A stretch of DNA of 64,000 nucleotides from a virus. Taxonomy: Duplodnaviria > Heunggongvirae > Uroviricota > Caudoviricetes. Where the stretch lies: positions 41,088 through 105,087 of IMG/VR virus record IMGVR_UViG_3300031949_000413; one strand, written 5' to 3'. Made by a program: the position numbers and the translations under genes. Positions 1 to 64,000 of this stretch are shown one piece after another (within the stretch, counting starts at the first letter, position 1; the number at the start of each line of letters is the position of its first letter). The notes under the pieces are model-generated. The model was not told the origin of the DNA. It ran no database searches and saw nothing but the letters and a program-made list of their open reading frames with translations.

Positions 1-40
1 GCTCGACTTCTTCATCTTCTAGTTCGTCCTCGTTGATCAT
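1..40 (-). CDS. 5' end of a minus-strand gene that runs off the window edge (hypothetical)
   Basis: Reverse complement of 1-40 begins ATGATCAACGAGGACGAA (MINEDELEDEEVE). An AGGAGA Shine-Dalgarno sits 8 nt upstream on the minus strand (plus 41-60). Confidence 0.3.
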   Translation of the reverse strand, partial: MINEDELEDEEVE

Positions 41-409
41 GGCCTGTCTCCTGTATGGCATTGTACACCCAAATGCGACTCGTTACAATAACGAGTCCAC
101 AGCAATACTGCCGATAGTACCAATATGCCATTGGCGCAGACCGTATTGTATGGTATCGTGTATCCAGACTGGTACAGTCCTACAGGGTTCGTTGTTGGCA
201 TGTCAGCCTGCGGATTGTGCCAGTTCGCACTTTCGTAACGCAATCGTAACAGTACAAAATACCTATGGACGGTTTGCTAGAAGTTTGATAAGATAACATC
301 AACAGCAACTAGGAGGACTGTTAAGCAGGCACTATACCAATTTTTGAAGTTGGATTGGCAAGTGTCTGTTTTTTCGTGTACGGAATAGGTATGAAAGGTG
401 GTGAGCGTC

Positions 410-763
410 ATGTACACCTATACTGGCAGCGTGTATATGAACATGGACGTGGTAGTAGGACAGGCAGCGACTATTAGGCCAATCATGTCTGGAAATAGGC
501 TCGGAGAAGTTGTGGTCGATATACCAGGCAAGACTCCACTCAGATACACCGACAAGGATGCCGAAGCCATTATGAAGTGTGTGATAGGGCGTACAATAGC
601 CAATGGCAATGGTACTGGCAATCACAATGAACAAGATACTCCTGTAGCACCAAAACAGCATCGAGTCTCAGCCGAAGGGCGCAAGCGCATTTCCGAAGCG
701 CAAGTGCGCCGACACGCAGAGGAACGGGCAAGAAAGGAGTCGGAGAAACTAGCGATAGCGTAG
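410..763 (+). CDS. hypothetical protein
   Basis: ORF-track frame 398..763. ATG at 410 is preceded by AAAGGTGGTGA. Lys/Glu/Arg-rich C-terminus. Confidence 0.45.
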   Translation: MYTYTGSVYMNMDVVVGQAATIRPIMSGNRLGEVVVDIPGKTPLRYTDKDAEAIMKCVIGRTIANGNGTGNHNEQDTPVAPKQHRVSAEGRKRISEAQVRRHAEERARKESEKLAIA

Positions 764-900
764 CCGTACAATTGGGTTTCACAGCACGGAAGGTCGGTCT
801 ATTAGGGCCGACTTTCTGTTTGTATAGGAGTACAGTACCATTGCGCTCGTTACATAACAGGCTTAGACTTATGGGACATACAAATATTGGCGGTGATAAG

Positions 901-1587
901 ATGAAGCACATTGAGTCAATCCTGTTAGCGTGGCAAAAGATTACCCAATTGCTCGAACGGGTGCTAATAGATAACATATCGGCTACAGTTCCGTGGCTTG
1001 CGCCCATAGTGCCAGCGTGGATGGCCTATAGGAATATGACTACACACCTTGAGTTTCCGTGGTGGGTGGCATTACTGTGTGCAATTGCGGTCGAGTTTCT
1101 TGGTCTATCGGCGGTATCTACGGCGGTTAAATTCTGGCGTTTCAATGACGAGAAGCGCAAGATCGATAAGAACGCACCTGTCCTATTAGCGGCTATGGCT
1201 GGACTGTTCTATGTGGTGGTTATTCTCATTGTCAATGCCGTTTTGGACTTAAACCAGTCTATCGAGATTAAGGTGCTTGCTAAGGCGTTACTATCCCTGT
1301 TGGCGGCAGATGCCGCTGTGATTATCGTACTGCGATCTCAGCACCAAAACAAGTTAGCCGATATTGACAACGAGAAGAAGGCAAGGAAAGAAAAGTCTCA
1401 TGAGTCCCATGAAGTCCCAGTTGAAGTGCCACACATTCTCATTGATACTTTTGAGTCCTACATGGAACTAAATGGCACTCGGAACGGGAATGGGCCGGTA
1501 AAGCCGGTGGAACTCATTGAGACCTACGGTGTGCCAAAATCAACAGCCTATAGGTGGTATCGGGAATATGTGGAACAAACTATCTAA
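901..1587 (+). CDS. membrane protein (multiple TM helices) with C-terminal HTH-like tail
   Basis: ORF 772..1587. ATG at 901 follows GGTGATAAG. Hydrophobic stretches. C-terminus is GVPKSTAYRWYREY. Confidence 0.45.
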   Translation: MKHIESILLAWQKITQLLERVLIDNISATVPWLAPIVPAWMAYRNMTTHLEFPWWVALLCAIAVEFLGLSAVSTAVKFWRFNDEKRKIDKNAPVLLAAMAGLFYVVVILIVNAVLDLNQSIEIKVLAKALLSLLAADAAVIIVLRSQHQNKLADIDNEKKARKEKSHESHEVPVEVPHILIDTFESYMELNGTRNGNGPVKPVELIETYGVPKSTAYRWYREYVEQTI

Positions 1588-2215
1588 ATATGGCATTGGT
1601 GTTCTGATGGTGGTTTTCTTACTGGTAATTCTGAACATCAACCCCGACAACAAAACCGAAAACGACAAGCTGAACTGGTGGATATGGTTGTCTATCAAGC
1701 TGACGGCTGTGCTGTTTCTGGTTGCATCAGCTGGATGTAGTATCTACTGGATGCTGGCCCATGTCGAAGCATACCGGAAGGAACATGCTATCATGGAACA
1801 CAATGGGCTGCTCTTTCAGGTGAATATGCCACGTATGATGGGCAGCCCGGAAGTAGAGCTGCTCAATCCGTCACAGTCTAAGACAGTGGAAATCATCGAC
1901 CAGACACCAGTGGTCGATCCTACCGAGGCTGAGTATCAGACACTCTCTATTAAGTGGATCGTAGCATCAGCCGAAATGGACAGGACTATCGGCTTTAAGG
2001 GTAAGCAACTGCTCCCTGAGCGTGATGCTGTCTCTACTGGCATCTTCTCTGACCCTAACAAATGGCAGTCTGTTGGTGACTGGCTTGTGAAGAACTTCAA
2101 TGTCATGAAGCAGGCAGGTATGGGCGCTCATTCTGGCACGTTCTGCTCTACTGGCACTACCCTACAGGACTTGATGGTATCTGTAGCACGCAACAAGCGG
2201 AAGTGGCAGATGTAG
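1568..2215 (+). CDS. hypothetical membrane protein
   Basis: ORF 1517..2215. ATG at 1568 overlaps the upstream stop. N-terminal TM segments LVILNIN and LFLVASAGCSIYW. Confidence 0.45.
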   Translation: MWNKLSKYGIGVLMVVFLLVILNINPDNKTENDKLNWWIWLSIKLTAVLFLVASAGCSIYWMLAHVEAYRKEHAIMEHNGLLFQVNMPRMMGSPEVELLNPSQSKTVEIIDQTPVVDPTEAEYQTLSIKWIVASAEMDRTIGFKGKQLLPERDAVSTGIFSDPNKWQSVGDWLVKNFNVMKQAGMGAHSGTFCSTGTTLQDLMVSVARNKRKWQM

Positions 2216-2357
2216 GCAAAAACCCATGATAGTCCATGATAGGGGCTAGATGTGGCGATAGGGATGATATGATAGTAGGCCACATATCATCCCTCAGACA
2301 CACCTAACCCGGTGGGGGGATCGAGCCAAGTGTGACTTATTTCCCATTGAAGTTTGG

Positions 2358-2564
2358 TTGAATGTCCGTTACAATGCCAATATGAGCAGAACTATCTACT
2401 TGAGACTGGAAAACCACTGGCGCGTATGGCGCACTACCCTATCTACGCTGGTATCCATTACCCTGTTCGGTATCACCTTGTTCGGTATTCGTGTCGGTAA
2501 ACCAGACGGACACTACTACATCGCCATTGAAGTCCTTAACTTCGAGGCGATGTTGCACCTATAA
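2358..2564 (+). CDS. hypothetical small protein
   Basis: 68-aa ORF in the same orientation as its neighbours. No recognizable motif. Confidence 0.25.
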   Translation: MNVRYNANMSRTIYLRLENHWRVWRTTLSTLVSITLFGITLFGIRVGKPDGHYYIAIEVLNFEAMLHL

Positions 2565-2575
2565 AGGAGACCACA

Positions 2576-2809
2576 ATGACTAGGTATGTACCATCAGCAC
2601 AAGACATGGTCAGGATCGATAACATCTTCATCTATCATACCCCTAAGGGAGATCAGTCTGATAGGTATGTGGCCCTGAGAGAGAAGGCCAAAGAACTTGC
2701 TGAGCTTATGCTGGCATCGTGCCCGCCAAGTCAAGAACTGTCACTTGCGATCACAAACCTTCAGACCGCAGTTTTTTATGCCAATGCGTCCATTGCCATC
2801 AACGAATAG
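2576..2809 (+). CDS. hypothetical protein
   Basis: AAAGGAGACCACA Shine-Dalgarno directly upstream of the ATG at 2576. Confidence 0.5.
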   Translation: MTRYVPSAQDMVRIDNIFIYHTPKGDQSDRYVALREKAKELAELMLASCPPSQELSLAITNLQTAVFYANASIAINE

Positions 2810-2846
2810 GGTATGGACGAGCAAACCACTAAGGATGTGCATCATG

Positions 2847-3158
2847 CCACTTAACACCCCGATTCCAATTATTAGACTTGAAGTTGAGCACATGCACCAT
2901 ACTATGATGGTCGCCTTATCTGAGTATACGGCACAGTTAGATTCATATCTAAAAGATGCCTTAGATAAGTTCTGCACACCAGAAAACTTGCGACGCATTA
3001 TCGAAGAGGAAGTCTATCGCACGTTAGATATTGTTATCAGAGAACAAGTGAAGAACTGGTTCTTATATGGCGATGGTAAGAAGGTTATCAAGCAGGCTGT
3101 AGAGCAAAAACTAAAAGATGGAACAACGTGGACGCCGCTGGATGACAGTAGATCATGA
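2847..3158 (+). CDS. hypothetical protein
   Basis: ATG at 2847 (MPLNTPIP) lies within ORF 2697..3158, downstream of the previous stop. Confidence 0.4.
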   Translation, partial: PLNTPIPIIRLEVEHMHHTMMVALSEYTAQLDSYLKDALDKFCTPENLRRIIEEEVYRTLDIVIREQVKNWFLYGDGKKVIKQAVEQKLKDGTTWTPLDDSRS

Positions 3159-3227
3159 GCGGATATGTCTATCGCAGCGACCAGCCCTGCTGTGCTGGCA
3201 AGATACTGAAACTGCCATATCCAAATA

Positions 3228-3458
3228 TTGATGGATAAAACGATCGTAGACCTTCTGAATGCAATACAAGAAGCTTTACCACAATACTGTGTTGAGTTTG
3301 TGAAGGTTTTCGGTAGCGGTAACTCATTCTTCGATATCGCAATCACAGATGGCGACATAGTGACCATTCGACAAGTCAAAGAATACGCATTTACAGACGA
3401 TGGGCTAAGGCAGTACGTCAACAGCGTCATAAAATTGATGTTGAAGGCTGGCGGATGA
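3228..3458 (+). CDS. hypothetical protein
   Basis: 76-aa ORF in the compact same-strand array. Confidence 0.4.
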   Translation: MMDKTIVDLLNAIQEALPQYCVEFVKVFGSGNSFFDIAITDGDIVTIRQVKEYAFTDDGLRQYVNSVIKLMLKAGG

Positions 3459-3658
3459 TGTACAACAGGCTATATCAGTGGTTAGTAAAGCGTTACATAA
3501 AGATCGAGGCGTGTGGTAAGTTGTTGGTTGTTAGCATCAAGGTCGAATGGTGGTCGCCATTATGGTGGCTTTTTGCACTTATGGATATTCCGAAAGACTT
3601 AACCATAAACAGTCCACAGCACGACTGACTTGCAATTATTCAGAGAAAGTAAGATAAA

Positions 3659-3889
3659 ATGAGCAAAACCATGCTGAATGAAATTGTGCGTCAAATGAAC
3701 AATCTGGAAGCACTCGACCAGAAGCCGGTTGCTGTCAAGATGAATCGGGCCACTTTCGACCGCATGGTGGCTGAGGCGAAGAAGGTTTATGCCCTGGAAG
3801 TCACTCAATTCGTCGTTGTGGGCCTAAAGGTGATGATCGATCCGGCTATTGCAGATGGTGTCGTGCGCGTACAGGAGGAATGGCAATGA
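3659..3889 (+). CDS. hypothetical protein
   Basis: 76-aa ORF. A copy of the conserved intergenic motif sits 35 nt upstream. Confidence 0.45.
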   Translation: MSKTMLNEIVRQMNNLEALDQKPVAVKMNRATFDRMVAEAKKVYALEVTQFVVVGLKVMIDPAIADGVVRVQEEWQ

Positions 3890-3922
3890 TTAAAACTGAA
3901 AAGCAGTAGGACTTAATGACTA

Positions 3923-4144
3923 TTGTCCCACATTCCTATTGGTGGTATCCTAGTGTTACAGGCGGGGCGACTGGGAGGGATGCCAAATCCAAACTCCGAG
4001 AGAGACAGTCGCCCTGCCCACTACATAATAGCCCTGATAGCAGAGGTCGGCGGAGATACTACTATTGTGCGTATGGCCTATTGGCCCAACGCTAAGAAGG
4101 CCGGTATCAAGTACCCATTTCCACCATTTAAGGAGAAACCATGA
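3923..4144 (+). CDS. hypothetical protein
   Basis: 73-aa ORF whose stop overlaps the next start (ATGA). Confidence 0.3.
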   Translation: MSHIPIGGILVLQAGRLGGMPNPNSERDSRPAHYIIALIAEVGGDTTIVRMAYWPNAKKAGIKYPFPPFKEKP

Positions 4145-4455
4145 AATTCGACCCTGACGGTAAACGCGAAGTCTATGCCATTGACCTGGATGGTACGCTC
4201 ACTAACGGCGAACCCTTCTGGGAAACTACCCCCACCCCCAACCTTAATGCCATCGCTGGCGTCCGACAAATATACCAGTCCGGTAACATCGTTATCATCA
4301 GCACCGCCCGCCAGTGGGAGTACGCCCCAGAAACAGTAGGTTGGCTCATCGCTAATAAAGTGCCTTTCCACGGCATACTGATGAGTAAAGGCGGCGCTGA
4401 CTATTATATAGACGACAAGGGAGTTAGCACGAATATACTAAATGGCCTTCGATGA
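4141..4455 (+). CDS. HAD-superfamily phosphatase (small, polynucleotide-phosphatase-like)
   Basis: Strong AAGGAGAAACC Shine-Dalgarno. HAD motif I IDLDGTL, motif II IISTAR, and a C-terminal K...DYYIDD acid pair. Confidence 0.75.
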   Translation: MKFDPDGKREVYAIDLDGTLTNGEPFWETTPTPNLNAIAGVRQIYQSGNIVIISTARQWEYAPETVGWLIANKVPFHGILMSKGGADYYIDDKGVSTNILNGLR

Positions 4456-4696
4456 ATGGTTCGACTCAGAACACTTTAACATTAACACGCGCTGGTATCT
4501 TAAACTATCCTGGGACATCGCCATTGAGTATGCCGCCCAACTCGTCACTAACCGTCTGTCCGCATATCCTTTATCGGTATTCCCACAACCACCATACGGA
4601 CAGCATGGCAATACCGTGGACTCTTGCTCCGCAGCAGCTATTCGCGCTACCCTGCCCGGCTTGGCCGCTGACATCCGCAACTTAAAGGATGACTAA
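4442..4696 (+). CDS. hypothetical protein
   Basis: 84-aa ORF overlapping the previous stop. Confidence 0.3.
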   Translation: MAFDEWFDSEHFNINTRWYLKLSWDIAIEYAAQLVTNRLSAYPLSVFPQPPYGQHGNTVDSCSAAAIRATLPGLAADIRNLKDD

Positions 4697-4888
4697 ATAA
4701 TGGCCTATATCACTTAGACGATGGCTCCACCCTCTTTGAATGGATCGCCCCCAACCGCCGCTTCGGTATTACCCTAGAACTTAACCCCCATGACTCCGGC
4801 TGGTACTACATCCATAAAGACGGCACTACCGTAGATGACCCACTCCAACCAGAACTGCTGAAACGACTTATCCAACAGAAACTAACCC

Positions 4889-4917
4889 TTGATATTCTCC
4901 ATGTCGGGGTGTATAAT
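4889..4917 (+). promoter_or_regulatory. sigma70-like promoter (TTGATA-17-TATAAT) upstream of the HNH gene
   Basis: TTGATA at 4889-4894, a 17-nt spacer, then TATAAT at 4912-4917. Followed by a 12-bp inverted repeat, GCTGAGGCACGA (4926-4937) and TCGTGCCTCAGC (4995-5006). Confidence 0.5.
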
Positions 4918-5052
4918 CCCCGCCGCTGAGGCACGATCCGAACGTCTGATGTAATAAACTAAAACCATTCTCTCAAGCCCCTACGGGCGGTCGTGCCTCA
5001 GCAACACACCGCAGATTCCCGTGGGGGCTTGCCTTTATATAGGAGACAAACA

Positions 5053-5568
5053 ATGGATAACAAGATGTGTGGAAAGTGCAAACAAGAACTTGATGTTAGT
5101 TGCTTCTCTAAGTGCAAAAAGCAAAAGGATGGCCTGATGTATTGGTGTAAGGTGTGCATCAATACCCATACGGCTACCAGGCGCAAGCACTTGATTATAG
5201 ACCACAACATCCCTTCTAAACAGTGTAACTTGTGTCATGAAGTGAAACCAAGAAGCCGGTTCTTCTCAAGTATAGTTTCAATGGACGGTATGGTAGCCTA
5301 CTGCAAAGAGTGCTACCACGTCTGGAAGAATAACAAGGTCGTTAATAAACGTGGCATCCCGGGTACTATACACCCGCTAGAATGGAAGTCCGTGCTGTCC
5401 AAATACAGCCATACATGCCTGCGATGCGGTAGAACAAATATCCAACTTTCTATCGACCATATCGTACCCGTAAGTAATTCGCTCTGCACTAATACAATAT
5501 CCAACGTCCAACCACTATGCCACTCCTGTAACTCATCCAAAAGATGCAAAATCATAGACTATAGATAG
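5053..5568 (+). CDS. HNH endonuclease with zinc-ribbon motifs
   Basis: AGGAGACAAACA Shine-Dalgarno. Several CxxC pairs. HNH core LSIDHIVP ... NVQPLCHSCNSSK. Confidence 0.8.
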   Translation: MDNKMCGKCKQELDVSCFSKCKKQKDGLMYWCKVCINTHTATRRKHLIIDHNIPSKQCNLCHEVKPRSRFFSSIVSMDGMVAYCKECYHVWKNNKVVNKRGIPGTIHPLEWKSVLSKYSHTCLRCGRTNIQLSIDHIVPVSNSLCTNTISNVQPLCHSCNSSKRCKIIDYR

Positions 5569-6900
5569 TTGCCCAGGTTTCTCAGATATATAATTTGCGA
5601 GAGTGGGCCTACCAACTACTATTGACATAACACACCACTAGAACATACGTGCTATAGGGGGAGTATACATAACATGAATGATTGTAATGATTGCTCAACG
5701 CTATGCGCAGCTCATAACGATACTCTATACTGATGCTGCCACACAGCCACACTGTAACGCACTGCGACATGCACAGCGCACTCACAGAATGCACTTGAAA
5801 CAAGGTATATTTGAGGCACGTTGTAAGATCACTTACAACATTACGAATAACTACGTAATAGGCCGACATGGGATAGGATAGGTATCATGCCTCATTGCGC
5901 GTAGATATGATACACCCCCACATCTAGCCACAACAAGCATTGCAAACACCATATATAGCCATTCGCATAGAGAAAGAGTTTACAAATCGAGTTTTTTTAT
6001 TAGTACTACCGTACTAACACAAACGATGTGAGGTGATCTATAATTGGCTTGCAAGTGAGAGACATACACGGAGAGACAGACACGGGGCACACCCACAGAA
6101 TGCACTAAGTGAGTGGGCAACCGGACAGATAGAGACCATCACCCAACCCGCAGTATAAGACATCCCCTGAACACATCACCCCTCAAGGGGCTGGCAGATA
6201 AATAACCTGCAAGTGCAACAGCCCGACCCAACGAGTGATGACATAGGCAAAATACCACTACCATAAAGCGATATGCGCGCACTGCTGCAAGCAGATCGAA
6301 ACTGGCGAAAGAAGAATGTGGACATCTGCGCAATACCTATCTAAGGCAAGCAGAACGAAGCAGACAGGCATAACCAGGGGCAAAGCAGCATCGTAGCATC
6401 GAATACGGGGCAGTGAGTGTGGGGGCAACACAGGATACGCTAAAGGTAATGTCCCTCTGTCTGTGCAGATAATCACAGGATATGTAGTACACTACTAATC
6501 AATACCCCCTATCGGGGTATGCGCTATCAGTCGGGAGATATGCCTAGCCTATGGGCACAACAGGCTATGCTCCCGCTACAACAGGCGCAAAACTGGCTTA
6601 CTGGCTTGTGCCATAAACAAGCCAACGCAGCATAGCATCACTAGCACGGAACCATGATGCAAGCAAGGCATGGCGTGCTACTCGGTGTCCTCAAGGGCCA
6701 TAACAAGCGGGTAAAAAGTACGTTAGTCAGATTAGACCCGTCACCCGTGTGATCACTGGTTTGAGGTTACCGAAACGGCATTAGCCACGACTAAAGTCAC
6801 CTGGCAAAGGTGATCCCCACCAGGGGGTAGTGACAGTACTCATGAGTACATAATGCCACTAATAGCACATCTGTGCTAAAACTCTCTCGGAGGAATTGAC

Positions 6901-7068
6901 ATGAATCGCAATGATGAAAGTGGCTTCTGCGCAGTCTTGGTGGCAATCGCGTTGTTGTTTGTGGCAATCGCAATCCTGATTTCTGCACAGCAATTGACAG
7001 ACCCATCAGGGGTTTCTATTCCCGGTGGGAGTGGGCTGAGTGAGTTCCTGAAGTTCTTCGGGCTGTAA
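6901..7068 (+). CDS. small membrane protein (55 aa, single TM)
   Basis: GGAGGAATTGAC Shine-Dalgarno. Translation is MNRNDESGFCAVLVAIALLFVAIAILISAQQ... Below the ORF-track length cutoff. Confidence 0.45.
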   Translation: MNRNDESGFCAVLVAIALLFVAIAILISAQQLTDPSGVSIPGGSGLSEFLKFFGL

Positions 7069-7168
7069 TAGCAAGCGCCGCAACCACATCTAGCCATTGC
7101 TTTTTGTTGCAATGCTTAGAAATCGTGTGCTCTGTCACATTAGGCCGTAAATGTGGGAGTGAGGGATT

Positions 7169-7396
7169 ATGACAGCTTCTCAAGTGATGTCACTGGCATC
7201 TGTAGCAAACAGCCATAGCGATCTACAACATCTGTATGCCGTGCAGGTTCCACAGATTGGTTATGTTTTGCCTTGTTTTCGTGGCAGGAGTCGTTTCGAC
7301 TTGAATGTTATTGACCTCGAATCCACTGGATCGGGGCGGTTTGTGGTTGAGGATTCATCGCATGATATATATCGTATTTCAGTTGTAATTGGCTGA
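7169..7396 (+). CDS. hypothetical protein
   Basis: GTGAGGGATT Shine-Dalgarno upstream of the ATG. Confidence 0.4.
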   Translation: MTASQVMSLASVANSHSDLQHLYAVQVPQIGYVLPCFRGRSRFDLNVIDLESTGSGRFVVEDSSHDIYRISVVIG

Positions 7397-7405
7397 AAGT
7401 GGAAT

Positions 7406-7639
7406 ATGAATCCTGAAACAGCATTGCGGGTTGCGGTTGCACTGTTTGCGGCTTATGATTGCAAGTCTGAGGTGGGAAAGCGTCGTCTTATGTCAATTGT
7501 GGCATATATCAGGGGAACCGATAGGAACGATGCAAGCATCGGTGATACTGATAGATGGGCACAATGCTGCAAGGTGGTAGCTGTGCTTACGCGGCGCATC
7601 TGGTCGGCTGTCGTGCCAGCAGCGCGCAAGATAACATAA
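7406..7639 (+). CDS. hypothetical protein
   Basis: 77-aa ORF in the same-strand array. Confidence 0.35.
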   Translation: MNPETALRVAVALFAAYDCKSEVGKRRLMSIVAYIRGTDRNDASIGDTDRWAQCCKVVAVLTRRIWSAVVPAARKIT

Positions 7640-7699
7640 CGATTGGTATCAGGTCGGTCAGGGTAATGGACTGGCGACTTGACAATAACGGAGGCTACA

Positions 7700-7987
7700 G
7701 TGAACAAAACGGTAAGACGTGAGCTTATCGTAAAGACTGCCAACGACATGATTATGGCGATCACTCGTCGGCCCGACCTGTCAAAGGCACAAAAAGACGA
7801 GAAGAGGGCATCTATTTTCGTGACGGCATCGGAAATTCTGCTTGTGGGCAATTCTTATGTCGGGTTTGGGTGGATTCGTGGACTTGGCATAAGTGAGCAG
7901 TGGTACACGGATGGAATGCCGGGCTTGTCGTCATCGGGTGAAGATGGCGTCTACATGCTCGATGATTGGGCACGATTCCTGTACTAA
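7700..7987 (+). CDS. hypothetical protein
   Basis: GTG at 7700 is preceded by ACGGAGG. Lies within ORF 7679..7987. Confidence 0.35.
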   Translation: MNKTVRRELIVKTANDMIMAITRRPDLSKAQKDEKRASIFVTASEILLVGNSYVGFGWIRGLGISEQWYTDGMPGLSSSGEDGVYMLDDWARFLY

Positions 7988-8000
7988 TCAAGGGGTGTAC

Positions 8001-8280
8001 CATGTGGCGCTTATGGCCGATCTTAGCCAGCATCGACGCGACGATAACGATTGTTGGGTTGTCGCGTGGTTGGGGCGATGAGGCCAACGGAATTTGGCGA
8101 TATGTGATCGACCATGCTGGGCTAGTCGGATTTGCGGCAGTGTACGCCGTGTTTGTGGCGGTTGTCGTGTCATTAGGCGAGCGATTTGCAACGATAAGGC
8201 GCTTGCAGTCGGTTGGAGCAATACTAGCGGCCGGGTGTATCATAGGATGGGTGCACCTGGCAATCACATTTGGAGGGTAG
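8001..8280 (+). CDS. small membrane protein
   Basis: ATG at 8001 after AGGGGTGTACC. Three predicted TM segments. Confidence 0.45.
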
Positions 8281-8385
8281 GATGGCAACCGTTAGGATCG
8301 ACTATTACGGCATGTCGGGCGAAGGGCATACCGGGCGGCGCATAACCCCCGGTATGCCCAATCAAACACACGAAACGAGGACAAA

Positions 8386-8775
8386 ATGAGCGGATGGGGA
8401 AAACTGCAAGAAGATACAAAACGCGATTTGAGGACGTGGTTTAACTCCGAACCGGACTACGCCGATATGACGTGCCTATCCCGGTTATACCTTACTGGGC
8501 GATTTAAGGCGTGGGACTGCCCGGAATGTGGCGAACGGGTGTACTGGGGCAGTCCTATAAACTGGGATAACTTTCAGGGGGTGTGTCAAGCGGATTATAC
8601 AAGCTATCCTGGCGATTTGGAGAAGTACACGCCAGAATACAACGAGCAAATGTGCGACAGTGTAGATTACAACACGCCAGAAGTGCGCACACTGGTAGCC
8701 GAGTTGACGAGTATTGGATATAACGTGCGGCTATGCCAGCGGCTTAACAGGCCGTTTGGCGGGTGGGCGAAGTAA
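8386..8775 (+). CDS. hypothetical protein with CPECG zinc-ribbon motif
   Basis: 129-aa ORF containing CPECGERVYW. Confidence 0.5.
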   Translation: MSGWGKLQEDTKRDLRTWFNSEPDYADMTCLSRLYLTGRFKAWDCPECGERVYWGSPINWDNFQGVCQADYTSYPGDLEKYTPEYNEQMCDSVDYNTPEVRTLVAELTSIGYNVRLCQRLNRPFGGWAK

Positions 8776-8796
8776 CAAAACACAAAGGAGAATCAT

Positions 8797-9082
8797 GTCA
8801 CAAGTGAGAATCAACAAAGTGCTGGCAACGGGTGGCACGCCAGCATATCATGAGGAAACATGCCACTACCAGGACTGGTCGAGTGAGATTGTCCGTGTAC
8901 CGGACGATCTGCCAGAGGAAATGATCGTAGTTGATTACGATGCGCCAGTGATTGACGGCGCGGCGTGGTCAATGAATGTGTGGGGCTTTGGTCATCCGCC
9001 AGAGGGACGGCAGTTGTACCGGTACGCCGGGAACTTGTCCAGTATTAGGGCCGAAATCTTCATGGGCCCGAAGGGAAGTTGA
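8797..9082 (+). CDS. hypothetical protein
   Basis: AAGGAGAATC Shine-Dalgarno before the ATG at 8797. Confidence 0.5.
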
Positions 9083-9198
9083 CATAACCCAGTGTGGCAG
9101 GATGTACGCCGGGCGGGTATGTCCGCAGTGCAAGGGCAAGCCCGTAACGCGAGTTGAAACGTGGTACGAGGGTGAACAAAAGAAAGTGAGGGCATAGC

Positions 9199-9582
9199 AT
9201 GAAAAAGTTTAATCTAAATACGTGGGAGTTTGGCCTGATTGTGGGCCGTAGGGGATACATTGTTACTGAGACTGACTTCTGCCATATCGTATACGACCTA
9301 TACGATACGGCTGGTCTGCGTTGTGGCTTTGGGCAAGAAGACTTTCGCCAGCTTGCGCTAGATGAGTTAAATGCAATGTCTACTCCCGTGGCGGTGTCTG
9401 ACTTCGGCCACTACTGGGGTGTCAAGTGGCGAGTTCGTGACAACTATCAGGGGCTACTGATGTCGATGGCTGATATTGAGGCTGATACAAGCGGTATGCC
9501 GAAATGGGGTGATAAGGACAAGGAGGCTGATCATGAAACAGAATATGATCTACTACTCGCCCGATATGACATTGGCAATTGA
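9199..9582 (+). CDS. hypothetical protein
   Basis: AGTGAGGGCATAGC Shine-Dalgarno before the ATG. Confidence 0.5.
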   Translation: MKKFNLNTWEFGLIVGRRGYIVTETDFCHIVYDLYDTAGLRCGFGQEDFRQLALDELNAMSTPVAVSDFGHYWGVKWRVRDNYQGLLMSMADIEADTSGMPKWGDKDKEADHETEYDLLLARYDIGN

Positions 9583-9718
9583 GTGGCCTGACGACAAGGG
9601 ATGGTATCTGCGCGATGTACCTTACTTGGGCCGGGTCGATCCAAGCGTGATCAGAGACCACCTAACAAATGATGAGGTCACAAGTATAGTGCGCGTGTGG
9701 ATGACGGTAGTACACTGA
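9533..9718 (+). CDS. hypothetical small protein
   Basis: AGGAGGCTGATC Shine-Dalgarno before the ATG at 9533. Overlaps the upstream 3' end. Confidence 0.4.
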   Translation: MKQNMIYYSPDMTLAIEWPDDKGWYLRDVPYLGRVDPSVIRDHLTNDEVTSIVRVWMTVVH

Positions 9719-9745
9719 GAGCAACAAACACACATGAGGCCAGCA

Positions 9746-10456
9746 ATGAAGAAGATAACCGACCCGCTCACGTGGGTCACTGAAGCAACCGAAAAGCCGT
9801 CGAAGGACAAGCGCAAGCGCAAAGCACAACGCCAGGCGCTATTGACTGCCCATGTCAAGGGCAATGTGACGTTTGGGCTTGACGGGCATCGTGTCCACCT
9901 GGTAAATGACGTATTGCCAATCGGGGATGAAATTAAGCCTGTTGACGTGGCTTTGCAAGTTGTGTCTCGCGCCAAGTCAGGTACTATCATGGGCCGCATT
10001 AGCAAGTATCACTTGCTCAAGGCTGCTGAAGTGTGTGGAGTGTTTGCCAAACATTCCATGAATATCATGAAAATGACGCTCAATGGCACGTGGAGTTGTA
10101 CCAGCGCGTCGGCAGAGTTCGGATCGACAAACGTTACCATTGAAAACGGGGATAGCTGGTATGTCAAGTGGGTATTTGCCAAGTCGCCAGCGGAGTACAG
10201 GCGCATTGTAAAAACACTTGGATGCACCGAAAACTACGACAACGCGCTAATTACCAGCAAGGTGGTCTACGACCACACCGGGGCTGACATCTGCATCGCG
10301 GTAGATTACAAGTACCTTATTGAGGCGCTTGAGGGCTTACCAGAGATCATTGAATATCGGATGACCGATCCCGACACCGCCTTTTATCTCGCCGGGGAAG
10401 TTGACGGCGTGCTACGGGAAGCGGTGATCATGCCGATCCATTTGGGGAATGACTGA
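9746..10456 (+). CDS. short DNA polymerase III beta sliding-clamp-like protein (about 2 domains)
   Basis: C-terminal third matches bacterial DnaN domain III by eye. DYKYLIEALEGL resembles NVSYVLDVLNAL. EYRMTDPDT resembles VRMMLTDS. The terminal AVIMPIHL resembles AYVVMPMRL. Confidence 0.5.
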   Translation: MKKITDPLTWVTEATEKPSKDKRKRKAQRQALLTAHVKGNVTFGLDGHRVHLVNDVLPIGDEIKPVDVALQVVSRAKSGTIMGRISKYHLLKAAEVCGVFAKHSMNIMKMTLNGTWSCTSASAEFGSTNVTIENGDSWYVKWVFAKSPAEYRRIVKTLGCTENYDNALITSKVVYDHTGADICIAVDYKYLIEALEGLPEIIEYRMTDPDTAFYLAGEVDGVLREAVIMPIHLGND

Positions 10457-10457
10457 C

Positions 10458-10604
10458 ATGAATCATCACTGGAAAGTATGGACTGAGGACGATGCCGGGA
10501 ACGAGACGGAAGTGTTGTGCGAAGGCAGTCATGCCAAGTGCCTGAGCTATTACAAGCAGCATGGCGGTGAACGCGCCGGGCTGCATTTGGGATATGAGGT
10601 GTGA
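10458..10604 (+). CDS. hypothetical small protein (48 aa)
   Basis: First of four tandem small genes. Its end sits in the junction GAGGTGTGACATGG. Confidence 0.35.
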   Translation: MNHHWKVWTEDDAGNETEVLCEGSHAKCLSYYKQHGGERAGLHLGYEV

Positions 10605-10605
10605 C

Positions 10606-10866
10606 ATGGTGAAAAAGAACATGCGCACGCACGAGAAGTTTGCCATCGAGTGGGTCAAACACAACTACGGTCGTAAGTGGAAGTCGCGCCTGACGATGGA
10701 TGCTGATCATTTGCCAGTTCACTACAGGCTGTTTCACTGGTATCCATTTGGCCGACAAGATTGGAACTTGTATATCCATTACGCCAGGGTGTACCTGGCG
10801 CGCACGACAGACTATTTGTACCAGACTGCTCCTAAAGGATGGTTGGTACAGGTATCGGAGGTGTGA
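10606..10866 (+). CDS. hypothetical protein
   Basis: Starts in the junction GAGGTGTGACATGG and ends in the same motif. Confidence 0.45.
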   Translation: MVKKNMRTHEKFAIEWVKHNYGRKWKSRLTMDADHLPVHYRLFHWYPFGRQDWNLYIHYARVYLARTTDYLYQTAPKGWLVQVSEV

Positions 10867-10867
10867 C

Positions 10868-11080
10868 ATGGGAAAACAATATACGCCAGCTAATGAACGG
10901 CTCACGCTCGGAGAGTTGCGAGACTTTCTAGCCAGACAGACCAATCTACCCGACAGCACTCCGGTAGTCATGTTTTTAGATCGTGATGACAATAAATGCT
11001 GTCAAGTATATGCTGTTCGGGCATGGACTGGCAACAAGGCTAATATCACACTATTGCCTGGTCATGATATTGAGGTGTGA
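10868..11080 (+). CDS. hypothetical protein
   Basis: Same conserved junction at both ends. Confidence 0.45.
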   Translation: MGKQYTPANERLTLGELRDFLARQTNLPDSTPVVMFLDRDDNKCCQVYAVRAWTGNKANITLLPGHDIEV

Positions 11081-11081
11081 C

Positions 11082-11282
11082 ATGGACAACTACTTACTGT
11101 ATGCACTACGTCAGTATGGAGTACGCTTGACCTGTGGCGACAAGTGGCTGGTTCTGAATTACGCATCGCCAGTTGACGCGCCAGAGTACATTGTATACTG
11201 GCGTCCCTATGCCGCAAAAAAGACTAAGGTGTGCTATCAGGGTGCTTCTGCGGAAGACGCTGTTAATATCCTGGTGCGATAG
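11082..11282 (+). CDS. hypothetical protein
   Basis: Starts in the third copy of GAGGTGTGACATGG. Confidence 0.45.
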   Translation: MDNYLLYALRQYGVRLTCGDKWLVLNYASPVDAPEYIVYWRPYAAKKTKVCYQGASAEDAVNILVR

Positions 11283-11297
11283 TCCTAAAGGAGAGCA

Positions 11298-11603
11298 ATG
11301 AACAACGAACAACTACACAAGTTTTGGGATACGCCTGGCGGAACGATCTACGAGATCGCCATCGGTAATTCATACGACGGTGGTGAACAGGGAAAGGAAG
11401 ATTGTCGAATTGCAGATAATCTTAGTCACTGGCTGAAGCGCCGAATTACCAGCAATAAACAGATGGTATTTGTCTCTGTCAGTACCGTTCTTACGCGCGA
11501 TATATCTATTGCGCTGATCCGTCAGGGCATTGCTGATATTGTCGAGAATGTGTATATTCTGAATCGGAACACAGGTAAATACATGCCACGATGGAGAAAA
11601 TAA
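11298..11603 (+). CDS. hypothetical protein
   Basis: AAAGGAGAGCAATGAAC start context, shared with the gene at 12310. Confidence 0.5.
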   Translation: MNNEQLHKFWDTPGGTIYEIAIGNSYDGGEQGKEDCRIADNLSHWLKRRITSNKQMVFVSVSTVLTRDISIALIRQGIADIVENVYILNRNTGKYMPRWRK

Positions 11604-11776
11604 TATGCCCCATCTGTGATATGCACGTTGATCTGATGGTTGGAATCGTGGCAAGTATTGTAACTGGCTTGCCTGTAATAGAGGTTGCATTAGTTTGCAC
11701 AAACCCAGAGTGCGAGTATGAGGCATTCACATACCTCCATCAAAGCGGGATGTCCGAGCTGGAAGTCGGGCAATAG
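11591..11776 (+). CDS. hypothetical Cys-rich small protein
   Basis: Contains CPICD ... CTNPEC. Confidence 0.35.
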   Translation: MEKIICPICDMHVDLMVGIVASIVTGLPVIEVALVCTNPECEYEAFTYLHQSGMSELEVGQ

Positions 11777-11842
11777 CCCTAAAGTCCCATTGTTTTGTGT
11801 GCCAGCTCGTGCTATGCTGGTAGCCAATAAAGGGGTGTACGG

Positions 11843-12064
11843 ATGACGACACTTGACGAGTTGGCAAAGGACATTGGAAACAAGACTATGAAGGCCATCA
11901 TTGTCCTATCGGACTTCGGCTATACCACCAGGGACTATCGTGAGGTGATGGTACGATGGGGTGTGGTGGGCTATGAGCTGAACGGCCATTGGGTAAGAGT
12001 TATGGACGGCGATGTGCTGAAAACATTCGCCGGGGAAAGGATCGAGGTGACGAATGGACGGTAA
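11843..12064 (+). CDS. hypothetical protein
   Basis: Preceded by CCAATAAAGGGG and by the CTAAAGTCCCATTGT promoter box. Confidence 0.45.
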   Translation: MTTLDELAKDIGNKTMKAIIVLSDFGYTTRDYREVMVRWGVVGYELNGHWVRVMDGDVLKTFAGERIEVTNGR

Positions 12065-12309
12065 CATTCAAGGGCTAATCGAGCGCATGGCTGGTGTTCG
12101 TGAAATTCTTGAAATCGGTCTGCCAATGCCCTTCGTCATGACCTATGGCACTTTTGAGGTCAGACGAGCAACGCGGTAGCACACAGTCTAGCCAGCCCGA
12201 ACCCGTTAGGGCGGATTCGGTAGCGATACCGACATAGAGTGTAGAACGCTCGAAGGTGACGGTCGTCGTAGACCCACCGCTGGCTAGGCTGTACCAATAA
12301 AGGAGAGCA

Positions 12310-12513
12310 ATGAACGACAAACAACTTACCGAGCGTACTGAGTTCATCCGAGGAGAATACTGTGAATGCGGACATCAACATGCTATCCGTGCGTTTTACA
12401 CACCGGACGGCACACTGGGTCGCCAAGAGCCAATGATATGGGAGTCTGTTGTCAAGTCTACGTACAAGAGCTGCCCGAAATGTGGACGGTCTGTAATAGA
12501 GGAGAAGCCATGA
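12310..12513 (+). CDS. zinc-ribbon small protein
   Basis: CECGHQ ... CPKCG. Preceded by a repeated structured leader. Confidence 0.5.
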   Translation: MNDKQLTERTEFIRGEYCECGHQHAIRAFYTPDGTLGRQEPMIWESVVKSTYKSCPKCGRSVIEEKP

Positions 12514-12587
12514 ACGACAAACAAATGTACAAAATTATCAACAACTATGTCTTGGGGAAGTATCCAGATCGAGGATCGGAGTGACTA

Positions 12588-12887
12588 ATGAGCAATCTTA
12601 TTAAGAGGGTGAATCAAATTGAATGGCACAGGAATGGCATTTGTGGTGTTGGTTTCTATGCTATCCTGTTCGAGACGACCGACAATGAGTTGATGGTCGC
12701 CAGTCTATATGAAGATACGGGATACTGCTCCGTATTGAGAGTAGATGATCTGTCGGATGTTGACAAAGGCGTGACATTTGGTATTAACTCATGGCGTGGT
12801 GACAACTACGAGACAGAACTTCGTGAAGCAGTCAAACGCCAGAAGTCAACCAATCGTATTGGCATATTCAGCATACCAGTAATTTGA
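12588..12887 (+). CDS. hypothetical protein
   Basis: 99-aa ORF. Confidence 0.4.
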   Translation: MSNLIKRVNQIEWHRNGICGVGFYAILFETTDNELMVASLYEDTGYCSVLRVDDLSDVDKGVTFGINSWRGDNYETELREAVKRQKSTNRIGIFSIPVI

Positions 12888-13016
12888 CAGCCTAGCCAGC
12901 CCGATCCAATTATGGCGGACACGACAGAACAGTGTCGTCAATACCGTGCAACACGCGGGAGGCCGGAGTCGCCATAGACCCGGCGCTGGATAGGCTGTAC
13001 CAATAAAGGAGACAAG

Positions 13017-13430
13017 ATGGACGAGTATCAAAACATTCATACTGGGGAAGTTGTACACATTGTCAATATAGAGCGTGTCGTCAATATTCCACCCATTCTT
13101 GTTTATGAATTGAGTGACGGTGGAAGGTGGAATATTGACGAGTTTCGCAAAAACTGGCGACCGTACAATACAGAAGCCAAAGTCTCACATTCACAACCCA
13201 GCATCAAAGGAGATAAGATGGAAGCCATTCGAGAAGAAGACAACGTATATTACAACAAAGGTGGTGGCTATGCAATGTGGTTCAAGCATGGCATCTGGAA
13301 AATGATGTACTGTGCGATGAGATTTAGCCTAATTGGAGCCACATCAATCAGATGGGAAGTGTCACAAGACGAAGCCGACCGAATCATTCAAGAATGGTAC
13401 ACGAAATCTCCTAGTCCACAGCCAGACTGA
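13017..13430 (+). CDS. hypothetical protein
   Basis: Preceded by the second copy of the structured leader, ending CCAATAAAGGAGA. Confidence 0.5.
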   Translation: MDEYQNIHTGEVVHIVNIERVVNIPPILVYELSDGGRWNIDEFRKNWRPYNTEAKVSHSQPSIKGDKMEAIREEDNVYYNKGGGYAMWFKHGIWKMMYCAMRFSLIGATSIRWEVSQDEADRIIQEWYTKSPSPQPD

Positions 13431-13461
13431 ATTATAGCAATACTTTCTGGGGATAACGCTA

Positions 13462-13770
13462 ATGTGCAAATGGTCTGGATACACAATTGGGAAGTCATAC
13501 ACATTGGTAAACAACAGCGGTGTAATGTGTGACCAGTGTGGCGGTGCAGCATTTCGTCCAGGAGATATGTTCATATTGACGTATAATGGTCATGAGCAAT
13601 TGCGTCGATACGGGCTGTGCGACAAATTCACATATACGCACTGTCACAGATGTGTAACTTGTGGCCGCGAATTATACATTTGGTATGATCCGTGTGGTGG
13701 TATCTCTAGCAGCCTGTTTGACAGTGAGAGCGTTAGTCAAGATACCGAGCTTGTAATAAGAGGACACTAA
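13462..13770 (+). CDS. Cys-rich zinc-binding protein
   Basis: CDQCGG ... CHRCVTCG. Confidence 0.4.
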   Translation: MCKWSGYTIGKSYTLVNNSGVMCDQCGGAAFRPGDMFILTYNGHEQLRRYGLCDKFTYTHCHRCVTCGRELYIWYDPCGGISSSLFDSESVSQDTELVIRGH

Positions 13771-14723
13771 TGGCGCTGCAAACCAGACCGGAGACGCTTG
13801 ATGCCTATATCGGTCATCCCGATATGAAGGCGAACATCAAGACACTGTTAGACGCTGCTAAGACGCGCCAGTTACCGGCCACTCATGCGCTGATGTATGG
13901 GCCAGCCGGTACGGGCAAAACTACCATTGCGCGCATCGTTGCTAACGAGATGGGCGCTAACCTGAAAACGGGTATCGGGCCTGCCTATAGAACTGTGCCA
14001 GACATCATTCCATTGCTGATGTCCATTAGGCAGGGTGACGTGCTGTTTATTGACGAGATTCACGCCCTGCCGCGATTGGTTGAAGAAGTCCTGTACACAG
14101 CAATGGAAGACGGCGTGATTGACGTGGTGTTCGGTGACATTATGCCGTACACCATGCGAGTGCCCATTCCTGCCTTTACGATGCTAGGCGCAACGACCCG
14201 ACTAGGGAAGATGTCACAACCGCTTCGGGATAGGTTTAAGGCCGTTTTGCGCCTTAACTACTACACCGATACGGAATTGGCCGAAATAATCACCCAGACG
14301 GGCGTTGTAGCCACGCCAGACGGCATTGCAGAGATTGCACGGCGCGGACGTGGCACTCCGCGAGTGGTTCTTAACCTATTGTCTAGGGTGAGTGACTATG
14401 CACTGGCAAATGGCTTGCTAATAGATGCCGAAACAGCATCAAAGGCGCTAGACGCTATCGGGGTTGACAAAGTTGGCTTGGATAGCAACGACCGGCGCTT
14501 CCTAAAAGTATTGGCTAATCGTTTTGGTGGTGGGCCAGCCGGTATTGACGCTATCTCGTCGGTGATGAACGAAGAACGAGATACCGTAGAGGACGTGATC
14601 GAACCATTCTTGTTGTGGAAGGGAATGATCGAACGAACGCCACGCGGACGGGTGTTGACTGTAACTGGCTATCAGCATTTGGGCATGGCCGTGCCAGAAC
14701 GCAAAGAAACGGTGGTAATGTAA
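13770..14723 (+). CDS. ruvB: Holliday junction branch-migration helicase RuvB
   Basis: Near-colinear match to bacterial RuvB by eye. Walker A GPAGTGKTT, Walker B and sensor LFIDEIHAL, then MLGATTR, RDRF, GTPRV and the C-terminal RTPRGR block. Confidence 0.85.
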   Translation: MALQTRPETLDAYIGHPDMKANIKTLLDAAKTRQLPATHALMYGPAGTGKTTIARIVANEMGANLKTGIGPAYRTVPDIIPLLMSIRQGDVLFIDEIHALPRLVEEVLYTAMEDGVIDVVFGDIMPYTMRVPIPAFTMLGATTRLGKMSQPLRDRFKAVLRLNYYTDTELAEIITQTGVVATPDGIAEIARRGRGTPRVVLNLLSRVSDYALANGLLIDAETASKALDAIGVDKVGLDSNDRRFLKVLANRFGGGPAGIDAISSVMNEERDTVEDVIEPFLLWKGMIERTPRGRVLTVTGYQHLGMAVPERKETVVM

Positions 14724-15484
14724 TGGCTGACAACACACCCTGGACGGTATACTGGGCATGGGCGACCAGTGCTGGGTCAGAGCTGGTCAAAAAGACGGCC
14801 AGAGCTATTGAAGATTCTGTCAGTCATGCTGCGCTAGAAGTAGTAGTTGAACGCCTGTCAGGAGCGCCGATAGACGTTAAGGAATCATTGTGGAGTCTAT
14901 GGGCTAGGAATGCTGACATTTCGGGCTATACAGGCTTTGACATTGTTGGACAACTCGACAATGAGCCAGTCAATGTCAAATACTCCATCCTGGCGCAGTG
15001 GGTGCAGCAAGTTGACTTGTCCAAGTATGGCCTGCCCGAAGTCAAAGTGGCTACACGGGCGCTAAACACCTATGCCGAACGACTGACGCTATGGCAGAGG
15101 TGGGTAGCGCAAGCAGACTTGCGAGTATATGACTTGGAAGACTTCGTGAAGGGCATCAAAGAGCAGAATCCAACCATCAAAGAGATTTGCATGGTTGGCT
15201 ATCTTAGGCAAAACAACTGCAATGTCTACCCTGCCAAAACGCTAACCAGGGTGTTGGATAGCCTGCCAAAGAATGTTAGTGCCGTCATGCGCGAGTTTGC
15301 ACATGCTGACGCACCTGCTGGATATGTACACGTATGGCGGTCAGTAACAGCAACGACGCCGGAAGAAGCAGTACGGGACTATCTACGTCATGCGCAGAAG
15401 CGCGTGAACGTATTTTCCGACCTTCAGGTACAGCGGTACTCTAACGGCGCTGGTTGGGCCGTATTTGAGCCGAAAGGGGCATGA
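14723..15484 (+). CDS. hypothetical protein
   Basis: ATG overlaps the RuvB stop (TAATG). 254 aa. Confidence 0.5.
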   Translation: MADNTPWTVYWAWATSAGSELVKKTARAIEDSVSHAALEVVVERLSGAPIDVKESLWSLWARNADISGYTGFDIVGQLDNEPVNVKYSILAQWVQQVDLSKYGLPEVKVATRALNTYAERLTLWQRWVAQADLRVYDLEDFVKGIKEQNPTIKEICMVGYLRQNNCNVYPAKTLTRVLDSLPKNVSAVMREFAHADAPAGYVHVWRSVTATTPEEAVRDYLRHAQKRVNVFSDLQVQRYSNGAGWAVFEPKGA

Positions 15485-15531
15485 TGAGCAAACTGACTGA
15501 TGAACTTGCTAAAACAAGCCAGTGGTGGTAA

Positions 15532-15732
15532 ATGAACTACCAGAACATTTCGGGCTACACATTTGTCGGATGGTCAACGCTGGCAACGGCTGACGAGGCC
15601 ATTGCAAACTTCGCCAATAAACTATTACAGCGCGGGCTTGTGGTAGACAAGTCTGATCTGCTGGCGATGACGCCAGAACACATTCCATATCAGGTGGTCA
15701 GATGGGAAGTACACCGAAAGATAGCGCCATGA
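15532..15732 (+). CDS. hypothetical protein
   Basis: 66-aa ORF. Confidence 0.35.
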   Translation: MNYQNISGYTFVGWSTLATADEAIANFANKLLQRGLVVDKSDLLAMTPEHIPYQVVRWEVHRKIAP

Positions 15733-15914
15733 ATCGCTACGTCTACAGTCGTCAAATGAGCAATATCTACCTTGACGATAAATGGAATATCGTTCACACC
15801 GGGCGCAGGCCGAAAGAATGGGTGTACTGTGGGCTGGTGTGGCTAGGAGATGCGCGGGTCAATAAGTGGGACACGCAACCCGGTAAAGATAAGAAAGATA
15901 AGGTGACATCATGA
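15729..15914 (+). CDS. hypothetical protein
   Basis: ATG overlaps the upstream stop. Confidence 0.35.
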   Translation: MNRYVYSRQMSNIYLDDKWNIVHTGRRPKEWVYCGLVWLGDARVNKWDTQPGKDKKDKVTS

Positions 15915-16321
15915 GTCAATGGACACACGTTGCAGGCTGTATCAGAATTGACGATCTGTTTAATGATACAGCTTCAAAGATCAAGGCGCAATTTGGTATC
16001 ACTTGCACCTTTGACGACGGCGAGGATGCTTTGGACAAGTGTAATGTGCCGTGCGGATCAGAAGGATCGATTCAGTACAGAATTGAACACACTGGTAGTC
16101 CATACTCGCTGTCTTGGGGTCTGGTATCCATCTGGGGCGACTTACGTGACTACAATGACGCCACTGCCATTTACGAATGGATCAAAAAGGCATGTGATGG
16201 TCTTATGATCCGATCATGTGCTGTAAAGGTAGACGTAGAAGGTGGAAATTCATACATTATCCATGATAACGAGTATGGAGGAGGCATTGTCATGGATACC
16301 ATTATAGCGGTAACACCATGA
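15911..16321 (+). CDS. hypothetical protein
   Basis: 136-aa ORF. ATGA overlap with the upstream gene. Confidence 0.5.
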   Translation: MSQWTHVAGCIRIDDLFNDTASKIKAQFGITCTFDDGEDALDKCNVPCGSEGSIQYRIEHTGSPYSLSWGLVSIWGDLRDYNDATAIYEWIKKACDGLMIRSCAVKVDVEGGNSYIIHDNEYGGGIVMDTIIAVTP

Positions 16322-16533
16322 AGGTGACGGCGCATGTCAATGGCTCTTATAGCTTGCTAATGACAAGCGAAGAGCTTAAAGCATTTGGGATCACTGGCAA
16401 GAAACACCTGAAGTCATTGGCGATGGGTGAGGACATTGCTAACGGGCATCGTGTTTACTACTTCTACGGGAGTAACTCGCTAGAACTTGCGCTAGAAGCA
16501 GGCCGATTCTATGGGTTGCTGGTGGAGCGATGA
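16318..16533 (+). CDS. hypothetical protein
   Basis: Coupled start. Confidence 0.4.
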   Translation: MKVTAHVNGSYSLLMTSEELKAFGITGKKHLKSLAMGEDIANGHRVYYFYGSNSLELALEAGRFYGLLVER

Positions 16534-16904
16534 ACGTATCGGTATCAGGCTGTAGGTATCTGGTGATAACACCTGCTGGTGCGCGCTATTATGTGTCTAA
16601 GGACAAGGCGTGTACATGCCAGAAGAACAGCTGCACACACATTGACGCCGTATCGCTGTATTTGAAGATGAAGGGCGCTAAGGCCAAGACGCCAGAGCCA
16701 TTGCCAACCCTGCAACAGCGGGCCGACTACATTCGATCCCTACGGCGCAATGTCATTGACAGCCAGCAACTCAGTCTGATGGCACAGTACATTCTTGAAG
16801 TGTTACACATAGGCGAGTCACAACAAGAACGACTGGCCTTTTGTAAGAAGTGGGAACTGCGCTACCAATGGGTGACAGGCGACTTACAGCCAAGACTACT
16901 GTAG
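16530..16904 (+). CDS. SWIM-type zinc-finger protein
   Basis: CTCQKNSCTHIDAV matches the SWIM CxCxnCxH signature. Confidence 0.5.
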   Translation: MNVSVSGCRYLVITPAGARYYVSKDKACTCQKNSCTHIDAVSLYLKMKGAKAKTPEPLPTLQQRADYIRSLRRNVIDSQQLSLMAQYILEVLHIGESQQERLAFCKKWELRYQWVTGDLQPRLL

Positions 16905-16973
16905 TCCACAAGTACCATAGACTTCTATCCCAAATGGACTTAGACTGTAGTCAAATCACAAGGAGGTACCACA

Positions 16974-17267
16974 GTGGGCAATGTTATTGACGGCATCAAA
17001 CTCATTCGACATACGGGTGGTGGTGTAAATGAACCAGATGACACGATCTATCCATTCTTGCTGGAAGTAGTGTTACAGCCACCGGCGCTAATGGCTGTCG
17101 GGTTTGCGATGTTGTATGGCAACGAAGAAATTGTTGTACGCGGCATGACCCGGAAGGCGCTTGAGGAGTTCGTTGACATGAACCACTTCCAGAACATCGG
17201 GCGTCTAATTAGCTGTACTATCTACGATGCACAAAATCAGCCTGTAGTCCAATACGGCAGGTGCTAA
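16974..17267 (+). CDS. hypothetical protein
   Basis: GTG start after AGGAGG. Confidence 0.4.
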   Translation: MGNVIDGIKLIRHTGGGVNEPDDTIYPFLLEVVLQPPALMAVGFAMLYGNEEIVVRGMTRKALEEFVDMNHFQNIGRLISCTIYDAQNQPVVQYGRC

Positions 17268-17268
17268 G

Positions 17269-18141
17269 ATGTACCGACAACGACGCTGGAATAAACCCGA
17301 ACCCAGAGCAGTCATTCGTGCTGAGAATGGCGTGCTAGTGCTGGACGCCTCCTATGACGAGGCATTGATAGCATGGCTGAAGGCAATTCCCACATCTGAC
17401 CGTTCTGGTGACAAGATCGACGGCAAGTTCCTGTGGTATATCGACCCCAAGCATGGGACTGCCCTACAGGGCGCGATCCAGCGGTATATGGGCCTGACAG
17501 TGGCATTACCTGCCGTTTCGACTGTAGAAGCACCCCAGAGCGTCCAGGCGTTCCAGGTGCGCTATCTGGGTGGTGCGTATGCTAGGGGTGCTGAAGAACG
17601 CACGGCATCGGGCTGGGTGGGTAGCCAGCAAGACGGCAAGTGGCTACTGATCTTCGGTGAAACGGCCCTGCGCAAGTGGTTCGGAGAACACGACGCTAGA
17701 CCGGGGGATATGCTCAATCATTATGGTGTGTTGGGTGTGGCGTCTACGGTGGATATGGACGCTATTAGGAAAGCCTATAGGAAAATGGCTGTTATCTGGC
17801 ATCCCGACCGCAACCACGATCCAGATGCCCAAAAGCAGTTTATCGCTATCCAGAAGGCATACGAGGTGTTGTATGATGACATCAAACGCCAGAAGTACGA
17901 TTCCGGGTTGCAGCTACAGGCCAGTATTGGTGGTGAGCGCAAGAGTACCGATAATGTGTACTTCTCGCCACTTCGGTGTGGCGTTATCACTGCTACCGTC
18001 AAACCTATTACAGGAAACCGATATATGGTTATCGGTATCAGTAAGTGGGATGACATCGTTGAGGCAGGTCGGATGTTAGTACCGACGTGGGAAAAAGGCG
18101 CTAAGATGTTCCTAGAGCAGTGGGTGGAGGTTGTACGATGA
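17269..18141 (+). CDS. J-domain (DnaJ-like) protein with a novel N-terminal domain
   Basis: YGVLGV ... AIRKAYRKMAVIWHPDRN ... AIQKAYEVL. HPD tripeptide sits in a J-domain context. Confidence 0.7.
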   Translation: MYRQRRWNKPEPRAVIRAENGVLVLDASYDEALIAWLKAIPTSDRSGDKIDGKFLWYIDPKHGTALQGAIQRYMGLTVALPAVSTVEAPQSVQAFQVRYLGGAYARGAEERTASGWVGSQQDGKWLLIFGETALRKWFGEHDARPGDMLNHYGVLGVASTVDMDAIRKAYRKMAVIWHPDRNHDPDAQKQFIAIQKAYEVLYDDIKRQKYDSGLQLQASIGGERKSTDNVYFSPLRCGVITATVKPITGNRYMVIGISKWDDIVEAGRMLVPTWEKGAKMFLEQWVEVVR

Positions 18142-18344
18142 ATATTCACAAGGGCACGGAACTTCCGGTGTCCAACGGCATGAAACTTGTACTAATAAGA
18201 CTTGGGGCTATCGGGAGATACTGGAAGATTGTTGAGTTCTCTGGCGGATGGATTCTTGAAGGACATCCCTATGAGAATCTTGATGATGATGAAATTGAGG
18301 TGCTGGGATGGACAGAGCTTCCGAGCATTGAGGTTGTACAATGA
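18138..18344 (+). CDS. hypothetical small protein
   Basis: Coupled between the J-domain and vWA genes. Confidence 0.35.
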   Translation: MNIHKGTELPVSNGMKLVLIRLGAIGRYWKIVEFSGGWILEGHPYENLDDDEIEVLGWTELPSIEVVQ

Positions 18345-18925
18345 GCGATAACATTTCCCTACAAGTGGTAACTGGTAGCCTACAAGACATCGTACAGTCC
18401 AAGCACACCAGTCTAGCCGATGCCTTCGTGGACGTGGACGCCGTGATCCTGATAGATGAGTCAGGCAGCATGGCCGCTACCGATAGTCGGGGCGGTAAGT
18501 CGCGTTTTAGTGTTGCCTGTGAGGAACTAGCTAACTTGCAGAAGTCCCAACCGGGTAAGTTCGCTGTGATCGGGTTCAGCACGGAAGTCGTTCCACATAT
18601 TGGTGGTGTTCCGATCTATCAGTCTGGTGGCACAGATATGGCTAGAGCATTGAACTACGCCAAGATGTTCGATGTGCCAACCATGCAGATATTCATGGTA
18701 TCAGACGGTGAACCAAATAGCGAGGAACAGACAATTGAAGTGGCTAAAACATACAAGCACGCCAATATTTTGACTATCTTCGTTGGGCCTGAAACCGACA
18801 GAGGCGGACGAGATTTCTTGGCAAAATTGGCGGCTGTCCGTGGTGGAAAAACCACTACGGCTGACCGTGTGATGGAGTTGTCTGAGAAGGTACAAACCCT
18901 GATGTTGGAAGGAGTACGAGCATGA
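18341..18925 (+). CDS. von Willebrand factor A (vWA) domain protein
   Basis: MIDAS motif ILIDESGSM. Downstream GGTDMARAL and MVSDGEPN. Confidence 0.7.
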   Translation: MSDNISLQVVTGSLQDIVQSKHTSLADAFVDVDAVILIDESGSMAATDSRGGKSRFSVACEELANLQKSQPGKFAVIGFSTEVVPHIGGVPIYQSGGTDMARALNYAKMFDVPTMQIFMVSDGEPNSEEQTIEVAKTYKHANILTIFVGPETDRGGRDFLAKLAAVRGGKTTTADRVMELSEKVQTLMLEGVRA

Positions 18926-19881
18926 AAAGCACTACCGAAAGAGAAGACAGAGACTTTGCCAACAAGGTGATTGATGATGGAGTAGCCGATGACATCATCC
19001 AAGATATTAGGGCTATATTGGCCCGCGACAGCTCTTGGGTGCTGGAATGGGTTGTTACTAATTTCGACCCGGAGGATGTTTACGACGATGATGCGCTGGG
19101 TGCGTGGGCCGGAAAATACGGGTACAGAAAATTACCACAAGAGCGTATCATTGATAACAAGATCGAATTGGGCGGCCTCGAGTTCATTAACATCCCGGCT
19201 GGTAAGTTCCTCATGGGCAGCAAGGATGACAACAACCTGGCTTATGATGCTGAGAAACCGCAGCACACGGTCGAAATTCCGTATGATTACTGGATCGCGC
19301 GCTACGAAGTGACGAACGACCAATTTGCGAAGTTCGTCGAGGCGGCAAAGTACAAATTCGATCAAGGCAAATGGCAAGACAAATCCGATCATCCGGTTGT
19401 GAATGTGACGTGGCATGATGCGATGGCCTATTCCAAGTGGCTGAATGAAACGTTGCGCGCTGAATTGGGCGATCAGGTTGTGCGCCTGCCGACCGAGGCC
19501 GAATGGGAAAAGGCCGCGCGTGGCGAATATGGCAACGAGTGGCCGTGGGGCAATGAGTTCGATCCGAAGAAGTGCAACTCAAGTGAGGGTGGCAAGCAGG
19601 GCACGACGCCTGTCAATGCGTATTCACCACAGGGCGATAGTCCCTATGGCGTGAGCGACATGGTGGGCAATGTGTGGGAGTGGACTTATTCGCTGCGGAA
19701 GTCATATCCATACAAAGTGGATGATGGCCGTGAGAGCGAGACGGATTCAGGGGTGCGGGTGGTGCGCGGCGGTTCCTGGTTCAATGGGGCCTCGGTCGCT
19801 CGGTGTACGTGCCGTAACAGGGACACGCCCGTTCTTCGTAACTTCGGTCTGGGGTTTCGCTGCGTCCTCCGGCTTTTATAG
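18922..19881 (+). CDS. FGE-sulfatase (SUMF1/formylglycine-generating-enzyme-like) domain protein
   Basis: LPTEAEWEKAARG, GNVWEWT, RGGSW and GFRCV are the hallmark FGE-sulfatase motifs. The roughly 60-aa N-terminal extension is unknown. Stop-start coupled to the vWA gene. Confidence 0.7.
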   Translation: MKSTTEREDRDFANKVIDDGVADDIIQDIRAILARDSSWVLEWVVTNFDPEDVYDDDALGAWAGKYGYRKLPQERIIDNKIELGGLEFINIPAGKFLMGSKDDNNLAYDAEKPQHTVEIPYDYWIARYEVTNDQFAKFVEAAKYKFDQGKWQDKSDHPVVNVTWHDAMAYSKWLNETLRAELGDQVVRLPTEAEWEKAARGEYGNEWPWGNEFDPKKCNSSEGGKQGTTPVNAYSPQGDSPYGVSDMVGNVWEWTYSLRKSYPYKVDDGRESETDSGVRVVRGGSWFNGASVARCTCRNRDTPVLRNFGLGFRCVLRLL

Positions 19882-19957
19882 CCTGATCTGCTGGTTTCTG
19901 ATCTGCTGTGTTAATAATGAGGCTTATCCATACCATAACACTAGAAGGAGTGCGTAC

Positions 19958-20173
19958 ATGAAGTATTTGTTGTATCAGCATGGAGAACACGAATTTACGG
20001 TATTGACGCCGCGCAGTGACACCCGCACTGGCGTATTCGTATCGGATGTTAATGCCAATACGCCGGAACATGCTGTAGAGAAGTTCCTAAAGAACGGCAC
20101 GAAGAACAGGTGGAGTGTCGGCAGAGCACAATTGGTAGCACGTGAAGTGTGGCGCGTGTCGTACAGTCGCTAG
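19958..20173 (+). CDS. hypothetical protein
   Basis: CTAGAAGGAGTG Shine-Dalgarno before the ATG at 19958. Its stop TAG lies inside the conserved intergenic motif. Confidence 0.4.
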   Translation: MKYLLYQHGEHEFTVLTPRSDTRTGVFVSDVNANTPEHAVEKFLKNGTKNRWSVGRAQLVAREVWRVSYSR

Positions 20174-20315
20174 TCTGGCTGTGGACTGGGTTATGTCTAC
20201 TCTTTTATGGGTGTGATATGTCTAAATGCAATGAAGTGGTCATGGTGATAGACGATACGCCAGTCATTACCAACAAGGGCATTCGTGGTCTGTGCGATGC
20301 ACTGTCACAATAGAG

Positions 20316-20801
20316 ATGACTCGTAAAGGACAAGTCAACGAGTTCTGGCACGTCGCCAGTCTGATCACTGACAGGCTGTGCCAGAACAACACCAATCCAG
20401 ACAATCGGGAGCGTATCTTCAAGATAACGCTCGGTCAGTTGTCACGGTTGTGTGGTAGCAAGGCTAAAGTCAAATATGACTTGGCACTGGTCTATCTCTC
20501 ATGGGAAGCACTGGCAGATAAGGCCATAAAGGAAGAATGGGGCGACATCCCATCAGTGTTGGCAGTTATCAGGTCGTATCCCAAGACAGCGCCAGCATGG
20601 ATCGAGGCATGGCCTCAAAGTGTCGTGGACAACATTGAGCCGTGGTATGAATCATTGGCGCATGATACGTATGTGCGCAAGTATGCACCAATACTACGGC
20701 TGACGGGCTGGACGTACAAATGGCAGTCTGATACGGCGCAGTTTGATGGGAGCAGGCTGACATTTGACGAAGTGCGGGAGTTAGGACTACTAGGAGAATA
20801 A
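20316..20801 (+). CDS. hypothetical protein
   Basis: ATG at 20316 (MTRKGQ) within ORF 20292..20801. Confidence 0.5.
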   Translation: MTRKGQVNEFWHVASLITDRLCQNNTNPDNRERIFKITLGQLSRLCGSKAKVKYDLALVYLSWEALADKAIKEEWGDIPSVLAVIRSYPKTAPAWIEAWPQSVVDNIEPWYESLAHDTYVRKYAPILRLTGWTYKWQSDTAQFDGSRLTFDEVRELGLLGE

Positions 20802-20803
20802 AA

Positions 20804-21040
20804 ATGTTATTTAAGCGCAAAGAATGGGTGACTCTGGTTACAACTGACGCCTTTTTAGAGCTGACAAATGGGTTGGGGCTCAAAAGAACAGTAACAGGCA
20901 TTATTGCCATTCAAGAAGACAAGGGCAATGGTAAAAGGCGAGCCATATTCAAGAATCTCAACCGGCAGTACGTTTTGGACTATGACTACGCTCTACATTT
21001 TATTAAAGAGCAGGGCGTTACAATACCAGAGGGCAAATAA
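20804..21040 (+). CDS. hypothetical protein
   Basis: 78-aa ORF. Confidence 0.4.
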   Translation: MLFKRKEWVTLVTTDAFLELTNGLGLKRTVTGIIAIQEDKGNGKRRAIFKNLNRQYVLDYDYALHFIKEQGVTIPEGK

Positions 21041-21045
21041 TAACA

Positions 21046-21263
21046 TGATTTCCGATATGGTATTCGAGAAGAGCAAGAAGTACCGCCAGCATGAGATACT
21101 GGTCACTATCGGTGACTACACTGAAGTGGACTACACTGGACAAGTTGACGGCTATCCACTTATGATCATTAAGCGCGACACCTATCAGTGGCGCTTCATT
21201 CGTATCAGGAAAGACCAGTACGAGTTGTTATCAGAGGGTAATGGCTACTATGCCAGTCAGTGA
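21046..21263 (+). CDS. hypothetical protein
   Basis: Internal ATG of ORF 20904..21263, placed after the previous stop. Confidence 0.35.
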
Positions 21264-21462
21264 CTTGCAGTTGCATGGCATATACACGATGGATCGGGTC
21301 ATGCTGTATGTGGACGAGTTCAAGAGCATTGCGCCGGTACAGCGCAGTGCAGGGTATCGGCGTCATACCTTCATTCGGGTTGAAACCGGAACGTGTGAGC
21401 TGATCTTCAAATATAACCGAGATGGACTGTTTGAGCTTATCGAGAACAACCCGATATGGTAG
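21241..21462 (+). CDS. hypothetical protein
   Basis: 73-aa ORF. Confidence 0.35.
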   Translation: MATMPVSDLQLHGIYTMDRVMLYVDEFKSIAPVQRSAGYRRHTFIRVETGTCELIFKYNRDGLFELIENNPIW

Positions 21463-21511
21463 GTACTAAAGTCCCATTGTGCTGAACATAACTTGCTGGT
21501 AAGATTTTGGT

Positions 21512-21694
21512 ATGAATGATACAGTAAAATGCAAGGTGTGTGGGAACGTTGCCGAATACGCTAATGCGACGTTCATCAGCAAAGGCGTGCGATACGATAT
21601 TTATTATTGCAAGGAAGGCCATGATGTTCTTGTCGAGGAACAGACAGGCAAAGTCGTCAGCACCGCCAAAACAATCAGAAAGAATCAACGCTGA
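21512..21694 (+). CDS. zinc-ribbon small protein
   Basis: CKVCGN ... YYCKEGH. Preceded by a promoter-box copy. Confidence 0.45.
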   Translation: MNDTVKCKVCGNVAEYANATFISKGVRYDIYYCKEGHDVLVEEQTGKVVSTAKTIRKNQR

Positions 21695-21946
21695 ATGTCG
21701 GTATCGGCCTGAAACACTGGACGGATACCGATATGTGTTGCGAGTGTCAGAAGTGTTGTCCATAGATACATCGCAATCACATATTACCATCGTTCATACC
21801 ACTTATGGTGCTTTGTTAATGTACAAAGACACCGATAGGGAATTGCAGCAATTGGCGCGAGAGTGGCAAAGCTGGGTGGACGACGGTCGGCGTGAGCGCG
21901 AGTTGTATTACAACTTCAGAGATCAGACGGGCGGGAAACGTCCATA

Positions 21947-22159
21947 ATGGCACACGTGCAGGTCATCCAGAATCAAGAGACGGGTGACTATCTTCAGTAC
22001 ATGATCCACGACGATGCTCCCAAATGGACGACCAACATCGAGCGTGCGTTTCGGTATTATAGCGACAGTGAAGACCTGAAACAGATGCACTTAAGGCTGT
22101 GTCGCAAGCAGATAGGCAAAGACAGTGTGAAAGCTGTGGACTACAGGAGACAACTGTGA
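21947..22159 (+). CDS. hypothetical protein
   Basis: 70-aa ORF. Confidence 0.4.
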   Translation: MAHVQVIQNQETGDYLQYMIHDDAPKWTTNIERAFRYYSDSEDLKQMHLRLCRKQIGKDSVKAVDYRRQL

Positions 22160-22206
22160 AATTCTTATCGAACATACACGATCCGAGAGATAAAGAGGAT
22201 GCTAAT

Positions 22207-22368
22207 ATGAATTTGGCTCGCAAATTTGGCGAGTCCACAGAAGTGGCATGGGAATATTACAAGAATTGGCTAAAAGGTAAGGTCATCGGCAGGCCACAGC
22301 CGTCTGCCACTCGTACCGTAGAAGAGCTGGAAGAACTGGGGCTTGTTGGTGTATATGACCCGGAATAA
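22207..22368 (+). CDS. hypothetical protein
   Basis: ATG after AGAGGATGCTAAT. Confidence 0.35.
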   Translation: MNLARKFGESTEVAWEYYKNWLKGKVIGRPQPSATRTVEELEELGLVGVYDPE

Positions 22369-22378
22369 TGAGGATAGA

Positions 22379-22573
22379 ATGAAATATCCAGAACGAATCT
22401 TCAGTGGTGACTATAGCGTCAATATGTGGGATGGCATCAATAGCGCCAAGACGATAGCCGACCTGCGCAGGGCGTTGTACTTCGTGTGTTGTCGGCTGCA
22501 AGAACTGGAAGCGAAACTAGCTGTTGAGAACGAACGTCCCAAGACGCGCAAGACGCCGAAGACTAGAAAGTAG
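22379..22573 (+). CDS. hypothetical protein
   Basis: ATG after GAGGATAGA. Its stop lies within the conserved motif. Confidence 0.4.
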   Translation: MKYPERIFSGDYSVNMWDGINSAKTIADLRRALYFVCCRLQELEAKLAVENERPKTRKTPKTRK

Positions 22574-22598
22574 TCTGGCTGTGGACTGGGTTATGTTA

Positions 22599-22624
22599 AG
22601 TGCGCTCGTGGCGCACTTTTTGTT
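22599..22624 (+). terminator. rho-independent terminator
   Basis: AGTGCGC-TCGTG-GCGCACT hairpin followed by TTTTTGTT. Confidence 0.6.
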
Positions 22625-22638
22625 ACTCGACGTAACAC

Positions 22639-22668
22639 TTGACAGGTTCTTACAACAAGTGGTAAAAT
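22639..22668 (+). promoter_or_regulatory. near-consensus sigma70 promoter (TTGACA / TAAAAT)
   Basis: TTGACA at 22639, then TAAAAT 18 nt later, then a GGAGG Shine-Dalgarno. Confidence 0.55.
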
Positions 22669-22683
22669 GGAGGTATGCAGATT

Positions 22684-22875
22684 ATGAGCGACTTTATCAC
22701 CATCAAGGTCAAAAACAGAGTACGTGAAGCTTTACGAGAGGTGTCTGACATATCTCAAGAGAACTTCAGCGACATTTTGCTACGACTGCTTGAGCCGGAA
22801 GTGTCACGTGTCAAGCCGATAGCCAAGAAGGTCAAAGAGGTTCGAGCCGAATACAAAGTCCATTCGGATAAATAA
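22684..22875 (+). CDS. ribbon-helix-helix (Arc/Mnt/CopG-like) DNA-binding protein
   Basis: Beta strand FITIKV followed by two helices, RVREALREV and ENFSDILLRLLE. GGAGG lies 10 nt upstream of the ATG at 22684. Confidence 0.45.
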   Translation: MSDFITIKVKNRVREALREVSDISQENFSDILLRLLEPEVSRVKPIAKKVKEVRAEYKVHSDK

Positions 22876-23125
22876 ACACGAAGAGGACGCTAGTCACGTC
22901 CTCTTGTGGGGGCTGGGCCGATGACGATATGAAGGCATACATCTTCGAGGCGGCAATGGAAGCATTCTTTGGAGAGCGCGTGTTTGAGTATATCAATGCA
23001 ATGACGCGGTAGCATGTTGCAGGTATTTTGAGTGACATGCTGTGTGGAAGCGATTTTCGCTTTTAGGTACTAAAGTCTTATGGACTTTGACTTTGTTCGT
23101 GGTATGCTAGTAATGGAGGCTGACA

Positions 23126-23332
23126 GTGGCAGACGCTAAAGTTGTTATTATAGATACACTAAACCGCGAGAACGCGCTGAATCTACAGCAGATACTCAAC
23201 TTAGAGGACTTGCTGTACGAAACACGCATTTTAGATAAGGACGATGGTTCACCATGTTGGTGTACTATGGATCACCATGACTCTATGTGCTGGAAAGCAA
23301 GAGAAGCCACCAAGAGACTGTGGAGTAAGTAG
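23126..23332 (+). CDS. hypothetical protein
   Basis: GTG start after GGAGG. A promoter-box copy lies upstream. Confidence 0.4.
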   Translation: MADAKVVIIDTLNRENALNLQQILNLEDLLYETRILDKDDGSPCWCTMDHHDSMCWKAREATKRLWSK

Positions 23333-23463
23333 CCACGACTACTCAGTTAGCCCTATTTGGGCCTTCCATCTCATACTGCGATAAGTGTGGACGCCTGTTA
23401 TCCAACCCGATCAGCGTCCAGCTGCACAAAGGGCCTATCTGTCGAAGAAAGGACATATTCAAA

Positions 23464-23853
23464 ATGATTACAGATACACAAGATATTTGTGACATCCATT
23501 TGACTGATTCATTAGATGACGGCATTATCATTACCCGTATGAACGGGAAGGTGGCTACTAATGTGCCGCATTTAATGGTTCATCATAGCCTCACGGGGTT
23601 TGAGTTCGGATATGGGGGCAGCGGCCCAGCCGACTTAGCACTAAACTGTGTCGAGATTATCCTGAATAGGATGGCTTATCAGGGCAAGCGTATCAAGTGT
23701 CATGATGGCAATTGTTGGGACTTGGCATGGACATTTCACCAAGATTTCAAACGCACATTCATTGCCACGCTAGATCATGACGCTGGAGGAGTTATTCCCT
23801 ACGAAGTAGCCGAACAGTGGGTAATAGATGCTATGGAGACACAACATGAGTGA
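23464..23853 (+). CDS. hypothetical protein
   Basis: 129-aa ORF containing GFEFGYGGSGPADLAL. Confidence 0.45.
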   Translation: MITDTQDICDIHLTDSLDDGIIITRMNGKVATNVPHLMVHHSLTGFEFGYGGSGPADLALNCVEIILNRMAYQGKRIKCHDGNCWDLAWTFHQDFKRTFIATLDHDAGGVIPYEVAEQWVIDAMETQHE

Positions 23854-24106
23854 CATCATTAAGTGTGCTTGTGGTAGCAACAATTGCCGCGTAGGTATCC
23901 ACTTCGATACCAGCGAAGGGTATATCATGCTGGTATGGCACGGCAAGTTTGGTGAAGAGGAAACCATGTTGTTCGGCTCACATACCCTAATGGCTCTATC
24001 AGAGGATATTGACAACATACTGTGCAATATAGTGATTGCCAACGACCCCGACGGGATGGACGAGCAACAAGATGCTGTACCGGAAAGGCTGAGGGACGAA
24101 GTATGA
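23846..24106 (+). CDS. hypothetical protein
   Basis: ATG at 23846 overlaps the upstream stop. Confidence 0.4.
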   Translation: MSDIIKCACGSNNCRVGIHFDTSEGYIMLVWHGKFGEEETMLFGSHTLMALSEDIDNILCNIVIANDPDGMDEQQDAVPERLRDEV

Positions 24107-24294
24107 CCACCTTACGAGACACATGGCGCGAAGTCGTATTGGATGCTGTAGCCAACAGCCAAGACCCGGTGGAGGCGCTATATGACTACCGGCAGGAGAA
24201 GGACGACATCCATGTGACTCATGAAGGATGTCGGCTCATTGTGGAATTCGTACTCAGAAGTTTTGCTCAACAAGCTCTGGCACAGGAGGGCTAG
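24103..24294 (+). CDS. hypothetical protein
   Basis: Coupled ATGA start. Confidence 0.4.
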   Translation: MTTLRDTWREVVLDAVANSQDPVEALYDYRQEKDDIHVTHEGCRLIVEFVLRSFAQQALAQEG

Positions 24295-24295
24295 A

Positions 24296-24736
24296 ATGGC
24301 GATAGCAATTTGTGACAAGTGCCAGAAAGACGTGCTATGGTCAAACCGGCATGGTAATAAGCTGGCTGACGTGGTGACAGCGTGCTGTGGAGCATCGGCC
24401 AGAAGCAAGCCACGCAAGGCCAAATCAGAGCCAATACGGGCCAACCTGCCAAGAGCAGTGGCGCTAGTACAGCACTCGCGCACATCAATTTACCCGAACT
24501 CGGAATGGCTAGGTGAGCCACACAACACAGTCATATACCTGAAGGCAAACAACATGATCAACATTGCTGGCAAGTGGGGCGACCATGTTATAGGTGAATT
24601 GGTTGAAACGTGGCGCATCTGCCGCTACTTTGAACTCATTCATGGTGATGTGGGCTACTGGCACACAGTTCGGGTGGACGAGGACGACTACCAACGGCTA
24701 CTGAGAAAGGCACAAAGCAGTGTTCATCATTCGTAA
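24296..24736 (+). CDS. hypothetical protein with N-terminal CxxC
   Basis: Starts MAIAICDKCQKD. 146 aa. Confidence 0.45.
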   Translation: MAIAICDKCQKDVLWSNRHGNKLADVVTACCGASARSKPRKAKSEPIRANLPRAVALVQHSRTSIYPNSEWLGEPHNTVIYLKANNMINIAGKWGDHVIGELVETWRICRYFELIHGDVGYWHTVRVDEDDYQRLLRKAQSSVHHS

Positions 24737-24939
24737 CCAATACGGCTTGTACTTCTGTGGTTTTGGCCTAAACGACGCCGACTATGCGATGTGGACGGAC
24801 ATTGAAGAGAACGCACAGCGAGTAGACGAGGAAGACACCTACACCCTCCACAAGCTAGACCAGTTAGGATACAGGTTTGCGCTCATTCGGGCGCAGTAAA
24901 GAGTAGACATAACCCAGTCCACACGGATACTGGAATGCA

Positions 24940-25167
24940 ATGGAGAATATCATGCAAACTATCACTATTCATACCTTGAAGGACTATGTAGAACTATCTG
25001 CTAGCAGGGCACTGGGTAAAACATATCTGGTAGCAGATGATGAAGATGTATGGCTGTCAGAAGATTATGGAGATAAATTAAAACTAGGAGATGGATTCCC
25101 GCATAATTTCGAGGAGTTGGTAAAGGCATCATTTGATCTATTGGGCATCAGAGTACACATCACATGA
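24940..25167 (+). CDS. hypothetical protein
   Basis: A motif copy lies immediately upstream. Confidence 0.4.
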   Translation: MENIMQTITIHTLKDYVELSASRALGKTYLVADDEDVWLSEDYGDKLKLGDGFPHNFEELVKASFDLLGIRVHIT

Positions 25168-25385
25168 CCAAAGTAGACTATCTCACACCCCATCGTATTA
25201 GTACCGAGCGCCAATGTCAGGCGCTAGACAATGGTGTACGTTGTAATCACAAGGCGCGATGGCGTGTTATCTATGATGGCAACGAGTTACAACATTACTT
25301 GGATAACGATGCTGAAGTTCTATCGGTTACGGTCGAACTATGCGACCAACACAAGAAAGCAGTCGAGCCATGGTATATCTATTGA
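25164..25385 (+). CDS. hypothetical protein
   Basis: Coupled start. Confidence 0.4.
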   Translation: MTKVDYLTPHRISTERQCQALDNGVRCNHKARWRVIYDGNELQHYLDNDAEVLSVTVELCDQHKKAVEPWYIY

Positions 25386-25700
25386 TTGTTTGTGTATGTT
25401 TCGTAGTCAGCAGCATGGTCGGCACGACATTCGGATTATGGGTGTCTGGATTTAGTGCTGGCATTGGCATAGTTATAATCATGATCATGATACAAGACCA
25501 CTACCCTCGGAGGCAATGACATCCAATCCATTGCTATTATCAGCGTCTTTGTTATCTACGGTTTCGATAGCCACTGAAACCTTGATCTAACCAACCAGAT
25601 ACGCGCCAACAACGAAACTCGTTATAGACTTCTGGATCATTCTGATCTATACTATCATCACCGCGCAACATATCCTACACTTACTCAGGATCGAGTCAGA

Positions 25701-26915
25701 ATGAATCTGCTAGAAGAAGAGCTCTTTAAGGCTATTGCCTATGACCCCCAACAGGCACGCTACATCGTGTCGCCACAGTCAGGACGCCTTAAAGAATGGG
25801 TGACAACCACTCTAGCAGTCACGGTCTTCAAGCGCATTGCAGAATTAACCATCAGCAACAAGCCAATCAGCTTTGTATCGGTAGCATCTTGTGCTGGTGT
25901 CGGCTCAACCAATAGAGACTACTTACTCGACTTATGGCTATCTGCTAAGCAGTCACCTCGCGTCGATGTTGAGCAAACCATTGAAGCCATCAAACATGAC
26001 TACATCATTCGAGAGTCCCATCAGGCAATGGACACCTGCAAGGCAAATAACACCAAACAGCCTTCAGGGGTAATCAGCCATATCAGTGATTTAGGCACAA
26101 CACTTGGGATATTGGCACACGAGGGACTGGTGTACAATCCCGATCCAGCCAGTCACAAGGACGACAAGGGCGCTGATGTATATGGCGCGTGGGGGTCGGT
26201 AACATTCAACAAGATGTATGATGGGGGCATTCCCACTAGGGGATATTCCCTTATTATTGGCCCAACCGGTCATGGCAAGTCCACATTAAGCAGGTCGAAA
26301 GCGGCACTATTAGTAGCAAACCAAGTGCCGACAACAATGTGCCTAAATGAAGACTTAATAGATGCTGGTGAAACATCTAGGCGTATTCATAGAGCACTGA
26401 CCGAGATGTGGGCAGGAACTAAGTCTGAAGATGAGATATGGCGCGAGATGTCTACCTATCTTAAGGTGTACGACTTGGATGCTGGAACGCATGACATCCA
26501 CCAGATTGATCGTTTCGCCTATTGGGATCAGCCATCAGTGTTGATACTGGACTCCCTAGACAACCTAAACTTCCCGAAAGGGACAGAACGGTATCAGGAC
26601 TCAGAGCGCCATCGTGTTAGGGCTAACTTTCTAGCGTCTATGACCAAGGAACGTAACTGCTTTACGGTTCTGGTCGGCAATGGCTCTAAGGCGGAGCAAG
26701 AGGAAATAAGGAAAGACATCTCAAAGGTTACTATGCCAATGGCGTTTGGAAGCATTTGGTACAACAACCTATCTTCATGGTCTTTTGTATTTTGTCGTGA
26801 CAAGACCAATCCAGTTGTGTCAGACATAAAGCGATGTAAGAATCGTGGTGCGACAGGATCGATTGGTGAGATGTGGTATCTTGACTATGACATACGTGGT
26901 GGATACTACAGCTAG
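25701..26915 (+). CDS. DnaB/RepA-like P-loop ATPase (candidate replicative helicase)
   Basis: Walker A LIIGPTGHGKST and Walker B VLILDSLDNL on a RecA-like fold. Novel N-terminal domain. Confidence 0.45.
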   Translation: MNLLEEELFKAIAYDPQQARYIVSPQSGRLKEWVTTTLAVTVFKRIAELTISNKPISFVSVASCAGVGSTNRDYLLDLWLSAKQSPRVDVEQTIEAIKHDYIIRESHQAMDTCKANNTKQPSGVISHISDLGTTLGILAHEGLVYNPDPASHKDDKGADVYGAWGSVTFNKMYDGGIPTRGYSLIIGPTGHGKSTLSRSKAALLVANQVPTTMCLNEDLIDAGETSRRIHRALTEMWAGTKSEDEIWREMSTYLKVYDLDAGTHDIHQIDRFAYWDQPSVLILDSLDNLNFPKGTERYQDSERHRVRANFLASMTKERNCFTVLVGNGSKAEQEEIRKDISKVTMPMAFGSIWYNNLSSWSFVFCRDKTNPVVSDIKRCKNRGATGSIGEMWYLDYDIRGGYYS

Positions 26916-26982
26916 GCGAGTGGTACTATCGGGCTATTGTCGTCCTATCGGCAATAGTCTATAATGGTCAGGAAGGCGCAAT

Positions 26983-28476
26983 ATGGACATTCAGGAGGTT
27001 GATATGGCTGACACGGAAGAAATCATTGATGGCGAAGTAGGATCACTGGCACTTGTGCCTACTATTGAAGCCCCTCTGGTTACACAAGGCGAAGATGTAT
27101 TCCACGGCCTATCGGTAGCCCCCATTACGGCTCAGCAGACAGCCGTTGTTCTATGCGAGGCCAACCCGGACGAGCTGGACATCCTACCCACTGGAGAGGT
27201 ATATCCCCCACAAGTCAATGTGCGCCTACGGCTCATTGAGGCATTCGGCCCAGCGGGTTGGGGAATGCGCCCATTATCAAAGCCCCACATCACAGAAAAT
27301 GTCGTAGTTCAAGAATGGGCATTGTACATCAACGGCAACTTTGTATCATACACTATTGGTGGAGCCGAGTACCAGTCTGGAAACAAGCGCCTGAACTGGT
27401 CGGATGCTCTGGAGTCTCTGAAGTCTAACGCTCTGGTAAGATTGTGCAAAGACTTGGGCATGTTCCATGAGTGCTGGGACAAGCATTGGGTTGACGAGTG
27501 GAAACGCAAGTATACCGTGAATGTATGGTGCAAGGTTAAGACGTGGGAGAAGGGAGTGGAAGTATTCAAGAACAAGACCCAGTGGCGCAGGGCTGACGCC
27601 CGTCCGCTGTGGAATGAGACTGGTATTGCCAAAGACTCTCCCAACAAGGACAAATACGTTGCACCCTCCGGTGGAGTAGTAGACCCAGAGACGGGTGAGA
27701 TTATTGATAGCAAGGCTGGTAGCAGGCAGTCTACCAAAGCACCAGTCACACCGTCGAAGGCAGATATTAAAGATAATGGTCAACCGCCCAAAGAGCCAGC
27801 ACCAGTCACGCCTGCTCACAAACCAATCATACCAGCGACTAAGGCTGAACCTGTACCAGAGCCAACGACTGCACAAGAGCCAGCCAAGACGAATGCTATC
27901 ACGGTAAGCATCTGGAACGGTACGACCATGAGTGAGAAACCAGCATTGGAGGCCATTGACGAGAAGGCCAAGAACTGGTTTGTGGGTAAGTTCATTGGTA
28001 AAGACAAGTTATGGGAATATGCGCCTGCCTTCTGGGGATCGGATAAATCAGACGATAAAGGCAAGGTCAACCCTGGTCATTTAGGCAAGCACTTTGGACG
28101 CCACAACCTAATCGATCCGAAGAGCCCGTTCACCTACGACCAATTTGCAAGTCTGGTGGGTTACTGCTGGCACAAACTGGGCGACCCGCACGGCTGGCTC
28201 GATCCTAGATACTATCAGGACAAGATAGACGAAGAAGCGAAGAAGGTTGCTAAAGACACCGACAGCGCGCGCACTGACCCAAATGCGATTGTCACCCGCG
28301 CCTCGCTGATGCTTATCCCCATTGTCAAGATCGCCAAAGATGCCTATGCTGTGGAATGGCAAGAACTGGACACAGCACGGTTAGAGTCATTGTCTACTCT
28401 GCTGGATATGGTAGAGTCGGGTAAGGTAGGACGTGAGGATTTTGATAAGATGATCGATATGCTGAAGGCGGGCTAA
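26983..28476 (+). CDS. Rad52/Mgm101-like single-strand annealing protein with Pro-rich linker and unknown C-terminal domain
   Basis: NWSDALESLKSNALVRLCKDLGMFHECWD resembles the Rad52 DALKRALRxFGNxLG helix. Low-complexity PPKEPAPVTPAHKPIIPATKAEP tract. Confidence 0.35.
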   Translation: MDIQEVDMADTEEIIDGEVGSLALVPTIEAPLVTQGEDVFHGLSVAPITAQQTAVVLCEANPDELDILPTGEVYPPQVNVRLRLIEAFGPAGWGMRPLSKPHITENVVVQEWALYINGNFVSYTIGGAEYQSGNKRLNWSDALESLKSNALVRLCKDLGMFHECWDKHWVDEWKRKYTVNVWCKVKTWEKGVEVFKNKTQWRRADARPLWNETGIAKDSPNKDKYVAPSGGVVDPETGEIIDSKAGSRQSTKAPVTPSKADIKDNGQPPKEPAPVTPAHKPIIPATKAEPVPEPTTAQEPAKTNAITVSIWNGTTMSEKPALEAIDEKAKNWFVGKFIGKDKLWEYAPAFWGSDKSDDKGKVNPGHLGKHFGRHNLIDPKSPFTYDQFASLVGYCWHKLGDPHGWLDPRYYQDKIDEEAKKVAKDTDSARTDPNAIVTRASLMLIPIVKIAKDAYAVEWQELDTARLESLSTLLDMVESGKVGREDFDKMIDMLKAG

Positions 28477-29369
28477 TGGCCGATACCGATACTGTACCAC
28501 TAGAAGATGATGGCGTATACGAGCCAACTCTGGACGAGTACGTTAAGTCTCCCATGCCTTACCAGGAGACACTGAATGCCAAGATGACTAAGCACATCTT
28601 GCGCTTCCAGGAGCTCAAGCAGAAGATCATTGAAGGACGGGCGCGACAGATCAATGGCATGGTTGATCAGGCAGCAGCGGCCTATGTCATCTGGAAATCA
28701 AAGCTATATCGGAAACTAGGAACGCAGTCCTATAGACGCATGGAAGACTTTCTCATTGAGCTTCAGCACGAGAAGGTGGACGTGTCGTTCGGGACATCCA
28801 TTAAGGCGCAGTCTGGAATGGGGAGGGCGCGGTTCTTTGAGCTGGTCAAGCACATCGACGTAATGCTGAAAGAGCCGTACAAGATGTCCATTGAAGAGGC
28901 GGCTAGTTATGCCATCGTACATCCCGGTGACATCCCATTGCTGATAGAGTCCGGCGCAGCCACGATAGAAGTCAAGAAAGTGCGCGGTCAGAAGGACTAT
29001 ACACTAGAGTTTACCGATAAAGGTAAAGATAAATTGCTAGGCGACGGTATGAAAGAGCCACGCGAGTACATGCGTGACTTGTCAGAAATGCCATCTTCTA
29101 GCGATTCCCGCGCTACTATTCATCATGATGCCGGTACGGTATCGGTGTGGTGTCCAGAACTGGTCATCTATCGGGCTACTACACCCCTGTTCGACTATTC
29201 ACAGGCGACAGTGCTGGCCGGACAAGCACAATTGGTAGAACCAGATAACGGTAGCACTAACTATCTCTTTGAACTCAGGTTTCCGTCTGGTACGCCTAAT
29301 ACAGTGGTAGAGTGGGGCGCACGTCGAATGCGTCAGGAGTTTAGGCTAAACGGAGAAACACCCGAATAA
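28476..29369 (+). CDS. hypothetical protein
   Basis: 297 aa. Start overlaps the upstream stop. Confidence 0.5.
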   Translation: MADTDTVPLEDDGVYEPTLDEYVKSPMPYQETLNAKMTKHILRFQELKQKIIEGRARQINGMVDQAAAAYVIWKSKLYRKLGTQSYRRMEDFLIELQHEKVDVSFGTSIKAQSGMGRARFFELVKHIDVMLKEPYKMSIEEAASYAIVHPGDIPLLIESGAATIEVKKVRGQKDYTLEFTDKGKDKLLGDGMKEPREYMRDLSEMPSSSDSRATIHHDAGTVSVWCPELVIYRATTPLFDYSQATVLAGQAQLVEPDNGSTNYLFELRFPSGTPNTVVEWGARRMRQEFRLNGETPE

Positions 29370-29370
29370 C

Positions 29371-29613
29371 ATGGCTAAGAAAACAGACAATCTTATCGAA
29401 ATGCTACAGCGACGTTTTGGCTACTTCCCATTACGGTTCAAGTGGCAAGGCAAGGAATACCATGTTGAGTCAGTAGAACGCTGTAGAACGACTATTGGCC
29501 CACGAACCAGGCGATTTTCGCGCCACTACTTTGATGTTCGTTGTACTGAAGGGACTTATAGTCTGTATCAAGACCTAGAGACGATGACGTGGCACATGGG
29601 CAACAAGGCATGA
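29371..29613 (+). CDS. hypothetical protein
   Basis: 80-aa ORF. Confidence 0.4.
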   Translation: MAKKTDNLIEMLQRRFGYFPLRFKWQGKEYHVESVERCRTTIGPRTRRFSRHYFDVRCTEGTYSLYQDLETMTWHMGNKA

Positions 29614-29816
29614 ACGGTAGAACGCTGATGGCCTATCGGTTCATCAAGAATTACACTGCCATGTATGACATTCCACCGAAGTACGACGAGATCGCACAGG
29701 CCATTGGAGTATCAGGACGAAGTGTGGTCTCGTATCATGTTGACAAGCTGGTAGAGATGGGCCTGGCTGAAAAGACGGACGGCAAACGCCGAACGGTTCA
29801 TATCATACCTAAATAG
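29610..29816 (+). CDS. LexA-N-terminal-like winged-helix DNA-binding protein
   Basis: PPKYDEIAQAIGVSGRSVVSYHVDKLVEMGL fits the LexA-family winged-helix pattern. Confidence 0.5.
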   Translation: MNGRTLMAYRFIKNYTAMYDIPPKYDEIAQAIGVSGRSVVSYHVDKLVEMGLAEKTDGKRRTVHIIPK

Positions 29817-29828
29817 TTGGAGACTTTA

Positions 29829-30797
29829 ATGCAGGTTCAACTAGCCTTATCACTCGATGATGTTAGCCTGGTTCCTCGTTATTCAGAACTAGATAGCCGC
29901 GATGAAGTCCAACTCGGAACTGATTTGGACTTCGTTCATTTGGACATCCCGATCATTAGTAGTCCAATGGACACTGTGACGGGTATCGAGATGCAGGATG
30001 CCATTAGGCGTTGTGGCGGTATCGGTATCCATCATCGCTACACCGACACCAACACACTCATTCAGGCATATAGTCATGGCGGTATCGCAGTGTCACCATC
30101 AATGGGAACGAAATGGCTAGAGGCCATTAGCGAACCTGTTAGGGGCTATGGCGTTCTGGTTATTGATGTGGCACACGGCCATAGCAAGCGCGTCCTACAA
30201 TACGCAAAAGAACTGTGGGATATGGGTTTCTACGTCATATCGGGTAATATATGCACGGTAAGTGCTGCTGAAGCTTACTTAGATATTGGTGTAAACCTAT
30301 TAAGGGTTGGTATAGGATCGGGTAGCAGTTGTAGCACGAGACTGGTTGCTGGTGTGGGTGTTCCGCAGTTTACCGCCGTACAAGATATTAGTCGCATCTT
30401 CGGGAGTGAGGCTAAAGTCATCAGCGATGGGGGTATCAAGCACTCTGGCGACATCACTAAAGCATTGGCGGCTGGTGCAAATGCTGTAATGGTCGGGCGA
30501 CTTGTAGCAGGGGCAGATGAAGCACCTGGTAGGCATGTTAGCGACAACTACAAGGAGTTTCGTGGCATGGCAAGCCTGCCTTCGCTTGATGCTGCTGGCA
30601 AGGAACGTAACATTGAAGGTGTGGCCTCACACGTAAAACTTGAAGGGCCACTATCGGGTATCATGGAGCGTGTTGCTCGTGAGCTAAGGATTGGGTTCGC
30701 CTACCTCGGCGCACACAATATCCAAGAGCTACAAGAGCGTGCAGAATTTGTGCAAGTGACTACTTTAGGGCTAGACGAAGGAAGGCCGAGGATATAA
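29829..30797 (+). CDS. IMP dehydrogenase / GMP reductase family TIM-barrel enzyme (no CBS domains)
   Basis: LSLDDVSLVP, PIISSPMDTV, catalytic-Cys loop GIGSGSSCSTR, and ISDGGI ... AGANAVMVG. ATG at 29829 after GGAGACTTTA. Confidence 0.75.
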   Translation: MQVQLALSLDDVSLVPRYSELDSRDEVQLGTDLDFVHLDIPIISSPMDTVTGIEMQDAIRRCGGIGIHHRYTDTNTLIQAYSHGGIAVSPSMGTKWLEAISEPVRGYGVLVIDVAHGHSKRVLQYAKELWDMGFYVISGNICTVSAAEAYLDIGVNLLRVGIGSGSSCSTRLVAGVGVPQFTAVQDISRIFGSEAKVISDGGIKHSGDITKALAAGANAVMVGRLVAGADEAPGRHVSDNYKEFRGMASLPSLDAAGKERNIEGVASHVKLEGPLSGIMERVARELRIGFAYLGAHNIQELQERAEFVQVTTLGLDEGRPRI

Positions 30798-30799
30798 CT

Positions 30800-30964
30800 A
30801 TGGACAACATCTACTGGCTCTGCAAGAACTGCGATAAGACTGTTATGGTGTACCATAAGCGTGTTCAACATGGTGACGTGCTAGAATGTCCTGAGTGTGG
30901 CGTGTATACCACTTTCGTATTCTCGTATTCCGAACCATTGCAAGTCAGTCCAGACGCAGACTAG
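30800..30964 (+). CDS. zinc-ribbon small protein (54 aa)
   Basis: CKNC ... CPECG. Start overlaps the upstream stop. Below the ORF-track cutoff. Confidence 0.4.
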   Translation: MDNIYWLCKNCDKTVMVYHKRVQHGDVLECPECGVYTTFVFSYSEPLQVSPDAD

Positions 30965-31556
30965 AAGTAAGTACCCATTTCCTATAGACTTATCGGGCAA
31001 CTTCGTGTAAGATAGCAGTCAGGTAGTGGGGTGTAGTTGACCAGCCTGCCCTGACCGGGTAAAACCACTATAGTTCACCCATTGATCACAAGAAAAGGTA
31101 GCCGATGTCTCTGCACAAACGATGAAGCGCAGACCGCCGTGTATGTGGATGGAGAGATGGAATACTATGTCCATTCAGAAGTCCAGCACCGTTATGACGC
31201 CGATACGGTGTGACGCACACAAGCCCAAATGGGAGCATTGTGTGTATCTGGGGCAGATAACCATCATCGGTGGTGGGAAACACATACATGGTGTTCTGCG
31301 AAACATCGCAGGGGTAGGCGCAACGAGCGTAACAGGCGTAATACGGCCACTTGAGTGGCACGATAGACTAGCGGGTTCGATACCCCACCGTTGCTAATAG
31401 AGGACACTGAGAGTGACTAACTTAGGAAGAGCCGGATAAAGAGTCTAGGTCATCAAAATGAAGTCCCCGGCACGTCCGCCAGTACGCTGAACTGGCACTT
31501 ACTTGACCATAAACAGTCCACAGCCATACTGAGGGTAGTACCAAAGGAGAAATGAA

Positions 31557-32465
31557 ATGTTGAATAAGATTGTCGTGCTGTTCGCCATCGCGGTAGCCCT
31601 GACGGGTTGTTTCTTCAATGAGCCAGTAGGACAAGACCAGCAGGCCGTCAAGCTGGACGGCGGTAAGTTTGTAGAGTGTGTCGGTTCTGGCATTCACACG
31701 GACTTAGGGCCATTTGCCGACCTGGTTCAGATTTCATCAAGAACCATTAACTTTTTAGTATCAGACCCGCAGGTAGCAACCAAAGATAGCCAGCTCGTTG
31801 GTGTTGAATTGGCCGTTCAAGTCAGGCGCAAGACCGACTGTGAATCCATGCAGTCTATTTTGAGAAATTGGCCGTCCGTGATTGACAACGACGATAGCAT
31901 GAGGCTATTGGTCGAGCCGGCCACCCTAGAGGCCATTAAGGTTGGCACTCGTGAGTTCTCATTAGATGAGCTATTAAACGACAGGAACAAGCTGGCTGAT
32001 GGTATTCGCGGGTCGCTCATTGACGACGCGGGCAAGTTCAGTTCCGAGATTGTCAACGTCCAAGTCAAGAACGTTCAGATTGACGACAACTATGCTCAGC
32101 TTCTCCAACAAAAGGCTAACCTGACCGCCGAACGAGAAGTTAAGGTTCGCCAGCAAGAGATTATTCGGCAAGACGCCTCCAACCAACAGCTAGAGCAAAC
32201 GCAGCAGGCTGAGACATATCGGAAACAGCTTGAGGCGGAGAAGGCTAAGACTGACATAGAGGTAGAGATTGCCAAAAGAGAAGGTAGTGTCATCGCCGCC
32301 CAGAATCAAGTCTATTCTCTGAATCCGCAGGCATTTGAGATCAAGCGGCTCGAATTACTGGCGAAGGTACTGGGCGACAAGGCTACCATGTATTTCATTC
32401 CACAAGGCACTTCCCTGTCAGTGCTATTAGGTCAGATTGGGGCTGGTGCGGTAATTTCACCATGA
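31557..32465 (+). CDS. SPFH/band-7 (HflC/stomatin-like) lipoprotein
   Basis: Signal peptide plus LTGC lipobox. SPFH-like core with a long coiled-coil C-terminus (QQKANLTAEREVKVRQQ ...). Confidence 0.55.
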   Translation: MLNKIVVLFAIAVALTGCFFNEPVGQDQQAVKLDGGKFVECVGSGIHTDLGPFADLVQISSRTINFLVSDPQVATKDSQLVGVELAVQVRRKTDCESMQSILRNWPSVIDNDDSMRLLVEPATLEAIKVGTREFSLDELLNDRNKLADGIRGSLIDDAGKFSSEIVNVQVKNVQIDDNYAQLLQQKANLTAEREVKVRQQEIIRQDASNQQLEQTQQAETYRKQLEAEKAKTDIEVEIAKREGSVIAAQNQVYSLNPQAFEIKRLELLAKVLGDKATMYFIPQGTSLSVLLGQIGAGAVISP

Positions 32466-32665
32466 CTGGGATTGGCCTGATTCTCAAGGCAGTTATTCAG
32501 TTCATAGTCGTCATGCTGGCGATAGCGGCTATTGTTCTGGTGGTATCCTTCATGGCGGTGAGCATTGTGTACTTTCTGAGAGTGATTTTCAGGATTGAGA
32601 ATCGTGGATATGCTGAATATCTGTCAGAGATTGTGGCAACAGTAACTAGGAGAAGTCGGTACTAA
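32462..32665 (+). CDS. small membrane protein coupled to the SPFH gene (NfeD-partner-like)
   Basis: ATGA overlap. Two TM helices. Confidence 0.45.
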   Translation: MTGIGLILKAVIQFIVVMLAIAAIVLVVSFMAVSIVYFLRVIFRIENRGYAEYLSEIVATVTRRSRY

Positions 32666-32707
32666 AGTAATGTTGACATCTTATCAGGAATAACTTACAA
32701 TAGGCAC

Positions 32708-32932
32708 ATGATGAACAGAATACAGTGGCAACTCAAGAAAGAATATGAACTCGCCGTGAGTGACACGGAGAGTATAAACGGACGTGGAGGCAGGAGTTCA
32801 CTAGAGTCTAATTCTGGTCAGCCTGTCAGTGAAGCGTCAACCAAGAGAAACTGGGATACGAAAACATCGGCCAACAGCCCATTAGGGCATACTATGGTCG
32901 CGCCTGATACCGAGGTCGCTATGGAAGGGTAG
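32708..32932 (+). CDS. hypothetical protein
   Basis: 74-aa ORF with a weak Shine-Dalgarno. Confidence 0.25.
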   Translation: MMNRIQWQLKKEYELAVSDTESINGRGGRSSLESNSGQPVSEASTKRNWDTKTSANSPLGHTMVAPDTEVAMEG

Positions 32933-33003
32933 GGTGGGTGAACTGGATTCCTCGGCGTGCAGGCGGACACAGTTCACCAGCACGCCGTTTTGTTTGGAGC
33001 ATA

Positions 33004-33171
33004 ATGAAAACATTTGTGGTGTCATTTAATGAGGCTGGTGGTGAATACGTAGGGCATCTGACAGTGAGATGTAAAACCTTGAGGCTGTCAGAGAAGGACA
33101 ACAAGACATTCTCGGCTGATGGGGTTATCATTACCATAGACGAGAAGATCATCAATGTAGTAGAACTTTAG
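33004..33171 (+). CDS. hypothetical small protein
   Basis: ATG after GGAGCATA within ORF 32938..33171. Confidence 0.3.
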   Translation: MKTFVVSFNEAGGEYVGHLTVRCKTLRLSEKDNKTFSADGVIITIDEKIINVVEL

Positions 33172-33246
33172 GGGGCATAGCTCAGTCCGGTTCAGAGCAG
33201 ATGCTTGTCAAGCATAAGGTCGTGGATTCAAATTCCACTGTCCCCG
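33171..33246 (+). tRNA. tRNA-Asp (GTC)
   Basis: Acceptor GGGGGCA/TGTCCCC. D-arm GCTCAGT ... GAGC. Anticodon loop TTGTCAA. T-arm GTGGA-TTCAAAT-TCCAC. Confidence 0.6.
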
Positions 33247-33250
33247 CCTT

Positions 33251-33323
33251 GCTCACAAAGTTCAGATGGTGGAACATATCTTTGGTAAAGATAAGGTCGG
33301 GGATTCGAGCGCCCCTGTGAGCT
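33251..33323 (+). tRNA. tRNA-Thr (GGT)
   Basis: Acceptor GCTCACA/TGTGAGC. Anticodon stem TATCT/AGATA with loop TTGGTAA. Confidence 0.5.
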
Positions 33324-33327
33324 CATG

Positions 33328-33410
33328 GCTGGTGTACGCAACTGATATGACGAAGCTCACTTAAAATGAGTGCCCGACAGGGCGTGTGGGTTTGAATCCC
33401 ACCACCAGCA
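33328..33410 (+). tRNA. tRNA-Leu (TAA), long variable arm
   Basis: Acceptor GCTGGTG/CACCAGC. Loop CTTAAAA. Variable stem GCCC/GGGC. T-arm GTGGG-TTTGAAT-CCCAC. Confidence 0.5.
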
Positions 33411-33441
33411 CAGACTGTTGGCTCTTTAATAATTGAATGTC

Positions 33442-33514
33442 GCCGTGATCGTACAAACGGAAAGTACACTGCCCCTGTAAGGCAGGGATGTGGGATCATA
33501 CTCCACTCATGGCT
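33442..33514 (+). tRNA. tRNA-Thr (TGT), non-canonical (C33, T-loop ATCATAC)
   Basis: Acceptor GCCGTGA/TCATGGC. D-stem GTAC/GTAC. Anticodon stem CTGCC/GGCAG with loop CCTGTAA. Confidence 0.35.
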
Positions 33515-33518
33515 CTAG

Positions 33519-33591
33519 GCGGGTATAGTTCAATTGGTAGAGCGCGACTCCTCCAAAGTCGAGACGACGGGATCGTACCCCGCTACCCGCT
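33519..33591 (+). tRNA. tRNA-Gly (TCC), C33
   Basis: Acceptor GCGGGTA/TACCCGC. D-arm TAGTTCAATTGGTAGAGC. Anticodon stem CGACT/AGTCG with loop CCTCCAA. Confidence 0.5.
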
Positions 33592-33592
33592 C

Positions 33593-33663
33593 TCCCCGAT
33601 AGCACAGCGGAAGTGTACTGCACTCGTAACGCAGAGACGCCAGATCAAGACTGGTTCGGGGAT
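33593..33663 (+). tRNA. tRNA-Thr (CGT)
   Basis: Acceptor TCCCCGA/TCGGGGA. Loop CTCGTAA. T-arm GCCAG-ATCAAGA-CTGGT. Confidence 0.4.
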
Positions 33664-33677
33664 CATGGAGGGTACAA

Positions 33678-33862
33678 TGGTAAAGGCATTGAAGTCAAAG
33701 ACAGCTGAAGACAGAGCCAAGCATTTTCTGGCAGAGTTATTGGACGAGACATTGGATTGGTCATGTACAGACACCCAGCATGAATTGGCATACGCCCTGA
33801 AGGAAATTCTGGAAGATTACTGTCCCGATTGGATAGACCCCTATCGGGTCAGCGAAGAATGA
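33678..33862 (+). CDS. hypothetical small protein embedded in the tRNA island
   Basis: ATG at 33678 after GGAGGG (MVKALKSKTAEDRAKHF ...). The longer ORF-track frame 33488.. overlaps tRNAs and is rejected. Confidence 0.4.
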
Positions 33863-33864
33863 AT

Positions 33865-33953
33865 GCTCAGTAGGCGACTATCGGTTGGTCGCATGGCGCT
33901 GTAGACGCCATCCACTAAAAAGGCGTGGTCGGGTTCGACTCCCACACTGAGCA
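33865..33953 (+). tRNA. tRNA-Tyr (GTA), long variable arm
   Basis: Acceptor GCTCAGT/ACTGAGC. Anticodon stem TGGCG/CGCCA with loop CTGTAGA. Variable stem CCAC/GTGG. T-loop TTCGACT. Confidence 0.5.
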
Positions 33954-33957
33954 CTAT

Positions 33958-34030
33958 GGGTCGTTAGCTCATTTAGGAGAGCACTGCACCTGCAATGCAG
34001 AGGCGACTGGAGCAAAGCCAGTACGATCCA
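33958..34030 (+). tRNA. tRNA-Ala (TGC), C33, atypical T-loop
   Basis: Acceptor GGGTCGT/ACGATCC. D-arm TAGCTCATTTAGGAGAGC. Anticodon stem CTGCA/TGCAG with loop CCTGCAA. Confidence 0.45.
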
Positions 34031-34033
34031 CAT

Positions 34034-34109
34034 GCCGACGTGACGGGAACCAAGTATACCTACCTGCCTCAAAAGCAGGTGCTTACCGGCGCAAATCCGG
34101 TCGTCGGCA
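34034..34109 (+). tRNA. tRNA-like, anticodon CAA (Leu?), short variable arm, poor D-arm
   Basis: Acceptor GCCGACG/CGTCGGC. Anticodon stem CCTGC/GCAGG with loop CTCAAAA. T-arm ACCGG-CGCAAAT-CCGGT. Confidence 0.3.
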
Positions 34110-34115
34110 CTTGAT

Positions 34116-34188
34116 ACGGGTGAAGCCGAAGAAGATAGGCGACGATCTCCAAAATCGTTAGTAGCAGGCGCACGTCCTGCCACCCGTG
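34116..34188 (+). tRNA. tRNA-Trp (CCA)
   Basis: Acceptor ACGGGTG/CACCCGT. Anticodon stem ACGAT/ATCGT with loop CTCCAAA. Confidence 0.5.
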
Positions 34189-34337
34189 CCTAATGGCTCT
34201 AGTGCCACATGACCCATCTATCGGGTGTCAAGTGATTTCATCTTACAATATGAAATAGTAAACAAGTTGTGTCTGTGTGCCCAGAGTGGAGAGAAGCGAG
34301 CACTGAAACTCCTACAGAGACGGCTAGAACCATGAAT

Positions 34338-34409
34338 GCCAGTGTAGCTCAATGGATGAGCGACAAGTTTCTACCTTGTAGGATGAGAGTTCGACCCTCT
34401 CCACTGGTA
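34338..34409 (+). tRNA. tRNA-Arg (TCT)
   Basis: Acceptor GCCAGTG/CACTGGT. D-arm TAGCTCAATGGATGAGC. Anticodon stem ACAAG/CTTGT with loop TTTCTAC. T-arm GAGAG-TTCGACC-CTCTC. Confidence 0.7.
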
Positions 34410-34410
34410 C

Positions 34411-34485
34411 TGCGCGGTGAGCTGGAGTAGTCCCAGCAGCGGCCTCATAAGCCGAATGACGTGGTTGCAAATACCACCCGCGCTA
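34411..34485 (+). tRNA. tRNA-Met (CAT) (approximate ends)
   Basis: D-stem GCTG/CAGC. Loop CTCATAA. T-arm GTGGT-TGCAAAT-ACCAC. Acceptor GCGCGG/CCGCGC. Confidence 0.4.
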
Positions 34486-34621
34486 CCTATGCAAGACACA
34501 GCTTAAGATGTGTCGAGCAGAACGGCTGTGTAAATGGTCGTATCGCCATTACGTCTCAAACGGATAGAGCGCGGCTCTGCGGAGGCCGAGGCAGTCGGCT
34601 CAACACCGGCATCGGGTACTT

Positions 34622-34708
34622 GGAGTAGTAGCGATAGTTGGCATTCGCGCCTGACCTGCTAAGTCAGCGCCCCGCAAGGGGTTGGCAGATCGTCACTGCC
34701 CTACTCCG
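34622..34708 (+). tRNA. tRNA-Ser (GCT), long variable arm
   Basis: Acceptor GGAGTAG/CTACTCC. Anticodon stem CTGAC/GTCAG with loop CTGCTAA. Variable hairpin CCCC-GCAA-GGGG. Confidence 0.55.
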
Positions 34709-34888
34709 CCTTCCGCACGAGGGAATATCCTTCCTCTGGCATACGGGAGTCTCATCGTTAAGGAACTCTAGTTCCGTTGGTAGGCCGTAAGACCTTTGAG
34801 ACCGTGCGGAGCCGAGAGTCCAATCGCTAAGACGTGGATATGCGCGGGCCACACTCGGTAGCGGGACGGGACACACCCGCTAAAATAT

Positions 34889-34961
34889 GGTGTCTGAACC
34901 CAAACGGTGCGGGGAATGCCTGTGGAGCATTTATTAGCCAGTTCGACTCTGGTCTGACACC
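34889..34961 (+). tRNA. tRNA-His (GTG) with extra 5' G(-1)
   Basis: G(-1) plus GTGTCTG paired with CTGACAC-C. Anticodon stem AATGC/GCATT with loop CTGTGGA. T-arm GCCAG-TTCGACT-CTGGT. Confidence 0.55.
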
Positions 34962-35028
34962 CTCGGTAGAGTGGGGGCTAAAGGTGAGGCTACCACAAGA
35001 ACGCCAAAATCTGCCCACTCTGCCCCAC

Positions 35029-35100
35029 AGGGCATTGGTCAACCAGCGAAGACGCAAGGTTTTCAACCTTGAAGGGTCGGGCCAGCACCGACATGCCCTA
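35029..35100 (+). tRNA. tRNA-Glu (TTC)
   Basis: Acceptor AGGGCAT/ATGCCCT. Anticodon stem CAAGG/CCTTG with loop TTTTCAA. T-arm GTCGG-GCCAGCA-CCGAC. Confidence 0.45.
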
Positions 35101-35105
35101 TTGAT

Positions 35106-35190
35106 GGCAGGTTGGCAGAGAGGCTTATCGCGGCGCTCCTGAAAAGCGTTAGGGATTACACCCACACTCGTTCAAATCGAGTACCTGCCT
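35106..35190 (+). tRNA. tRNA-Ser (TGA), long variable arm, C33
   Basis: Acceptor GGCAGGT/ACCTGCC. Loop CCTGAAA. T-arm ACTCG-TTCAAAT-CGAGT. Confidence 0.5.
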
Positions 35191-35193
35191 CTT

Positions 35194-35264
35194 GCTACCG
35201 AAGTGAAACGGTTCATGACGGACTTTTAATCCGTTCGGACAGAGTTCGACTCTCTGCGGTAGCA
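35194..35264 (+). tRNA. tRNA-Lys (TTT)
   Basis: Acceptor GCTACCG/CGGTAGC. Anticodon stem ACGGA/TCCGT with loop CTTTTAA. T-arm CAGAG-TTCGACT-CTCTG. Confidence 0.65.
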
Positions 35265-35267
35265 CTT

Positions 35268-35339
35268 GGGTTGCGAGCTTGGATGGTTAAGCATCCGCCT
35301 CTTAAGCGGAAGAGAGGGATTCGAGTTCCCTGCGACCCA
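35268..35339 (+). tRNA. tRNA-Lys (CTT)
   Basis: Acceptor GGGTTGC/GCGACCC. D-stem GCTT/AAGC. Anticodon stem TCCGC/GCGGA with loop CTCTTAA. T-arm AGGGA-TTCGAGT-TCCCT. Confidence 0.65.
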
Positions 35340-35429
35340 CATGGCAAACCGATGTCATTACCGCACTGGGAATAACCCAGTGAGTCGGATCGGGATGGAG
35401 GAGGGCGCATTCCTAAATAACGTCCACCA

Positions 35430-35503
35430 CGGGGACAGGTGTATAAGGATTGCACACGCGCCCTGGGAGCGCGAGGCAGCCGATTCGATTTCGGCGTCCC
35501 CGA
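35430..35503 (+). tRNA. tRNA-Pro (TGG), C1:G72, C33
   Basis: Acceptor CGGGGAC/GTCCCCG. Anticodon stem CGCGC/GCGCG with loop CCTGGGA. T-arm GCCGA-TTCGATT-TCGGC. Confidence 0.55.
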
Positions 35504-35506
35504 CCT

Positions 35507-35577
35507 TGCCCTGTCGTATAAAGGTAGTACACAACACTCTGGATGTTGGGGAAGTGGATCAGTACCACTCAGGGCAG
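35507..35577 (+). tRNA. tRNA-Gln (CTG), U1:A72
   Basis: Acceptor TGCCCTG/CAGGGCA. Anticodon stem CAACA/TGTTG with loop CTCTGGA. T-arm AGTGG-ATCAGTA-CCACT. Confidence 0.45.
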
Positions 35578-35581
35578 CTTT

Positions 35582-35653
35582 GCAGACGCCATATCCCGGT
35601 GGATATGCCACTCCGATAAGGTGGTCAAGATGGCTCAACTCCATCCGTCTGCA
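35582..35653 (+). tRNA. tRNA-Ile (GAT), C33
   Basis: Acceptor GCAGACG/CGTCTGC. Anticodon stem CCACT/GGTGG with loop CCGATAA. T-arm GATGG-CTCAACT-CCATC. Confidence 0.5.
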
Positions 35654-35657
35654 CTAT

Positions 35658-35729
35658 GCGGGAGTAGCTTAATGGTAGAGCGCATCATCGCCAATGATGT
35701 AGGTGTCAGTTCAAATCTGATTTCCCGCC
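35658..35729 (+). tRNA. tRNA-Gly (GCC)
   Basis: Acceptor GCGGGAG/TTCCCGC. D-arm TAGCTTAATGGTAGAGC. Anticodon stem CATCA/TGATG with loop TCGCCAA. T-loop TTCAAAT. Confidence 0.6.
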
Positions 35730-35823
35730 CTGTGTCATTCGGGCAGTTAGAGGCTGCACCCATTATAGCGGATACGTAGCCGTTGATGGGCATAGACTGG
35801 GGCGACAACGAATGACCCTAAAT

Positions 35824-35898
35824 ACCCTCGTCGCCTAATTGAATATGGCACTTGGTTTCGACCCAAGCACAATGAGAGTTTGAATCTCTCCGAGGGTT
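35824..35898 (+). tRNA. tRNA-Arg (TCG)
   Basis: Acceptor ACCCTCG/CGAGGGT. Anticodon stem CTTGG/CCAAG with loop TTTCGAC. T-arm GAGAG-TTTGAAT-CTCTC. Confidence 0.5.
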
Positions 35899-35905
35899 CT
35901 AAAAT

Positions 35906-35979
35906 TGCTACGTAGCTCAAGTGGCCGAGCGCCTGACCGTTAATCAGGATACATGCTGGTTCAAGTCCAGTCGTAGCAG
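35906..35979 (+). tRNA. tRNA-Asn (GTT), C33
   Basis: Acceptor TGCTACG/CGTAGCA. D-stem GCTC/GAGC. Anticodon stem CCTGA/TCAGG with loop CCGTTAA. T-arm GCTGG-TTCAAGT-CCAGT. Confidence 0.55.
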
Positions 35980-35983
35980 CTAT

Positions 35984-36066
35984 GCCGGTGTACTCGAATT
36001 GGCAACAGAGAGCAGTCTTAGAAACTGCTTCCGCAAGGATTGGAGGTTCGACCCCTCTCACCGGCA
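35984..36066 (+). tRNA. tRNA-Leu (TAG), long variable arm
   Basis: Acceptor GCCGGTG/CACCGGC. Anticodon stem GCAGT/ACTGC with loop CTTAGAA. T-arm GGAGG-TTCGACC-CCTCT. Confidence 0.55.
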
Positions 36067-36071
36067 CTGAT

Positions 36072-36144
36072 GGAACACTAGGCGAATTGGAAAGCCGTCA
36101 CATCCTCACTGTGAAGATTGCGGGATCGAGGCCCGCGTGTTCCA
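36072..36144 (+). tRNA. tRNA-Glu (CTC), C33
   Basis: Acceptor GGAACAC/GTGTTCC. Anticodon stem TCACA/TGTGA with loop TCCTCAC. T-arm GCGGG-ATCGAGG-CCCGC. Confidence 0.4.
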
Positions 36145-36149
36145 CTAAT

Positions 36150-36224
36150 GCCTCTATCGGTCAATTGGTTAGACCATCTTCCTTACAAGAAGAAACAGTG
36201 GTGGATCGTACCCACCTAGAGGCA
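36150..36224 (+). tRNA. tRNA-Val (TAC)
   Basis: Acceptor GCCTCTA/TAGAGGC. Anticodon stem TCTTC/GAAGA with loop CTTACAA. T-arm GGTGG-ATCGTAC-CCACC. Confidence 0.55.
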
Positions 36225-36227
36225 CAC

Positions 36228-36300
36228 GCCGCTTTCGTATAGCTGGTCTGTATGCAGCACTGAAAATGCTGAGGTCTCGGATCGTCACCGAGGGGCGGCA
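36228..36300 (+). tRNA. tRNA-Phe (GAA)
   Basis: Acceptor GCCGCTT/GGGCGGC (two G-T pairs). Anticodon stem CAGCA/TGCTG with loop CTGAAAA. T-arm CTCGG-ATCGTCA-CCGAG. Confidence 0.45.
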
Positions 36301-36303
36301 CAC

Positions 36304-36376
36304 ACGGGAAGGTAGGGGCGATTCCCCTAGCGAGTCTTATAAGCCCGCAATCGTGGTCTGACTCCACGTTCCCGTA
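36304..36376 (+). tRNA. tRNA-like, anticodon TAT (Ile?), weak anticodon stem
   Basis: Acceptor ACGGGAA/TTCCCGT. T-arm CGTGG-TCTGACT-CCACG. Loop CTTATAA. Confidence 0.3.
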
Positions 36377-36381
36377 CTCGT

Positions 36382-36453
36382 GCTCCCGTAGCATAATCGG
36401 TAATGCACTGGTCTTTGGAACCGGGCAACTACGTTCAAATCGTGGCGGGAGTG
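36382..36453 (+). tRNA. tRNA-Gln (TTG)
   Basis: Acceptor GCTCCCG/CGGGAGT. D-stem GCAT/ATGC. Anticodon stem CTGGT/ACCGG with loop CTTTGGA. T-arm CTACG-TTCAAAT-CGTGG. Confidence 0.55.
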
Positions 36454-36456
36454 CCT

Positions 36457-36591
36457 ATGGCAAACTACAAGCGCAAGAAGTCACGCCGAAATGTGAGATG
36501 CTGTATATGCACTCCTCATAGGTGGCTGGGGAATGGTAAGGGCCGCCACAATGGATGGGAACGGCGCAGAACTTCTAAGAGAAATGGCTAG
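36457..36591 (+). CDS. small highly basic Cys-containing protein (44 aa)
   Basis: ATG at 36457 after GGGAG. Reads MANYKRKKSRRNVRCCICTPHRW ... The longer ORF-track frame 36403.. begins inside tRNA-Gln. Confidence 0.3.
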   Translation: MANYKRKKSRRNVRCCICTPHRWLGNGKGRHNGWERRRTSKRNG

Positions 36592-36658
36592 ATAATCGAG
36601 TGGTCTCAGATGACTCTCTGCAAAAGAGTTCACGTGGATTCAAATTCCACTCTAGCCT
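36586..36658 (+). tRNA. tRNA-Cys (GCA)
   Basis: Acceptor GGCTAGA/TCTAGCC. Anticodon stem ACTCT/AGAGT with loop CTGCAAA. T-arm GTGGA-TTCAAAT-TCCAC. Confidence 0.6.
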
Positions 36659-36661
36659 CAT

Positions 36662-36735
36662 GCCGATATGGTGTAATTGGAGAACATGCCAAAGTCCTAA
36701 TTTGGAGAGTCCCAGTTCGAGTCTGGGTATCGGCA
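36662..36735 (+). tRNA. tRNA-Arg (CCT)
   Basis: Acceptor GCCGATA/TATCGGC. Anticodon stem CCAAA/TTTGG with loop GTCCTAA. T-arm CCCAG-TTCGAGT-CTGGG. Confidence 0.5.
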
Positions 36736-36755
36736 CATATAGTTTGAAAGGACTG

Positions 36756-37283
36756 ATGATGACCGCCGCAATTTTGCTACTGAATGCTGACTATACTCCC
36801 ATTCGGGTGATGAACCTGAACAGGGCGCTATCGTTGATATTCAAGGATAGGGTAGACTTGGTACAAGATGTGCCGGGCAAACAATTGAGATCGCCTAGCA
36901 CTACTTTGCCATTCCCGTCTATATTGCGCCTAAAAAGATACGTGAATGTACCCAGACGCGGTGTAACCTGGTCAAGACGAGCCGTATTCGCTCGTGATGG
37001 CTACCGGTGCGTGTATTGCAACGAGAAACTTGACAGAGATACGGCGACACTAGACCATCTAACACCCCGCGATACCTGTTCCAAGATGGGTATTCGCGCA
37101 TCGACCTTCGGTAATTCCGTTTGCTCTTGTGGTCGATGCAATAGGAGAAAGAGTAACCGTAGCCTAGAGGATAGCGGTATGCGGTTCTACGACCCGGCCT
37201 ACACACCGAAGATTCCGAGAGTCAACTACGTTGTGTTATCTGGCGAAATTCCAACAGAGTGGCGAGCTTACATCAGGTTGTAG
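36756..37283 (+). CDS. HNH endonuclease (McrA/terminase-associated type)
   Basis: ATG after AAAGGACTG. YRCVYCNEKL ... LDHLTPR ... CSCGRCNRRKSN. The ORF-track frame beginning at 36600 overlaps two tRNAs and is trimmed. Confidence 0.75.
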   Translation: MMTAAILLLNADYTPIRVMNLNRALSLIFKDRVDLVQDVPGKQLRSPSTTLPFPSILRLKRYVNVPRRGVTWSRRAVFARDGYRCVYCNEKLDRDTATLDHLTPRDTCSKMGIRASTFGNSVCSCGRCNRRKSNRSLEDSGMRFYDPAYTPKIPRVNYVVLSGEIPTEWRAYIRL

Positions 37284-37635
37284 TCAGTATCCGTGTGGAC
37301 TCCGTTATGTAACGAGTACCCGATAGTACAAAACTATCATTGCAGTCCCTATAGATGGTGATATAATGACTACTGACTCGTGGCACGAATTCCACCGTCC
37401 TTCGGGTGCATGGCGATGTCTACGGTCACAGGGCAGGCGCGAACGAATCGAGGATGGGTAATGCAGCGGAGTCGCTGGTATGGCTGTGACTAGCCAGCGA
37501 CAAGAGCATAGAGTCTGGTATCTAATTGTACAAGAAGGCGGACTCTTGCGGGACAATCCCGCTAGACCGGTGAGGCGCGATAGGCCATCGTGCTGAGGTT
37601 TATGGCAGAACAACCCATTCGATTCCGACGTTATA

Positions 37636-37675
37636 CGGGTTTGAATCCGTATCGAGTCGCAGTAGGGCCATGACG
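37636..37675 (+). terminator. rho-independent terminator closing the + strand block
   Basis: GGCCATGACGAAAGTTGTGGCC hairpin followed by TTATTGTTT, in the convergent gap before the - strand lysis genes. Confidence 0.5.
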
Positions 37676-37687
37676 AAAGTTGTGGCC

Positions 37688-38212
37688 TTATTGTTTACAC
37701 ACCCTAATAGCGTAGCAAATCCTCAACTTCCATCTAGTCACTAAGTCCTCTTTACTGTAAGGGTGCGTACCATTCTCTCCATTGTCAGTATTGGCTGTTG
37801 GGTCTACAACAATAACGCGCCCGTTGATACGTCCTACGGCTGTCACCCAATGGCTATTCCCTACAGTCAAATATCCATCCACTAGCAGTATTACAGGACA
37901 CGTATCGGCCCATTTGTGTAGCCACTTCCACGCATTGTCGGCATTGGCGGTGCGATACTCAGTCGCCTTCAGGCCCAACGACTCAATAGCCCGTATCAGG
38001 CCACGTTGAGAAGTACCATCTCGATAGGTAGTTCCTGCTAGGCGCTTGGCGTCATCATAGGACAATTCCATATCCAACACCTTGACGGAATTGACTAACG
38101 CAATTGTGCCACAGCTGTAGCCATTAGTCTGGAAGTTGAATGATGACATACTGTGTGCCATAAGCGACGATACCGCAACGCGGACTGGCTCCACGTTACG
38201 GTATCGCCCCAA
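37688..38212 (-). CDS. papain-like cysteine peptidase (C39-like); candidate lysis-associated peptidase
   Basis: Catalytic Cys context GYSCGTIALVN and His context GNSHWVTAVG. Confidence 0.5.
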   Translation of the reverse strand: MGRYRNVEPVRVAVSSLMAHSMSSFNFQTNGYSCGTIALVNSVKVLDMELSYDDAKRLAGTTYRDGTSQRGLIRAIESLGLKATEYRTANADNAWKWLHKWADTCPVILLVDGYLTVGNSHWVTAVGRINGRVIVVDPTANTDNGENGTHPYSKEDLVTRWKLRICYAIRVCKQ

Positions 38213-38234
38213 GGAGGAGGAACCAGCGAATGGA

Positions 38235-38564
38235 CTACTTGCTGTGCGAGAAACCCACTAGCGGTAGGTTGGCAGACTTCGCGCCAGCATAGACACCCTT
38301 AGAAACAATGAACTGACCGAGCAGGGCGAGTAGAGCAACGAGGACATTCGATACCTGTGCCAATAGCGTATCAACACCTGACACGTCGAAGTTTACCACG
38401 TGCGCGACGGTGAACAGAACGAAGCCCAACGTGTTCAGGCCCAAGTTCCAATTACCGGCTGTGCTGTCAGTCACAATGCCAACCTTCTTACCAGCAGACA
38501 CCAATACAGTCACGAGGGCCGCAAAACCGCCCAACTTCACGAAATCAGCTAACAGTAGTTCCAT
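38235..38564 (-). CDS. holin-like membrane protein
   Basis: 109 aa with 2-3 TM helices. Sits directly beside the lysozyme and peptidase genes. Confidence 0.4.
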   Translation of the reverse strand: MELLLADFVKLGGFAALVTVLVSAGKKVGIVTDSTAGNWNLGLNTLGFVLFTVAHVVNFDVSGVDTLLAQVSNVLVALLALLGQFIVSKGVYAGAKSANLPLVGFSHSK

Positions 38565-38678
38565 GAGTCTCCTTTGTTTACTCGAATCTGCATCTGATTA
38601 TCCAGGCGATAGTCTGTACAATTATAAACTCAACTGCCAAAGTTGCCAAGACACCCAATGCGAACGCACCTAATGTGG

Positions 38679-40385
38679 TCATGCTCCCACCACCTTCGGT
38701 ATATCGGTCAAACTATTGCCTCTTGCCCAAGTTTGGCGCGACTCGTTAAACCATCTATCAGATGCACTACTGACAAATACACAAGCGCCCAGTACACCAC
38801 TTTCTAATGAAGCATAATACGACTTGTATTGTTGGCCCTTAGCGATGTCACTATCGGTTGTAGCTATATTGGCAAACTCGGTGATTATCACAGGATTACC
38901 GAGTGTCAAGAAGCGCCGATAGTAACGTCCGCTTTCAGTGCTATTCATACTGATCGCATCGACCCAGTATGAATGGGCCGCGATCCAGTCAAGTCTGCCG
39001 ATATTAGCCTGCATCATCGACACCCATTCAGGCACATTCGGCTGTGGCGATAGACCGCCCATTGTCACTTGCAGATTTGGATACTTGGTTTTGACGAGAT
39101 CGTACACTTTGACATACCATGCGGCGAATCCATTGGCGTTCTGCCAAAATACACCAAGGCCCTCCTGAGCGATGTTCTGCTCATTGTGAACCTCCACCCA
39201 CTTACAGCCTTTGCTATTGAAATAGTTCAGCCAGGCATCTTGCACATCAAAGAACTTCTGGGCATTTCCCAATATCGGATCGTCGCCAGCAGAAAATAGG
39301 CGCAAAACAATGTTGCTGGCAGGTACAAATGTTAGCAGACGATCTAACTCAGAGAATGCCGTATTGGTCATCAACTTTGCGCCAGTCAATTTAGCAACGG
39401 TAATACACTGAAAATCCAAATCGACAGAATTACCATCAGCCCGCATGTGAAGTCCGCGCCAAGCCGTACCAGTCGGCGGTGGGGGCGCTGTAACATTAAC
39501 TGTTGTCAGATATTGAGCGAAAGCTACTGACGTACCATTGAACTTGTTCAAGTCCACATTGCCACTAATGCCACCGACTGAACCTGTGCTGGAATACTGC
39601 CAAAAGCGCCAACCAACAGACAACCAATCGCTCGGAACAAGCGGTGTGGCTGTGTATGATGCACACCACAAATCATAATCCTTAGCCCATGTCACAGGCC
39701 CGCCCCAGCGCGCAGTGTTCCACCACCAATTTCCGGTATAGACACAGACACGTCGGCCTGTCCTGACCTGTACAGCCTTAATGAAGCCTAGTAGAGCATT
39801 GGCATTCGGCTTGGTATCGGTATCCTCAATATCGACTGCTATCGGTAGTTCCCCATAATCGTAGCCAACACTGGCAAATGCCTTCATGAGATTATTTAAC
39901 TGTGACGCAGATGAAGCACTGAACCGATAGAAGTGATACATGCCGCGCTTCAGACCTGCCGCCTTTGCATTGCGCCAGTTGGCAACAAACCTACTATCGG
40001 TGAAATTATAGGACTCAGTGGCCTTGATAAAGGCAAATATTTGTCCACTGGCTTTAACGGCATTCCAGTCAATAACACCTTGCCAATGGGACACATCAAT
40101 ACCTGCCACAACGGTCATCGGTCGTGGATCGCCTGCCACAGATTGCCATGTGGTATCAGTTGCCACAAACCATTGGCCCAAGTCATTCTTGGTGTACACA
40201 CTACTATTATGGTACAGCAATAATACACCCTGTCCACCGGCGAATTGCACACCATCACGCAACAAGGCATAACCATGTACCGTTGATGGGCCAAGAGTCC
40301 ATACATGGTTATTAGCGTCAGTGATACTACTTGCAGGTGGAATAGTTATATCAGGCATATTATCTAACCAATGGAAGATAGACAC
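38679..40385 (-). CDS. multidomain glycoside hydrolase: GH25 muramidase plus C-terminal GH5-like (NEQ / ITEF) domain
   Basis: GH25 hallmark GIDVSHWQGVIDWNAV ... FAFIKATES ... GMYHFY. C-terminal WVEVHNEQN and VIITEF resemble GH5 acid/base and nucleophile motifs. Start is GTG at 40385 or ATG at 40358. Confidence 0.75.
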   Translation of the reverse strand: MSIFHWLDNMPDITIPPASSITDANNHVWTLGPSTVHGYALLRDGVQFAGGQGVLLLYHNSSVYTKNDLGQWFVATDTTWQSVAGDPRPMTVVAGIDVSHWQGVIDWNAVKASGQIFAFIKATESYNFTDSRFVANWRNAKAAGLKRGMYHFYRFSASSASQLNNLMKAFASVGYDYGELPIAVDIEDTDTKPNANALLGFIKAVQVRTGRRVCVYTGNWWWNTARWGGPVTWAKDYDLWCASYTATPLVPSDWLSVGWRFWQYSSTGSVGGISGNVDLNKFNGTSVAFAQYLTTVNVTAPPPPTGTAWRGLHMRADGNSVDLDFQCITVAKLTGAKLMTNTAFSELDRLLTFVPASNIVLRLFSAGDDPILGNAQKFFDVQDAWLNYFNSKGCKWVEVHNEQNIAQEGLGVFWQNANGFAAWYVKVYDLVKTKYPNLQVTMGGLSPQPNVPEWVSMMQANIGRLDWIAAHSYWVDAISMNSTESGRYYRRFLTLGNPVIITEFANIATTDSDIAKGQQYKSYYASLESGVLGACVFVSSASDRWFNESRQTWARGNSLTDIPKVVGA

Positions 40386-41454
40386 GATATGTGAACGACC
40401 AGTTTATCCGTGACGCTGCCAGCGCATATTGTTCCAGAACGTCAGGCGGTATGTTAGACTCTGCGCCCAAATCCAACTGGAAAGCAGCTGCACCAATCAG
40501 ATAGGGATACTGTCGCAATCTTAGCCCATAGGCTACGGCGTCACTGATCCAAGCCACCCCATGCAAGCCAGTGTCGTAGCCATTCCCTGACGAGAACTCC
40601 GATATGACAAACTTCGGACGAGCATCTGGGGGCAGGGCGTTATAGAATTGCACAAAGCGAAACGCGCCACTCTCACCACCCGACATCATGCCACCATTGA
40701 TACCATATTCATGCACATCAATGATGTCACCAAACTGTGCCGCCATGCGCGCACTGCCAACAAGATATGGCACAGCCTCAACAGGTGGCTCACCTGTAGG
40801 AAACGAATAGATACTTCCCTTGATACCATTCTGGTGAGCAATGGTTAGCCACTCTTGAAACCATGCGTCCAGCCAACGAGCCTTGAGAGCATAATCACCT
40901 GTAGCACTTCCCAAAACTGGCTCATTCATCGGGGCTACATAGTCCTGGCGCGTCAACTTCACAAACTGCATGAAGTTCAGTGCGACATTCACAGTAAAGA
41001 TAGGCGTTACCAATACAGGGACATTGATAGTTTTCTCTAGCGCCTCATGTCTCGCGCTGGCTCGTGCAACAGCCTCCCAGTTGTCGGACAGTAATCCATT
41101 ATACATCCCGTCCGGCAAACGACCCCATACGCTATTCTGGACACGCCGAACGAGCAATGTGTGTGGGGAGTGGTCAACAATCTCTGCATACAGGCCATTA
41201 TTCAACGAGTAGACGACAGTCGGAAATGCAACTTCCAGAAACCCGTCAAGACCTTCCGGTCGGTTCCCAGTATGGACACTGACCTTGCTACGTCTAGCAA
41301 TAGGTACGGGTGTAGCAACAAGTGATCGTTCTGGTGTGGCAAGTGGCGACGATACAGTCGGTGTGGGTATTGGGCTGGGGGTTGGCGTCGGCGTCAAGCA
41401 GCCTGCCACTACCAGTAATATCAGAAGCCAGGTTGCAATTTGTTGTTTACGCAT
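40360..41454 (-). CDS. secreted lipoprotein glycoside hydrolase (GH5-like TIM barrel) with Pro/Thr-rich linker
   Basis: Signal peptide plus lipobox LLVVAGC. TPTPTPSPIPTPT linker. YVAPMNEP (NEP motif) and FVISEF nucleophile motif. Confidence 0.55.
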   Translation of the reverse strand: MRKQQIATWLLILLVVAGCLTPTPTPSPIPTPTVSSPLATPERSLVATPVPIARRSKVSVHTGNRPEGLDGFLEVAFPTVVYSLNNGLYAEIVDHSPHTLLVRRVQNSVWGRLPDGMYNGLLSDNWEAVARASARHEALEKTINVPVLVTPIFTVNVALNFMQFVKLTRQDYVAPMNEPVLGSATGDYALKARWLDAWFQEWLTIAHQNGIKGSIYSFPTGEPPVEAVPYLVGSARMAAQFGDIIDVHEYGINGGMMSGGESGAFRFVQFYNALPPDARPKFVISEFSSGNGYDTGLHGVAWISDAVAYGLRLRQYPYLIGAAAFQLDLGAESNIPPDVLEQYALAASRINWSFTYRVYLPLVR

Positions 41455-41707
41455 TTTTACGAGTCTTTCGTTCTTTCTTCGGTCGCCACACTCTGACATT
41501 ATGACCCTTGTCGGATACTATTAAAGACACATACTCGCCTGATGCTACCAATGCCCCTAGGCGTCGATAGGCACGTCGGTCGCCAACGGATACACCTGTT
41601 TCACGCAAGATTGCCTCTTTGTAGTCTCGTAGACTTATATCGTCAGCCTGCCGTACACTGTTTCTGTAATCGTTTGCCAGCATCTTCAACAGATCGGCCT
41701 TTGTCAT
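41447..41707 (-). CDS. hypothetical basic protein
   Basis: 86 aa with a Lys/Arg-rich C-terminus. Confidence 0.35.
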   Translation of the reverse strand: MTKADLLKMLANDYRNSVRQADDISLRDYKEAILRETGVSVGDRRAYRRLGALVASGEYVSLIVSDKGHNVRVWRPKKERKTRKNA

Positions 41708-42507
41708 ATCTGCACCATTGCGGTTTGCTCGAATTGTATCACGTCTAGTGTAACTTCGGTAACTCTCCCATTATCCACGCCAACAATGACTCCACCAATA
41801 TCGCTCAAGTCGTCCTCGGTTGATACCCTGTGAGCATATTCCGTCTTTAACTGCCAGGATGGACTAATAATCACCTCGGTGGTATGTTCACCATCCCGAA
41901 CGGTCTCATGGCATTTGCGATGGACATGGCCTCTGACAACCACATCAGGGATAGGGCGGTTGTGTAAGATGTTCGCCATTGCGATACTGCGGCCATAGCT
42001 TCTAGCCATATTGCCAATGTTCCAAATTCGTTTACCGACCCCAACACCATGATGCGCCAGATCGAATAGTACGCCACCCACATTCAGACGCAAATGATAA
42101 TAAGCATTGATGCCTAACTCTTTTGCCACTCGTGAATCATATCGACCCGTTTGCCCAACGTGAGCAGCAGTTCCCCTTAGAAGATAGGTCTTCTTAGCAA
42201 GTGTAACAATAGGGAGCAATAGCTGTACAGCAGCATCAACCTGAATCAACTCGTCCTGTGTCCACACCTGTAGGGTATCATGATGGTCGCCATCTACTAT
42301 ATCTCCGCCCAGTATCAGAATGATGGAACGACCATCTTTCTTGCGGCGTTTCCAAAACTCAGCCCAGAAATCCAGAAGGAAAAGTTGATGCTCCGAGGCC
42401 AGGTGGATGTTGCCTTCGTCCACCGTATACTGCTTGGGGCAAATACCGACCGTGCTACCTACGTGCAGGTCAGAAACCCACACGACCTGTATCGGTTCTT
42501 TGAGCAT
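41704..42507 (-). CDS. calcineurin-like metallophosphoesterase
   Basis: VSDLHVG, GGDIVDG, multiple His (GHVHR). ATGA-coupled to the downstream gene. Confidence 0.65.
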   Translation of the reverse strand: MLKEPIQVVWVSDLHVGSTVGICPKQYTVDEGNIHLASEHQLFLLDFWAEFWKRRKKDGRSIILILGGDIVDGDHHDTLQVWTQDELIQVDAAVQLLLPIVTLAKKTYLLRGTAAHVGQTGRYDSRVAKELGINAYYHLRLNVGGVLFDLAHHGVGVGKRIWNIGNMARSYGRSIAMANILHNRPIPDVVVRGHVHRKCHETVRDGEHTTEVIISPSWQLKTEYAHRVSTEDDLSDIGGVIVGVDNGRVTEVTLDVIQFEQTAMVQI

Positions 42508-42533
42508 TGTTTTAGCCAGTCTAACCCTATAGG

Positions 42534-42968
42534 TTAGGTTATCTCCCCACGACGAATACGCAACGCCTGCCGTGCTTCGGCAGGATGTTGAACCTGTACT
42601 GCACCTACTAGATACTCAAGAGCATTGTCACTGCGTAAAAGTTCGCCCCGCATGAAATCGATCTGACGATTAAGTTCTATTACTTTGGTCTGCAAATCCT
42701 TAATGGCCTTCCCATTATTAGCTTCAACTTCGGCTAGCTTCTTAACCCACTCGGCTAGTTGTAGGCGAAGTGGCACGACGATCTCCGTTTGATAGGTCTC
42801 AACAATCTTGGATGCTGCAACAGACAACGATTCGGCGGCTTCACCTTCGTTAGACTTGACAACAGAGTTAGTTTCTCTCTTGCTAAGTCGCTTAGTAACA
42901 TAGAGAGTGATCAGTGTCACCAGTAATGGGATGACTGTTTGCTTGATGATATTACCGAGTTCGTCCAC
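42534..42968 (-). CDS. membrane-anchored coiled-coil protein
   Basis: N-terminal TM segment VIPLLVTLITLYV followed by a helical region. Confidence 0.4.
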   Translation of the reverse strand: MDELGNIIKQTVIPLLVTLITLYVTKRLSKRETNSVVKSNEGEAAESLSVAASKIVETYQTEIVVPLRLQLAEWVKKLAEVEANNGKAIKDLQTKVIELNRQIDFMRGELLRSDNALEYLVGAVQVQHPAEARQALRIRRGEIT

Positions 42969-43380
42969 TATATATCTTCCAACTCAAAGATGAGAGTATC
43001 CAGATTGATAGCACGACAAATAGAAAATAGGTCACAACGCCAGTTGCCACTATGTTAGATTCCGCAAACGAATAGTCGATGTAGCTCCACACGAACAGCC
43101 CATAAATGGCGGCAATCTGACGAGTTCGTATGCTTCTGGTGGCAAGCCCAAATGTGCGAGCCAGCCCAGTTGCTAAAACGAACAGGCCAGTCGCTACCTC
43201 ACCCGGCCACATCCGTAATGAATTGAAAGTGGCTGAACTGCCGAAGGTGTCAAATGGTAGCAGTAGCCATACCCCAAGCAGAATAGACTCAAGGGCAAGG
43301 ACAACTTCGATAGAGGTGGTATCGGCTTCAATAAAGTGGCGCATGGTGGATGATGTGACGCGCTGTATCAGGTTTCTCAC
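42952..43380 (-). CDS. polytopic membrane protein
   Basis: 142 aa with about 4 TM helices. Divergent from the integrase gene. Confidence 0.4.
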   Translation of the reverse strand: MRNLIQRVTSSTMRHFIEADTTSIEVVLALESILLGVWLLLPFDTFGSSATFNSLRMWPGEVATGLFVLATGLARTFGLATRSIRTRQIAAIYGLFVWSYIDYSFAESNIVATGVVTYFLFVVLSIWILSSLSWKIYSGRTR

Positions 43381-43480
43381 GGGCTAACTCCAACTTACAG
43401 CCTATATGATAAGGGATATGTAGCCTAAAGTCAATGATGGTAATGTTGCAGGCGGGTTAGAGAGCAATCACAAGAATTGC

Positions 43481-43509
43481 TTGACTTTCGATTGCCAATC
43501 GACTATAAT
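43481..43509 (+). promoter_or_regulatory. consensus sigma70 promoter with embedded palindromic operator, upstream of the integrase gene
   Basis: TTGACT, a 17-nt spacer, then TATAAT. The spacer holds the perfect palindrome TCGATTG-C-CAATCGA (43488-43502), flanked by AATCACAA and TTGTGATT. The ATG lies 12 nt after the -10 box, so the mRNA is near-leaderless. Confidence 0.55.
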
Positions 43510-43520
43510 TGTGATTATAG

Positions 43521-44486
43521 ATGGTTGAAATGAATACAGACAAATCACTTGTAGCACTCAACACTTCAATACTTGCAGCTGGCTCTGAACTCAACCCAAT
43601 ACTCAACGAGTGGATTGAACATCTCGACCTATTGGTAAATACTGGCGAAATATCATCAGCCACACGGCAGACCTATAGAGAGGGACTTCGACACTTCCTA
43701 GACTGGCATCAGGGTAAGTCCGTCACAACGCAGAATACAATTAGGGAGTGGGTATCTGACTTGCGGGGCGCATTTAACAATGCAACCGTCAGAGTGTGGT
43801 TTTCTGGCTTGCGCGCCTTTTTCGTGTGGGCCACTGATTCTCATTACATTCCTAATAATCCCACTGATGGCATCAAGCTCGGTAAACGAACTGATAGTAG
43901 GAAGCACAAGCGTAGCCCATTAACAGATATAGAAGTCAGGCGCGTACTAGCCGCACCTAATAATACTGTGGTTGGTACACGAGACCGGGCCATATTGTAC
44001 ACAATGGCCTTTACTGCCGCCAGAACTGTCGAGATACATCGCCTAGACCTTAAGGATGTTCATACTGAGGGCAATTCTATTGTATTGGACGTGTATGGCA
44101 AGGGTGAGAAAGAGGCCGATCAATGGATGGTGTTAAGCAACCATAAGGCACAGACCGTTCTATATGAATGGCTGTCGGTTAGAGGAGATGAGACTGGCCC
44201 ACTATTCACATCGCTATCCCCTCGCACTATGGGAAAAAGACTATCTCTATCCGCCATTAGGGAAATGATTAAGTCATACTATAAAGTCGCTGGTGTCACT
44301 GGCGGCATAAAGACAACCCACAGCCTGCGCCACTCGGCTATCACCAATGCTATCAAGCACAAGCTCCCACCTACTAAAGCACAGTCTATGGCACGGCACA
44401 AGAGCCTAGAAACCACTATGATTTACTACCATGAAGAAGATCGTAAAACCAACCCCGCCGAGGAATATATAGACTATGGAGAGTAG
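43521..44486 (+). CDS. int: tyrosine recombinase / phage integrase
   Basis: N-terminal SAM-like domain (TYREGLRHFLDWH). Catalytic domain with R (TRDRAIL), HSLRHSA and MIYYH (the Tyr). Confidence 0.85.
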   Translation: MVEMNTDKSLVALNTSILAAGSELNPILNEWIEHLDLLVNTGEISSATRQTYREGLRHFLDWHQGKSVTTQNTIREWVSDLRGAFNNATVRVWFSGLRAFFVWATDSHYIPNNPTDGIKLGKRTDSRKHKRSPLTDIEVRRVLAAPNNTVVGTRDRAILYTMAFTAARTVEIHRLDLKDVHTEGNSIVLDVYGKGEKEADQWMVLSNHKAQTVLYEWLSVRGDETGPLFTSLSPRTMGKRLSLSAIREMIKSYYKVAGVTGGIKTTHSLRHSAITNAIKHKLPPTKAQSMARHKSLETTMIYYHEEDRKTNPAEEYIDYGE

Positions 44487-44528
44487 TCCAACGTTAGAAT
44501 ATGAATTTAATGCCATTTTTGGAGATTG

Positions 44529-45022
44529 TCAACTACAGCCCCATGATGGCGATATTGTCAAAGAGTGATCTAGCTTTAATGGTATCACACACTCACACAA
44601 GCAATTCTTGAACAGTCTCCGCAGTCTTGCTGTGGACTGACTTTGCTGTAATTCTACACATTCGTAGCCTTGCTGCGCCCACGTGCGCCACTCTGCGCCA
44701 ATGCGAGCTATCAGCCTAGCATCCCATGTCTCTTCAGGTCTAACATCGAATATCCAGTTACCATGACATTGGTTGCGCCCGAAATGCCATGCCATGTCAT
44801 AGGCATTAGGCTCTTTCGGCCAGATGAAGTCGAACACCCGTGCTGTAGGATAATCTCGTGCCAATTCATCGGCCAGGCGCATCGTCTCCATATCCCGTGA
44901 TGGGTCTACCAGTATGACAGCACTATCGGCAATGACTATAGTAGACGCGAAACTACCCAATAGGCGCAGTGTAGGTGTATCACGCCATACATATAAGTTG
45001 GTTAGTTCAAGCTGTCTTACCA
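44529..45022 (-). CDS. hypothetical protein
   Basis: GTG start overlaps the tail-fibre stop (GTGGTAA). ORF-track frame is 44529..45134. Confidence 0.35.
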
Positions 45023-48000
45023 CGTCACTTCCGATGTCCGCATTGTAGCAGTCCACCGTATGTTGTCTGTACCACCAGCATCTTTCACTTGAACCGTGAA
45101 GGAACTGGTCGTCATAGCACATTGAACATCCCAATCAGTGTTATCCTCATAGATGGTCGTTACTGCCTGTGCGAGTATTGAGCCAACTCCACTACTGATT
45201 GATGCTGCGCCAACAATGCGATATGACCCGAAAGATGAATCAATCGTCATAGCCGATACCAGTACGTCGAAGGTAAATATTCCTGTAGAACTGCCCGATG
45301 ATCCATAGAAGTTGAATGGCTCTGATGATCCATCCAAGAAGGTGTCTACCCAGCCAGTATTGCCAGTATGGTCTATCTGTCGCCTAAAGACCACCTGTGA
45401 AGTACCCTGTGCATCGCCTGCCTCAGCAAACATTCCAGAGGCGTGAACAAACTGTCCATAGCTATCTGCTTTAGCATTCTTACCGCCCGGTATGGACGAG
45501 TATGGTACATTGCCACGATTGCTTTCACCTCCCAAAATAGCAGATAAATCACCAGTAGCGGTATTATCGCTGCCCCCACCAATTGTAGAGTAGTCGCCAG
45601 TAGCGTCATTATTGATTCCCCCACCAATTGTAGAGCTGCTACCACTGGATACGTTACTGGCTCCTCCTCCTACAGTCGCACCGACATTGTAAGCATGATT
45701 AAGAGAGCCACCGCCCACAGTCGCATAGCTATTATTAGCAGCATTGAGTTCACCACCACCCACTGTTGACCAAACACCACTGGCAGTATTAGAGGCCCCC
45801 CCACCCACTACAGATTTAGCACCAGTGGCACTATTGCTAAGTCCGCCACCGGCTGTCGCGTAATCTGCGAATGCGCCGTTGCCAGCACCACCGGAGACTG
45901 TGCCATAGTTGCCACTAATGTTATTACCGACACCACCAGAAATGACACTATCTGCTATTCCGGCCCCAATGGTGTTGTTGCGTCCGCTTAGTATTCCAGA
46001 ATAACTACCAGATGTTACCTGACTAGGATCATCTCGCACACTCTGCAAATCAATCGAGTATGCGCCACGTGGATCGCCACCATAGCTCTGATTGTTGATC
46101 AGAGACCCGTACTCAACTCGCAATGGCAACCCGGCTGGATTGACGGACTTAGTTGTGATAGTCCCTGCATTCGCCTCTGGTATTGTTGCGAAAGTCGCCG
46201 CCGATGCCGAGAATAGAATTGTATCCCCGCCAATACTGGTGATAGACATCGTATCATCGGTCGATAAGTGAACATCGGACGCATTGGAACCCGCATCGTC
46301 ATCTGTGATAATCCAGCGAGTTCCAAAGTGTTGATGGTCGCCATGAGACACCGAGCCAGAAGTACCCACATTAGATGTAAAAACATCAGTGGGTGGGTTT
46401 TCATCAAATATAATGTCCGGCATTCCACCCGATATAGTAATTGAGCCAGAAGTCTGAACGAGAGTAATCCCAGAACCCGCAACCAGTTCTACAACATCTT
46501 GTAGGAAGGTATTAGGAACAACACCAATGGAGTTGACACCTGCCGCACCAGGTGTAGCATCAATCCTGAAGTGATGATCATCAACTTGTGTAACTGTAAT
46601 GTTAGTGCCATTAGAGAGATACACTGTTCCAAAGGCAAATAATTCGGAATCATTTCCAATGCGATAGACACCCCTGTGAACATGATCGCCCGGACTAGCA
46701 AGTTCCTCAACGCCTATTACCGGATCGGTATCGACGTGGGCTGGATAGTCTGAGTATAACGATCCTGCACCCGAACCCGACGATGCACCTAGAATGCGCC
46801 CTGCGCCATCCACGTTAATGGTTGAGTTGTAATAGACTCCTGGCGTAACACCAGTAGAACTGAGTGTAGTAGCAATTGTGCTGGTTCCACTGCCGGTAAC
46901 ATCGCCTGTTAGAGTAATTGTCTGGTCGCCGGTGTTCGTGCCAGACAGATTAGTACCCGTCACCACACCATTGGCTGTTACATCATCAGGTGTAATATCT
47001 CCTAACGACAGATCAATCGTCGGTGTACTGGTCTCATTTACGACTGACGAGATAATACCATCTGACGAGTTCACGCTAACAATAGCAACTGTTCCACCGC
47101 CACTAGCGGCAGCAATTGTCCCATACAGCACCAAACTGGCGCTATTCCCCCCTGATCCAGAGCTACAGTCCAGATTAGCGCGCAGCCACGTTCCGCCGCT
47201 TAGAGTAATGGCATCAGTTGGCTGTAAGTCATAGTATTCACCCACAATGACAGTCGGCAAGGTAGAGAACAGGCTAGTCCATGCCCCGCCCTGATTGGTG
47301 CTATATTGAACGTCTGAAGTGATCGATCCGCTAGTCGGTGTCTCGTTCAGATAGAACAAAGCACCTTCAACAGTAAACAAGTCAGGCACATAGTTCAGGC
47401 CATTAAAGTTTGTAGCCGTCGAGAGTGGCCCATCAATGAACCACCGATAGGTATCATAGGCGCTACCCGTTGTAGGTACAAATGTTGGAGCGCCTAGGAA
47501 GGGTCGCCAATCGTCATAGATGTAGCTATTCACCCCGTCGTCATAGCGAACGAGTGATGATCCTGATGAACGTGAATACACCAACCATAGTGGCATTTGC
47601 CTATAGGCGATACGTGGCGGAGACGGCGGAGACGGCGTAGCACTGACCGAGCCAGAAGTCCACGCCAGATCACCATTCTGATTGATGGTCAACAGGTCGT
47701 ATCGGTCGCCCCCAACAGGGAACGACAATGCCGGTGAATTGTCGCCAGCGAAATCAAGTGGTCGTATCGCATCGGTATGATACCAACTACCCGAACTAAT
47801 AATAAGATAATCCGATGCTGGCTCTGGAATGTCTGCCCAGAAACCATGTGTCGGCTTCTCCCACGCTCGGATGTTGTCGAGATTCTTGAGCAGGTTGTTC
47901 AGGCTACCCGTTGTGAAGTCGAAGGACTGAGTAGTATCACCGGCTACACGAGTCTGCGCTAACTGTCCAATGAAGCCGCCAGGCCCCGAACCATGTCCAC

Positions 48001-48109
48001 CGCCCGATCCTGACGACCCGCCGAGCCAGATCGCGTTGGTGCGCCACTCGTACCGAATGGTATTCATCATCGCCGCAAGTTCATCTGCAAAGACTCGATC
48101 ACGTATCAT
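45017..48109 (-). CDS. tail fibre / receptor-binding protein with Gly-rich 15-residue repeats
   Basis: 1030 aa. N-terminal Gly/Ser tract. About 8 tandem repeats of the type TVGGGxxNxAxGxxS. The C-terminal region is Ser/Thr-rich. Confidence 0.65.
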   Translation of the reverse strand: MIRDRVFADELAAMMNTIRYEWRTNAIWLGGSSGSGGGHGSGPGGFIGQLAQTRVAGDTTQSFDFTTGSLNNLLKNLDNIRAWEKPTHGFWADIPEPASDYLIISSGSWYHTDAIRPLDFAGDNSPALSFPVGGDRYDLLTINQNGDLAWTSGSVSATPSPPSPPRIAYRQMPLWLVYSRSSGSSLVRYDDGVNSYIYDDWRPFLGAPTFVPTTGSAYDTYRWFIDGPLSTATNFNGLNYVPDLFTVEGALFYLNETPTSGSITSDVQYSTNQGGAWTSLFSTLPTVIVGEYYDLQPTDAITLSGGTWLRANLDCSSGSGGNSASLVLYGTIAAASGGGTVAIVSVNSSDGIISSVVNETSTPTIDLSLGDITPDDVTANGVVTGTNLSGTNTGDQTITLTGDVTGSGTSTIATTLSSTGVTPGVYYNSTINVDGAGRILGASSGSGAGSLYSDYPAHVDTDPVIGVEELASPGDHVHRGVYRIGNDSELFAFGTVYLSNGTNITVTQVDDHHFRIDATPGAAGVNSIGVVPNTFLQDVVELVAGSGITLVQTSGSITISGGMPDIIFDENPPTDVFTSNVGTSGSVSHGDHQHFGTRWIITDDDAGSNASDVHLSTDDTMSITSIGGDTILFSASAATFATIPEANAGTITTKSVNPAGLPLRVEYGSLINNQSYGGDPRGAYSIDLQSVRDDPSQVTSGSYSGILSGRNNTIGAGIADSVISGGVGNNISGNYGTVSGGAGNGAFADYATAGGGLSNSATGAKSVVGGGASNTASGVWSTVGGGELNAANNSYATVGGGSLNHAYNVGATVGGGASNVSSGSSSTIGGGINNDATGDYSTIGGGSDNTATGDLSAILGGESNRGNVPYSSIPGGKNAKADSYGQFVHASGMFAEAGDAQGTSQVVFRRQIDHTGNTGWVDTFLDGSSEPFNFYGSSGSSTGIFTFDVLVSAMTIDSSFGSYRIVGAASISSGVGSILAQAVTTIYEDNTDWDVQCAMTTSSFTVQVKDAGGTDNIRWTATMRTSEVTW

Positions 48110-48113
48110 AGAA

Positions 48114-48623
48114 TCACTCGGTCAACTCTAAATCGGTCAGGACAGCCGCCATCGCAAATCCACTATCCGAACGGCTATGCACAAAGCCCGGATAAGTCGT
48201 CACATTGTCTACTTTCGGGAACGATCCTGTTGTGCTGGCTGCCAATATAGGCAATGCGTTCCCAAAGTCTGCTACAGCATCCACGGCATAGAATCCTACT
48301 GGAACAGTGCTACCCGAACTCCAGCCAGTCACGCCCGGCGTCTTGTTGTACATTCCCACAAAACTCGTTGGCCCCTGCCCTAGCGCATACGTATAGGTAT
48401 CTGGCCCATAGGGCGTCTGGCAGATAGCCGTTACGAAGCCCATCCCGGACTGCGGCTTTACGTCTGTATAATTTGCGCCGTCCAGTGTCTTCAGCAAACC
48501 ACTTCCTAACTTATATACATACAGTGCATCACCGTTAAATAGACGCGGGTCGCCACTGTCCTCAAATGTCCCCAGTGTGTATGGCGATCCTGATGTCACC
48601 GCAAGCATATAGAAAGTGGTCAT
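48114..48623 (-). CDS. hypothetical tail-associated protein
   Basis: ATGA coupling at 48620-48623 with the upstream baseplate gene. Confidence 0.4.
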   Translation of the reverse strand: MTTFYMLAVTSGSPYTLGTFEDSGDPRLFNGDALYVYKLGSGLLKTLDGANYTDVKPQSGMGFVTAICQTPYGPDTYTYALGQGPTSFVGMYNKTPGVTGWSSGSTVPVGFYAVDAVADFGNALPILAASTTGSFPKVDNVTTYPGFVHSRSDSGFAMAAVLTDLELTE

Positions 48624-50794
48624 AGCACTATCGTTCCAGCCCCACATAAGCTCTTGAATGGATACGGATAGAACTTCGCACCGAACCCCTGATGATTGGT
48701 ATCTCCATAGGGTGACAGTCCCCAACTATGGGCATCAGAATCGCACGTGTCATTCCCAGTAGTGATTCCTTGCATCATCAACTGCTGATACGATCCATGC
48801 GGACTGTAGAAGAACCCAAAATGCAACTTAAATGGCTCTAATGGAATGAGCGATGGATAATACACTGGTAACGAATAGGTCGCCCCCCAAATAACCGGAA
48901 ATGGACGCGCTGGCCCCGGCACGAAATTCAACTGAAATTCCCAAGCGTAATAGCCCTGACTATCCGGCTCGGCTTGATAATGATCTGTCGGTGTGCCGAA
49001 CATGAACACATTATCTCGATAGGAGGCAAATGGACAAATCGCCCTAAAAAAGATATTAGCGACTGCTCTGTGATTTACGGTATCTATTCCTGTTAAAGTA
49101 ATGTTATTAGCCCACCAGTTGGATACAGGATCACTAGCAATGCCCATTTTACACATTGCTATTAGATTAAAGTGAGGCGCATCCCACCCCAAAAAATCAA
49201 CCACGTGATTTAGCGATCCCCCATATATCTTATATGGAAAATTGTAGTCCTGCCCGTCTCCTTCTGAAGCAACAATGTATGGCACACTTAGATCATACGC
49301 TCGCACATTGTACTGATCGTCTTCGCCCAGTTCAGGTATCTTCAATTCTGTACTGGTAAAAATAGTCGATAACGATGCCGGATTGCTCCCCGTGTTATCC
49401 CAGTACCAACTTCTCGATTGCTGTGGCTCTGGCGAAGTCGAGCCACTTGTCGATCCACTAGTGGTGCTTAATAAAGCCGTAGAGATAGCAGCAAATTGGT
49501 GTATCCCCACTGCGTCAACTGCCACAATCTTCCCATAAGACACCGACCCCGATGTAAGCGCATCCGTATCATCAGCGTTAATGGCTGGTGTAGCTAGCGA
49601 CATTAACGACCACGAACCGGATGATTGGCTGTCGTCCGTATAGTAGATGTTGTTATTGACAATCGCCACACCCTCATCAAAGGCATTAAAGGCTAAGCGT
49701 GGTACATATAGGTTGCCAGTTGTCGGCAAGCCTGCATTGAACGTCGCCCACGATGCCCCACCATCATCAGACTTATAGACACCATGCCGAGTCGTTCCAG
49801 CATACACTTTAGGCACTCGTCTCGACCAACCCGCAATACGTGGACATCGCTCGCCAATCGTCACACGCATCACATAGCCCTTATCATCGTAGTCGGACTC
49901 TAATGATGTGATCACATCCCAGTCAGAGTATGATTCGTGGCCCATCCGAGCCGATTGCCCAATCCACAGATATGGGTTGCCAACAATTTCACCCGTTACA
50001 ACAATAGTCTCACTTCCCAACTCTTCCAATAGATAATCAGCAATGCGTTGTGCTTCGGAGTTTGTGCCTATCATGGGCGATGCGACTGCCGTTACCCTAT
50101 CAGGAATGATAGTCTCTAATGGCCCATAGGCATTGGCAAAGACATTGCCTTCTGTACTGGCATAGCCATACACTTTGACATTAGTGCGTGTCCACTCGTC
50201 ATCGTTCCGACGATCATAAGAAATGAAGTTTGACAGACCAATACTGCCCGAATTACGTGCCACGCGCCCTATTTGTAACACCCCATGTCGGTTGCAATAC
50301 GCATACTGTGACGCATAGGTCATCACATCCTGTAGGGATTCATGAACCGTCCGCAAGCCAATTTGAACACCTGCCGGGACAGTGTGGCCCGGACTATTGA
50401 TCTCATACTGCAACTCGCACAACCCCAACAAATACCCTTCCCAATAGTCTGTCAATTGTGGCGTATAGCCCGGAACGGGTTGGTCATTAGCATCGTGGCC
50501 CGTGGTGATTCGCTCACCAATGAAGTACGACAATGCTCGTGTATAGGTATCTACACACTCAATTGTCCAATCGTAAGACGGTCGTTCGCGTTGCCCGCTT
50601 GTCACATAACCCGTAAAGACTTTGACATCATTCTCATAGAGCTCAACCGGATCAGATACCGTAATGGATGACGAGAACGACGAATCCAAAATCAGTGTAG
50701 CTTGTTGGCCCGGTGCGCAAAGATTGAGACGACGTTTCAACGAGCGAACCGCCCCGGCTATTTCATTCCCGCCTATCGTTCCAGTGACAGACAT
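48620..50794 (-). CDS. tail tip / baseplate protein with BNR (Asp-box) motif
   Basis: 724 aa. YKSDDGGASWATF is a sialidase-type Asp-box. Position matches a distal tail protein. Confidence 0.45.
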   Translation of the reverse strand: MSVTGTIGGNEIAGAVRSLKRRLNLCAPGQQATLILDSSFSSSITVSDPVELYENDVKVFTGYVTSGQRERPSYDWTIECVDTYTRALSYFIGERITTGHDANDQPVPGYTPQLTDYWEGYLLGLCELQYEINSPGHTVPAGVQIGLRTVHESLQDVMTYASQYAYCNRHGVLQIGRVARNSGSIGLSNFISYDRRNDDEWTRTNVKVYGYASTEGNVFANAYGPLETIIPDRVTAVASPMIGTNSEAQRIADYLLEELGSETIVVTGEIVGNPYLWIGQSARMGHESYSDWDVITSLESDYDDKGYVMRVTIGERCPRIAGWSRRVPKVYAGTTRHGVYKSDDGGASWATFNAGLPTTGNLYVPRLAFNAFDEGVAIVNNNIYYTDDSQSSGSWSLMSLATPAINADDTDALTSGSVSYGKIVAVDAVGIHQFAAISTALLSTTSGSTSGSTSPEPQQSRSWYWDNTGSNPASLSTIFTSTELKIPELGEDDQYNVRAYDLSVPYIVASEGDGQDYNFPYKIYGGSLNHVVDFLGWDAPHFNLIAMCKMGIASDPVSNWWANNITLTGIDTVNHRAVANIFFRAICPFASYRDNVFMFGTPTDHYQAEPDSQGYYAWEFQLNFVPGPARPFPVIWGATYSLPVYYPSLIPLEPFKLHFGFFYSPHGSYQQLMMQGITTGNDTCDSDAHSWGLSPYGDTNHQGFGAKFYPYPFKSLCGAGTIVL

Positions 50795-50803
50795 ATCCTT
50801 ATC

Positions 50804-51775
50804 CTATGTTACGCACACAACACTGGTCTGAAAACCAGTATCGTCCAATTTGTGCGACACCCTGTAAACAAACACATCCAAGTCAAGACCCGTGTACGAT
50901 TCTGTAACGTGAGCTATATGCCTAGCCCGGACATTATGATCCCCCTCAAGGTCAATGTTTATGCTACGGCCCAAGCGATTAAGTAGCGTTAAATTAAGCG
51001 CCGCCGTTCTACTTGCAAGATCGGCTGTATCGATCATCTCGTGAGCTATTACGCTGGTCTGCCTTACCACTGTATATGGACTAGGGTCTTCGGCTTCTGC
51101 ATGAATGTCGTCCTTACCGTAAACAACAATGCGATCCCGAATTGACGCATTGCTTTCCTCATAACTGATATTCAGTATTTGGCCGCTGGCTCCTGTTACC
51201 CAAGTCCAATCAGGTGTATCACCACCAACAATATAAGGCCATCTCTCTTCGTAGTGTATATTTCCACCTTGACTACAGAAGATCACACGCCCAGTTATTG
51301 TGCTAGTAAACTGTAGTGCCTCACCCACACTCTGTAAATTAAACTTCGCGCCGTCCTCGTTCGTGCCGAATGTGAAGCTCGGACTTGGTGGTGCTGTGAT
51401 GACATCTGGTAGTCCTGCCTCTCCCAACAGTGCGTTCACCAAGTCATAGTCTGATATGCTATGGAACGTTAGTGGGTTCTCTGGATCGTCGGATGCCAAA
51501 AAGAAATCTACGGCACGCACCAGAATGTCGTTGGCTACAATGGTAAATAGTCCGTCCGGTCTCTGACGAGTTATTTTTTTAACGTAGCCATCGAACACAA
51601 TAGAATGATCTCCAGCATAACCCAAGTCGATCTCAATTGCACTTGACAGACTTAGCGATGTAGCTTTGCACTCGATAGTAGCATTGGCCGTTAGCGAACT
51701 ATAACTCGCTTCGGTTGTTACGCTGTAAATTCCTGTACAGCCGGTAACGGTACAATACGTCGCAAGTGAGCTCAT
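50804..51775 (-). CDS. tail protein (hypothetical)
   Basis: 323 aa. ATGA-coupled. Confidence 0.4.
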   Translation of the reverse strand: MSSLATYCTVTGCTGIYSVTTEASYSSLTANATIECKATSLSLSSAIEIDLGYAGDHSIVFDGYVKKITRQRPDGLFTIVANDILVRAVDFFLASDDPENPLTFHSISDYDLVNALLGEAGLPDVITAPPSPSFTFGTNEDGAKFNLQSVGEALQFTSTITGRVIFCSQGGNIHYEERWPYIVGGDTPDWTWVTGASGQILNISYEESNASIRDRIVVYGKDDIHAEAEDPSPYTVVRQTSVIAHEMIDTADLASRTAALNLTLLNRLGRSINIDLEGDHNVRARHIAHVTESYTGLDLDVFVYRVSHKLDDTGFQTSVVCVT

Positions 51776-52155
51776 ACTGGTGCAGTCACCAAGTCCAAGT
51801 CACATTCCCAAATAGGCGTCAGGGCCGTTGAATATGATACTCCATCAATGACCGCCCCGCTATATTTTAAGAATGAAAACTTGGGCGAGCCATCAATGCG
51901 CTGGTTTAGGAAATTTCCGTAAGGCGTGAATAATGTACGTACCGTGTTACCGATAGCATCTGCCACGATAGCCGCTTTGTTGGCTTCACCAATGACCAAC
52001 CCCTTAATGTGGCGCTTCTCACTACCTGCCCCAAAGAAGTGATATTGCGACTCCGTGCTATCCAAAATGAACAGCTCGGATCGCTTTATTTCACGCGAGA
52101 TGTCACCCTCGCTAACAAAAATATCAACGCTGCCAAATTGCCACAGTGCGGTCAT
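51772..52155 (-). CDS. tail protein (hypothetical; distal tail?)
   Basis: 127 aa. Coupled directly downstream of the tape measure gene. Confidence 0.4.
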   Translation of the reverse strand: MTALWQFGSVDIFVSEGDISREIKRSELFILDSTESQYHFFGAGSEKRHIKGLVIGEANKAAIVADAIGNTVRTLFTPYGNFLNQRIDGSPKFSFLKYSGAVIDGVSYSTALTPIWECDLDLVTAPV

Positions 52156-55100
52156 CGTCGTGCCCCCTGTAGAGACTTAATGCCCTGACTGGTAAACGCT
52201 TTCACGATCATCTGATACAGTATCGGGAATACAGTCCGCGCAACCACCTGTCCATTCATCATTACCGATAGGTTGGCATTAAAGGTAGCCTTAATGGGTA
52301 ACGCCGCCACATTTACCGTTACCGCTGTCTGGCCCGATTTACCCATACCTTTAGTAATGTCATCACCCATGTCGCCCATGCCGCCACCTGACCAAAAACG
52401 TCCACCCGCCCCCAAATTGCTCAGGCGCGAGATATTGCCAGCCAACATTCCTATGTTCTGAGTCAATAGAGCCGTTTGTTGACCACCCGTTAATGGCTTA
52501 TCTTCAGTCAGCCCCAGACGTTGCGGCATCATTGAGATCGATCCAAAGAATGCCGCCAGTGCAGTCTTAATATCAACTGACGATTCACGTCTTGGAGATA
52601 CACCCACTATTGGTTCTTCTTTCTGTTCGCGCAGTCCACCCGCCAATGGTTGCTTGTTCCACATATCCCAGAACTTAGCAATACCCGTCTCTTGCGGCTG
52701 AATGGCTGAACGCTCTTGCATGGTGGGTGACAACTTCACTCCGGCTGTCGTCAGGGCGGTAGCAATCAGCCCCATAATGTCCATGTTGGCAGCCATCTTA
52801 GCCATCTCCAGCTGGCCTGGTGCAGTCATCCCTAACCCGGTATAGGATGCTTTAATTGCCGCCACGATCTGACTGGCTGACATCTGAACTGCGGTCGATA
52901 CCTTATCACCAGAAGTATTAGTCGCCCCTAGCATTGCTGCCAAAGCCGCCGCGTCGAAACCTCCACCCTCTGACTTGTTCCATCTCTGCAAATCCAATGA
53001 CGAGATAGGCACGAGCGCCGTTGCGCCTGCTGGTAAGTTCCATGTGCCGGACAATTGTGCCTTCTCAACCTTAGTCAAGTCCTCTAAGGCCATCTGCAAC
53101 GCTGTCATTCTGGCGTGCATGGTCTTGAACACGTTCTGGTCGCCCAGCAATAGGTTAATGTTCATCTGCTTCTCAGGCGAGCCGATCTTGGTCAAGAACG
53201 CATCGTACTGTGCTGTCAACGCCTGTAACTGTCCAAACTGTGACGGGTCAACATTCTTGAGACGCTGGAACTGGAAGTCGCTCTGATCCTCCTTCATCTT
53301 ACCCAACGCCTTTTGGATATTGGCATAGTCTTGACCCATCTCATACTTCATGCCCTGCTGAGTGCGAACAAGCTGTACTGCCGTATCAAGTTGTTGCTTA
53401 TACGCCTCTGCCACCTTATTGGCCTCGGCTGTGGTTAGCCCCATTGCTAATGCCTGTTCCCGAATGGCTTGTATCTCCATCTGCGATATTTGCAATGATA
53501 GCTGTTTGGCTTGATTGATTTCCTCTTGGCTATACTTGGTTAAGTCCAGTTCGTTGGTCGGCAGGAATTGGCTAAGCTGGGATAGATTCGGTGCTCCACC
53601 AGTTTCACCAGCTTGCTCGAACATATCCTGAGCAAGCATTCTGAAATTGCTCTTCATGTTGTCGGCTGGCTTCCAAGCAGTGATAAAGTTAGTCGGTGCT
53701 GTTGCTGTCGTACCCGCTACTGCATCTTTCACCTCTCCCTTAAGCAGCGACGGCAATTGTTTCATCCCCGCCAAGATTCCATCCAAGAATGATAGCCCCG
53801 TCTTCGTCCCCAAGTCCTTAGTGTTAGATATGATGGATTGCTTAGTAGCTTCATCTATAGTAAACTGTTGAGCAAATTTGTCTCGATCAACTTTAGTCAT
53901 GCCAACAGCGCCAGGCAATATCATAGACGTGGCAAGATCAGACCAGGCTGTATTGTATTCATCTATAGCCTTATCTGCTACCTCTCTAGACAGTCCTGAC
54001 AGACTAGCAATGAAATCGGCCTTAATCTTACGAGCCGCCGCCCGTGGATCGCCCAATTGACGCTCCACAACACCAAATTCGGATGCCATTGCACCTTGCC
54101 GACCGCCCTTCTCGCCACCTGCCATGCTACCAAGAAATACATTCACGGACAGGCCAATATCATTCATCATCGCGCCGAAAGTATCCGCATTTTGTCTTAG
54201 TTCCTCAATGCGCGCTTTAACACGATCCACCATTTTGCCGAATGTTTTGTCAATCATATTATTCATACTGTTCAGTGTACCCTCGACATCCCCTAACCCC
54301 TCTCTTGCGCCCTCTGCCGCCGCCTGGAACACTCCGCGCATTGCGTCTCGTGCCTGTCCCTTAATGGCTCCGCCGCCGATTATATCAATGATCTTTTCTC
54401 GAATATCTGGGGCGAAGGTAGACCATTTGTTACCAATCTCAGATAGAATATCCCCCATTGGCTTTAGATTCTTGTTTACATCTAAAACATCTACCCCAAG
54501 GACATGAAGACTGTTAGCAAAGGTAACAATATTCTCGCCCTTCAATCTATCAACACTGTCAGTGAATCTATTGAATGCCTGATAAACCACGTCAACAGTT
54601 CTACCAGAAGCCGCAGCACCTTGTACCACAATCGCAAATGTCTTTTCAAAGCTTAACCCCATTGCATCGCTCAAAGACTTGATGCTAGGCAGAACATTCA
54701 TAAAGGTGGTCGCATCACCTCCCACTCTCTTATAGCCCGCTGCCACTAAGTCAGCCATCTTGCTGGCCGATTGACCAGTAGCGAGTTGTGCCTCACCCAG
54801 CGCATTTACGGCTTGCTTAACATCAGATAGACCTAATGCTTCGGTAAGTTTTGTGGCCGCGCCGAATAGCTCCTGTTGCCCACCCGGAGTCTTCTGGAAT
54901 CGACTTGTCTCAACAATGCCCGATGCTGCCGCTGATGGCATAATACCCCGCTGAACTGCCGCCTCGCGCAATGCGTTGTATTGCTGTGTAGCCTCACCTA
55001 TTGACTGATCGGTAATGGCCGCAAATCTAGCAACAGCAACACTATATTGCTCCATCGCTTTGATGGTTTCTTGTATCTCATGTTGGGCAGTACGTAAGGT

Positions 55101-56318
55101 CTGCCACACCGCAACACCAATACCGATACGAACAACCTGGCGCTCGAAGGTCGCACCAATTTGACTGGCGATCCCGCCTGTCTTGCCCATCGTCTCATTA
55201 GCGCCCTTGAGAGCCGCATCGTATGCCTTTGTCGCCTCACTTAGTTCTTTTGTGGACTTTGGATCGCCCAGTATAAAGCCGCTCTTGGCTTCAGTCGCCC
55301 TATTCCGCAATGCCTCCAAAGAGCCAGCAATGGGCTGATTGGCAATCCTATCCTGTAGGGTAGCCTGTTGCCCCATCAGACGATTATATTCTACGGTTGC
55401 TTGTCCAGTCTGTTGTAACCGCTGTTGTATTAGAGCAAGTCGTTCTTCGAGAGACTTACCCTTTAATGATGCCTGAAATTGAGACTCTGACAAGCGGGAA
55501 ACAGCAGCAGCATACTGATTGGCCTCGGTTGCCCCTTTACTGAAAGCCCGTGCCTCATTATCAATCTCTGTGGTTGTAACAACAGGGCCAGCCTCACCCT
55601 CCGTTTTTCTAGTTTCTGTAACTCGCTGTAGTCCCTCTTTGTTGATAGAGACATTGGTGCGAAATTGTCCCGCTCCACCTATTCCAGACATCACTTGTCT
55701 GTTATATTCCTGTAGAGCGTCTGCCGCAGCCTGCGCTTCTTTGGAGGTAATATCTAGTGATGATCCTAATTCCCGATTGGCCCCCGCCGCCCGCTTAATG
55801 GCGGCAACATCGGACTCAACAGACACTTCGGGGACAGGCTGTTGCAATCTCTGGCCCATTGCTTCTGCACGCAATCGAGCCTGTTCCTTGTAGTATTCCA
55901 TCTCTCCCATTGGAGAAAGACGACCGCTAGGCACATTAGAGGGAGTTATGCTACTGGCTTTTTGTGTTGCTTGTGCTAACTGTTCTTGTGATTGAGCAGC
56001 AGCCCGCGTGGATTGTGTAGCTGCATCTTGCGCTGTCTTTATTTGTGCTAACCTAGTCTGAACGGCAATAAGAGCTTGACTATACTTTTGTATAGATGCT
56101 TCACTGCCATCGACCGCTGCCTTAGCCGCACTAAGCTCTGCACGCAACTCGCCAAGAGACTTAGTGGCTGTAGTTGCATCTCCCGTAGTCTTGATCGGGA
56201 TATTGACACCCTCGGCCTCTAGCCTCTTGCCCTGAGCCTCAATATCCGACAGCTCACGCTTGGCGATTGTGCCGTCAGCATTAACTCGTATGGTGAAGAT
56301 TTCTTCTTGGTCAGCCAT
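52152..56318 (-). CDS. tail tape measure protein
   Basis: 1388 aa. Ala/Gln/Glu-rich, predominantly helical. Located between the chaperone pair and the distal tail genes. Confidence 0.75.
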   Translation of the reverse strand: MADQEEIFTIRVNADGTIAKRELSDIEAQGKRLEAEGVNIPIKTTGDATTATKSLGELRAELSAAKAAVDGSEASIQKYSQALIAVQTRLAQIKTAQDAATQSTRAAAQSQEQLAQATQKASSITPSNVPSGRLSPMGEMEYYKEQARLRAEAMGQRLQQPVPEVSVESDVAAIKRAAGANRELGSSLDITSKEAQAAADALQEYNRQVMSGIGGAGQFRTNVSINKEGLQRVTETRKTEGEAGPVVTTTEIDNEARAFSKGATEANQYAAAVSRLSESQFQASLKGKSLEERLALIQQRLQQTGQATVEYNRLMGQQATLQDRIANQPIAGSLEALRNRATEAKSGFILGDPKSTKELSEATKAYDAALKGANETMGKTGGIASQIGATFERQVVRIGIGVAVWQTLRTAQHEIQETIKAMEQYSVAVARFAAITDQSIGEATQQYNALREAAVQRGIMPSAAASGIVETSRFQKTPGGQQELFGAATKLTEALGLSDVKQAVNALGEAQLATGQSASKMADLVAAGYKRVGGDATTFMNVLPSIKSLSDAMGLSFEKTFAIVVQGAAASGRTVDVVYQAFNRFTDSVDRLKGENIVTFANSLHVLGVDVLDVNKNLKPMGDILSEIGNKWSTFAPDIREKIIDIIGGGAIKGQARDAMRGVFQAAAEGAREGLGDVEGTLNSMNNMIDKTFGKMVDRVKARIEELRQNADTFGAMMNDIGLSVNVFLGSMAGGEKGGRQGAMASEFGVVERQLGDPRAAARKIKADFIASLSGLSREVADKAIDEYNTAWSDLATSMILPGAVGMTKVDRDKFAQQFTIDEATKQSIISNTKDLGTKTGLSFLDGILAGMKQLPSLLKGEVKDAVAGTTATAPTNFITAWKPADNMKSNFRMLAQDMFEQAGETGGAPNLSQLSQFLPTNELDLTKYSQEEINQAKQLSLQISQMEIQAIREQALAMGLTTAEANKVAEAYKQQLDTAVQLVRTQQGMKYEMGQDYANIQKALGKMKEDQSDFQFQRLKNVDPSQFGQLQALTAQYDAFLTKIGSPEKQMNINLLLGDQNVFKTMHARMTALQMALEDLTKVEKAQLSGTWNLPAGATALVPISSLDLQRWNKSEGGGFDAAALAAMLGATNTSGDKVSTAVQMSASQIVAAIKASYTGLGMTAPGQLEMAKMAANMDIMGLIATALTTAGVKLSPTMQERSAIQPQETGIAKFWDMWNKQPLAGGLREQKEEPIVGVSPRRESSVDIKTALAAFFGSISMMPQRLGLTEDKPLTGGQQTALLTQNIGMLAGNISRLSNLGAGGRFWSGGGMGDMGDDITKGMGKSGQTAVTVNVAALPIKATFNANLSVMMNGQVVARTVFPILYQMIVKAFTSQGIKSLQGARR

Positions 56319-56360
56319 AATTTACCAACTTAACATAACCCAGTCCACAGACAGACTAGA

Positions 56361-56813
56361 TCATTGTTGTTCGTTGCGCTTCTTGCGCTTCTCTTTCATA
56401 TCGGCTATCCACTTATCGACACGCTTCTGGTCGTGCCAGAACTCTTTAGGCACTTCTTTGTCATAGCCCTCAACATCATCATCGCCATACATCCCGCTAA
56501 TTTCCTGTATCTGTTCCCAGCGTCGTTCTGAGAACAGCGCATACGTCCATACCCACGGCCATCTCTCAGCCGGTAGGTGACTCGGTGCTACCTGTAGCGT
56601 CTTTGTCCACCCCACCAGCAACCCCCGCAGACTCGCTTTTGGTAATCTCCCACGGGTCAATGGAGTCCATTTCCTTGTAGAGCTTATAGAGCCTATCAAT
56701 GACTGGCATAGGCATCTGGTGAATGTCGTCCACTGTTTTCCAATGTTTCTTGCCGTCCGACTCAATCGAACACCAGACTGTGTAGTACACATCGGAGTCC
56801 TGCGACATGGCAT
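56361..56813 (-). CDS. frameshift extension of the tail assembly chaperone (GT-like, +1 frame)
   Basis: This frame is open across the 3' end of the 57303..56566 ORF (248-nt overlap). It lies +1 relative to the upstream frame and ends just before the tape measure gene. Confidence 0.4.
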   Translation of the reverse strand: MPCRRTPMCTTQSGVRLSRTARNIGKQWTTFTRCLCQSLIGSISSTRKWTPLTRGRLPKASLRGLLVGWTKTLQVAPSHLPAERWPWVWTYALFSERRWEQIQEISGMYGDDDVEGYDKEVPKEFWHDQKRVDKWIADMKEKRKKRNEQQ

Positions 56814-57303
56814 AGGTGAATGATTGAATGGCGCGAGTGTGTAATTCTTTTAGCAATGTCTCACGTGGCAGTTCAGACACCTTTTGCCTGTAGGCATTTA
56901 TGCCGCCCAACACATGCTTGGCTCTATCGGCATACACCTTCAACTCAATCTCGGTTTGCTTCTTGCCAGTATCTATTTCCTCAATGAGTGTGGCCTCATC
57001 TGGTGTCGGCACAAAATCCAACCGATACAGGTCACGCGCCTCGCGCTCCAACTCATACATGCGCCCTTGCGCCATTAGGTCTATCAGCGTCTCTAGCGCA
57101 GTATCCTCTAATGGCAGTATCTTAGTCTTGTATAGGTCTGATTCTGGATTTTTGAGTGCGTCACTAACTCGCGTGGCTTCCGACAAAGCATAATCACGCT
57201 TCGCGTTCATCTCAAAGTCAGAGAGAACACGCTGCGTAACAATCTCACCATTCGGAAGTTCAATATCCCTGTTAGCCCTAAAGAATTCATCCAAACGAAA
57301 CAT
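56566..57303 (-). CDS. tail assembly chaperone (G-like)
   Basis: 245 aa, acidic. Immediately upstream of the tape measure gene, with an overlapping alternative frame. Confidence 0.5.
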   Translation of the reverse strand: MFRLDEFFRANRDIELPNGEIVTQRVLSDFEMNAKRDYALSEATRVSDALKNPESDLYKTKILPLEDTALETLIDLMAQGRMYELEREARDLYRLDFVPTPDEATLIEEIDTGKKQTEIELKVYADRAKHVLGGINAYRQKVSELPRETLLKELHTRAIQSFTYAMSQDSDVYYTVWCSIESDGKKHWKTVDDIHQMPMPVIDRLYKLYKEMDSIDPWEITKSESAGVAGGVDKDATGSTESPTG

Positions 57304-57332
57304 AGTCCACTATCTCCTTTGTGGGATTCCTG

Positions 57333-57367
57333 TCCGTCACCCTTCTGACGGTTTACCATTGAGAGGA
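57333..57367 (-). other. strong stem-loop between the major tail and chaperone genes
   Basis: GGGGCGGACA ... TGTCCGCCCC. 10-bp perfect stem. Confidence 0.4.
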
Positions 57368-57421
57368 GGGGCGGACATGGCATATCCTCATGTGTCCGCC
57401 CCTTTAGGTTGTAGTTACTGA

Positions 57422-58441
57422 CTAGCTGGCAATCTCAGTCTTGCTGACAATGACACCACCCGAATTGGCTGTGGTTACTGAGACGTTGGTCATCGAGTAT
57501 CGCGCTGTCGTTAGACTGCGTACACGTCCTTGCAATGGCGTTGCTGTGGTCGGGCGCATATTCTCCAGGTGCCACGACTTGATAACGCTCGCGCCTTCTG
57601 CCAATGCTGGATCGTACAGGTTAATGTACACATCAACGTCCTGTGGCTGGCTCAACACCAGGCTCGTGCCATTATCGTTCGAGACTGGGAAGAACACATC
57701 TGCTGGCTGGTAGTCACCCGGATTCAAGTCGAAGTCAGCCGTGACATTCGGTGTGTCTACCAACTGTCCGACAATCTGACGATTGCCCAACTCGCGCACA
57801 GTCTGTACTGGGAATTGCACACGAATCGTGAATGACTGCAAACGATACGCCTTGTTGCCAGCAATGTTGCTACTGCCGAAGGCCACTCGCGCATCCTTGC
57901 CGTGAACTGCGCCCGGCGTCAGGTTATCGAAGCCGCCCCATGATGGGTGTGGGAATGGCGCAGTCGTGTGCCATGAACCACTCGTGCCTTCCAGTGTGGC
58001 CTGAAAAGAACAAGCGCCGTTCATCACGAACCGATATTGCAACTCGGATACGCGCAGGTTGCCCAGTGCTAACTCCGATGTGACGGTATCAGCATCATTC
58101 CTGATCGGTACGTACAGCGTGTTTAACTGCGTTGGCATATTGCCTGCCCAAAAACCACTGCCCGTTGTCGGATTGACACCCGCCAGTGTCATATCCAATG
58201 TGCTGTCGTGCAGGTTCTCTTCAACTACCGCCCTGAAGGTGGTGGGATCAAGCGTATTACCGGCTTTGTCTACGCTACCAATTTGAAAGTAGTCGGTACT
58301 GTTACTTGTGCCGGTAGGCTCTAGGCTCTGGACGCGCTGTAGGAACAAGTCGGTCGCAGACCCAGACGAAAGTGTGCTGTTGCGCACCCAGCCTGAAAGC
58401 CTGTGCGAAAGTAAACCGCTTATCGAAGGTGAAGTTGACAT
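57422..58441 (-). CDS. major tail protein
   Basis: 339 aa, Ser/Thr-rich. Directly upstream of the chaperone and tape measure genes. Confidence 0.5.
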   Translation of the reverse strand: MSTSPSISGLLSHRLSGWVRNSTLSSGSATDLFLQRVQSLEPTGTSNSTDYFQIGSVDKAGNTLDPTTFRAVVEENLHDSTLDMTLAGVNPTTGSGFWAGNMPTQLNTLYVPIRNDADTVTSELALGNLRVSELQYRFVMNGACSFQATLEGTSGSWHTTAPFPHPSWGGFDNLTPGAVHGKDARVAFGSSNIAGNKAYRLQSFTIRVQFPVQTVRELGNRQIVGQLVDTPNVTADFDLNPGDYQPADVFFPVSNDNGTSLVLSQPQDVDVYINLYDPALAEGASVIKSWHLENMRPTTATPLQGRVRSLTTARYSMTNVSVTTANSGGVIVSKTEIAS

Positions 58442-58507
58442 AATGCTATATCTCCTTATTGATTTCTAGGCCAATGTGATGTATAATACCCACATGGAGG
58501 CACTATC

Positions 58508-59422
58508 GTGACAGAAGTCCTAGAAACCAGTCTCAAATTCAAGGGCAACAAATTCTCGAAAACATACGGCGGAATGTCCGTATCGTTGTGCATGGCATAT
58601 TGCCTGAGTAATGGATACACCGTCAGCTATCCTCTATTCGATGATGCACGATATGATCTGATTGCTGACATTGATAATAGTCTAAAGAGAATCCAGTGCA
58701 AAACAGCTATGGTGTTCTCATACAAGCAGATCAGGTATCCCAGAATCAAGCTACATCATGGCTCCCAGTCGTCATACGGTCGATCTGATTTCGATCTACT
58801 ATGGGTTATCACACAACAACATGCCTACTTGATCCCAATAGACAAAATTCCAACTGTTGACGATCAACTGGTAGAAATAGTCTTATCGCCAAAGTTTAAT
58901 ACCTATATAGTCGATATGCCATTTCTGACAGGTCAAGACCCCAAACGAACTCTCGAAACAATGAACCTTACCGATAAAGAGCGTGCTAGAATAGCCTCTC
59001 TGTTCAGACTTGGTGATACCTCTGAAGATATAGCCATGACAATGGGACTCAAACATTCTCAAGTTAGTGGCTATCTAGCCAGCGCAAAGATTGTCAAAGA
59101 GCATTTTGTGACTGATGATATAAAGTCCAAAATTGTCGAACTGTATAAATCCGGGATAGAGGTCAAGAAAATATCCCATCAAGTCAATTTCTCAAGAGCA
59201 TTAGTCACCCAAGTCATAACCGATTCTGGCACAGAACTTAGGAGAAAAACTGCTATACATCCAGAATGGAAACAGACCATTGTCGAAATGTATGTTAAAG
59301 GTCAGAAACCACAAGAAATAGCAAAATACTTCGGAATAAGACGCCCTAATGCTATCTCGGCATTTCTCAATAAGCACAAGTGGCTCATAGACGAGACTCG
59401 CCAAAAACTAGGTCTTACATAG
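58508..59422 (+). CDS. homing-endonuclease-like protein: N-terminal nuclease-like domain plus three C-terminal helix-turn-helix repeats
   Basis: Only + strand gene inside the - strand structural operon. N-terminus YDLIADID ... KRIQCK ... SDFDLLWVI (PD-(D/E)xK-like). C-terminus has three sigma-r4-like HTH units (DIAMTMGLKHSQVSGYL, KISHQVNFSRALVTQVI, EIAKYFGIRRPNAISAFL). Confidence 0.4.
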   Translation: MTEVLETSLKFKGNKFSKTYGGMSVSLCMAYCLSNGYTVSYPLFDDARYDLIADIDNSLKRIQCKTAMVFSYKQIRYPRIKLHHGSQSSYGRSDFDLLWVITQQHAYLIPIDKIPTVDDQLVEIVLSPKFNTYIVDMPFLTGQDPKRTLETMNLTDKERARIASLFRLGDTSEDIAMTMGLKHSQVSGYLASAKIVKEHFVTDDIKSKIVELYKSGIEVKKISHQVNFSRALVTQVITDSGTELRRKTAIHPEWKQTIVEMYVKGQKPQEIAKYFGIRRPNAISAFLNKHKWLIDETRQKLGLT

Positions 59423-59995
59423 CAACGTAATGTAGATACACGTTGCGCCGTACAGGGCACGGCTGCTCTCAATTCGTTCCAGCAATTCCGTGTCACTACC
59501 AATTCGTTCCAGCGACAATCGATCCGTAAAGATGTCTTGCACTACAATTGGCACTTGCACAGTCGCTACTTCTATTTCCGTTCCGGGCGTATTGGCCGAT
59601 GAGTAAATCTTGATGCTTAACCCACTGCCAAAATAGTCTGCAATAAACGCGCCGATGTCATCGCGCTCGCCTCGACTCCTGCCGAAAACATTGATCATTA
59701 AATCGACATTGCGCCCCATCCGGTCGCCCATCTGATATGGCCCAACTTCATAGCGCGACACCTCAATGACAATGTGTGGCTGCTGCTGGTCAACACGTTG
59801 TGCCACAGGCGGTATAAACGAATCCAATAAGTAAATGTACGGAAACGTCGGCGTGAATGTCCCTAACTGCACTGCCCTGAATTGTGCCTCGGTGTACACA
59901 TTGAATGCCGATAGGTTAGTATTGGCATCCGGTGCAATAAACATATCACTTAGCCGGTCACGTACCGACAGCCTGATCTCACGGTGCTTCAGCAA
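59408..59995 (-). CDS. head-tail joining / tail terminator-like protein (hypothetical)
   Basis: 195 aa. Assigned by position between head-completion genes and the major tail gene. Confidence 0.35.
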   Translation of the reverse strand: MLKHREIRLSVRDRLSDMFIAPDANTNLSAFNVYTEAQFRAVQLGTFTPTFPYIYLLDSFIPPVAQRVDQQQPHIVIEVSRYEVGPYQMGDRMGRNVDLMINVFGRSRGERDDIGAFIADYFGSGLSIKIYSSANTPGTEIEVATVQVPIVVQDIFTDRLSLERIGSDTELLERIESSRALYGATCIYITLLCKT

Positions 59996-60506
59996 GATAA
60001 TCCCCTATAATTCTGTCTGAATTAGCCCTAAATTCATCTAGTGATTTCTCAATGAAGTGTGTAGCCGTAATGCCTGCTTTGGCGTTGCCATAGTTCTGCA
60101 CCCATATATAATTGGCATAGCCTTCGCCCCTGCCGCCAAACTTGCCAGCACGACGCTCTGCTGCCAATTTCTGTTTTAGCTCTCCGGGCAATCCCCACCA
60201 ATTCGACGGTCTAACTTTTACGCCAGACTGCTTCAAATAAGTAAAAAAATCGCGCAGTGTTCCACTTGGCGCTGGATCGTCTTTGTCACCCGTTCTAGAC
60301 TTGTCACCAACACCAATTGACCAACCCGTTGATGTTCTTTCTGGTTCACCGACATACGTTAAAGCGCGTTCTGCTGCACCTGTATCAATCGGCGTATTCT
60401 TGAGCAAGCTATTAGCTAATGAATAGCCAAGTTGCATCACCAAGCCGGGCGAATTAAACTTGACTTCTATGCTCTGGATGAATCCGGCGAGACTGCCCGT
60501 TGCCAT
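59979..60506 (-). CDS. head-tail adaptor-like protein (hypothetical)
   Basis: 175 aa. Assigned by position. Confidence 0.35.
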   Translation of the reverse strand: MATGSLAGFIQSIEVKFNSPGLVMQLGYSLANSLLKNTPIDTGAAERALTYVGEPERTSTGWSIGVGDKSRTGDKDDPAPSGTLRDFFTYLKQSGVKVRPSNWWGLPGELKQKLAAERRAGKFGGRGEGYANYIWVQNYGNAKAGITATHFIEKSLDEFRANSDRIIGDYLAEAP

Positions 60507-60816
60507 CTGGTACTACTCCTGCTGCTGGACTGATATAGGCATCTATACCCGCCGCCCTGAATCTGTTACTCGCAAACCGCCGCAGAGTGTTCATAATCTC
60601 TAAGACGTTCACCCGCATTGGCTCATGGCCCACACTTGACTTGTACACATCATTAGCCGTCAGAAGTTGTTTCATACAGGCATACACTTTTAAGTCTACA
60701 TCCAATATCGCGCCTGCCTGCTGTTTGATAACACTCTCGGCCAATTCCAATTTCTGTAATGCCTGCTCCAGCCTCGCCTGCAATAGCCTATTATCCTGCA
60801 CCGTCGTGTCAATCAT
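60454..60816 (-). CDS. hypothetical head-completion protein
   Basis: 120 aa. Confidence 0.3.
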   Translation of the reverse strand: MIDTTVQDNRLLQARLEQALQKLELAESVIKQQAGAILDVDLKVYACMKQLLTANDVYKSSVGHEPMRVNVLEIMNTLRRFASNRFRAAGIDAYISPAAGVVPDGNGQSRRIHPEHRSQV

Positions 60817-60818
60817 AC

Positions 60819-61292
60819 CTATAGCCCCGTTGCCCTAAAATTAGGGCTGAATTTCTTGCAATGCGCCGTCACATCGAATACGCGCCCTACCCCATTCAAT
60901 GTCAGGTTGTTCATCCTGAGCGTTATTCCATCACAAAACACGTACCCTTCACCATGTCCACTCTTATAGACTTGCTCAAGTGTAGCTCTATCTCTATCAG
61001 AAAAGTACATCAGATAGTCACCCACTTCCAGTCCGGCCACGGCTGGCCCTAGTCCCATTAAAGTAGTGTCCTGAATAATCTTGATGCGCGCTTTCGTCCT
61101 GTAGACCGTGTAAGTCGGGTCAACATATTCGGTTTGTGACTTACTGATGTCATACGGTGAATCCGTGAACGGCTCGTAATTGGAGCCGGAATTCACCGTC
61201 ACATTCACCAAGTACACTTCCCGATAGTCGTTCCGGGTGGCGTGGGCATCCTCCCGTATGTTTAGCAAGTCGTGTATATCGAGCATTGACAT
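60819..61292 (-). CDS. hypothetical head-tail connector protein
   Basis: 157 aa. Confidence 0.35.
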   Translation of the reverse strand: MSMLDIHDLLNIREDAHATRNDYREVYLVNVTVNSGSNYEPFTDSPYDISKSQTEYVDPTYTVYRTKARIKIIQDTTLMGLGPAVAGLEVGDYLMYFSDRDRATLEQVYKSGHGEGYVFCDGITLRMNNLTLNGVGRVFDVTAHCKKFSPNFRATGL

Positions 61293-61297
61293 TCATA

Positions 61298-62119
61298 TCA
61301 CCACGTCGTTCCCCGATAAGGCGTTGTGCCTGTCCAGTCCTCAGCCGCCGCTACCTTCTGCCAGAACCGATGCGCTACAAACTCTCTTGTCATCTGTGGG
61401 GCTATCGCTCCACCATACAGCCCGTCACCCAGCTGTTCGACCTGCGCCTGCTCTAAAACCTTCTTTAAGGTGTCCCACAAAGAGTCGTAGGCTATCTTTA
61501 GGTTTCTAACCGTCATCGACTTGTCGATAGACAGCCCTTGCGCCTCTTTCCAGATGAAGTCCGATAGAGCATGTTCGCCCATCAGAGTGCGATAGAAGGC
61601 TAGTTGCACGCACTTGGCATACAGGTTCAACTGATTGCGCGATGTGCTGAAGTATACCGATCCAATAACCGGATCACTGCCACTGGTATCTACCACATAC
61701 GCTGTAGCCGAACTCTCGGTAATGGGTACAATTGATCCAACCGTTGTAGATAGCGAGTAGCCTCTAAACCACAGCCCTTCCATCTCATCAAAGCCCGCTA
61801 CCAAGAGCGAGCGTACTGTCAGGTCTGAATACTTGGCCGTTGAATAGCTGGCTACTGGCTGAACACTCGGCGCAGTATTAAAGTAGAGAGCGCCAAAGTC
61901 AGAATCTACAGTGTATGCGCTACTTGCTAGTGGCGCACTACCAGTGGTATATACTCCCATTGACCCGCTGGATAGTATCGGCGGATAGTTGGCATAGAAT
62001 ATTGTATTGACACTATCCACCACACCCGACAACGGATCACGCGCCACGTACCGTTTGTTAAACAGACGGGCAACCCGATCTACCAATGTTATCCCGTCTG
62101 TCCACAATTCAAAGGCCAT
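61298..62119 (-). CDS. hypothetical structural protein
   Basis: 273 aa. ATGA-coupled with the upstream gene. Confidence 0.4.
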   Translation of the reverse strand: MAFELWTDGITLVDRVARLFNKRYVARDPLSGVVDSVNTIFYANYPPILSSGSMGVYTTGSAPLASSAYTVDSDFGALYFNTAPSVQPVASYSTAKYSDLTVRSLLVAGFDEMEGLWFRGYSLSTTVGSIVPITESSATAYVVDTSGSDPVIGSVYFSTSRNQLNLYAKCVQLAFYRTLMGEHALSDFIWKEAQGLSIDKSMTVRNLKIAYDSLWDTLKKVLEQAQVEQLGDGLYGGAIAPQMTREFVAHRFWQKVAAAEDWTGTTPYRGTTW

Positions 62120-62778
62120 TAGGTCGCCTTCCGCCGATTGCGCCGACTTGTTGACTTGAATGCTTTCTTTTCGGCAATGTCGTCCAGCCGATTGTCAATG
62201 TCTCGGATCAAGTCTTTGCGATTGCCTAGTCGTTCCTCGTAAAAGCGAGCCGCTTGTAGAAGTGGCACAAGCTCGTCACGCTGGAACTCGACCTGCTCTT
62301 GACTGTCATCAGTCGTGTCCATCAACTTCATATTGATGAGCGCATGGATCGCCATAGCGGGGCTACCTGGACGACCAGTAGTGGAATATGGCTGAGTTGC
62401 AATCCACCACGCTTTCTGCTTGCGCCCAAGATTCAGCCGCTTATCCAGATCGTCCGGTAATATCTTCTGATTAGCAGTGCTCGGTACAGTATCTACCTTG
62501 TCCACAAAGATACCCGGATTGTTCTGATACACAACGGCGAATCGCCCCTCGTCCAGCCAGTAGGACGGAATAACCAGCCATTCCCATGCCCTGATTAACA
62601 AGTCTTTAGGCTGATACCCGAACGGTAGGCCCATTTCAAACGGGTCGGGAGCGGGAATGCCCACGCTCCCGACCTCGTAACCACGATAACTTGCCACGAC
62701 ATACTTCCCGGACTTCACCTTGATTTCTTCCAGTGTGGGGCGCGTATCCTTTACCGCCCCCTGTTTACCCTTTGCCAT
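62119..62778 (-). CDS. hypothetical structural protein
   Basis: ATG at 62778 after AAAAGGAGCAATACG. ORF-track start is 62799. Confidence 0.4.
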   Translation of the reverse strand: MAKGKQGAVKDTRPTLEEIKVKSGKYVVASYRGYEVGSVGIPAPDPFEMGLPFGYQPKDLLIRAWEWLVIPSYWLDEGRFAVVYQNNPGIFVDKVDTVPSTANQKILPDDLDKRLNLGRKQKAWWIATQPYSTTGRPGSPAMAIHALINMKLMDTTDDSQEQVEFQRDELVPLLQAARFYEERLGNRKDLIRDIDNRLDDIAEKKAFKSTSRRNRRKAT

Positions 62779-62921
62779 CGTATTGCTCCTTTTGCCCATC
62801 TTCCCAAATGTTTGGGTTGACGCTTCATCGACTTGCTAAACAGTCCATAGGACTGCTGAACTCAAATCTCCACGTCCGTTTAGACTCTCCGTGCGATTCA
62901 CGGCGAGTTTCAACAGATACA

Positions 62922-63896
62922 CTAGCTAATATCAACACGCCACAGTGCAACACCCGAACCCACATACCAGCTATGCTCGGCATCGCGGAAGGCGTAATCG
63001 TCTTCACCTTGAATGATGTCAACATAGGTGTCATTGCGCGGGCTGCCCTTGCGCTGATGCCAGCCAACCTGGGTTGGATCACCAGCAAAGTAAACCTGGT
63101 CGATTGGGACATACGGATGCGAGTACCAGTTGATACCGCCGTATTGTCCATAGAACAAGTTGTCCACCAATGTGTCGGCCAACTTGAACGAGATCGTCGG
63201 CATTGTCCACGTCCAGCTCTGCATTTCCATCAAGACACCGGGGTTGATCACGGCCATCTTGACTGGGAAACCGATAGCATTACTAGAGCGCAGAATGCTG
63301 TCCACCGTGCTCTTTGTCAACACACCCGTCACGGAGTAGATGTGATTGGTAGGAATGCCAGCATCCAACACAACCTTTGCCGCAGCATCACGCTTGCGAG
63401 CCAGTTCCCATGCCACATAGTTCATCTGGCGGGCCAGGATGTTCCAACCAGCCTTGCGAAGCGTCGGCCATGCAATCTTGAAGCCCGTCTGGAAAGTCGT
63501 GAACGTTGGGCGCGTGAACCGATAGCCCGGCTCGTTGAACAGAATCTCAGCACGTGCCGAACTGGTATAGGCAACATTGGTCAGGTCTTCAACCCCGATC
63601 AAGTTGTCTTCGAGCTCTCCGATTGTTTGCTGCATGAATAAGCGGTCGTACTGTTCCATGTACGGAACGATTTGCAGGATAGGCTCAGCAATTGCCGCAC
63701 CGAACTGTTGACGATCCGCCATTACGTCTGGCGAACCACTAGCCAGCGAAGCCAACAGTGCATCAACCTCACTGGTCACATCATTGCCATCCAGTACCGG
63801 ATTGCCATACAACACACTCTCGCGTGAAGCCGTCAGTGCATTACTACCGGCTTGTGGCTGATACTTATACTTGAGTTCACTCAGTTTGGTAGCCAT
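62922..63896 (-). CDS. major capsid protein (putative)
   Basis: 324 aa. Sits just downstream of a gene ending in TAATG, ahead of the head-tail genes. Composition fits an HK97-fold capsid protein. Confidence 0.45.
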   Translation of the reverse strand: MATKLSELKYKYQPQAGSNALTASRESVLYGNPVLDGNDVTSEVDALLASLASGSPDVMADRQQFGAAIAEPILQIVPYMEQYDRLFMQQTIGELEDNLIGVEDLTNVAYTSSARAEILFNEPGYRFTRPTFTTFQTGFKIAWPTLRKAGWNILARQMNYVAWELARKRDAAAKVVLDAGIPTNHIYSVTGVLTKSTVDSILRSSNAIGFPVKMAVINPGVLMEMQSWTWTMPTISFKLADTLVDNLFYGQYGGINWYSHPYVPIDQVYFAGDPTQVGWHQRKGSPRNDTYVDIIQGEDDYAFRDAEHSWYVGSGVALWRVDIS

Positions 63897-64000
63897 TAGA
63901 ATGTACCTCCGAAGTCGAACTCAATCACGGCCACATTAACGCTAGAGCCTGTGCCGCCTGTGCCATCGTAGAAACTCTTGACATCAATCAGACGACCGAT
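63896..64000 (-). CDS. 3' end of the gene upstream of the capsid gene (scaffold/decoration?), partial
   Basis: Reverse complement reads ... IGRLIDVKSFYDGTGGTGSSVNVAVIEFDFGGTF*. Stop overlaps the capsid ATG (TAATG). Confidence 0.35.
   Translation of the reverse strand: MGRLIDVKSFYDGTGGTGSSVNVAVIEFDFGGTF

Follow-up and report, generated by a model that had tools for sequence, protein, structure and literature searches.

Class C (type III) J-domain proteins direct Hsp70 to one client, well-known examples being the J-domain of the SV40 large T antigen and HscB. Moreover, host DnaJ and DnaK remodel replication initiators (lambda O-P-DnaB, P1 RepA and F RepE), releasing lambda P from DnaB and activating P1 RepA. 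Virus-encoded J-domain proteins are also known but, to our knowledge, few have an identified client. Rki of phage RB43 is a phage J-domain protein which is reported to stabilise the heat-shock sigma factor (PMC3486835, cited in PMC12619734). As regards vWA proteins, a recurrent partnership of vWA and FGS (FGE-sulfatase) domains has been described for multicellular bacteria, in their MoxR-vWA conflict systems (Kaur et al. 2020, PMC7159879).

The locus considered here lies in the window, that is, the whole stretch of 64,000 nucleotides of viral DNA that was analysed, and consists of four genes carried on a metagenomic contig of ~126 kb. The window clearly belongs to a phage, with 23 tRNA genes, a GH25 lysin, a tyrosine integrase and large tail-type ORFs, and also encodes an Mgm101/Rad52-like annealing protein and an AAA_25-like ATPase. 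The four genes, all on the + strand, encode a J-domain protein (17269-18141, 290 aa), a small protein (18138-18344, 68 aa counted from the ATG, the ORF lister starting it at a GTG at 18120), a vWA protein (18341-18925, 194 aa) and an FGE-sulfatase-fold protein (18922-19881, 319 aa). The initial annotation had recognised the J-domain, vWA and FGE-sulfatase proteins, and Pfam confirms the three calls; the motifs DESGS, PTEAEWE, GNVWEWT, RGGSW and GFRCV are each present as claimed. No match to the block was found among GenBank phages by megablast, that is, no close DNA relative.

The same annotation described the four genes as joined by overlapping stop and start codons, which is correct, and deduced that they act together, which is supported for two of them only. 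All three junctions in 17269-19881 are 4-nt ATGA overlaps with a GAGG/AGGAG-like motif ahead of each, and neither promoter-like sites nor + strand terminator-like sites were found within the block. This uninterrupted run of overlaps would suit one integrated machine in which the FGE-fold and 68-aa proteins are obligate partners of the J-protein and the vWA protein. However, 4-nt overlaps are frequent throughout the genome: of the 52 junctions between the genes called on this contig, 9 are of this kind, a further series of three occurring a short way upstream of the block. Coupling by itself is thus weak evidence for a dedicated cassette, overlapping genes being a general habit of this genome and not the sign of a special gene set.

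The J-protein shows the expected J-domain fold, with the HPD motif between helices II and III. Pfam DnaJ matches residues 150-211 (E 2.7e-22) within a J-domain extending over 150-217, with HPD at 178-180. The features of DnaJ proper (class A/B), namely a G/F-rich linker, a zinc finger and the DnaJ C-terminal domains, were not found, PF00226 being the only one of the DnaJ families detected, and the NCBIfam DnaJ models cover the J-domain only (71.7 bits vs a cut-off of 377). The J-domain is flanked by a family-specific N-terminal alpha/beta domain (~14-137) and, at the C-terminus, by a small beta domain (~231-287) with a conserved PLRCG motif. The N-terminal region had already been noted as unassigned in the initial annotation, which overlooked the C-terminal domain of ~75 aa. 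The AlphaFold2 model built from the family alignment is confident (pLDDT 89.4) and divides the chain into an alpha/beta subdomain (14-76), a three-strand-plus-helix subdomain (91-137), the J-domain and a C-domain of four beta strands. Across 56 members of the family H178, P179 and D180 are invariant, as are W56, Y99, W125, F138 and W260 in the flanking domains and residues of the PLRCG motif.

Neither flanking domain has a family in Pfam (E<=1), PHROGs or NCBIfam, and structure matches in BFVD are confined to the J-domain. A HMMER search of 1.84 billion representative proteins found the N-domain to be essentially restricted to the N-terminus of proteins of 265-300 aa with the same architecture; three giant repeat proteins (P0336, P0349 and P0370) were discarded as apparently spurious homologues, P0336 consisting of near-identical tandem repeats and all three giving marginal or no Pfam matches. 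The family comprises at least 457 full-length members, mildly basic as a rule (median pI 8.7), and a full-length homologue occurs in only one GenBank phage record. The protein is thus best classified, from its sequence features, as a putative J-domain co-chaperone of class C that has N- and C-terminal domains of its own. It would differ from the class C proteins mentioned above (Rki, the J-domain of SV40 T antigen, HscB) in that its J-domain is internal, flanked on both sides by domains for which these databases have no family or structural match.

The vWA protein is matched by Pfam VWA_2 (E 1.8e-7) and also by VWA, and contains a complete MIDAS formed by D39-x-S41-x-S43 (DESGS, residues 39-43), T98 and D122, all five residues being invariant in 54 homologues. 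At least 317 homologues of 185-195 aa make up the family, which is acidic (median pI 5.1). Scanning IMG/VR with the single vWA sequence gave no matches, and an alignment had to be used as query.

The scan of IMG/VR with the vWA alignment yielded 80 loci, mostly in genomes of 30-45 kb, in which the J gene was sought by HMM in six-frame ORFs. In 63 of them a gene of the J family was found upstream, with the same orientation; since 13 of the 17 remaining loci end within 1.2 kb upstream of the vWA gene, the number of evaluable loci is 67, and the J gene is present in 63/67. The distance between the end of the J gene and the start of the vWA gene in these loci has a median of ~0.5 kb (range 0-5.4 kb). 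The reciprocal scan with the J alignment also gave 80 loci, with the vWA gene in 74, i.e. 74/75 evaluable: five of the six lacking it end within 1 kb downstream of the J gene, and three of these five are the opposite ends of contigs that do carry the vWA gene. Furthermore, in bacterial contigs (one genome per species) the J gene adjoins the vWA gene in 27 of 31 vWA loci, lying downstream of it in two.

These bacterial records belong overwhelmingly to the phylum Chloroflexota, class Anaerolineae (Anaerolineaceae, Bellilinea, Caldilinea), and include the cultured Ornatilinea apprima P3M-1; the size of the contigs on which several of the loci are situated (0.2-2.1 Mb) indicates prophages. The pair is carried by hundreds of uncultured viruses, mainly of Chloroflexota/Anaerolineae, and has no cultured-phage representative. 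The only GenBank phage record found by protein search with the vWA sequence was MW202444.1, an uncultured phage of 41 kb in whose annotation a "dnaJ" gene precedes the vWA gene by two genes and a RepA-like helicase follows it. Its DnaJ aligns with the window J-protein over all three regions (29% identity, E 7e-36), and neither the 68-aa ORF nor the FGE protein is related to the neighbours of its vWA gene. Among closer relatives (L003 and L006, identities of 47-60%), L003 encodes a J-protein 55% and a vWA protein 60% identical to those of the window, separated by an unrelated 124-aa ORF, while in the 264 kb contig L006 the J gene is followed by three small ORFs and then by the vWA gene; neither has an FGE gene. 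A conserved gene of ~80 aa after the vWA gene was also considered and rejected, the ORFs found there not being homologous across lineages.

The conserved functional unit is therefore a two-gene module, made up of the J-protein and the vWA protein, co-inherited and co-oriented (J then vWA), often with both genes directly abutting. Searches of the literature retrieved neither a phage module of J-domain and vWA proteins nor a viral J-protein with a vWA neighbour; the pair thus appears to be undescribed, and the initial statement that the phage-borne set is not a described module holds, no account of one having been found. What seems to be new is a virus-encoded class C J-protein of new architecture with a predicted obligate vWA partner. 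For known phage J-proteins such as Rki, no such neighbour was reported in these searches. The J-protein could be regarded as a general chaperone or stress modulator of the phage, aiding folding by DnaK or stabilising the heat-shock sigma factor like Rki, with the vWA protein as an unrelated neighbour or as a client. Phage J-domain proteins with roles of this type are known (Rki, PMC3486835, cited in PMC12619734), and matches limited to the J-domain are common among phages and giant viruses. The strict reciprocal linkage to the vWA gene points instead to a dedicated partner, N- and C-domains peculiar to the family imply that the client is a specific one, and the module is far from the structural genes, all of which make a general chaperone function improbable.

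The other two genes of the block behave quite differently. The 68-aa ORF has no family in Pfam (E<=1), PHROGs, NCBIfam or PADLOC, and a 15-nt direct repeat (18127-18141 and 18330-18344) flanks it on both sides. Its homologues are confined to one related lineage (L006/L007), where two small ORFs in tandem follow the J gene (E 1e-6 and 7e-5), and its slot is taken by unrelated ORFs in L003, L001 and L009; it is a lineage-specific small gene and a later addition. The FGE-fold gene is scarcer still near the pair: no FGE-domain homologue was detected within 6 kb of the J and vWA genes in ~190 related loci, the closest relatives included, the matches obtained there with the FGE query being small ORFs that resemble its N-terminal segment only. 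Its closest homologue (54% identity) is found in another viral contig, L012, beside an SSB gene and with no J or vWA gene nearby. This gene, too, is a lineage-specific later addition beside the pair.

The joint conservation in related phages on which the initial annotation had made its four-gene cassette depend is consequently lacking for the FGE gene and, outside L006 and L007, for the small ORF, and the reading of the four genes as one unit is not supported. The single machine of four obligate partners can still call on the family of the FGE N-terminus, which recurs within this phage group at 1.5-3.5 kb ahead of the J gene; with the FGE gene missing from ~190 loci that carry the pair, and with 68-aa homologues in two loci only, it is very improbable. 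In the window phage the 68-aa ORF and a gene for a catalytically dead FGE-fold protein have rather been slotted into the two-gene module.

As regards the FGE-fold protein itself, Pfam FGE-sulfatase (PF03781) covers residues 87-315 (E 7.6e-59), which places it in this fold, and its best relatives of solved structure are ToxD (7spq, E 6e-29) and human FGE (E 1e-28), structures of bacterial FGE being matched as well. The active-site Cys pair, whose loss had been proposed initially as the mark of a binding-only domain, is absent: the catalytic copper-binding residues C336/C341 of human FGE are replaced by N and A in the phmmer alignment, and a 3-residue deletion follows. The protein also scores under every NCBIfam equivalog cut-off, which together with the replacement of the Cys pair indicates that it is not a formylglycine-generating enzyme; it is most likely a binding-only accessory domain. 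The features of EgtB/OvoA-type sulfoxide synthases were likewise not found, the EgtB model reaching 109.8 vs 360 bits, a DinB domain being absent and the N-terminus having no Pfam match (E<=1). This N-terminus spans ~85 aa, and not ~60 as given initially, and its residues ~20-72 constitute a small phage-family domain homologous to stand-alone ORFs of ~60 aa (L167:1331-1612, L074:3321-3506 and L178:2595-2798). The FGE-fold protein is thus a fusion of this small domain with a probably ligand-binding FGE/C-type-lectin-like domain.

The genomic setting of the pair was established by clustering the ORFs of 82 loci and scanning the representatives against Pfam. The usual order comprises a 241-aa protein of unknown function, an ERCC4-like nuclease, a 257-aa unknown or AAA_24 protein and a PDDEXK_1 nuclease, followed by the J-protein, the vWA protein, a helicase, a Prim-Pol and the small and large terminase subunits. 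The helicase begins ~0.6 kb after the start of the vWA gene and is VapE-like in 41 loci, a 637-aa VapE/ORC-like ATPase in 14 and of the AAA_25 type in 9, while a Prim-Pol with a DnaG-type zinc ribbon is present in 76 of the 82. Two Anaerolineae contigs have the order ERCC4, AAA_24, PDDEXK_1, DnaJ, optionally a small ORF, vWA and one or more small ORFs, continuing with a VapE-like or 632-aa protein, Prim-Pol, terminase and portal. In typical genomes of 30-45 kb the pair is therefore located between the recombination nucleases and the replicative helicase and Prim-Pol, and the maintenance of the gene order across the clustered loci identifies it as a constant element of the replication/recombination module. 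The window phage is larger and has this module dispersed: the gene for a RuvB-type AAA+ protein ends 2.5 kb upstream of the J gene, and the AAA_25-like ATPase gene and the Mgm101-like gene start 6.8 kb and 8 kb, respectively, downstream of the vWA stop.

On this basis, a mechanism can be proposed in which the vWA protein holds a complex, probably that of phage replication initiation or helicase loading, to which the J-protein brings host DnaK; we consider this proposal to have somewhat less than an even chance of being right. The HPD J-domain would activate host DnaK as an ATPase, the client would be selected by the vWA partner together with the J-protein's own domains, and the vWA protein would clamp an acidic residue of the target through the MIDAS metal. 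The most likely client would be a phage replication-initiation or helicase-loading complex, by analogy with lambda P-DnaB, P1 RepA and SV40 T antigen; this suggestion is drawn from the helicase and primase neighbours, from a weak OB-like fold signal and from the dependence of the lambda, P1 and F initiators on DnaJ/DnaK. As in those replicons, an Hsp70 co-chaperone function is associated with replication, a predicted one being encoded here next to the helicase and primase genes, although the lambda, P1 and F initiators make use of host DnaJ, with no phage J-protein or vWA partner, and the likeness is one of gene position only.

The MoxR-vWA pairs offer the second term of comparison. In both cases, a MIDAS vWA protein is paired with part of an ATP-driven chaperone system and, in the window phage, an FGS/FGE-sulfatase domain lies beside the vWA gene as in the MoxR-vWA ternary systems (PMC7159879). 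Unlike the latter, the phage pair lacks a MoxR AAA+ protein and a VMAP/iSTAND component, and its vWA protein carries no fused effector domains; the chaperone link is a J-domain, implying Hsp70, instead of a MoxR ATPase, and the setting is a phage replication module and not a conflict system. Neither a MoxR-type ATPase nor a third component (VMAP/iSTAND/FtsH) was found within +/-10 kb or in the 82 clustered neighbourhoods, and the nearby AAA+ gene of the window scores above the RuvB equivalog cut-off of NCBIfam. A TerY-P triad was not recognised either, no kinase or phosphatase family being present among the conserved neighbours of the pair. It is possible, though rather doubtful, that the pair constitutes an Hsp70-driven counterpart of the MoxR-vWA pairs, that is, an unrecognised two-component phage remodelling system in which the vWA protein would act as adaptor and the J-protein as link to DnaK, employed throughout a lineage of Chloroflexota phages for starting replication or for disarming a host complex, with the dead FGE-fold module as a possible add-on.

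The link to conflict systems drawn in the initial annotation thus stands as regards the documented association of vWA and FGE-type domains, and fails as regards the remaining components and the defence systems, PADLOC giving no match. A role in anti-defence or host takeover, in which the J-protein would divert DnaK/DnaJ-dependent processes and the stand-alone vWA protein, joined in this phage by the FGS-type domain, would decoy or inhibit MoxR-vWA ternary systems, is in keeping with that association, with a binding or decoy function of a catalytically dead FGE domain, and with the hosts being mostly filamentous Anaerolineae, MoxR-vWA ternary systems being common in filamentous multicellular bacteria. 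Moreover, bNACHT25 is reported to need host DnaJ for phage sensing (cited in PMC12619734). Anti-defence genes, however, are usually variable and accessory, while this pair is near-universally fixed in the replication/recombination module, and the FGE gene is peculiar to the window phage among the ~190 related loci. An anti-defence role is therefore considered unlikely, and the fixed place of the pair favours a core role in the life cycle over an accessory one.

Since this J-protein family keeps to one partner and one genomic setting, the target of a viral J-protein becomes experimentally approachable, and the copy in cultured O. apprima P3M-1 makes experiments possible. If a MIDAS adaptor were indeed coupled to host Hsp70, this would be a new way for phages to exploit the host chaperone network, and the principle of the vWA protein as co-chaperone would be extended from AAA+ ATPases to Hsp70. 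From a practical point of view, the J and vWA genes can serve together as markers for a large uncultured group of phages and prophages of Anaerolineae, hosts that are abundant in wastewater and anaerobic digesters.

Finally, the FGE-fold protein shares its fold with SUMF1, ToxD, CalU17, EgtB, PvdO, PorK/GldK and the variable proteins of DGRs, and is distinguished from all of them by its N-terminal phage-family mini-domain. The gene was also considered as a possible DGR target, and this was rejected: blastn of 19401-19900 against the whole window returned chance matches of <=37 nt and no template repeat. With regard to a recent transfer, the 3' half of the gene has a GC content of 0.55-0.58, and comparable values are reached inside the J gene.

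The 68-aa ORF that lies between the genes of the J-domain protein and the vWA protein is flanked exactly by two copies of a 15-nt direct repeat, GAGGTTGTAC[G/A]ATGA (window 18127-18141 and 18330-18344), and the J-protein and the small ORF end in EVVR and EVVQ, respectively. The repeat looks like a duplicated junction, left when the small gene was inserted.

Small ORFs of another kind are found repeatedly upstream of the J gene within the phage group carrying the J and vWA genes. These stand-alone ORFs, identified in the related loci L167 (1331-1612), L074 (3321-3506, the same as L133:4375-4560) and L178 (2595-2798), are homologous to the N-terminus of the FGE-fold protein, the corresponding part of the window protein being residues ~20-72. 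They share a conserved segment of ~35-50 aa, with a motif such as EWV..NF.PEDVFD...L..WA...GY.

In two loci from Anaerolineae MAGs (L119 and L121) the vWA gene precedes the J gene, a reversal of the usual order; the two genes share a strand and are 0.2-1.7 kb apart. A further related locus, L066, contains a second, partial vWA-family ORF (3653-4033; HMM positions 84-186, 136 bits), with the full copy lying 2 kb upstream of it. Directly 3' of the FGE stop codon in the window there are two tandem copies of the 11-nt motif CTGATCTGCTG (19883-19893 and 19898-19908), and a third copy is located 4 kb upstream (15653-15663); allowing up to one mismatch, the four matches observed against 1.5 expected represent a marginal excess.

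As regards the genome layout, the early and replication genes are separated from the lysis and tail genes, which have the opposite orientation, by 23 densely clustered + strand tRNA genes (window 33171-36736). The early region includes an AAA_25-like ATPase (25701-26915), an Mgm101/Rad52-type annealing protein with an extension of ~300 aa (26983-28476), a GMP-reductase/IMPDH-family enzyme (29817-30797) and an SPFH/Band 7 protein (31557-32465). The window also encodes a protein (13770-14723) that, at 358 bits, scores above the NCBIfam equivalog cut-off of 282 for RuvB, the Holliday-junction motor. The late genes include one for a tyrosine integrase (43521-44486; Phage_integrase, E 2e-22), which suggests a temperate lifestyle for this tRNA-rich phage of ~126 kb. 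Finally, in L009, an Anaerolineaceae prophage, the large terminase gene (9884-12268) carries an intein, the Pfam domains following the order Terminase_6N, Intein_splicing and Terminase_6C.

Follow-up and report, generated by a model that had tools for sequence, protein, structure and literature searches.

A dispersed two-module intergenic motif, probably regulatory, in the genome of an uncultured tailed phage

A motif of 30-36 bp was found about 16 times, in either orientation, in the 83 kb that we read of an uncultured tailed phage genome (11 full copies and about five partial ones). A regulatory role is probable; the motif does not resemble stoperators, and its promoter-like features are located on the strand opposite to the one first read. 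The original prediction, made from the window (the whole stretch of 64,000 nucleotides analysed here), had suggested either phage-specific middle or late promoters or the stoperators of a temperate phage. The data agree with a cis-regulatory site used genome-wide by a phage-specific factor, while the stoperator and the promoter on the strand first read both fail on points that were tested.

The sequence of the window was also present on two other contigs, one from ENA (k141_3973986, 126,055 bp) and one of 63.5 kb from Logan, and all fetched pieces were 100% identical to the window and collinear with it. As calculated from locus offsets, the ENA contig repeats about 2.2 kb at its two ends, so the genome can be considered to be about 124 kb long and circular or terminally redundant. 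The 83 kb read comprise the window and 19 kb of flanking sequence (L027 and L022, whose positions are given below with these names). The direction of the genes is rightward between about 410 and 37283 and leftward past 37688, and 23-25 tRNA genes are located at 33171-36736. Canonical TTGACA/TATAAT promoters and GGAG ribosome-binding sites occur in the phage, which also encodes several homing-type nucleases. Through megablast against 50,697 GenBank phage records we found no nucleotide match to the phage, and through tblastn against the same records no match to its capsid or its Mgm101-like protein. The phage is a member of an unstudied lineage.

The frequency of the motif is far above chance. 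An 18-mer core (CTGTGGACTGGGTTATGT) gave five matches with at most three mismatches, compared with 0.06 expected, and none of 100 shuffles gave five. Scored with a weight matrix of 36 columns, the full copies reached 35-49 bits and the best site of shuffled sequence 13.8; eight full copies are within the window and three in the flanking sequence. The matrix and core scans recovered all eight sites that had been listed before, each within a few bases of where it had been placed. Seven of them, described as clear, were full copies; the eighth, described as more diverged, consisted of the left module only, at 44622-44639. The matrix scan that had been suggested as a check, run over the 83 kb, also revealed a new full copy at 78-113 (minus strand) and further partial copies in the window, and more copies in the flanks. 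The positional bias was borne out as well: the core (at least 23 of 25 bases) was non-coding in ten of the 11 full copies, in a sequence whose non-coding share is 11.5%. The only full copy without a non-coding core, at 3595, overlaps a 57-aa gene call that is doubtful and also spans a terminator.

The motif is composed of two modules, an 18-bp pseudo-palindrome called L (CAGTMTnnSTGTGGACTG) and a second element called R (kkTTATGTyAAGT) at a fixed distance from L. Module L is asymmetric, with an invariant half (GTGGACT) and a weak half (AGTMT), and in one copy it forms the perfect dyad AGTCCA-TGTG-TGGACT. The invariant columns are AGT at 5-7, TGTGGACT at 13-20, T at 24 and GT at 28-29, and near-invariant positions adjoin them. 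Conserved blocks (columns 5-7, 12-20, 24, 28-29 and 31-34) recur every 10-13 bp or so, and the TTAT block slides by 1 nt among the copies with the total length kept constant; this recurrence together with the fixed length is as expected for contacts on one face of the DNA. Eleven core positions are strictly invariant across the 11 copies and the flanks are free. Left and right sequence variants occurred in mixed combinations among the copies, which fits selection site by site and not recent copying. Module L was found without R at 13412-13429 and 44622-44639. At L027:5804-5834, L is the reverse complement of the L of the 31499 copy (17 of 18 bases) and the R beside it matches at 15 of 15 bases, indicating that L can be flipped relative to R. 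A flipped or lone L is tolerated by a dyad-binding protein and not by a fixed promoter or RNA.

The full copies and the features beside them are listed here.

78..113, minus strand: full copy, score 35.7, of the subtype ending GTAACGAGT, missed in the original prediction; a 232-aa zinc-ribbon gene running leftward and the early block running rightward diverge on either side of it, and the -35 of a promoter-like site directed leftward (TTGTAA-17-TACAAT) is overlapped by the 3' part of the copy
3595..3630, minus strand: full copy, 26 nt past a plus-strand terminator (3556-3569 and a T run) and 28-40 nt ahead of the next plus-strand gene (ATG at 3659 or 3671); the doubtful overlapping gene call is 3455-3628 (57 aa)
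20168..20203, plus strand: full copy at the end of gene 19958-20173, whose TAG forms motif columns 4-6; the next gene starts at 20316
22568..22603, plus strand: full copy at the end of gene 22379-22573, whose TAG is within the motif; the motif 3' end merges into the terminator hairpin 22598-22618
22639-22668: promoter TTGACA-18-TAAAAT after the 22568 copy, serving gene 22684-22875
24900..24935, minus strand: full copy occupying the 52-bp gap from the TAA of gene 24720-24899 to the gene that opens the helicase/recombinase block, with its ribosome-binding site and ATG (24952)
24904-24931, reverse strand of the 24900 copy: promoter-scan match TAGACA-16-GATACT
31499..31534, minus strand: full copy immediately past the hairpin 31479-31497 and 22 nt before ATG 31557 (Band_7 lipoprotein gene)
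31503-31530, reverse strand of the 31499 copy: promoter-scan match TTGACC-16-CATACT
37282..37317, plus strand: full copy of the GTAACGAGT subtype, directly next to the TAG of the HNH gene 36759-37283, where the plus and minus gene blocks converge
37341-37368: promoter TTGCAG-16-TATAAT, 23 bp past the 37282 copy, the apparent driver of a non-coding RNA of about 310 nt
56326..56361, minus strand: full copy filling the 42-bp gap from the tail-chaperone stop (TAG in the motif) to the tape measure ATG at 56318; a 12-pair RNA hairpin is possible with the flanks, in this copy only
L027:771-806 (minus strand), L027:2912-2947 (plus strand) and L022:6691-6726 (minus strand): full copies outside the window

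The partial copies are the following.

L027:5804-5834: copy with flipped L, outside the window
13412..13429, minus strand: L-only copy CAGTCTGGCTGTGGACTA on the TGA of ORF 13017-13430, 33 nt before ATG 13462; no minus-strand ORF was found behind it
44622..44639, plus strand: L-only copy within the called gene 44529-45056 (minus strand), 136 nt downstream of the recombinase gene
30946..30963, minus strand: degenerate L-like copy TAGTCTGCGTCTGGACTG over the TAG of gene 30800-30964, scoring 20.9 compared with a shuffle maximum of 18.5
9063..9093, minus strand: R-only copy GGGTTATGTCAACT at the end of gene 8795-9082, with R at 9077-9090 (score 17.7, below the shuffle maximum of 19.1 and weak taken alone), followed by a degenerate, apparently flipped L
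7677-7690: R-like piece
62837-62859: partial copy

The stretches 20180-20205 and 24898-24923 are identical at 26 of 26 bases.

Full copies are usually flush with a stop or a start codon, five on the plus and six on the minus strand. Tabulated against transcription, four were forward, five reverse and two in divergent regions (L027:2912 and 78), with no orientation rule. The forward copies (20168, 22568, 37282 and 56326) are located on or beside the stop codon of the upstream gene, and in 20168, 22568 and 56326 the TAG is inside the motif, as had been noticed before. Each of the reverse copies (L027:771, 3595, 24900, 31499 and L022:6691) precedes a gene; from the motif edge to the ATG there are 12-22 nt in three of the five, 28-40 nt at 3595 and 134 nt at L022:6691. 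Gene starts at 3659/3671, 24940/24952 and 31557 closely following copies, the terminator hairpin right after the 22568 copy and the tape measure ATG beside the 56326 copy were all found as originally described.

In all three divergent regions of the early block (L027:2912, L027:5804 and 78), the leftward gene has a copy at its 5' end. Little besides the motif is contained in three intergenic gaps, which measure 42-52 bp. Three strong canonical promoters (22639-22668, 37341-37368 and L022:6758-6786) are each accompanied by a copy, with its centre around -76 to -90 relative to the expected start. In total, copies are carried at the 5' ends of seven to ten transcription units, and four copies are at gene ends. 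The distance from site to regulated start ranges from 4 to about 300 nt, and with such a spread one protein would need several modes of action.

Our leading reading is a tentative one, with nearly an even chance of being right: the motif may be the orientation-tolerant site of one phage-encoded DNA-binding regulator, serving as a weak promoter-operator before genes and as a roadblock, insulator or upstream site elsewhere. What we observed are the copies, how they are built and placed, the absence of an orientation rule and the restriction to one lineage; we infer the binding of a protein, its identity and the sign of the regulation. One sequence-specific and probably phage-encoded protein would bind all the sites, which would mark the boundaries of transcription units and jointly form a regulon. 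Directly before a gene, the site would be a promoter-operator, where the bound protein would turn initiation off or on. On a stop codon or in a tight operon junction, the bound protein would be a roadblock or an insulator; alternatively, a copy at a gene end might be the upstream site for a neighbouring canonical promoter. This reading is supported by the copy statistics, the placement, the copies in divergent regions, those at about -76 to -90 and those flagged by the promoter scan described below. A point against it is the strong asymmetry of L: a simple dimer would not usually have one half of its site invariant and the other under hardly any constraint.

Another point against it is that among about 140 genes only two candidates for a DNA-binding regulator were found, both putative binders of the motif.

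29610..29816, plus strand: small winged-helix protein of 68 aa, with LexA_DNA_bind at 24.5 bits (cut-off 23.7) and a match to the lexA N-terminus
58508..59422, plus strand: protein of 304 aa with a PD-(D/E)XK nuclease (I-Ssp6803I-like) and three tandem HTH (Cbp1-like, T5 D5-like)

The original prediction had named two possible repressors. One of them is the winged-helix protein 29610-29816, and the other, 22684-22875, has no credible DNA-binding domain. Besides 29610-29816, no repressor-like family was found in about 60 proteins searched with Pfam, PHROGs, NCBIfam or precomputed Pfam. The proteins encoded beside copies (232-aa zinc-ribbon, 73-aa, 563-aa and 117-aa) had no family or PDB match. 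The gene 58508-59422 is on the opposite strand within the late block and has its own promoter (TTGATT-17-TATAAT).

Promoter hexamers were absent from the strand originally read, and were found only on the reverse complement, with a -35 TTGACa in R, a strict 16-bp spacer containing AGTCCACAG and a -10 nAtACT within L, in its weak half. The A and C of TTGACa are invariant, A(-11) is present in 9/11 and T(-7) in 11/11 copies, T(-12) is missing, and the invariant AGTCCACAG is at about -22 to -14. The copies could be middle or late promoters on the reverse strand, used by the host RNA polymerase with a phage activator or sigma-like factor recognising AGTCCACAG; transcripts would start about 7 nt past nAtACT, and the four backward copies would give antisense or priming transcripts. 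We consider this reading unlikely as a whole, although part of the data suits it. Four of the 11 copies were flagged by a sigma-70 scan (24904-24931, 31503-31530, L022:6695-6722 and L027:2943-2916), each pointing to the adjacent gene, and the chance of such a match for a random motif was estimated at about 1-2% from the background rate of the scan tool. In the reverse-strand sense, 7/11 full and 3/3 left-module copies face the next gene, and in five full copies an ATG follows about 8-32 nt past the -10. The order at 3595 is terminator, motif and gene, and the three 42-52-bp gaps are too small for any other promoter. Against this, the 10/14 co-directional copies are not a significant excess (binomial p ~0.09), and four full copies (20168, 22568, 37282 and 56326) point backward into the 3' end of the upstream gene, with no hidden minus-strand genes found behind them. 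Hexamer matches were 9/12 in four of the 11 copies and 6-8/12 in the remainder, and the quality was equal in facing and backward copies (mean 8/12 in each group). The copy with flipped L lacks the promoter layout, and in the 83 kb examined we saw no gene for a sigma factor or an RNA polymerase. Considering the backward copies, the equal hexamer quality and the break of layout by the flipped L, a pure promoter reading covers only part of the data. The stoperator reading fared worse. L5-type stoperators would be bound in the lysogen of a temperate phage by an immunity repressor, which would sit on all copies and block the elongating polymerase; dispersed copies in short intergenic gaps, several over stop codons, a lineage-specific motif and a tyrosine recombinase gene are consistent with this, and we still judge it improbable. 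Stoperators are predominantly in one orientation relative to transcription (PMC6550527), whereas the tabulated copies are unbiased (4 to 5, and 2 divergent), and the motif has two modules and 30-36 bp instead of 13-14 bp. No immunity repressor gene was recognised in the 83 kb examined. The integrase of the original prediction is indeed a tyrosine recombinase, but it is Xer-like and falls under every NCBIfam cut-off. The genome of about 124 kb, the 23-25 tRNA genes and the several homing-type nucleases give the phage a virulent look, and a search of 185,579 representative genomes revealed neither a prophage copy nor a related motif.

The motif might also be the site of a phage nuclease, nickase or recombinase (candidates are 58508-59422 and the Xer-like recombinase), used for nicks, for module recombination boundaries or for replication priming, and we give this a small chance. 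With its length of about 30 bp, its asymmetry and its three conserved blocks, the site would suit a monomer with three HTH domains, the nuclease motif (D...QxK) of 58508-59422 aligns with that of I-Ssp6803I in a phage rich in homing-type nucleases, and copies are exactly on gene junctions. T5, phiKMV-like and tf phages do have conserved motifs at nick sites, but those are on one strand (PMC3517423) and the copies here are on both (five plus, six minus). The arms are too short and resemble no core site of Xer, Cre or dif. Two independent assemblies were identical and collinear at all copies, and therefore gave no sign of inversion or deletion, and more than 11 targets in its own genome would demand extra control of a cutting enzyme. 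There is a slim chance that 58508-59422 is a homing-endonuclease-type protein recruited to bind the approximately 16 sites, or to nick them on either strand, with one HTH per conserved block, thereby punctuating transcription units; if true, the whole genome would be punctuated in a way that differs from known operators and from nick systems restricted to one strand. A miniature selfish or copied repeat (MITE or REP-like), or a module-boundary sequence without regulatory role, is very unlikely. It would account for the identity of 20180-20205 with 24898-24923, which reaches beyond the core, for the stop codon of the upstream ORF being supplied by three copies in the same register and for the hairpins often abutting the R side, yet terminal inverted repeats, target-site duplications and a transposase are lacking, the left and right variants are reshuffled between copies, and no copies were found elsewhere in the public collections searched. 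The invariant core positions with their free flanks indicate selection on sequence. An RNA-level hairpin, be it a terminator, attenuator, processing site or CRISPR-repeat mimic, is largely refuted and hardly credible. L can be folded (CAGUC...GACUG), some copies were listed by a scan as weak terminator-like sites, and the 56326 copy with its flanks folds well (z = -4.2); the 20168 copy, on the other hand, folds like shuffles (z = -1.1), compensatory changes were seen in 0/6 L pairs, and pair 8-17 is broken in 6/13 copies. The motif occurs in both orientations relative to transcription, had no Rfam match, CRISPR repeat families included, and formed no array in any genome searched.

Two capsid homologues, L023 (65% identity) and L030 (59%), both span the structural region only, and searches for helicase and Mgm101 homologues revealed only short or distant contigs, including L031 (52% helicase identity). 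The motif is absent from L030 and L031, both relatives being compared by DNA. In L023 we found only two R-like traces: GAACTGGTTATGTAAC just upstream of the tape measure gene, in the position and orientation of the 56326 copy, and TTGGACTCGTTATG at the start of the first head gene. The pattern G[GA]ACT[GC][GC]TTATGT, which was picked post hoc, is expected about 0.005 times in the L023 locus. These traces suggest that the element is old at one or two late positions, and that its spread and exact sequence are phage-specific.

A degenerate 26-nt pattern fitting all copies had one unrelated match each in JGI metagenome contigs and in 185,579 genomes; the chance matches of the genome and metagenome scans were a 35% GC archaeal MAG and eukaryote-like DNA. 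Neither exact nor degenerate motifs gave more than single chance matches in IMG/VR, JGI metagenomes and GTDB genomes. A host repeat or CRISPR repeat was rejected on the single unrelated matches of the degenerate-pattern scans. We also rejected a likeness of TTATGTTAAGT to TTATGTTAAAT, a dif/XerD-arm sequence: the XerC arm and the central region are lacking, and most copies differ. The DnaA box, sigma-54, ECF sigma, LexA, NtcA and integron attC sites had only 4-7 matching bases each. As far as the compared sequences indicate, the lineage-specific spread is the behaviour of co-evolving protein-site pairs. Repressor-operator pairs show rapid, lineage-specific turnover (PMC6550527).

Returning to the regulator-site reading, the motif is the clearest handle on gene grouping and switching in this phage, marking about 16 unit boundaries, and it predicts one master DNA-binding factor. 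If the binder were identified, it would provide a site/factor pair with an orientation-tolerant, two-module target of about 30 bp, and could reveal one site as promoter, operator and roadblock. In relatives, a cognate variant (e.g. GRACTSGTTATGT) that changes in step with a single protein would point to the binder. As a category, dispersed regulatory motifs specific to a phage are familiar, and the result is useful for annotation rather than surprising.

Several known systems can be compared. The MotA-dependent middle promoters of T4 combine a factor box at -30 with a sigma-70 -10 element. On its reverse strand, the motif would likewise combine a weak host-type -10 with an invariant phage-specific upstream element, before replication and recombination blocks. 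However, its invariant box is in the spacer (-22 to -14), 4/11 copies point away from any gene, and within the 83 kb examined we recognised nothing like the genes for MotA/AsiA. The PeSLs of T4-type phages consist of co-directional early promoters followed by a stem-loop, at the borders of gene modules. They resemble the motif as a repeated intergenic unit beside hairpins at module borders, one that could promote module shuffling; here, in contrast, the orientation is mixed and the hairpins are outside the conserved unit. T7-type promoters were rejected, the orientation being mixed in either sense and no RNA polymerase domain having been found in the 83 kb examined.

The nick motifs of T5, phiKMV-like and tf phages have 7-20 bp and occur on one strand only (PMC3517423). 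They too have about ten or more dispersed copies that co-evolve with the phage, and T5 is also similar in genome size and tRNA content, whereas the copies here are on both strands and confined to intergenic DNA. Cluster A stoperators (L5 gp71 type) number 20-30 copies of 13-14 bp (PMC6550527, PMC9283540). They share with the motif the short intergenic gaps, often at stop codons, and a lineage-specific consensus that changes between relatives. Apart from length and orientation, the present case differs in that the host uses sigma-70 consensus promoters and the phage is unrelated.

The nearest analogy in logic is with the dispersed C1 operators of P1, an asymmetric 17-bp site in 22 dispersed copies (PMC8546580). 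The motif differs in being about twice as long, in its two modules and in having several copies at gene ends, and in the 83 kb examined we saw neither a C1-like repressor nor plasmid-prophage functions. Both large phage genomes contain many dispersed copies of an asymmetric site, in P1 before separate operons and here, for part of the copies, before what may be separate transcription units. In P1 one protein coordinates all of the operators, and by analogy we might speculate that the same holds for the motif described here.

Further features were located in the window and in the flanking sequence of the same phage (L022 and L027), as follows.

2576-2809: Acb2/Tad1-like anti-defence gene
5053-5568 and 36759-37283: two HNH nucleases
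12183-12326 and 12887-13025: duplicated intergenic blocks of ~130 bp (85-93% identity)
26983-28476: Mgm101/Rad52-like annealing protein
32748-32842 and 62815-62909: inverted repeat pair of about 95 bp, antisense to local genes
37341-37695 (+): candidate gene for a ~310-nt non-coding RNA, located where the two gene blocks converge
43521-44486: Xer-like tyrosine recombinase within the tail region, with its own promoter
58508-59422 (+): free-standing nuclease-HTH gene among the tail and head genes
L022:6758-6850 (-), corresponding to roughly 67047-67139 in window numbering: sigma-70 promoter and terminator hairpin upstream of the first head gene
L022:7666-8478: DUF559/Vsr-like nuclease
L027:8502-9200 (-), ending at window position 40: leftward 232-aa gene beside the copy at 78 of the phage-specific intergenic motif

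The tRNA array (33171-36736) contained 23 genes by ARAGORN and another two by Rfam, and a promoter, TTGACA-17-TACAAT, was predicted upstream of it at 32673-32701. What looks like a non-coding RNA gene at the convergent junction has a TG-extended promoter (TTGCAG-16-TATAAT), a terminator hairpin and a 3' end similar to a tRNA T-arm and acceptor stem. Its predicted fold gave z = -2.5, and neither ARAGORN nor Rfam gave a match.

The nuclease-HTH gene lies on the strand opposite to the surrounding block and has its own predicted promoter; its product fuses an I-Ssp6803I-like PD-(D/E)XK nuclease with three HTH domains, and the HTH region is similar to archaeal CRISPR-repeat-binding Cbp1 and to T5 D5-like regulators. 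The 232-aa gene, in a cI-like position adjoining the motif, encodes an acidic coiled-coil protein with a C4 zinc ribbon, which matched no family or PDB entry and could be a regulator.

The two ~95-bp repeat copies share 81-85% identity. Since each is antisense to the genes around it and has a -35-like box, TTGACG, as well as a CTCTCCGTG...CACGGCGAG hairpin, the two may constitute paired small units of antisense transcription. The second copy also includes a shortened motif-like piece (62837-62859). The ~130-bp blocks are located upstream of small paralogous genes whose proteins start with MN(N/D)(E/K)Q.

Before the first head gene, the strong predicted sigma-70 promoter (TTGACA-17-TATTAT) is followed immediately on its 3' side by the terminator hairpin, which is very stable (-22 kcal/mol, z = -4.8). 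The same arrangement is kept in two relatives, at L023:7729-7810 (65% capsid identity) and L030:8163-8256 (59%). This conserved layout suggests that the late operon of the phage is under antitermination control in the style of lambda pR'/tR'.

Follow-up and report, generated by a model that had tools for sequence, protein, structure and literature searches.

Bacteriophages with complete tRNA sets have been reported before. The phage XacN1 carries 56 tRNAs (PMC5852040), and long tRNA arrays that have been transferred horizontally constitute a described class (PMC8421152). The array described here belongs to a 126-kb phage known from metagenomes only. The window, namely the 64,000-nucleotide stretch of DNA that was analyzed, is marked as phage by genes for a tape measure, a major head protein, a GH25 lysin, an integrase, and a replication module. 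Located at positions 33171-36735, all on the + strand, are 32 intact cloverleafs, each with an anticodon of its own, and this nonredundant set serves all 20 amino acids. A further element resembles tRNA-Arg (GCG), but its acceptor stem is broken. We put at roughly 70% the probability that the island represents a long array of tRNA genes carried by the phage, with 32 functional genes and one decayed copy.

Results

With default settings, ARAGORN located 23 tRNAs in the array, and the Rfam model RF00005 located 18 with standard filters. Permissive filters applied to the region raised the latter number to 24 that reach the 29-bit gathering score, eight of the 32 falling below it, and the union of the 23 and the 24 is 28. 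A first-pass annotation had proposed about 32 tRNA genes for this region and strand, decoding all 20 amino acids, and the combined calls of ARAGORN, Rfam, and an island-specific covariance model bear this out. Its tallies by amino acid, however, summed to 34. There are three rather than four tRNAs for leucine (TAA, CAA, and TAG), and the purported fourth arginine tRNA corresponds to the GCG-like element (34545..34618; 25.3 bits with the island-specific model), which has intact D, anticodon, and T arms but just three of seven pairs in its acceptor stem. This element is probably a pseudogene and, as a decay product, indicates that genes of the array can die.

All features given hereafter lie on the + strand. 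Both ARAGORN and Rfam recognized the canonical tRNA-Asp (GTC; 33171..33246; 64.2 bits; G73), tRNA-Thr with U33 (GGT; 33251..33323; 52.1 bits), the canonical tRNA-Arg (TCT; 34338..34409; 63.1 bits), two tRNA-Lys (TTT; 35194..35264; 53.2 bits and CTT; 35268..35339; 49.9 bits), a class II tRNA-Leu (TAG; 35984..36066; 48.3 bits), tRNA-Gln (TTG; 36382..36453; 54.6 bits), tRNA-Cys with U73 (GCA; 36586..36658; 56.4 bits), and a further tRNA-Arg (CCT; 36662..36735; 59.9 bits). A class II tRNA-Tyr with a 3-bp T stem (GTA; 33865..33953) was called by ARAGORN, its sole Rfam match being to the tRNA-Sec model (26.6 bits). The tRNA-His (GTG; 34889..34961) was identified by Rfam (40.5 bits).

Four calls, those for Trp (CCA), Glu (TTC), Ile (GAT), and Ile (TAT), were added by the relaxed (mitochondrial) mode of ARAGORN, and were found only by that mode or by the island-specific covariance model, R1, which was built from 13 of the island tRNAs. 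The first three, tRNA-Trp (34116..34190; R1 41.7 bits), tRNA-Glu (35029..35100; R1 30.0 bits), and tRNA-Ile (GAT; 35582..35654; R1 24.8 bits), have no Rfam match, but score 25-42 bits with R1 trained on other island tRNAs, whereas the best R1 match outside of the island is 10.7 bits. The acceptor stems of tRNA-Trp and tRNA-Glu are fully paired (7/7). The weakest call, tRNA-Ile (TAT; 36304..36377), was made by ARAGORN in the -ps80 and mitochondrial modes only and is marginal even with R1 (12.4 bits). It has one anticodon-stem mismatch, a T-loop of TCTGACT, and a GA D-loop; its acceptor stem is completely paired (7/7) and followed by A73, and it exactly fills a 79-nt gap and provides the AUA decoder. 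The ends given for these four are those of the ARAGORN calls; as annotated genes, tRNA-Trp ends at 34188, tRNA-Ile (GAT) at 35653, and tRNA-Ile (TAT) at 36376. Outside of the island the mitochondrial mode yields only short calls, at 0.116 per kb per strand, and for the 1.45 kb of spacer the chance of at least four calls is ~3e-5. The four anticodons are exactly the decoders missing from the other 28 tRNAs (a chance of ~1e-6 for four random triplets), and each of these tRNAs fills its gap, lying 2-5 nt from its neighbors.

Nine of the 32 tRNAs carry C33. In tRNA-Thr (TGT; 33442..33514; 42.4 bits) and tRNA-Gly (TCC; 33519..33591; 46.9 bits), both called by ARAGORN and Rfam, it is preceded by C32, and the T-loops are ATCATAC and ATCGTAC, respectively, each with an A54:U58 pair. 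C33 is also present in tRNA-Ala (TGC; 33958..34030; Rfam 48.3 bits; T-loop AGCAAAG, with G55), in the class II tRNA-Ser (TGA; 35106..35190; ARAGORN, R1 15.1 bits), in tRNA-Pro (TGG; 35430..35503; ARAGORN, no Rfam match), in tRNA-Ile (GAT), the T-loop of which is CTCAACT, and in three tRNAs found by both programs, namely tRNA-Gly (GCC; 35658..35729; 60.8 bits), tRNA-Asn (GTT; 35906..35979; 53.7 bits), and tRNA-Glu (CTC; 36072..36144; 51.3 bits; T-loop ATCGAGG). The last of these, with an anticodon loop of TCCTCAC, joins the eight listed in the first-pass annotation, each of which was confirmed.

The T-loop lacks an initial TTC in 17 of the 32 tRNAs rather than in the approximately ten first counted. 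ARAGORN and Rfam both report tRNA-Thr (CGT; 33593..33663; 49.0 bits; ATCAAGA, with A54 and A58), tRNA-Gln (CTG; 35507..35577; 45.5 bits; ATCAGTA), tRNA-Val (TAC; 36150..36224; 54.1 bits; ATCGTAC), and tRNA-Phe (GAA; 36228..36300; 40.9 bits; ATCGTCA), the last two with A54:U58, as is also observed in the class II tRNA-Ser (GCT; 34622..34708; ARAGORN, R1 28.8 bits; ATCGTCA). The T-loop TTTGAAT, accompanied by a GA D-loop and thereby an A19:U56 pair, occurs in tRNA-Arg (TCG; 35824..35898; ARAGORN, Rfam 49.0 bits) and in the class II tRNA-Leu (TAA; 33328..33410; Rfam 38.0 bits), which was parsed by hand given that ARAGORN -ps misreads its anticodon arm. G55 with an AG D-loop characterizes tRNA-Trp (CGCACGT), tRNA-Met (CAT; 34411..34485; Rfam 30.2, R1 31.5 bits; TGCAAAT), in which positions 1 and 72 are unpaired (U.U) in one parse, and the CAA tRNA, whose variable region is short and whose anticodon assigns it to leucine (34034..34109; Rfam 39.4, R1 38.9 bits; CGCAAAT). 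[quoted passage not shown]

Despite these departures, position 33 is a pyrimidine and positions 37 and 57 are purines in all 32 tRNAs. Position 33 is constrained to a pyrimidine only, and the 54:58 pair frequently has the reverse orientation, A54:U58. A control set was assembled from 103 ARAGORN-default tRNAs of T5, RAS14, XacN1, and five other loci. U33 is lacking in 7/23 default calls from the window versus 4/103 control tRNAs (p = 6e-4), and TTC in 9/23 versus 5/103 (p = 6e-5). Within the island, positions 18 and 55 covary (G:U 26, A:G 4, A:C 1, G:C 1; Fisher p = 3e-5), as do 19 and 56 (G:C 29, A:U 3, and no other combination; p = 2e-4) and 54 and 58 (U:A 19, A:U 5, A:A 3; p = 7e-4). Changes in the D- and T-loops go together, A18 with G55 and A19 with U56, alongside the A54:U58 pair within the T-loop. 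In D-loops without GG the placement of positions 18 and 19 depends on the alignment, the Rfam model placing those of tRNA-Ala differently.

A single 1.4-kb syntenic fragment of the island from a related phage covers nine of the 32 tRNAs; it is ∼80% identical to the window and has the same gene order. Of 185 stem positions in the nine tRNA pairs, 98 are unchanged, 67 still pair after changes on both sides and 8 after a change on one side, 9 are gained or lost, and 3 are unpaired in both. Compensatory changes thus account for 67/84 changed stem pairs, a count to which the more diverged tRNAs contribute cloverleaves parsed separately for each sequence, which favors the finding of pairs. The Gly, Thr (GGT), Thr (TGT, the fourth gene), and Tyr comparisons, with few or no alignment gaps, are free of this bias. 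The six base differences in tRNA-Gly (UCC) make up three compensatory pairs, and the loops that carry its C33 and A54:U58 are the same in both phages. The Thr (GGT) ortholog is 80% identical, with four compensatory pair changes and C33 in place of U33; that of Thr (TGT) retains ATCATAC with five compensatory stem changes; and in that of Tyr all five anticodon-stem pairs are swapped for other pairs. In tRNA-Ala, G3:U70 and acceptor positions 1-6 are conserved and the rest has diverged. The elbows of the Leu (TAA) and CAA orthologs are canonical GG/TTC, versus GA/TTT or AG/CGC in the window, and the CAA ortholog likewise has a short variable region. The discriminator base is kept in 9/9 pairs.

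The discriminator bases and key identity elements are of the bacterial type and conserved. N73 obeys the E. coli rule in 24/32 tRNAs. Identity elements present include G3:U70 in Ala, C1:G72 with A73 in Pro, A1:U72 with G73 in Trp, U1:A72 with G73 in Gln, and an encoded G-1 paired with C73 in His; those of Pro and His had been noted in the first pass. Acceptor stems are paired 7/7 in 30/32 tRNAs.

In vitro, a C in place of U33 weakens binding to the ribosome, and the dead GCG-like element shows that decay occurs here. As a reading of the 32, however, decay runs counter to the kept classes at positions 33, 37, and 57, the covariation, the compensatory pairs in the orthologous fragment, and the bacterial discriminators and identity elements. 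Half of the tRNAs breach near-universal rules yet do so with compensating changes, and therefore they look like working genes rather than decaying copies. The noncanonical nucleotides are signs of a tRNA core that is divergent but structurally compensated, in keeping with the genuine divergent lineage first proposed. The other original suggestion, that the variants are adapted to the host, finds no support: canonical tRNAs are what the only contigs of a candidate host (Candidatus Collierbacteria) carry. The host is uncertain, and its link to bacteria of the candidate phyla radiation (CPR) is weak.

Neighboring genes in the array are tightly packed, with gaps of just 2-6 nt. A promoter-like site (TTGACA, 17 nt, TACAAT; 11/12 consensus matches) lies at 32673..32701, and two small ORFs 3' of it run straight into the first tRNA; it is a candidate promoter only, because the promoter scan as a whole showed no enrichment over shuffles. 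On the + strand inside the array no promoter- or terminator-like site was observed except for a weak hairpin at 33405-33421. A 65-aa ORF (33665..33862), with a weak match to phrog_7295 and a 69% identical homolog on another contig, is missing from the matching place in the orthologous fragment. A putative 44-aa ORF (36457..36591), basic and Cys-rich, gave no match in Pfam and PHROG searches. Directly 3' of the array is an HNH endonuclease gene (36759..37283; Pfam HNH; phrog_16726, E = 9e-21).

The spacers, in which hairpins and partial cloverleafs had been suspected, contain hairpins and one tRNA-like outline, and scans that included R1 revealed no further cloverleaf. The outline (35731..35823; folding z-score -1.77) has an 8-bp closing stem, a D-like hairpin, and a long arm, lacks a T arm, and is matched by neither the Rfam nor the R1 model. 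The 147-nt spacer at 34191..34337 (z-score -1.25) has no cloverleaf and resembles island tRNAs no more than shuffled controls do. That at 34711..34888 (178 nt) folds no better than shuffles and is likewise without a cloverleaf. An 11-bp closing stem is present at 34963..35028 (z-score -2.5), and a 7-bp hairpin, again with no cloverleaf, in the 89-nt spacer at 35341..35429 (z-score -1.76).

Discussion

The array would be transcribed within the + strand early/replication gene block, with RNase P cleaving the transcript at every tRNA 5' end. CCA is encoded by 0/32 genes and C74 by 31/32; the 3' ends would be trimmed and then completed by a CCA-adding enzyme. Neither such an enzyme nor any other tRNA enzyme was found in a search of the window. 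The cloverleafs, covariation, and compensatory evolution are plain in the sequences, and we infer that the tRNAs are expressed, charged, and used on the ribosome, and that there is a selective reason for C33 and A54.

A U34 tRNA alone serves six four-codon boxes (Leu-CUN, Val, Ser-UCN, Pro, Ala, and Arg-CGN). Assuming that U34 reads four ways, as in Mycoplasma and mitochondria, all 61 sense codons would be covered. With just one CAU tRNA, the set lacks one of the two methionine tRNAs, initiator or elongator. Ile-UAU would stand in place of a lysidine-modified CAU, and Arg-UCG, with its GCG relic, would replace an inosine-forming ACG; host TilS and TadA would therefore not be needed. With a self-sufficient set, the phage could therefore go on translating its evenly spread codons even if the tRNAs of the host are in short supply, mismatched, or destroyed. 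That the phage is independent of the codon usage of its host, as suggested in the first pass, is plausible; codon usage in the phage is flat, and all 61 codons are used.

Individual features of the island recur elsewhere. An unrelated phage locus has the same two loops as tRNA-Gly (TCC), the C32-C33 anticodon loop and the ATCGTAC T-loop, and the anticodon loop of XacN1 tRNA-Ile (GAT), CCGATAA, is identical to that of its island counterpart. The set is indeed complete, as first claimed, but its rarity is tempered by XacN1, by the long arrays, and by T5, whose 24 tRNAs likewise serve 20 amino acids. In T5, as in the window, an HNH gene lies beside the tRNA array, and the same is true of long tRNA arrays (PMC8421152). 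The array is best read as a long tRNA array of the known kind, T5-like in its adjoining HNH gene, whose genes would be transcribed together and form a self-sufficient set for decoding, and whose tRNA core is unusually divergent but structurally compensated.

Results

Identification of the tRNA genes

The tRNA island, located on the plus strand between positions 33171 and 36735 of the window, contains 32 tRNA genes and one tRNA-Arg-like element. The number recovered depends upon the method employed. ARAGORN in its default mode reports 23 tRNAs, and the Rfam tRNA model (RF00005, gathering threshold of 29 bits) reports 18 with standard filters. With permissive filters 24 of the 32 lie at or above the threshold, and the union with the ARAGORN calls is 28, given that four of the remaining eight (Tyr, both Ser, and Pro) are default ARAGORN calls. 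The last four, Trp-CCA, Glu-TTC, Ile-GAT, and Ile-TAT, were picked up only by ARAGORN in relaxed mode, which adds them as full-size cloverleafs, or by an island-specific covariance model. This model was trained on 13 other tRNAs of the island and run without filters against the entire 64 kb; the four scored 41.7, 30.0, 24.8, and 12.4 bits, respectively, and the best score outside of the island was 10.7 bits.

These four genes were accepted for four independent reasons. Outside of the island the relaxed mode yields a background of short calls only, at 0.116 per kb and strand, such that ∼0.17 calls would be expected in the spacers. Each of the four is positioned 2-5 nt from neighboring tRNAs. 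Their anticodons are exactly the decoders absent from the other 28, a coincidence with a chance probability of ∼1e-6. Finally, there are the model scores, by which Ile-TAT, at 12.4 bits versus 10.7 outside of the island, is the one marginal call.

All 32 tRNAs fold into cloverleafs, each with an acceptor stem of 7 bp, an anticodon stem of 5 bp closed by a loop of 7 nt, and a T arm. The acceptor pairs are complete (7/7) in 30 and number 6/7 in two. With 32 cloverleafs, 32 different anticodons, no duplicates, and 20 amino acids, the proposal of the first-pass annotation that ∼32 tRNAs serve all 20 amino acids is borne out. Two details of that annotation require revision. The fourth tRNA-Arg exists as the element at 34545-34618 (anticodon GCG), the D, anticodon, and T arms of which are intact, but only three of the seven acceptor pairs form and it is thus probably a pseudogene. 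The fourth tRNA-Leu must be withdrawn, since a brute-force scan for cloverleafs of up to 124 nt, which found 29 of the 33 elements already identified, added nothing in the spacers.

Decoding capacity and identity elements

Six of the four-codon boxes are served by a U34 tRNA alone, and those for Thr and Gly have additional tRNAs. In Mycoplasma and in mitochondria, U34 reads all four codons of a box; if such reading holds here, then all 61 sense codons are covered. The phage uses all 61, with little bias and a G+C content of 49%. The AUA decoder is Ile-UAU rather than the lysidine-dependent CAU, and CGN codons are assigned to UCG, with the GCG relic alongside, rather than to the inosine-dependent ACG. 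This choice of anticodons would render the set independent of the host enzymes TilS and TadA.

Only one tRNA, at 34411-34485, has a CAU anticodon. In one parse U1 and U72 are left unpaired, which together with A73 resembles a bacterial initiator, and in the Rfam parse the tRNA has a 6-bp acceptor stem; its anticodon stem contains two of the three initiator G:C pairs. The CAA tRNA (34034-34109), assigned to Leu by its anticodon, has a short variable region of 5-7 nt both here and in its ortholog (positions 1275-1351 of the related contig L033). The other two tRNA-Leu molecules are normal class II tRNAs; a class I tRNA-Leu is unusual for bacteria.

When compared with the established rules of amino acid identity, the tRNAs carry G3:U70 in Ala, G-1:C73 in His, C1:G72 and A73 in Pro, A1:U72 and G73 in Trp, U1:A72 and G73 in Gln, and U73 in Gly-UCC. 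The discriminator base N73 agrees with the Escherichia coli rule in 24 of the 32. From sequence, these elements appear compatible with bacterial synthetases, and charging by such enzymes is predicted.

Non-canonical positions in the tRNA core

C33 is observed in nine tRNAs, in keeping with the at least eight first reported, whereas the earlier figure of about ten T-loops without TTC proved too low. Seventeen were counted: eight with ATC (five of them with U58), four with NGC, two with TTT, and one each with CTC, TCT, and GCC. G18-G19 is absent from the aligned D-loop positions in eight tRNAs, and in six there is no GG anywhere in the D-loop. As controls, 103 tRNAs were called in the same manner from T5, RAS14, XacN1, a 159-kb IMG/VR phage, an 807-kb contig, and candidate-host contigs. 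Four of these lack U33 and five lack TTC, as compared to seven and nine of the 23 default ARAGORN calls in the window (p = 6e-4 and 6e-5, respectively). The enrichment in non-U33 and non-TTC tRNAs is real.

The deviations are confined to a few positions, and the same substitutions recur. Position 33 is a pyrimidine in all 32 tRNAs and position 32 in 31, and positions 37 and 57 are purines throughout. Every tRNA with U55-C56 has GG in its D-loop. The four tRNAs with G55 (Ala, CAA, Trp, and Met) have AG instead, and the three with U56 have GA, such that an A19:U56 pair replaces G19:C56. A54 occurs in nine tRNAs and in five of these is paired with U58, such that the reverse-Hoogsteen pair U54:A58 is inverted. 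By Fisher tests, this coupling had p values of 3e-5 for positions 18 and 55, 2e-4 for 19 and 56, and 7e-4 for 54 and 58, with the caveat that positions 18 and 19 in D-loops without GG are alignment-dependent and that the Rfam model places Ala otherwise. C33 is found in five of the eight U34 tRNAs of family boxes and in four of the other 24 tRNAs, which is only suggestive of a preference.

A similar tRNA is present in an unrelated 159-kb phage contig, IMGVR_UViG_3300014043_000003 (L028), at 1294-1368 on the minus strand. This tRNA-Gly (UCC) has the same C32-C33 and ATCGTAC loops as that of the island, entirely different stems, U73, and an encoded CCA, which the other tRNAs of the contig also possess; its nine neighboring tRNAs are canonical. 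The C33 plus ATCGTAC design of tRNA-Gly is therefore not private to one lineage. Isolated C33 tRNAs occur in other phages as well. The anticodon loop of the XacN1 tRNA-Ile (GAT), CCGATAA, is that of the Ile-GAT in the window, and C33 may be recurrent in phage tRNA-Ile.

Comparison with an orthologous island

A pattern search for the unusual Gly loops led to L033, a 1.4-kb metagenome contig that is ∼80% identical to window positions 33251-34110. The gene order Asp, Thr, Leu, Thr, Gly, Thr, Tyr, Ala, CAA is common to both. Across the nine ortholog pairs 84 of the 185 stem positions differ, and pairing is kept at 75 of these, 67 of which are double, compensatory changes. In tRNA-Gly (UCC) the six base differences constitute three compensatory pairs in three stems, and both odd loops are unchanged. 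The acceptor stem of tRNA-Ala is kept through position 6, including G3:U70, and the remainder of the molecule has diverged. The elbows of Leu-TAA and CAA are of the GG/TTC type in L033 versus GA/TTT and AG/CGC, respectively, in the window, and thus the tertiary partners have co-changed on a single lineage. None of the nine pairs differs in its discriminator base.

Position 33 alternates between C and U in four of the nine pairs, in both directions and never to a purine. The constraint in this lineage would thus seem to be for a pyrimidine rather than for U. C33 could be tolerated, or under fluctuating selection (by anticodon nucleases, for example), or edited to U. Two syntenic Thr genes (window 33442-33514 and 33593-33663; L033 874-947 and 1026-1099) have swapped anticodons, TGT/CGT in the window and CGT/TGT in L033, and C33 accompanies TGT in both. 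The spacers of L033 are different and placed elsewhere, and its inter-tRNA gene content is not that of the window.

Spacers and embedded reading frames

Six spacers of 66-178 nt match neither the Rfam tRNA model nor the island-specific model, and no conservation of the spacers was found. Only two show notable folding: 34963-35028, with an 11-bp closing stem and a folding z-score of -2.5, and 35731-35823, which has a tRNA-like outline and no T arm. No cloverleaf was obtained in the spacers by the models or by brute force. The notion that the spacers are tRNA remnants was rejected as unsupported, since their similarity to the island tRNAs does not exceed that of shuffled spacers, despite suggestive short repeats. 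Calls made within them by ARAGORN under very relaxed settings are noise. No other RNA families were detected with Rfam, the YrlA and plastid matches being sub-threshold echoes of tRNAs.

Two small reading frames lie between the tRNAs, at 33665-33862 (65 aa) and 36457-36591 (44 aa). The former is missing from L033 and has a homolog on a 1-kb contig without tRNAs. The latter would encode a very basic, Cys-rich protein without a match.

Genomic setting and maturation

The window belongs to a tailed phage. Its plus strand up to position 37283 carries replication and metabolism genes, namely those for a DnaB-like helicase, Mgm101, RuvB, an IMPDH/GMP-reductase-like enzyme, and an SPFH protein, and the tRNA island is the last element of this block. 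The minus strand from position 37688 is devoted to lysis and structure (a C39 peptidase, a GH25 lysin, a 1388-aa tape measure protein, and the major head protein); among these genes an integrase is encoded on the plus strand at 43521-44486. The first tRNA begins at the stop codon of a small open reading frame, and an HNH endonuclease gene is situated 24 nt downstream of the last. The accessory genes of the phage include those for a full-length RuvB, a DnaJ-domain protein, an FGE-sulfatase-type enzyme, a Mgm101-type recombination protein, and the IMPDH/GMP-reductase-like enzyme (13770-14723, 17269-18141, 18922-19881, 26983-28476, and 29817-30797), an unusual combination. Three phage-like genomes that are unrelated to one another have an SPFH/Band 7 gene beside or within their tRNA arrays: the window (31557-32665), XacN1 (31115-32026), and an 807-kb contig, L019 (10001-10963).

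A candidate promoter-like site, described as strong, lies upstream of the array at 32673-32701, and with the exception of a weak hairpin at 33405-33421 no promoter- or terminator-like sites were found on the plus strand inside of it. In the packed stretches the genes are 2-6 nt apart. None of the 32 encodes CCA, nucleotide 74 is C in 31, and six read CC after the discriminator (window 33171-36736). T precedes position 1 in 23 of the 32. These features may reflect a processing signal or a relic of CCA. The array would most likely be transcribed as a polycistronic precursor that is cleaved by RNase P, after which the short 3' trailers would be trimmed and the 3' ends presumably completed by a CCA-adding enzyme encoded outside of the window. 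Pfam searches of 59 open reading frames in the window revealed no CCA-adding enzyme, deaminase, ligase, or synthetase.

Relatives and candidate host

A DNA search of 50,697 GenBank phages with the island revealed no relative, the only matches being single, generic tRNA-Arg genes. Scans of IMG/VR with four proteins encoded beside the island (HNH, SPFH, IMPDH-like, and Mgm101) gave no locus with a homologous array, and the SPFH homologs proved to reside on Collierbacteria chromosomes and in unrelated phages, all without one. Pattern scans of IMG/VR with conserved Thr and Tyr segments retrieved nothing. The same sequence is present in three public datasets on contigs of up to 126 kb; the assemblies are 100% identical and hence carry no microdiversity information.

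The closest cellular homologs of the SPFH protein, encoded just upstream of the island, belong to Candidatus Collierbacteria (CPR), with ∼48-50% identity, and Collierbacteria is the only GTDB species representative matched by it. There the gene sits amid housekeeping genes, and a conserved membrane reading frame of ∼70 aa directly follows it both in Collierbacteria and in the window. RuvB is equidistant from many phyla and thus uninformative. The SPFH gene alone hints, weakly, at a Collierbacteria host, and the link is further weakened by the Band 7 gene in the tRNA region of XacN1. Family-box NNA codons are more common in the phage than in the Collierbacteria contigs (0.27 versus 0.08 for GCA and 0.41 versus 0.23 for CCA); if the host link holds, this excess matches the U34 tRNAs of the phage.

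In L019 (ERZ21878113 contig_32, ∼6600-15750) a further tRNA island comes after the SPFH homolog. It includes three tRNAs called with 6-nt anticodon loops, a 136-nt tRNA match that possibly contains an intron, and a sub-threshold Y-RNA-like match, and a serine recombinase is encoded nearby. The contig could belong to a phage of very large size or represent a small genome with a prophage.

Discussion

The observation itself is solid. The best explanation for it, to which we assign a probability of roughly 0.7, is that the island is a functional, phage-borne long tRNA array whose core is divergent but structurally compensated.

Why the core is so unusual is a related question, and one tentative answer is evasion, whereby C33, A54, and the altered elbow would have been selected against host tRNA-targeting nucleases or toxins, or against modification enzymes. 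Such selection is compatible with a functional array. That anticodon-loop changes in phage tRNAs block anticodon nucleases is a published hypothesis (PMC10264068), and phage tRNAs that rescue infection from tRNA-cleaving defenses have been described (PMC11555353, PMC11464382). Several anticodon nucleases cut beside or recognize position 33, as with the UQU motif of colicin E5 (PMC1635277), and Asn-GTT in the window presents CGU at that site. The anticodons, which would bypass TilS and TadA, favor evasion, as does the tRNA-Gly of L028, in which the same loops on other stems speak for convergence or long retention. The C33/U33 exchanges, however, occur at about the average loop divergence (four of nine versus 31 of 119 loop positions) and look neutral within the pyrimidines, and gamma-toxin, an anticodon nuclease, is indifferent to U33C (PMC2275089). 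In the candidate Collierbacteria contigs the Thr-UGU loop differs (CCTGTAA here versus TTTGTAA), and those of Thr-GGU and Trp are identical. We know of no nuclease that reads positions 54 and 58. If evasion does apply, the tRNA set of the phage would outlast a tRNA-depleting defense.

Partial decay, by which only the 15 to 24 canonical-looking tRNAs would work and those with C33 or odd T-loops would be drifting pseudogenes kept by linkage, is unlikely. It would account for the eight tRNAs below the Rfam threshold, four of them invisible to Rfam, for an element at 34545-34618 whose acceptor stem has clearly been lost, for long spacers that are not alike in the window and L033, and for the free interchange of C33 and U33 among orthologs. 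Drift would not be expected, however, to confine the deviations to a few recurrent substitutions, to leave the acceptor stems of 30 tRNAs fully paired, or to couple the D-loop and T-loop changes. Moreover, comparison with L033 reveals compensation in the stems and retention of identity elements for the non-canonical tRNAs of Gly, Thr, Ala, and Leu, and the weakest four are the sole suppliers of their decoders. The retained constraint, the coupling between the loops, the compensation, and the bacterial identity elements uphold the original view of these molecules as divergent tRNAs rather than decayed ones.

Still less probable is post-transcriptional editing, in which a cytidine deaminase would turn C33 into U33 and thereby make C and T equivalent in the gene. 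A universal U is replaced in nine of the 32 genes, by C only and never by a purine, and the two interchange between orthologs; in Methanopyrus kandleri, C8 in tRNA genes is repaired by CDAT8, which provides a precedent. No deaminase domain was found, however, in the scanned reading frames of the window or in the annotations of the flanking 10 kb, which together cover about half of the 126-kb genome, and the context of C33 is varied (C32 or U32, and U, G, or C at position 34). To our knowledge, C-to-U editing of tRNAs has no example in bacteria or phages. Diversion of the four G55 tRNAs (Ala, CAA, Trp, and Met) to some other aminoacyl-tRNA-dependent process is very improbable: the non-proteogenic tRNA-Gly of Staphylococcus has a similar pattern, with a TGC or TGT T-loop and without G19 (PMC7826273), but no other member of an otherwise complete, non-redundant set has the anticodons of the G55 tRNAs, ordinary TTC loops are found in the Ala and CAA orthologs of L033, and genes for Fem-type enzymes or L/F-transferase were not seen in the window.

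Taken as a functional array, the island represents a natural mutagenesis of the near-universal tRNA core, with Y33, A54:U58, A18 with G55, and A19:U56, and its C33 tRNAs, nine in number, are probable elongators. A compact, non-redundant set of this type could read every codon without the two anticodons that depend upon TilS and TadA, and it fits the emerging view of phage tRNAs as insurance against host tRNA depletion. It is conceivable, if somewhat doubtful, that the compensated rewriting of U33, U54:A58, G18:U55, and G19:C56 hides the tRNAs from host defenses or modification enzymes, or that an unknown editing activity repairs C33; in either case the phage would possess a decoding set that is natural and nearly orthogonal. 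Standard tools recover only 23-24 of the 32 genes, and ARAGORN in default mode also misses the tRNA-Gly of L028. Surveys of phage tRNAs therefore probably undercount such lineages.

Comparison with known systems

The published definition of a long tRNA array calls for 20 tRNA genes or more, with a density no lower than 2 per kb (PMC4758250). With 32 genes in 3,565 bp (∼9 per kb) on one strand, the island is a long tRNA array by this definition, and its layout is nearest to that of the T5 tRNA region. Signs of the mobility associated with such arrays are seen in the adjacent HNH gene and in the inter-tRNA gene content, which differs from that of L033. Shared with the known arrays are the single orientation, horizontal transfer, an adjacent homing endonuclease gene, and few pseudogenes amid mostly functional genes (23 of 26 are aminoacylated in Anabaena). 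Whereas those arrays consist mostly of redundant copies added to the set of the cell, however, that of the window is non-redundant and phage-borne. No description of a systematic C33 or A54:U58 core was found in the papers examined.

Phage T5 (AY543070) likewise has a one-strand tRNA cluster for 20 amino acids with interspersed small reading frames and HNH homing endonuclease genes, features that are all present in the window and its phage genome. Some inter-tRNA stretches of T5 bear annotations as stable or tRNA-like RNAs without a known function, and their comparable position may be regarded as an analogy to the spacers rather than as evidence. The T5 tRNAs, on the other hand, are canonical, with U33 in all real calls and TTC in all but one; they occupy ∼13 kb as opposed to 3.6 kb, and they include Ile-CAU as well as both fMet and Met. 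A DNA search revealed no similarity between the two regions.

Mycoplasma and mitochondria employ one U34 tRNA per four-codon box, some of their tRNAs have relaxed contacts between the D- and T-loops, and Mycoplasma mobile reads AUA with Ile-UAU. The predicted U34 box decoding, Ile-UAU, and relaxed elbow are all shared with the window set, but those systems are cellular or organellar and shaped by genome reduction, whereas the phage uses 61 codons evenly. The vertebrate initiator tRNA-Met combines C33 (loop CCCAUAA) with the T-loop AUCGAAA. The eukaryotic cytoplasmic initiator is, indeed, the classic natural A54 tRNA (PMC7912444), yet its A54 pairs with A58 and it is a single, specialized initiator. 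The nine A54 tRNAs of the window, eight with ATC, are all of elongator type by anticodon, and in most of them A54 has U58 as its partner. Four-way reading by a UCC anticodon is governed by position 32 (PMC7826273). The Staphylococcus non-proteogenic tRNA-Gly described in the same work shares the change of U55 to G55 (TGC or TGT) and the loss of G19, but these are extra Gly isoacceptors for the cell wall, whereas the window set has no Ala, Trp, Met, or CAA decoders besides its G55 tRNAs.

Complete tRNA sets have precedents among phages. The complement was correctly described at the outset as spanning 20 amino acids, but it is less rare than then supposed, given T5 and XacN1, the latter with 56 tRNAs for all 20 amino acids (PMC5852040). 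Mycobacteriophages of cluster C1 carry ∼33 tRNAs (PMC10264068), and they and Stenotrophomonas phage RAS14, like XacN1, have complete or near-complete complements. XacN1 further resembles the window in the C33 of its Ile (GAT) loop and in the Band 7/SPFH gene within its tRNA region. Most of these tRNA-rich phages, however, are jumbo phages with tRNAs scattered among open reading frames, and non-U33 is limited to at most one or two tRNAs per phage, as compared to nine of 32 in the window. What sets the island apart is the combination of a strictly non-redundant set with potentially full codon coverage in 3.6 kb, anticodons that avoid modification-dependent decoding, and a compensated core.
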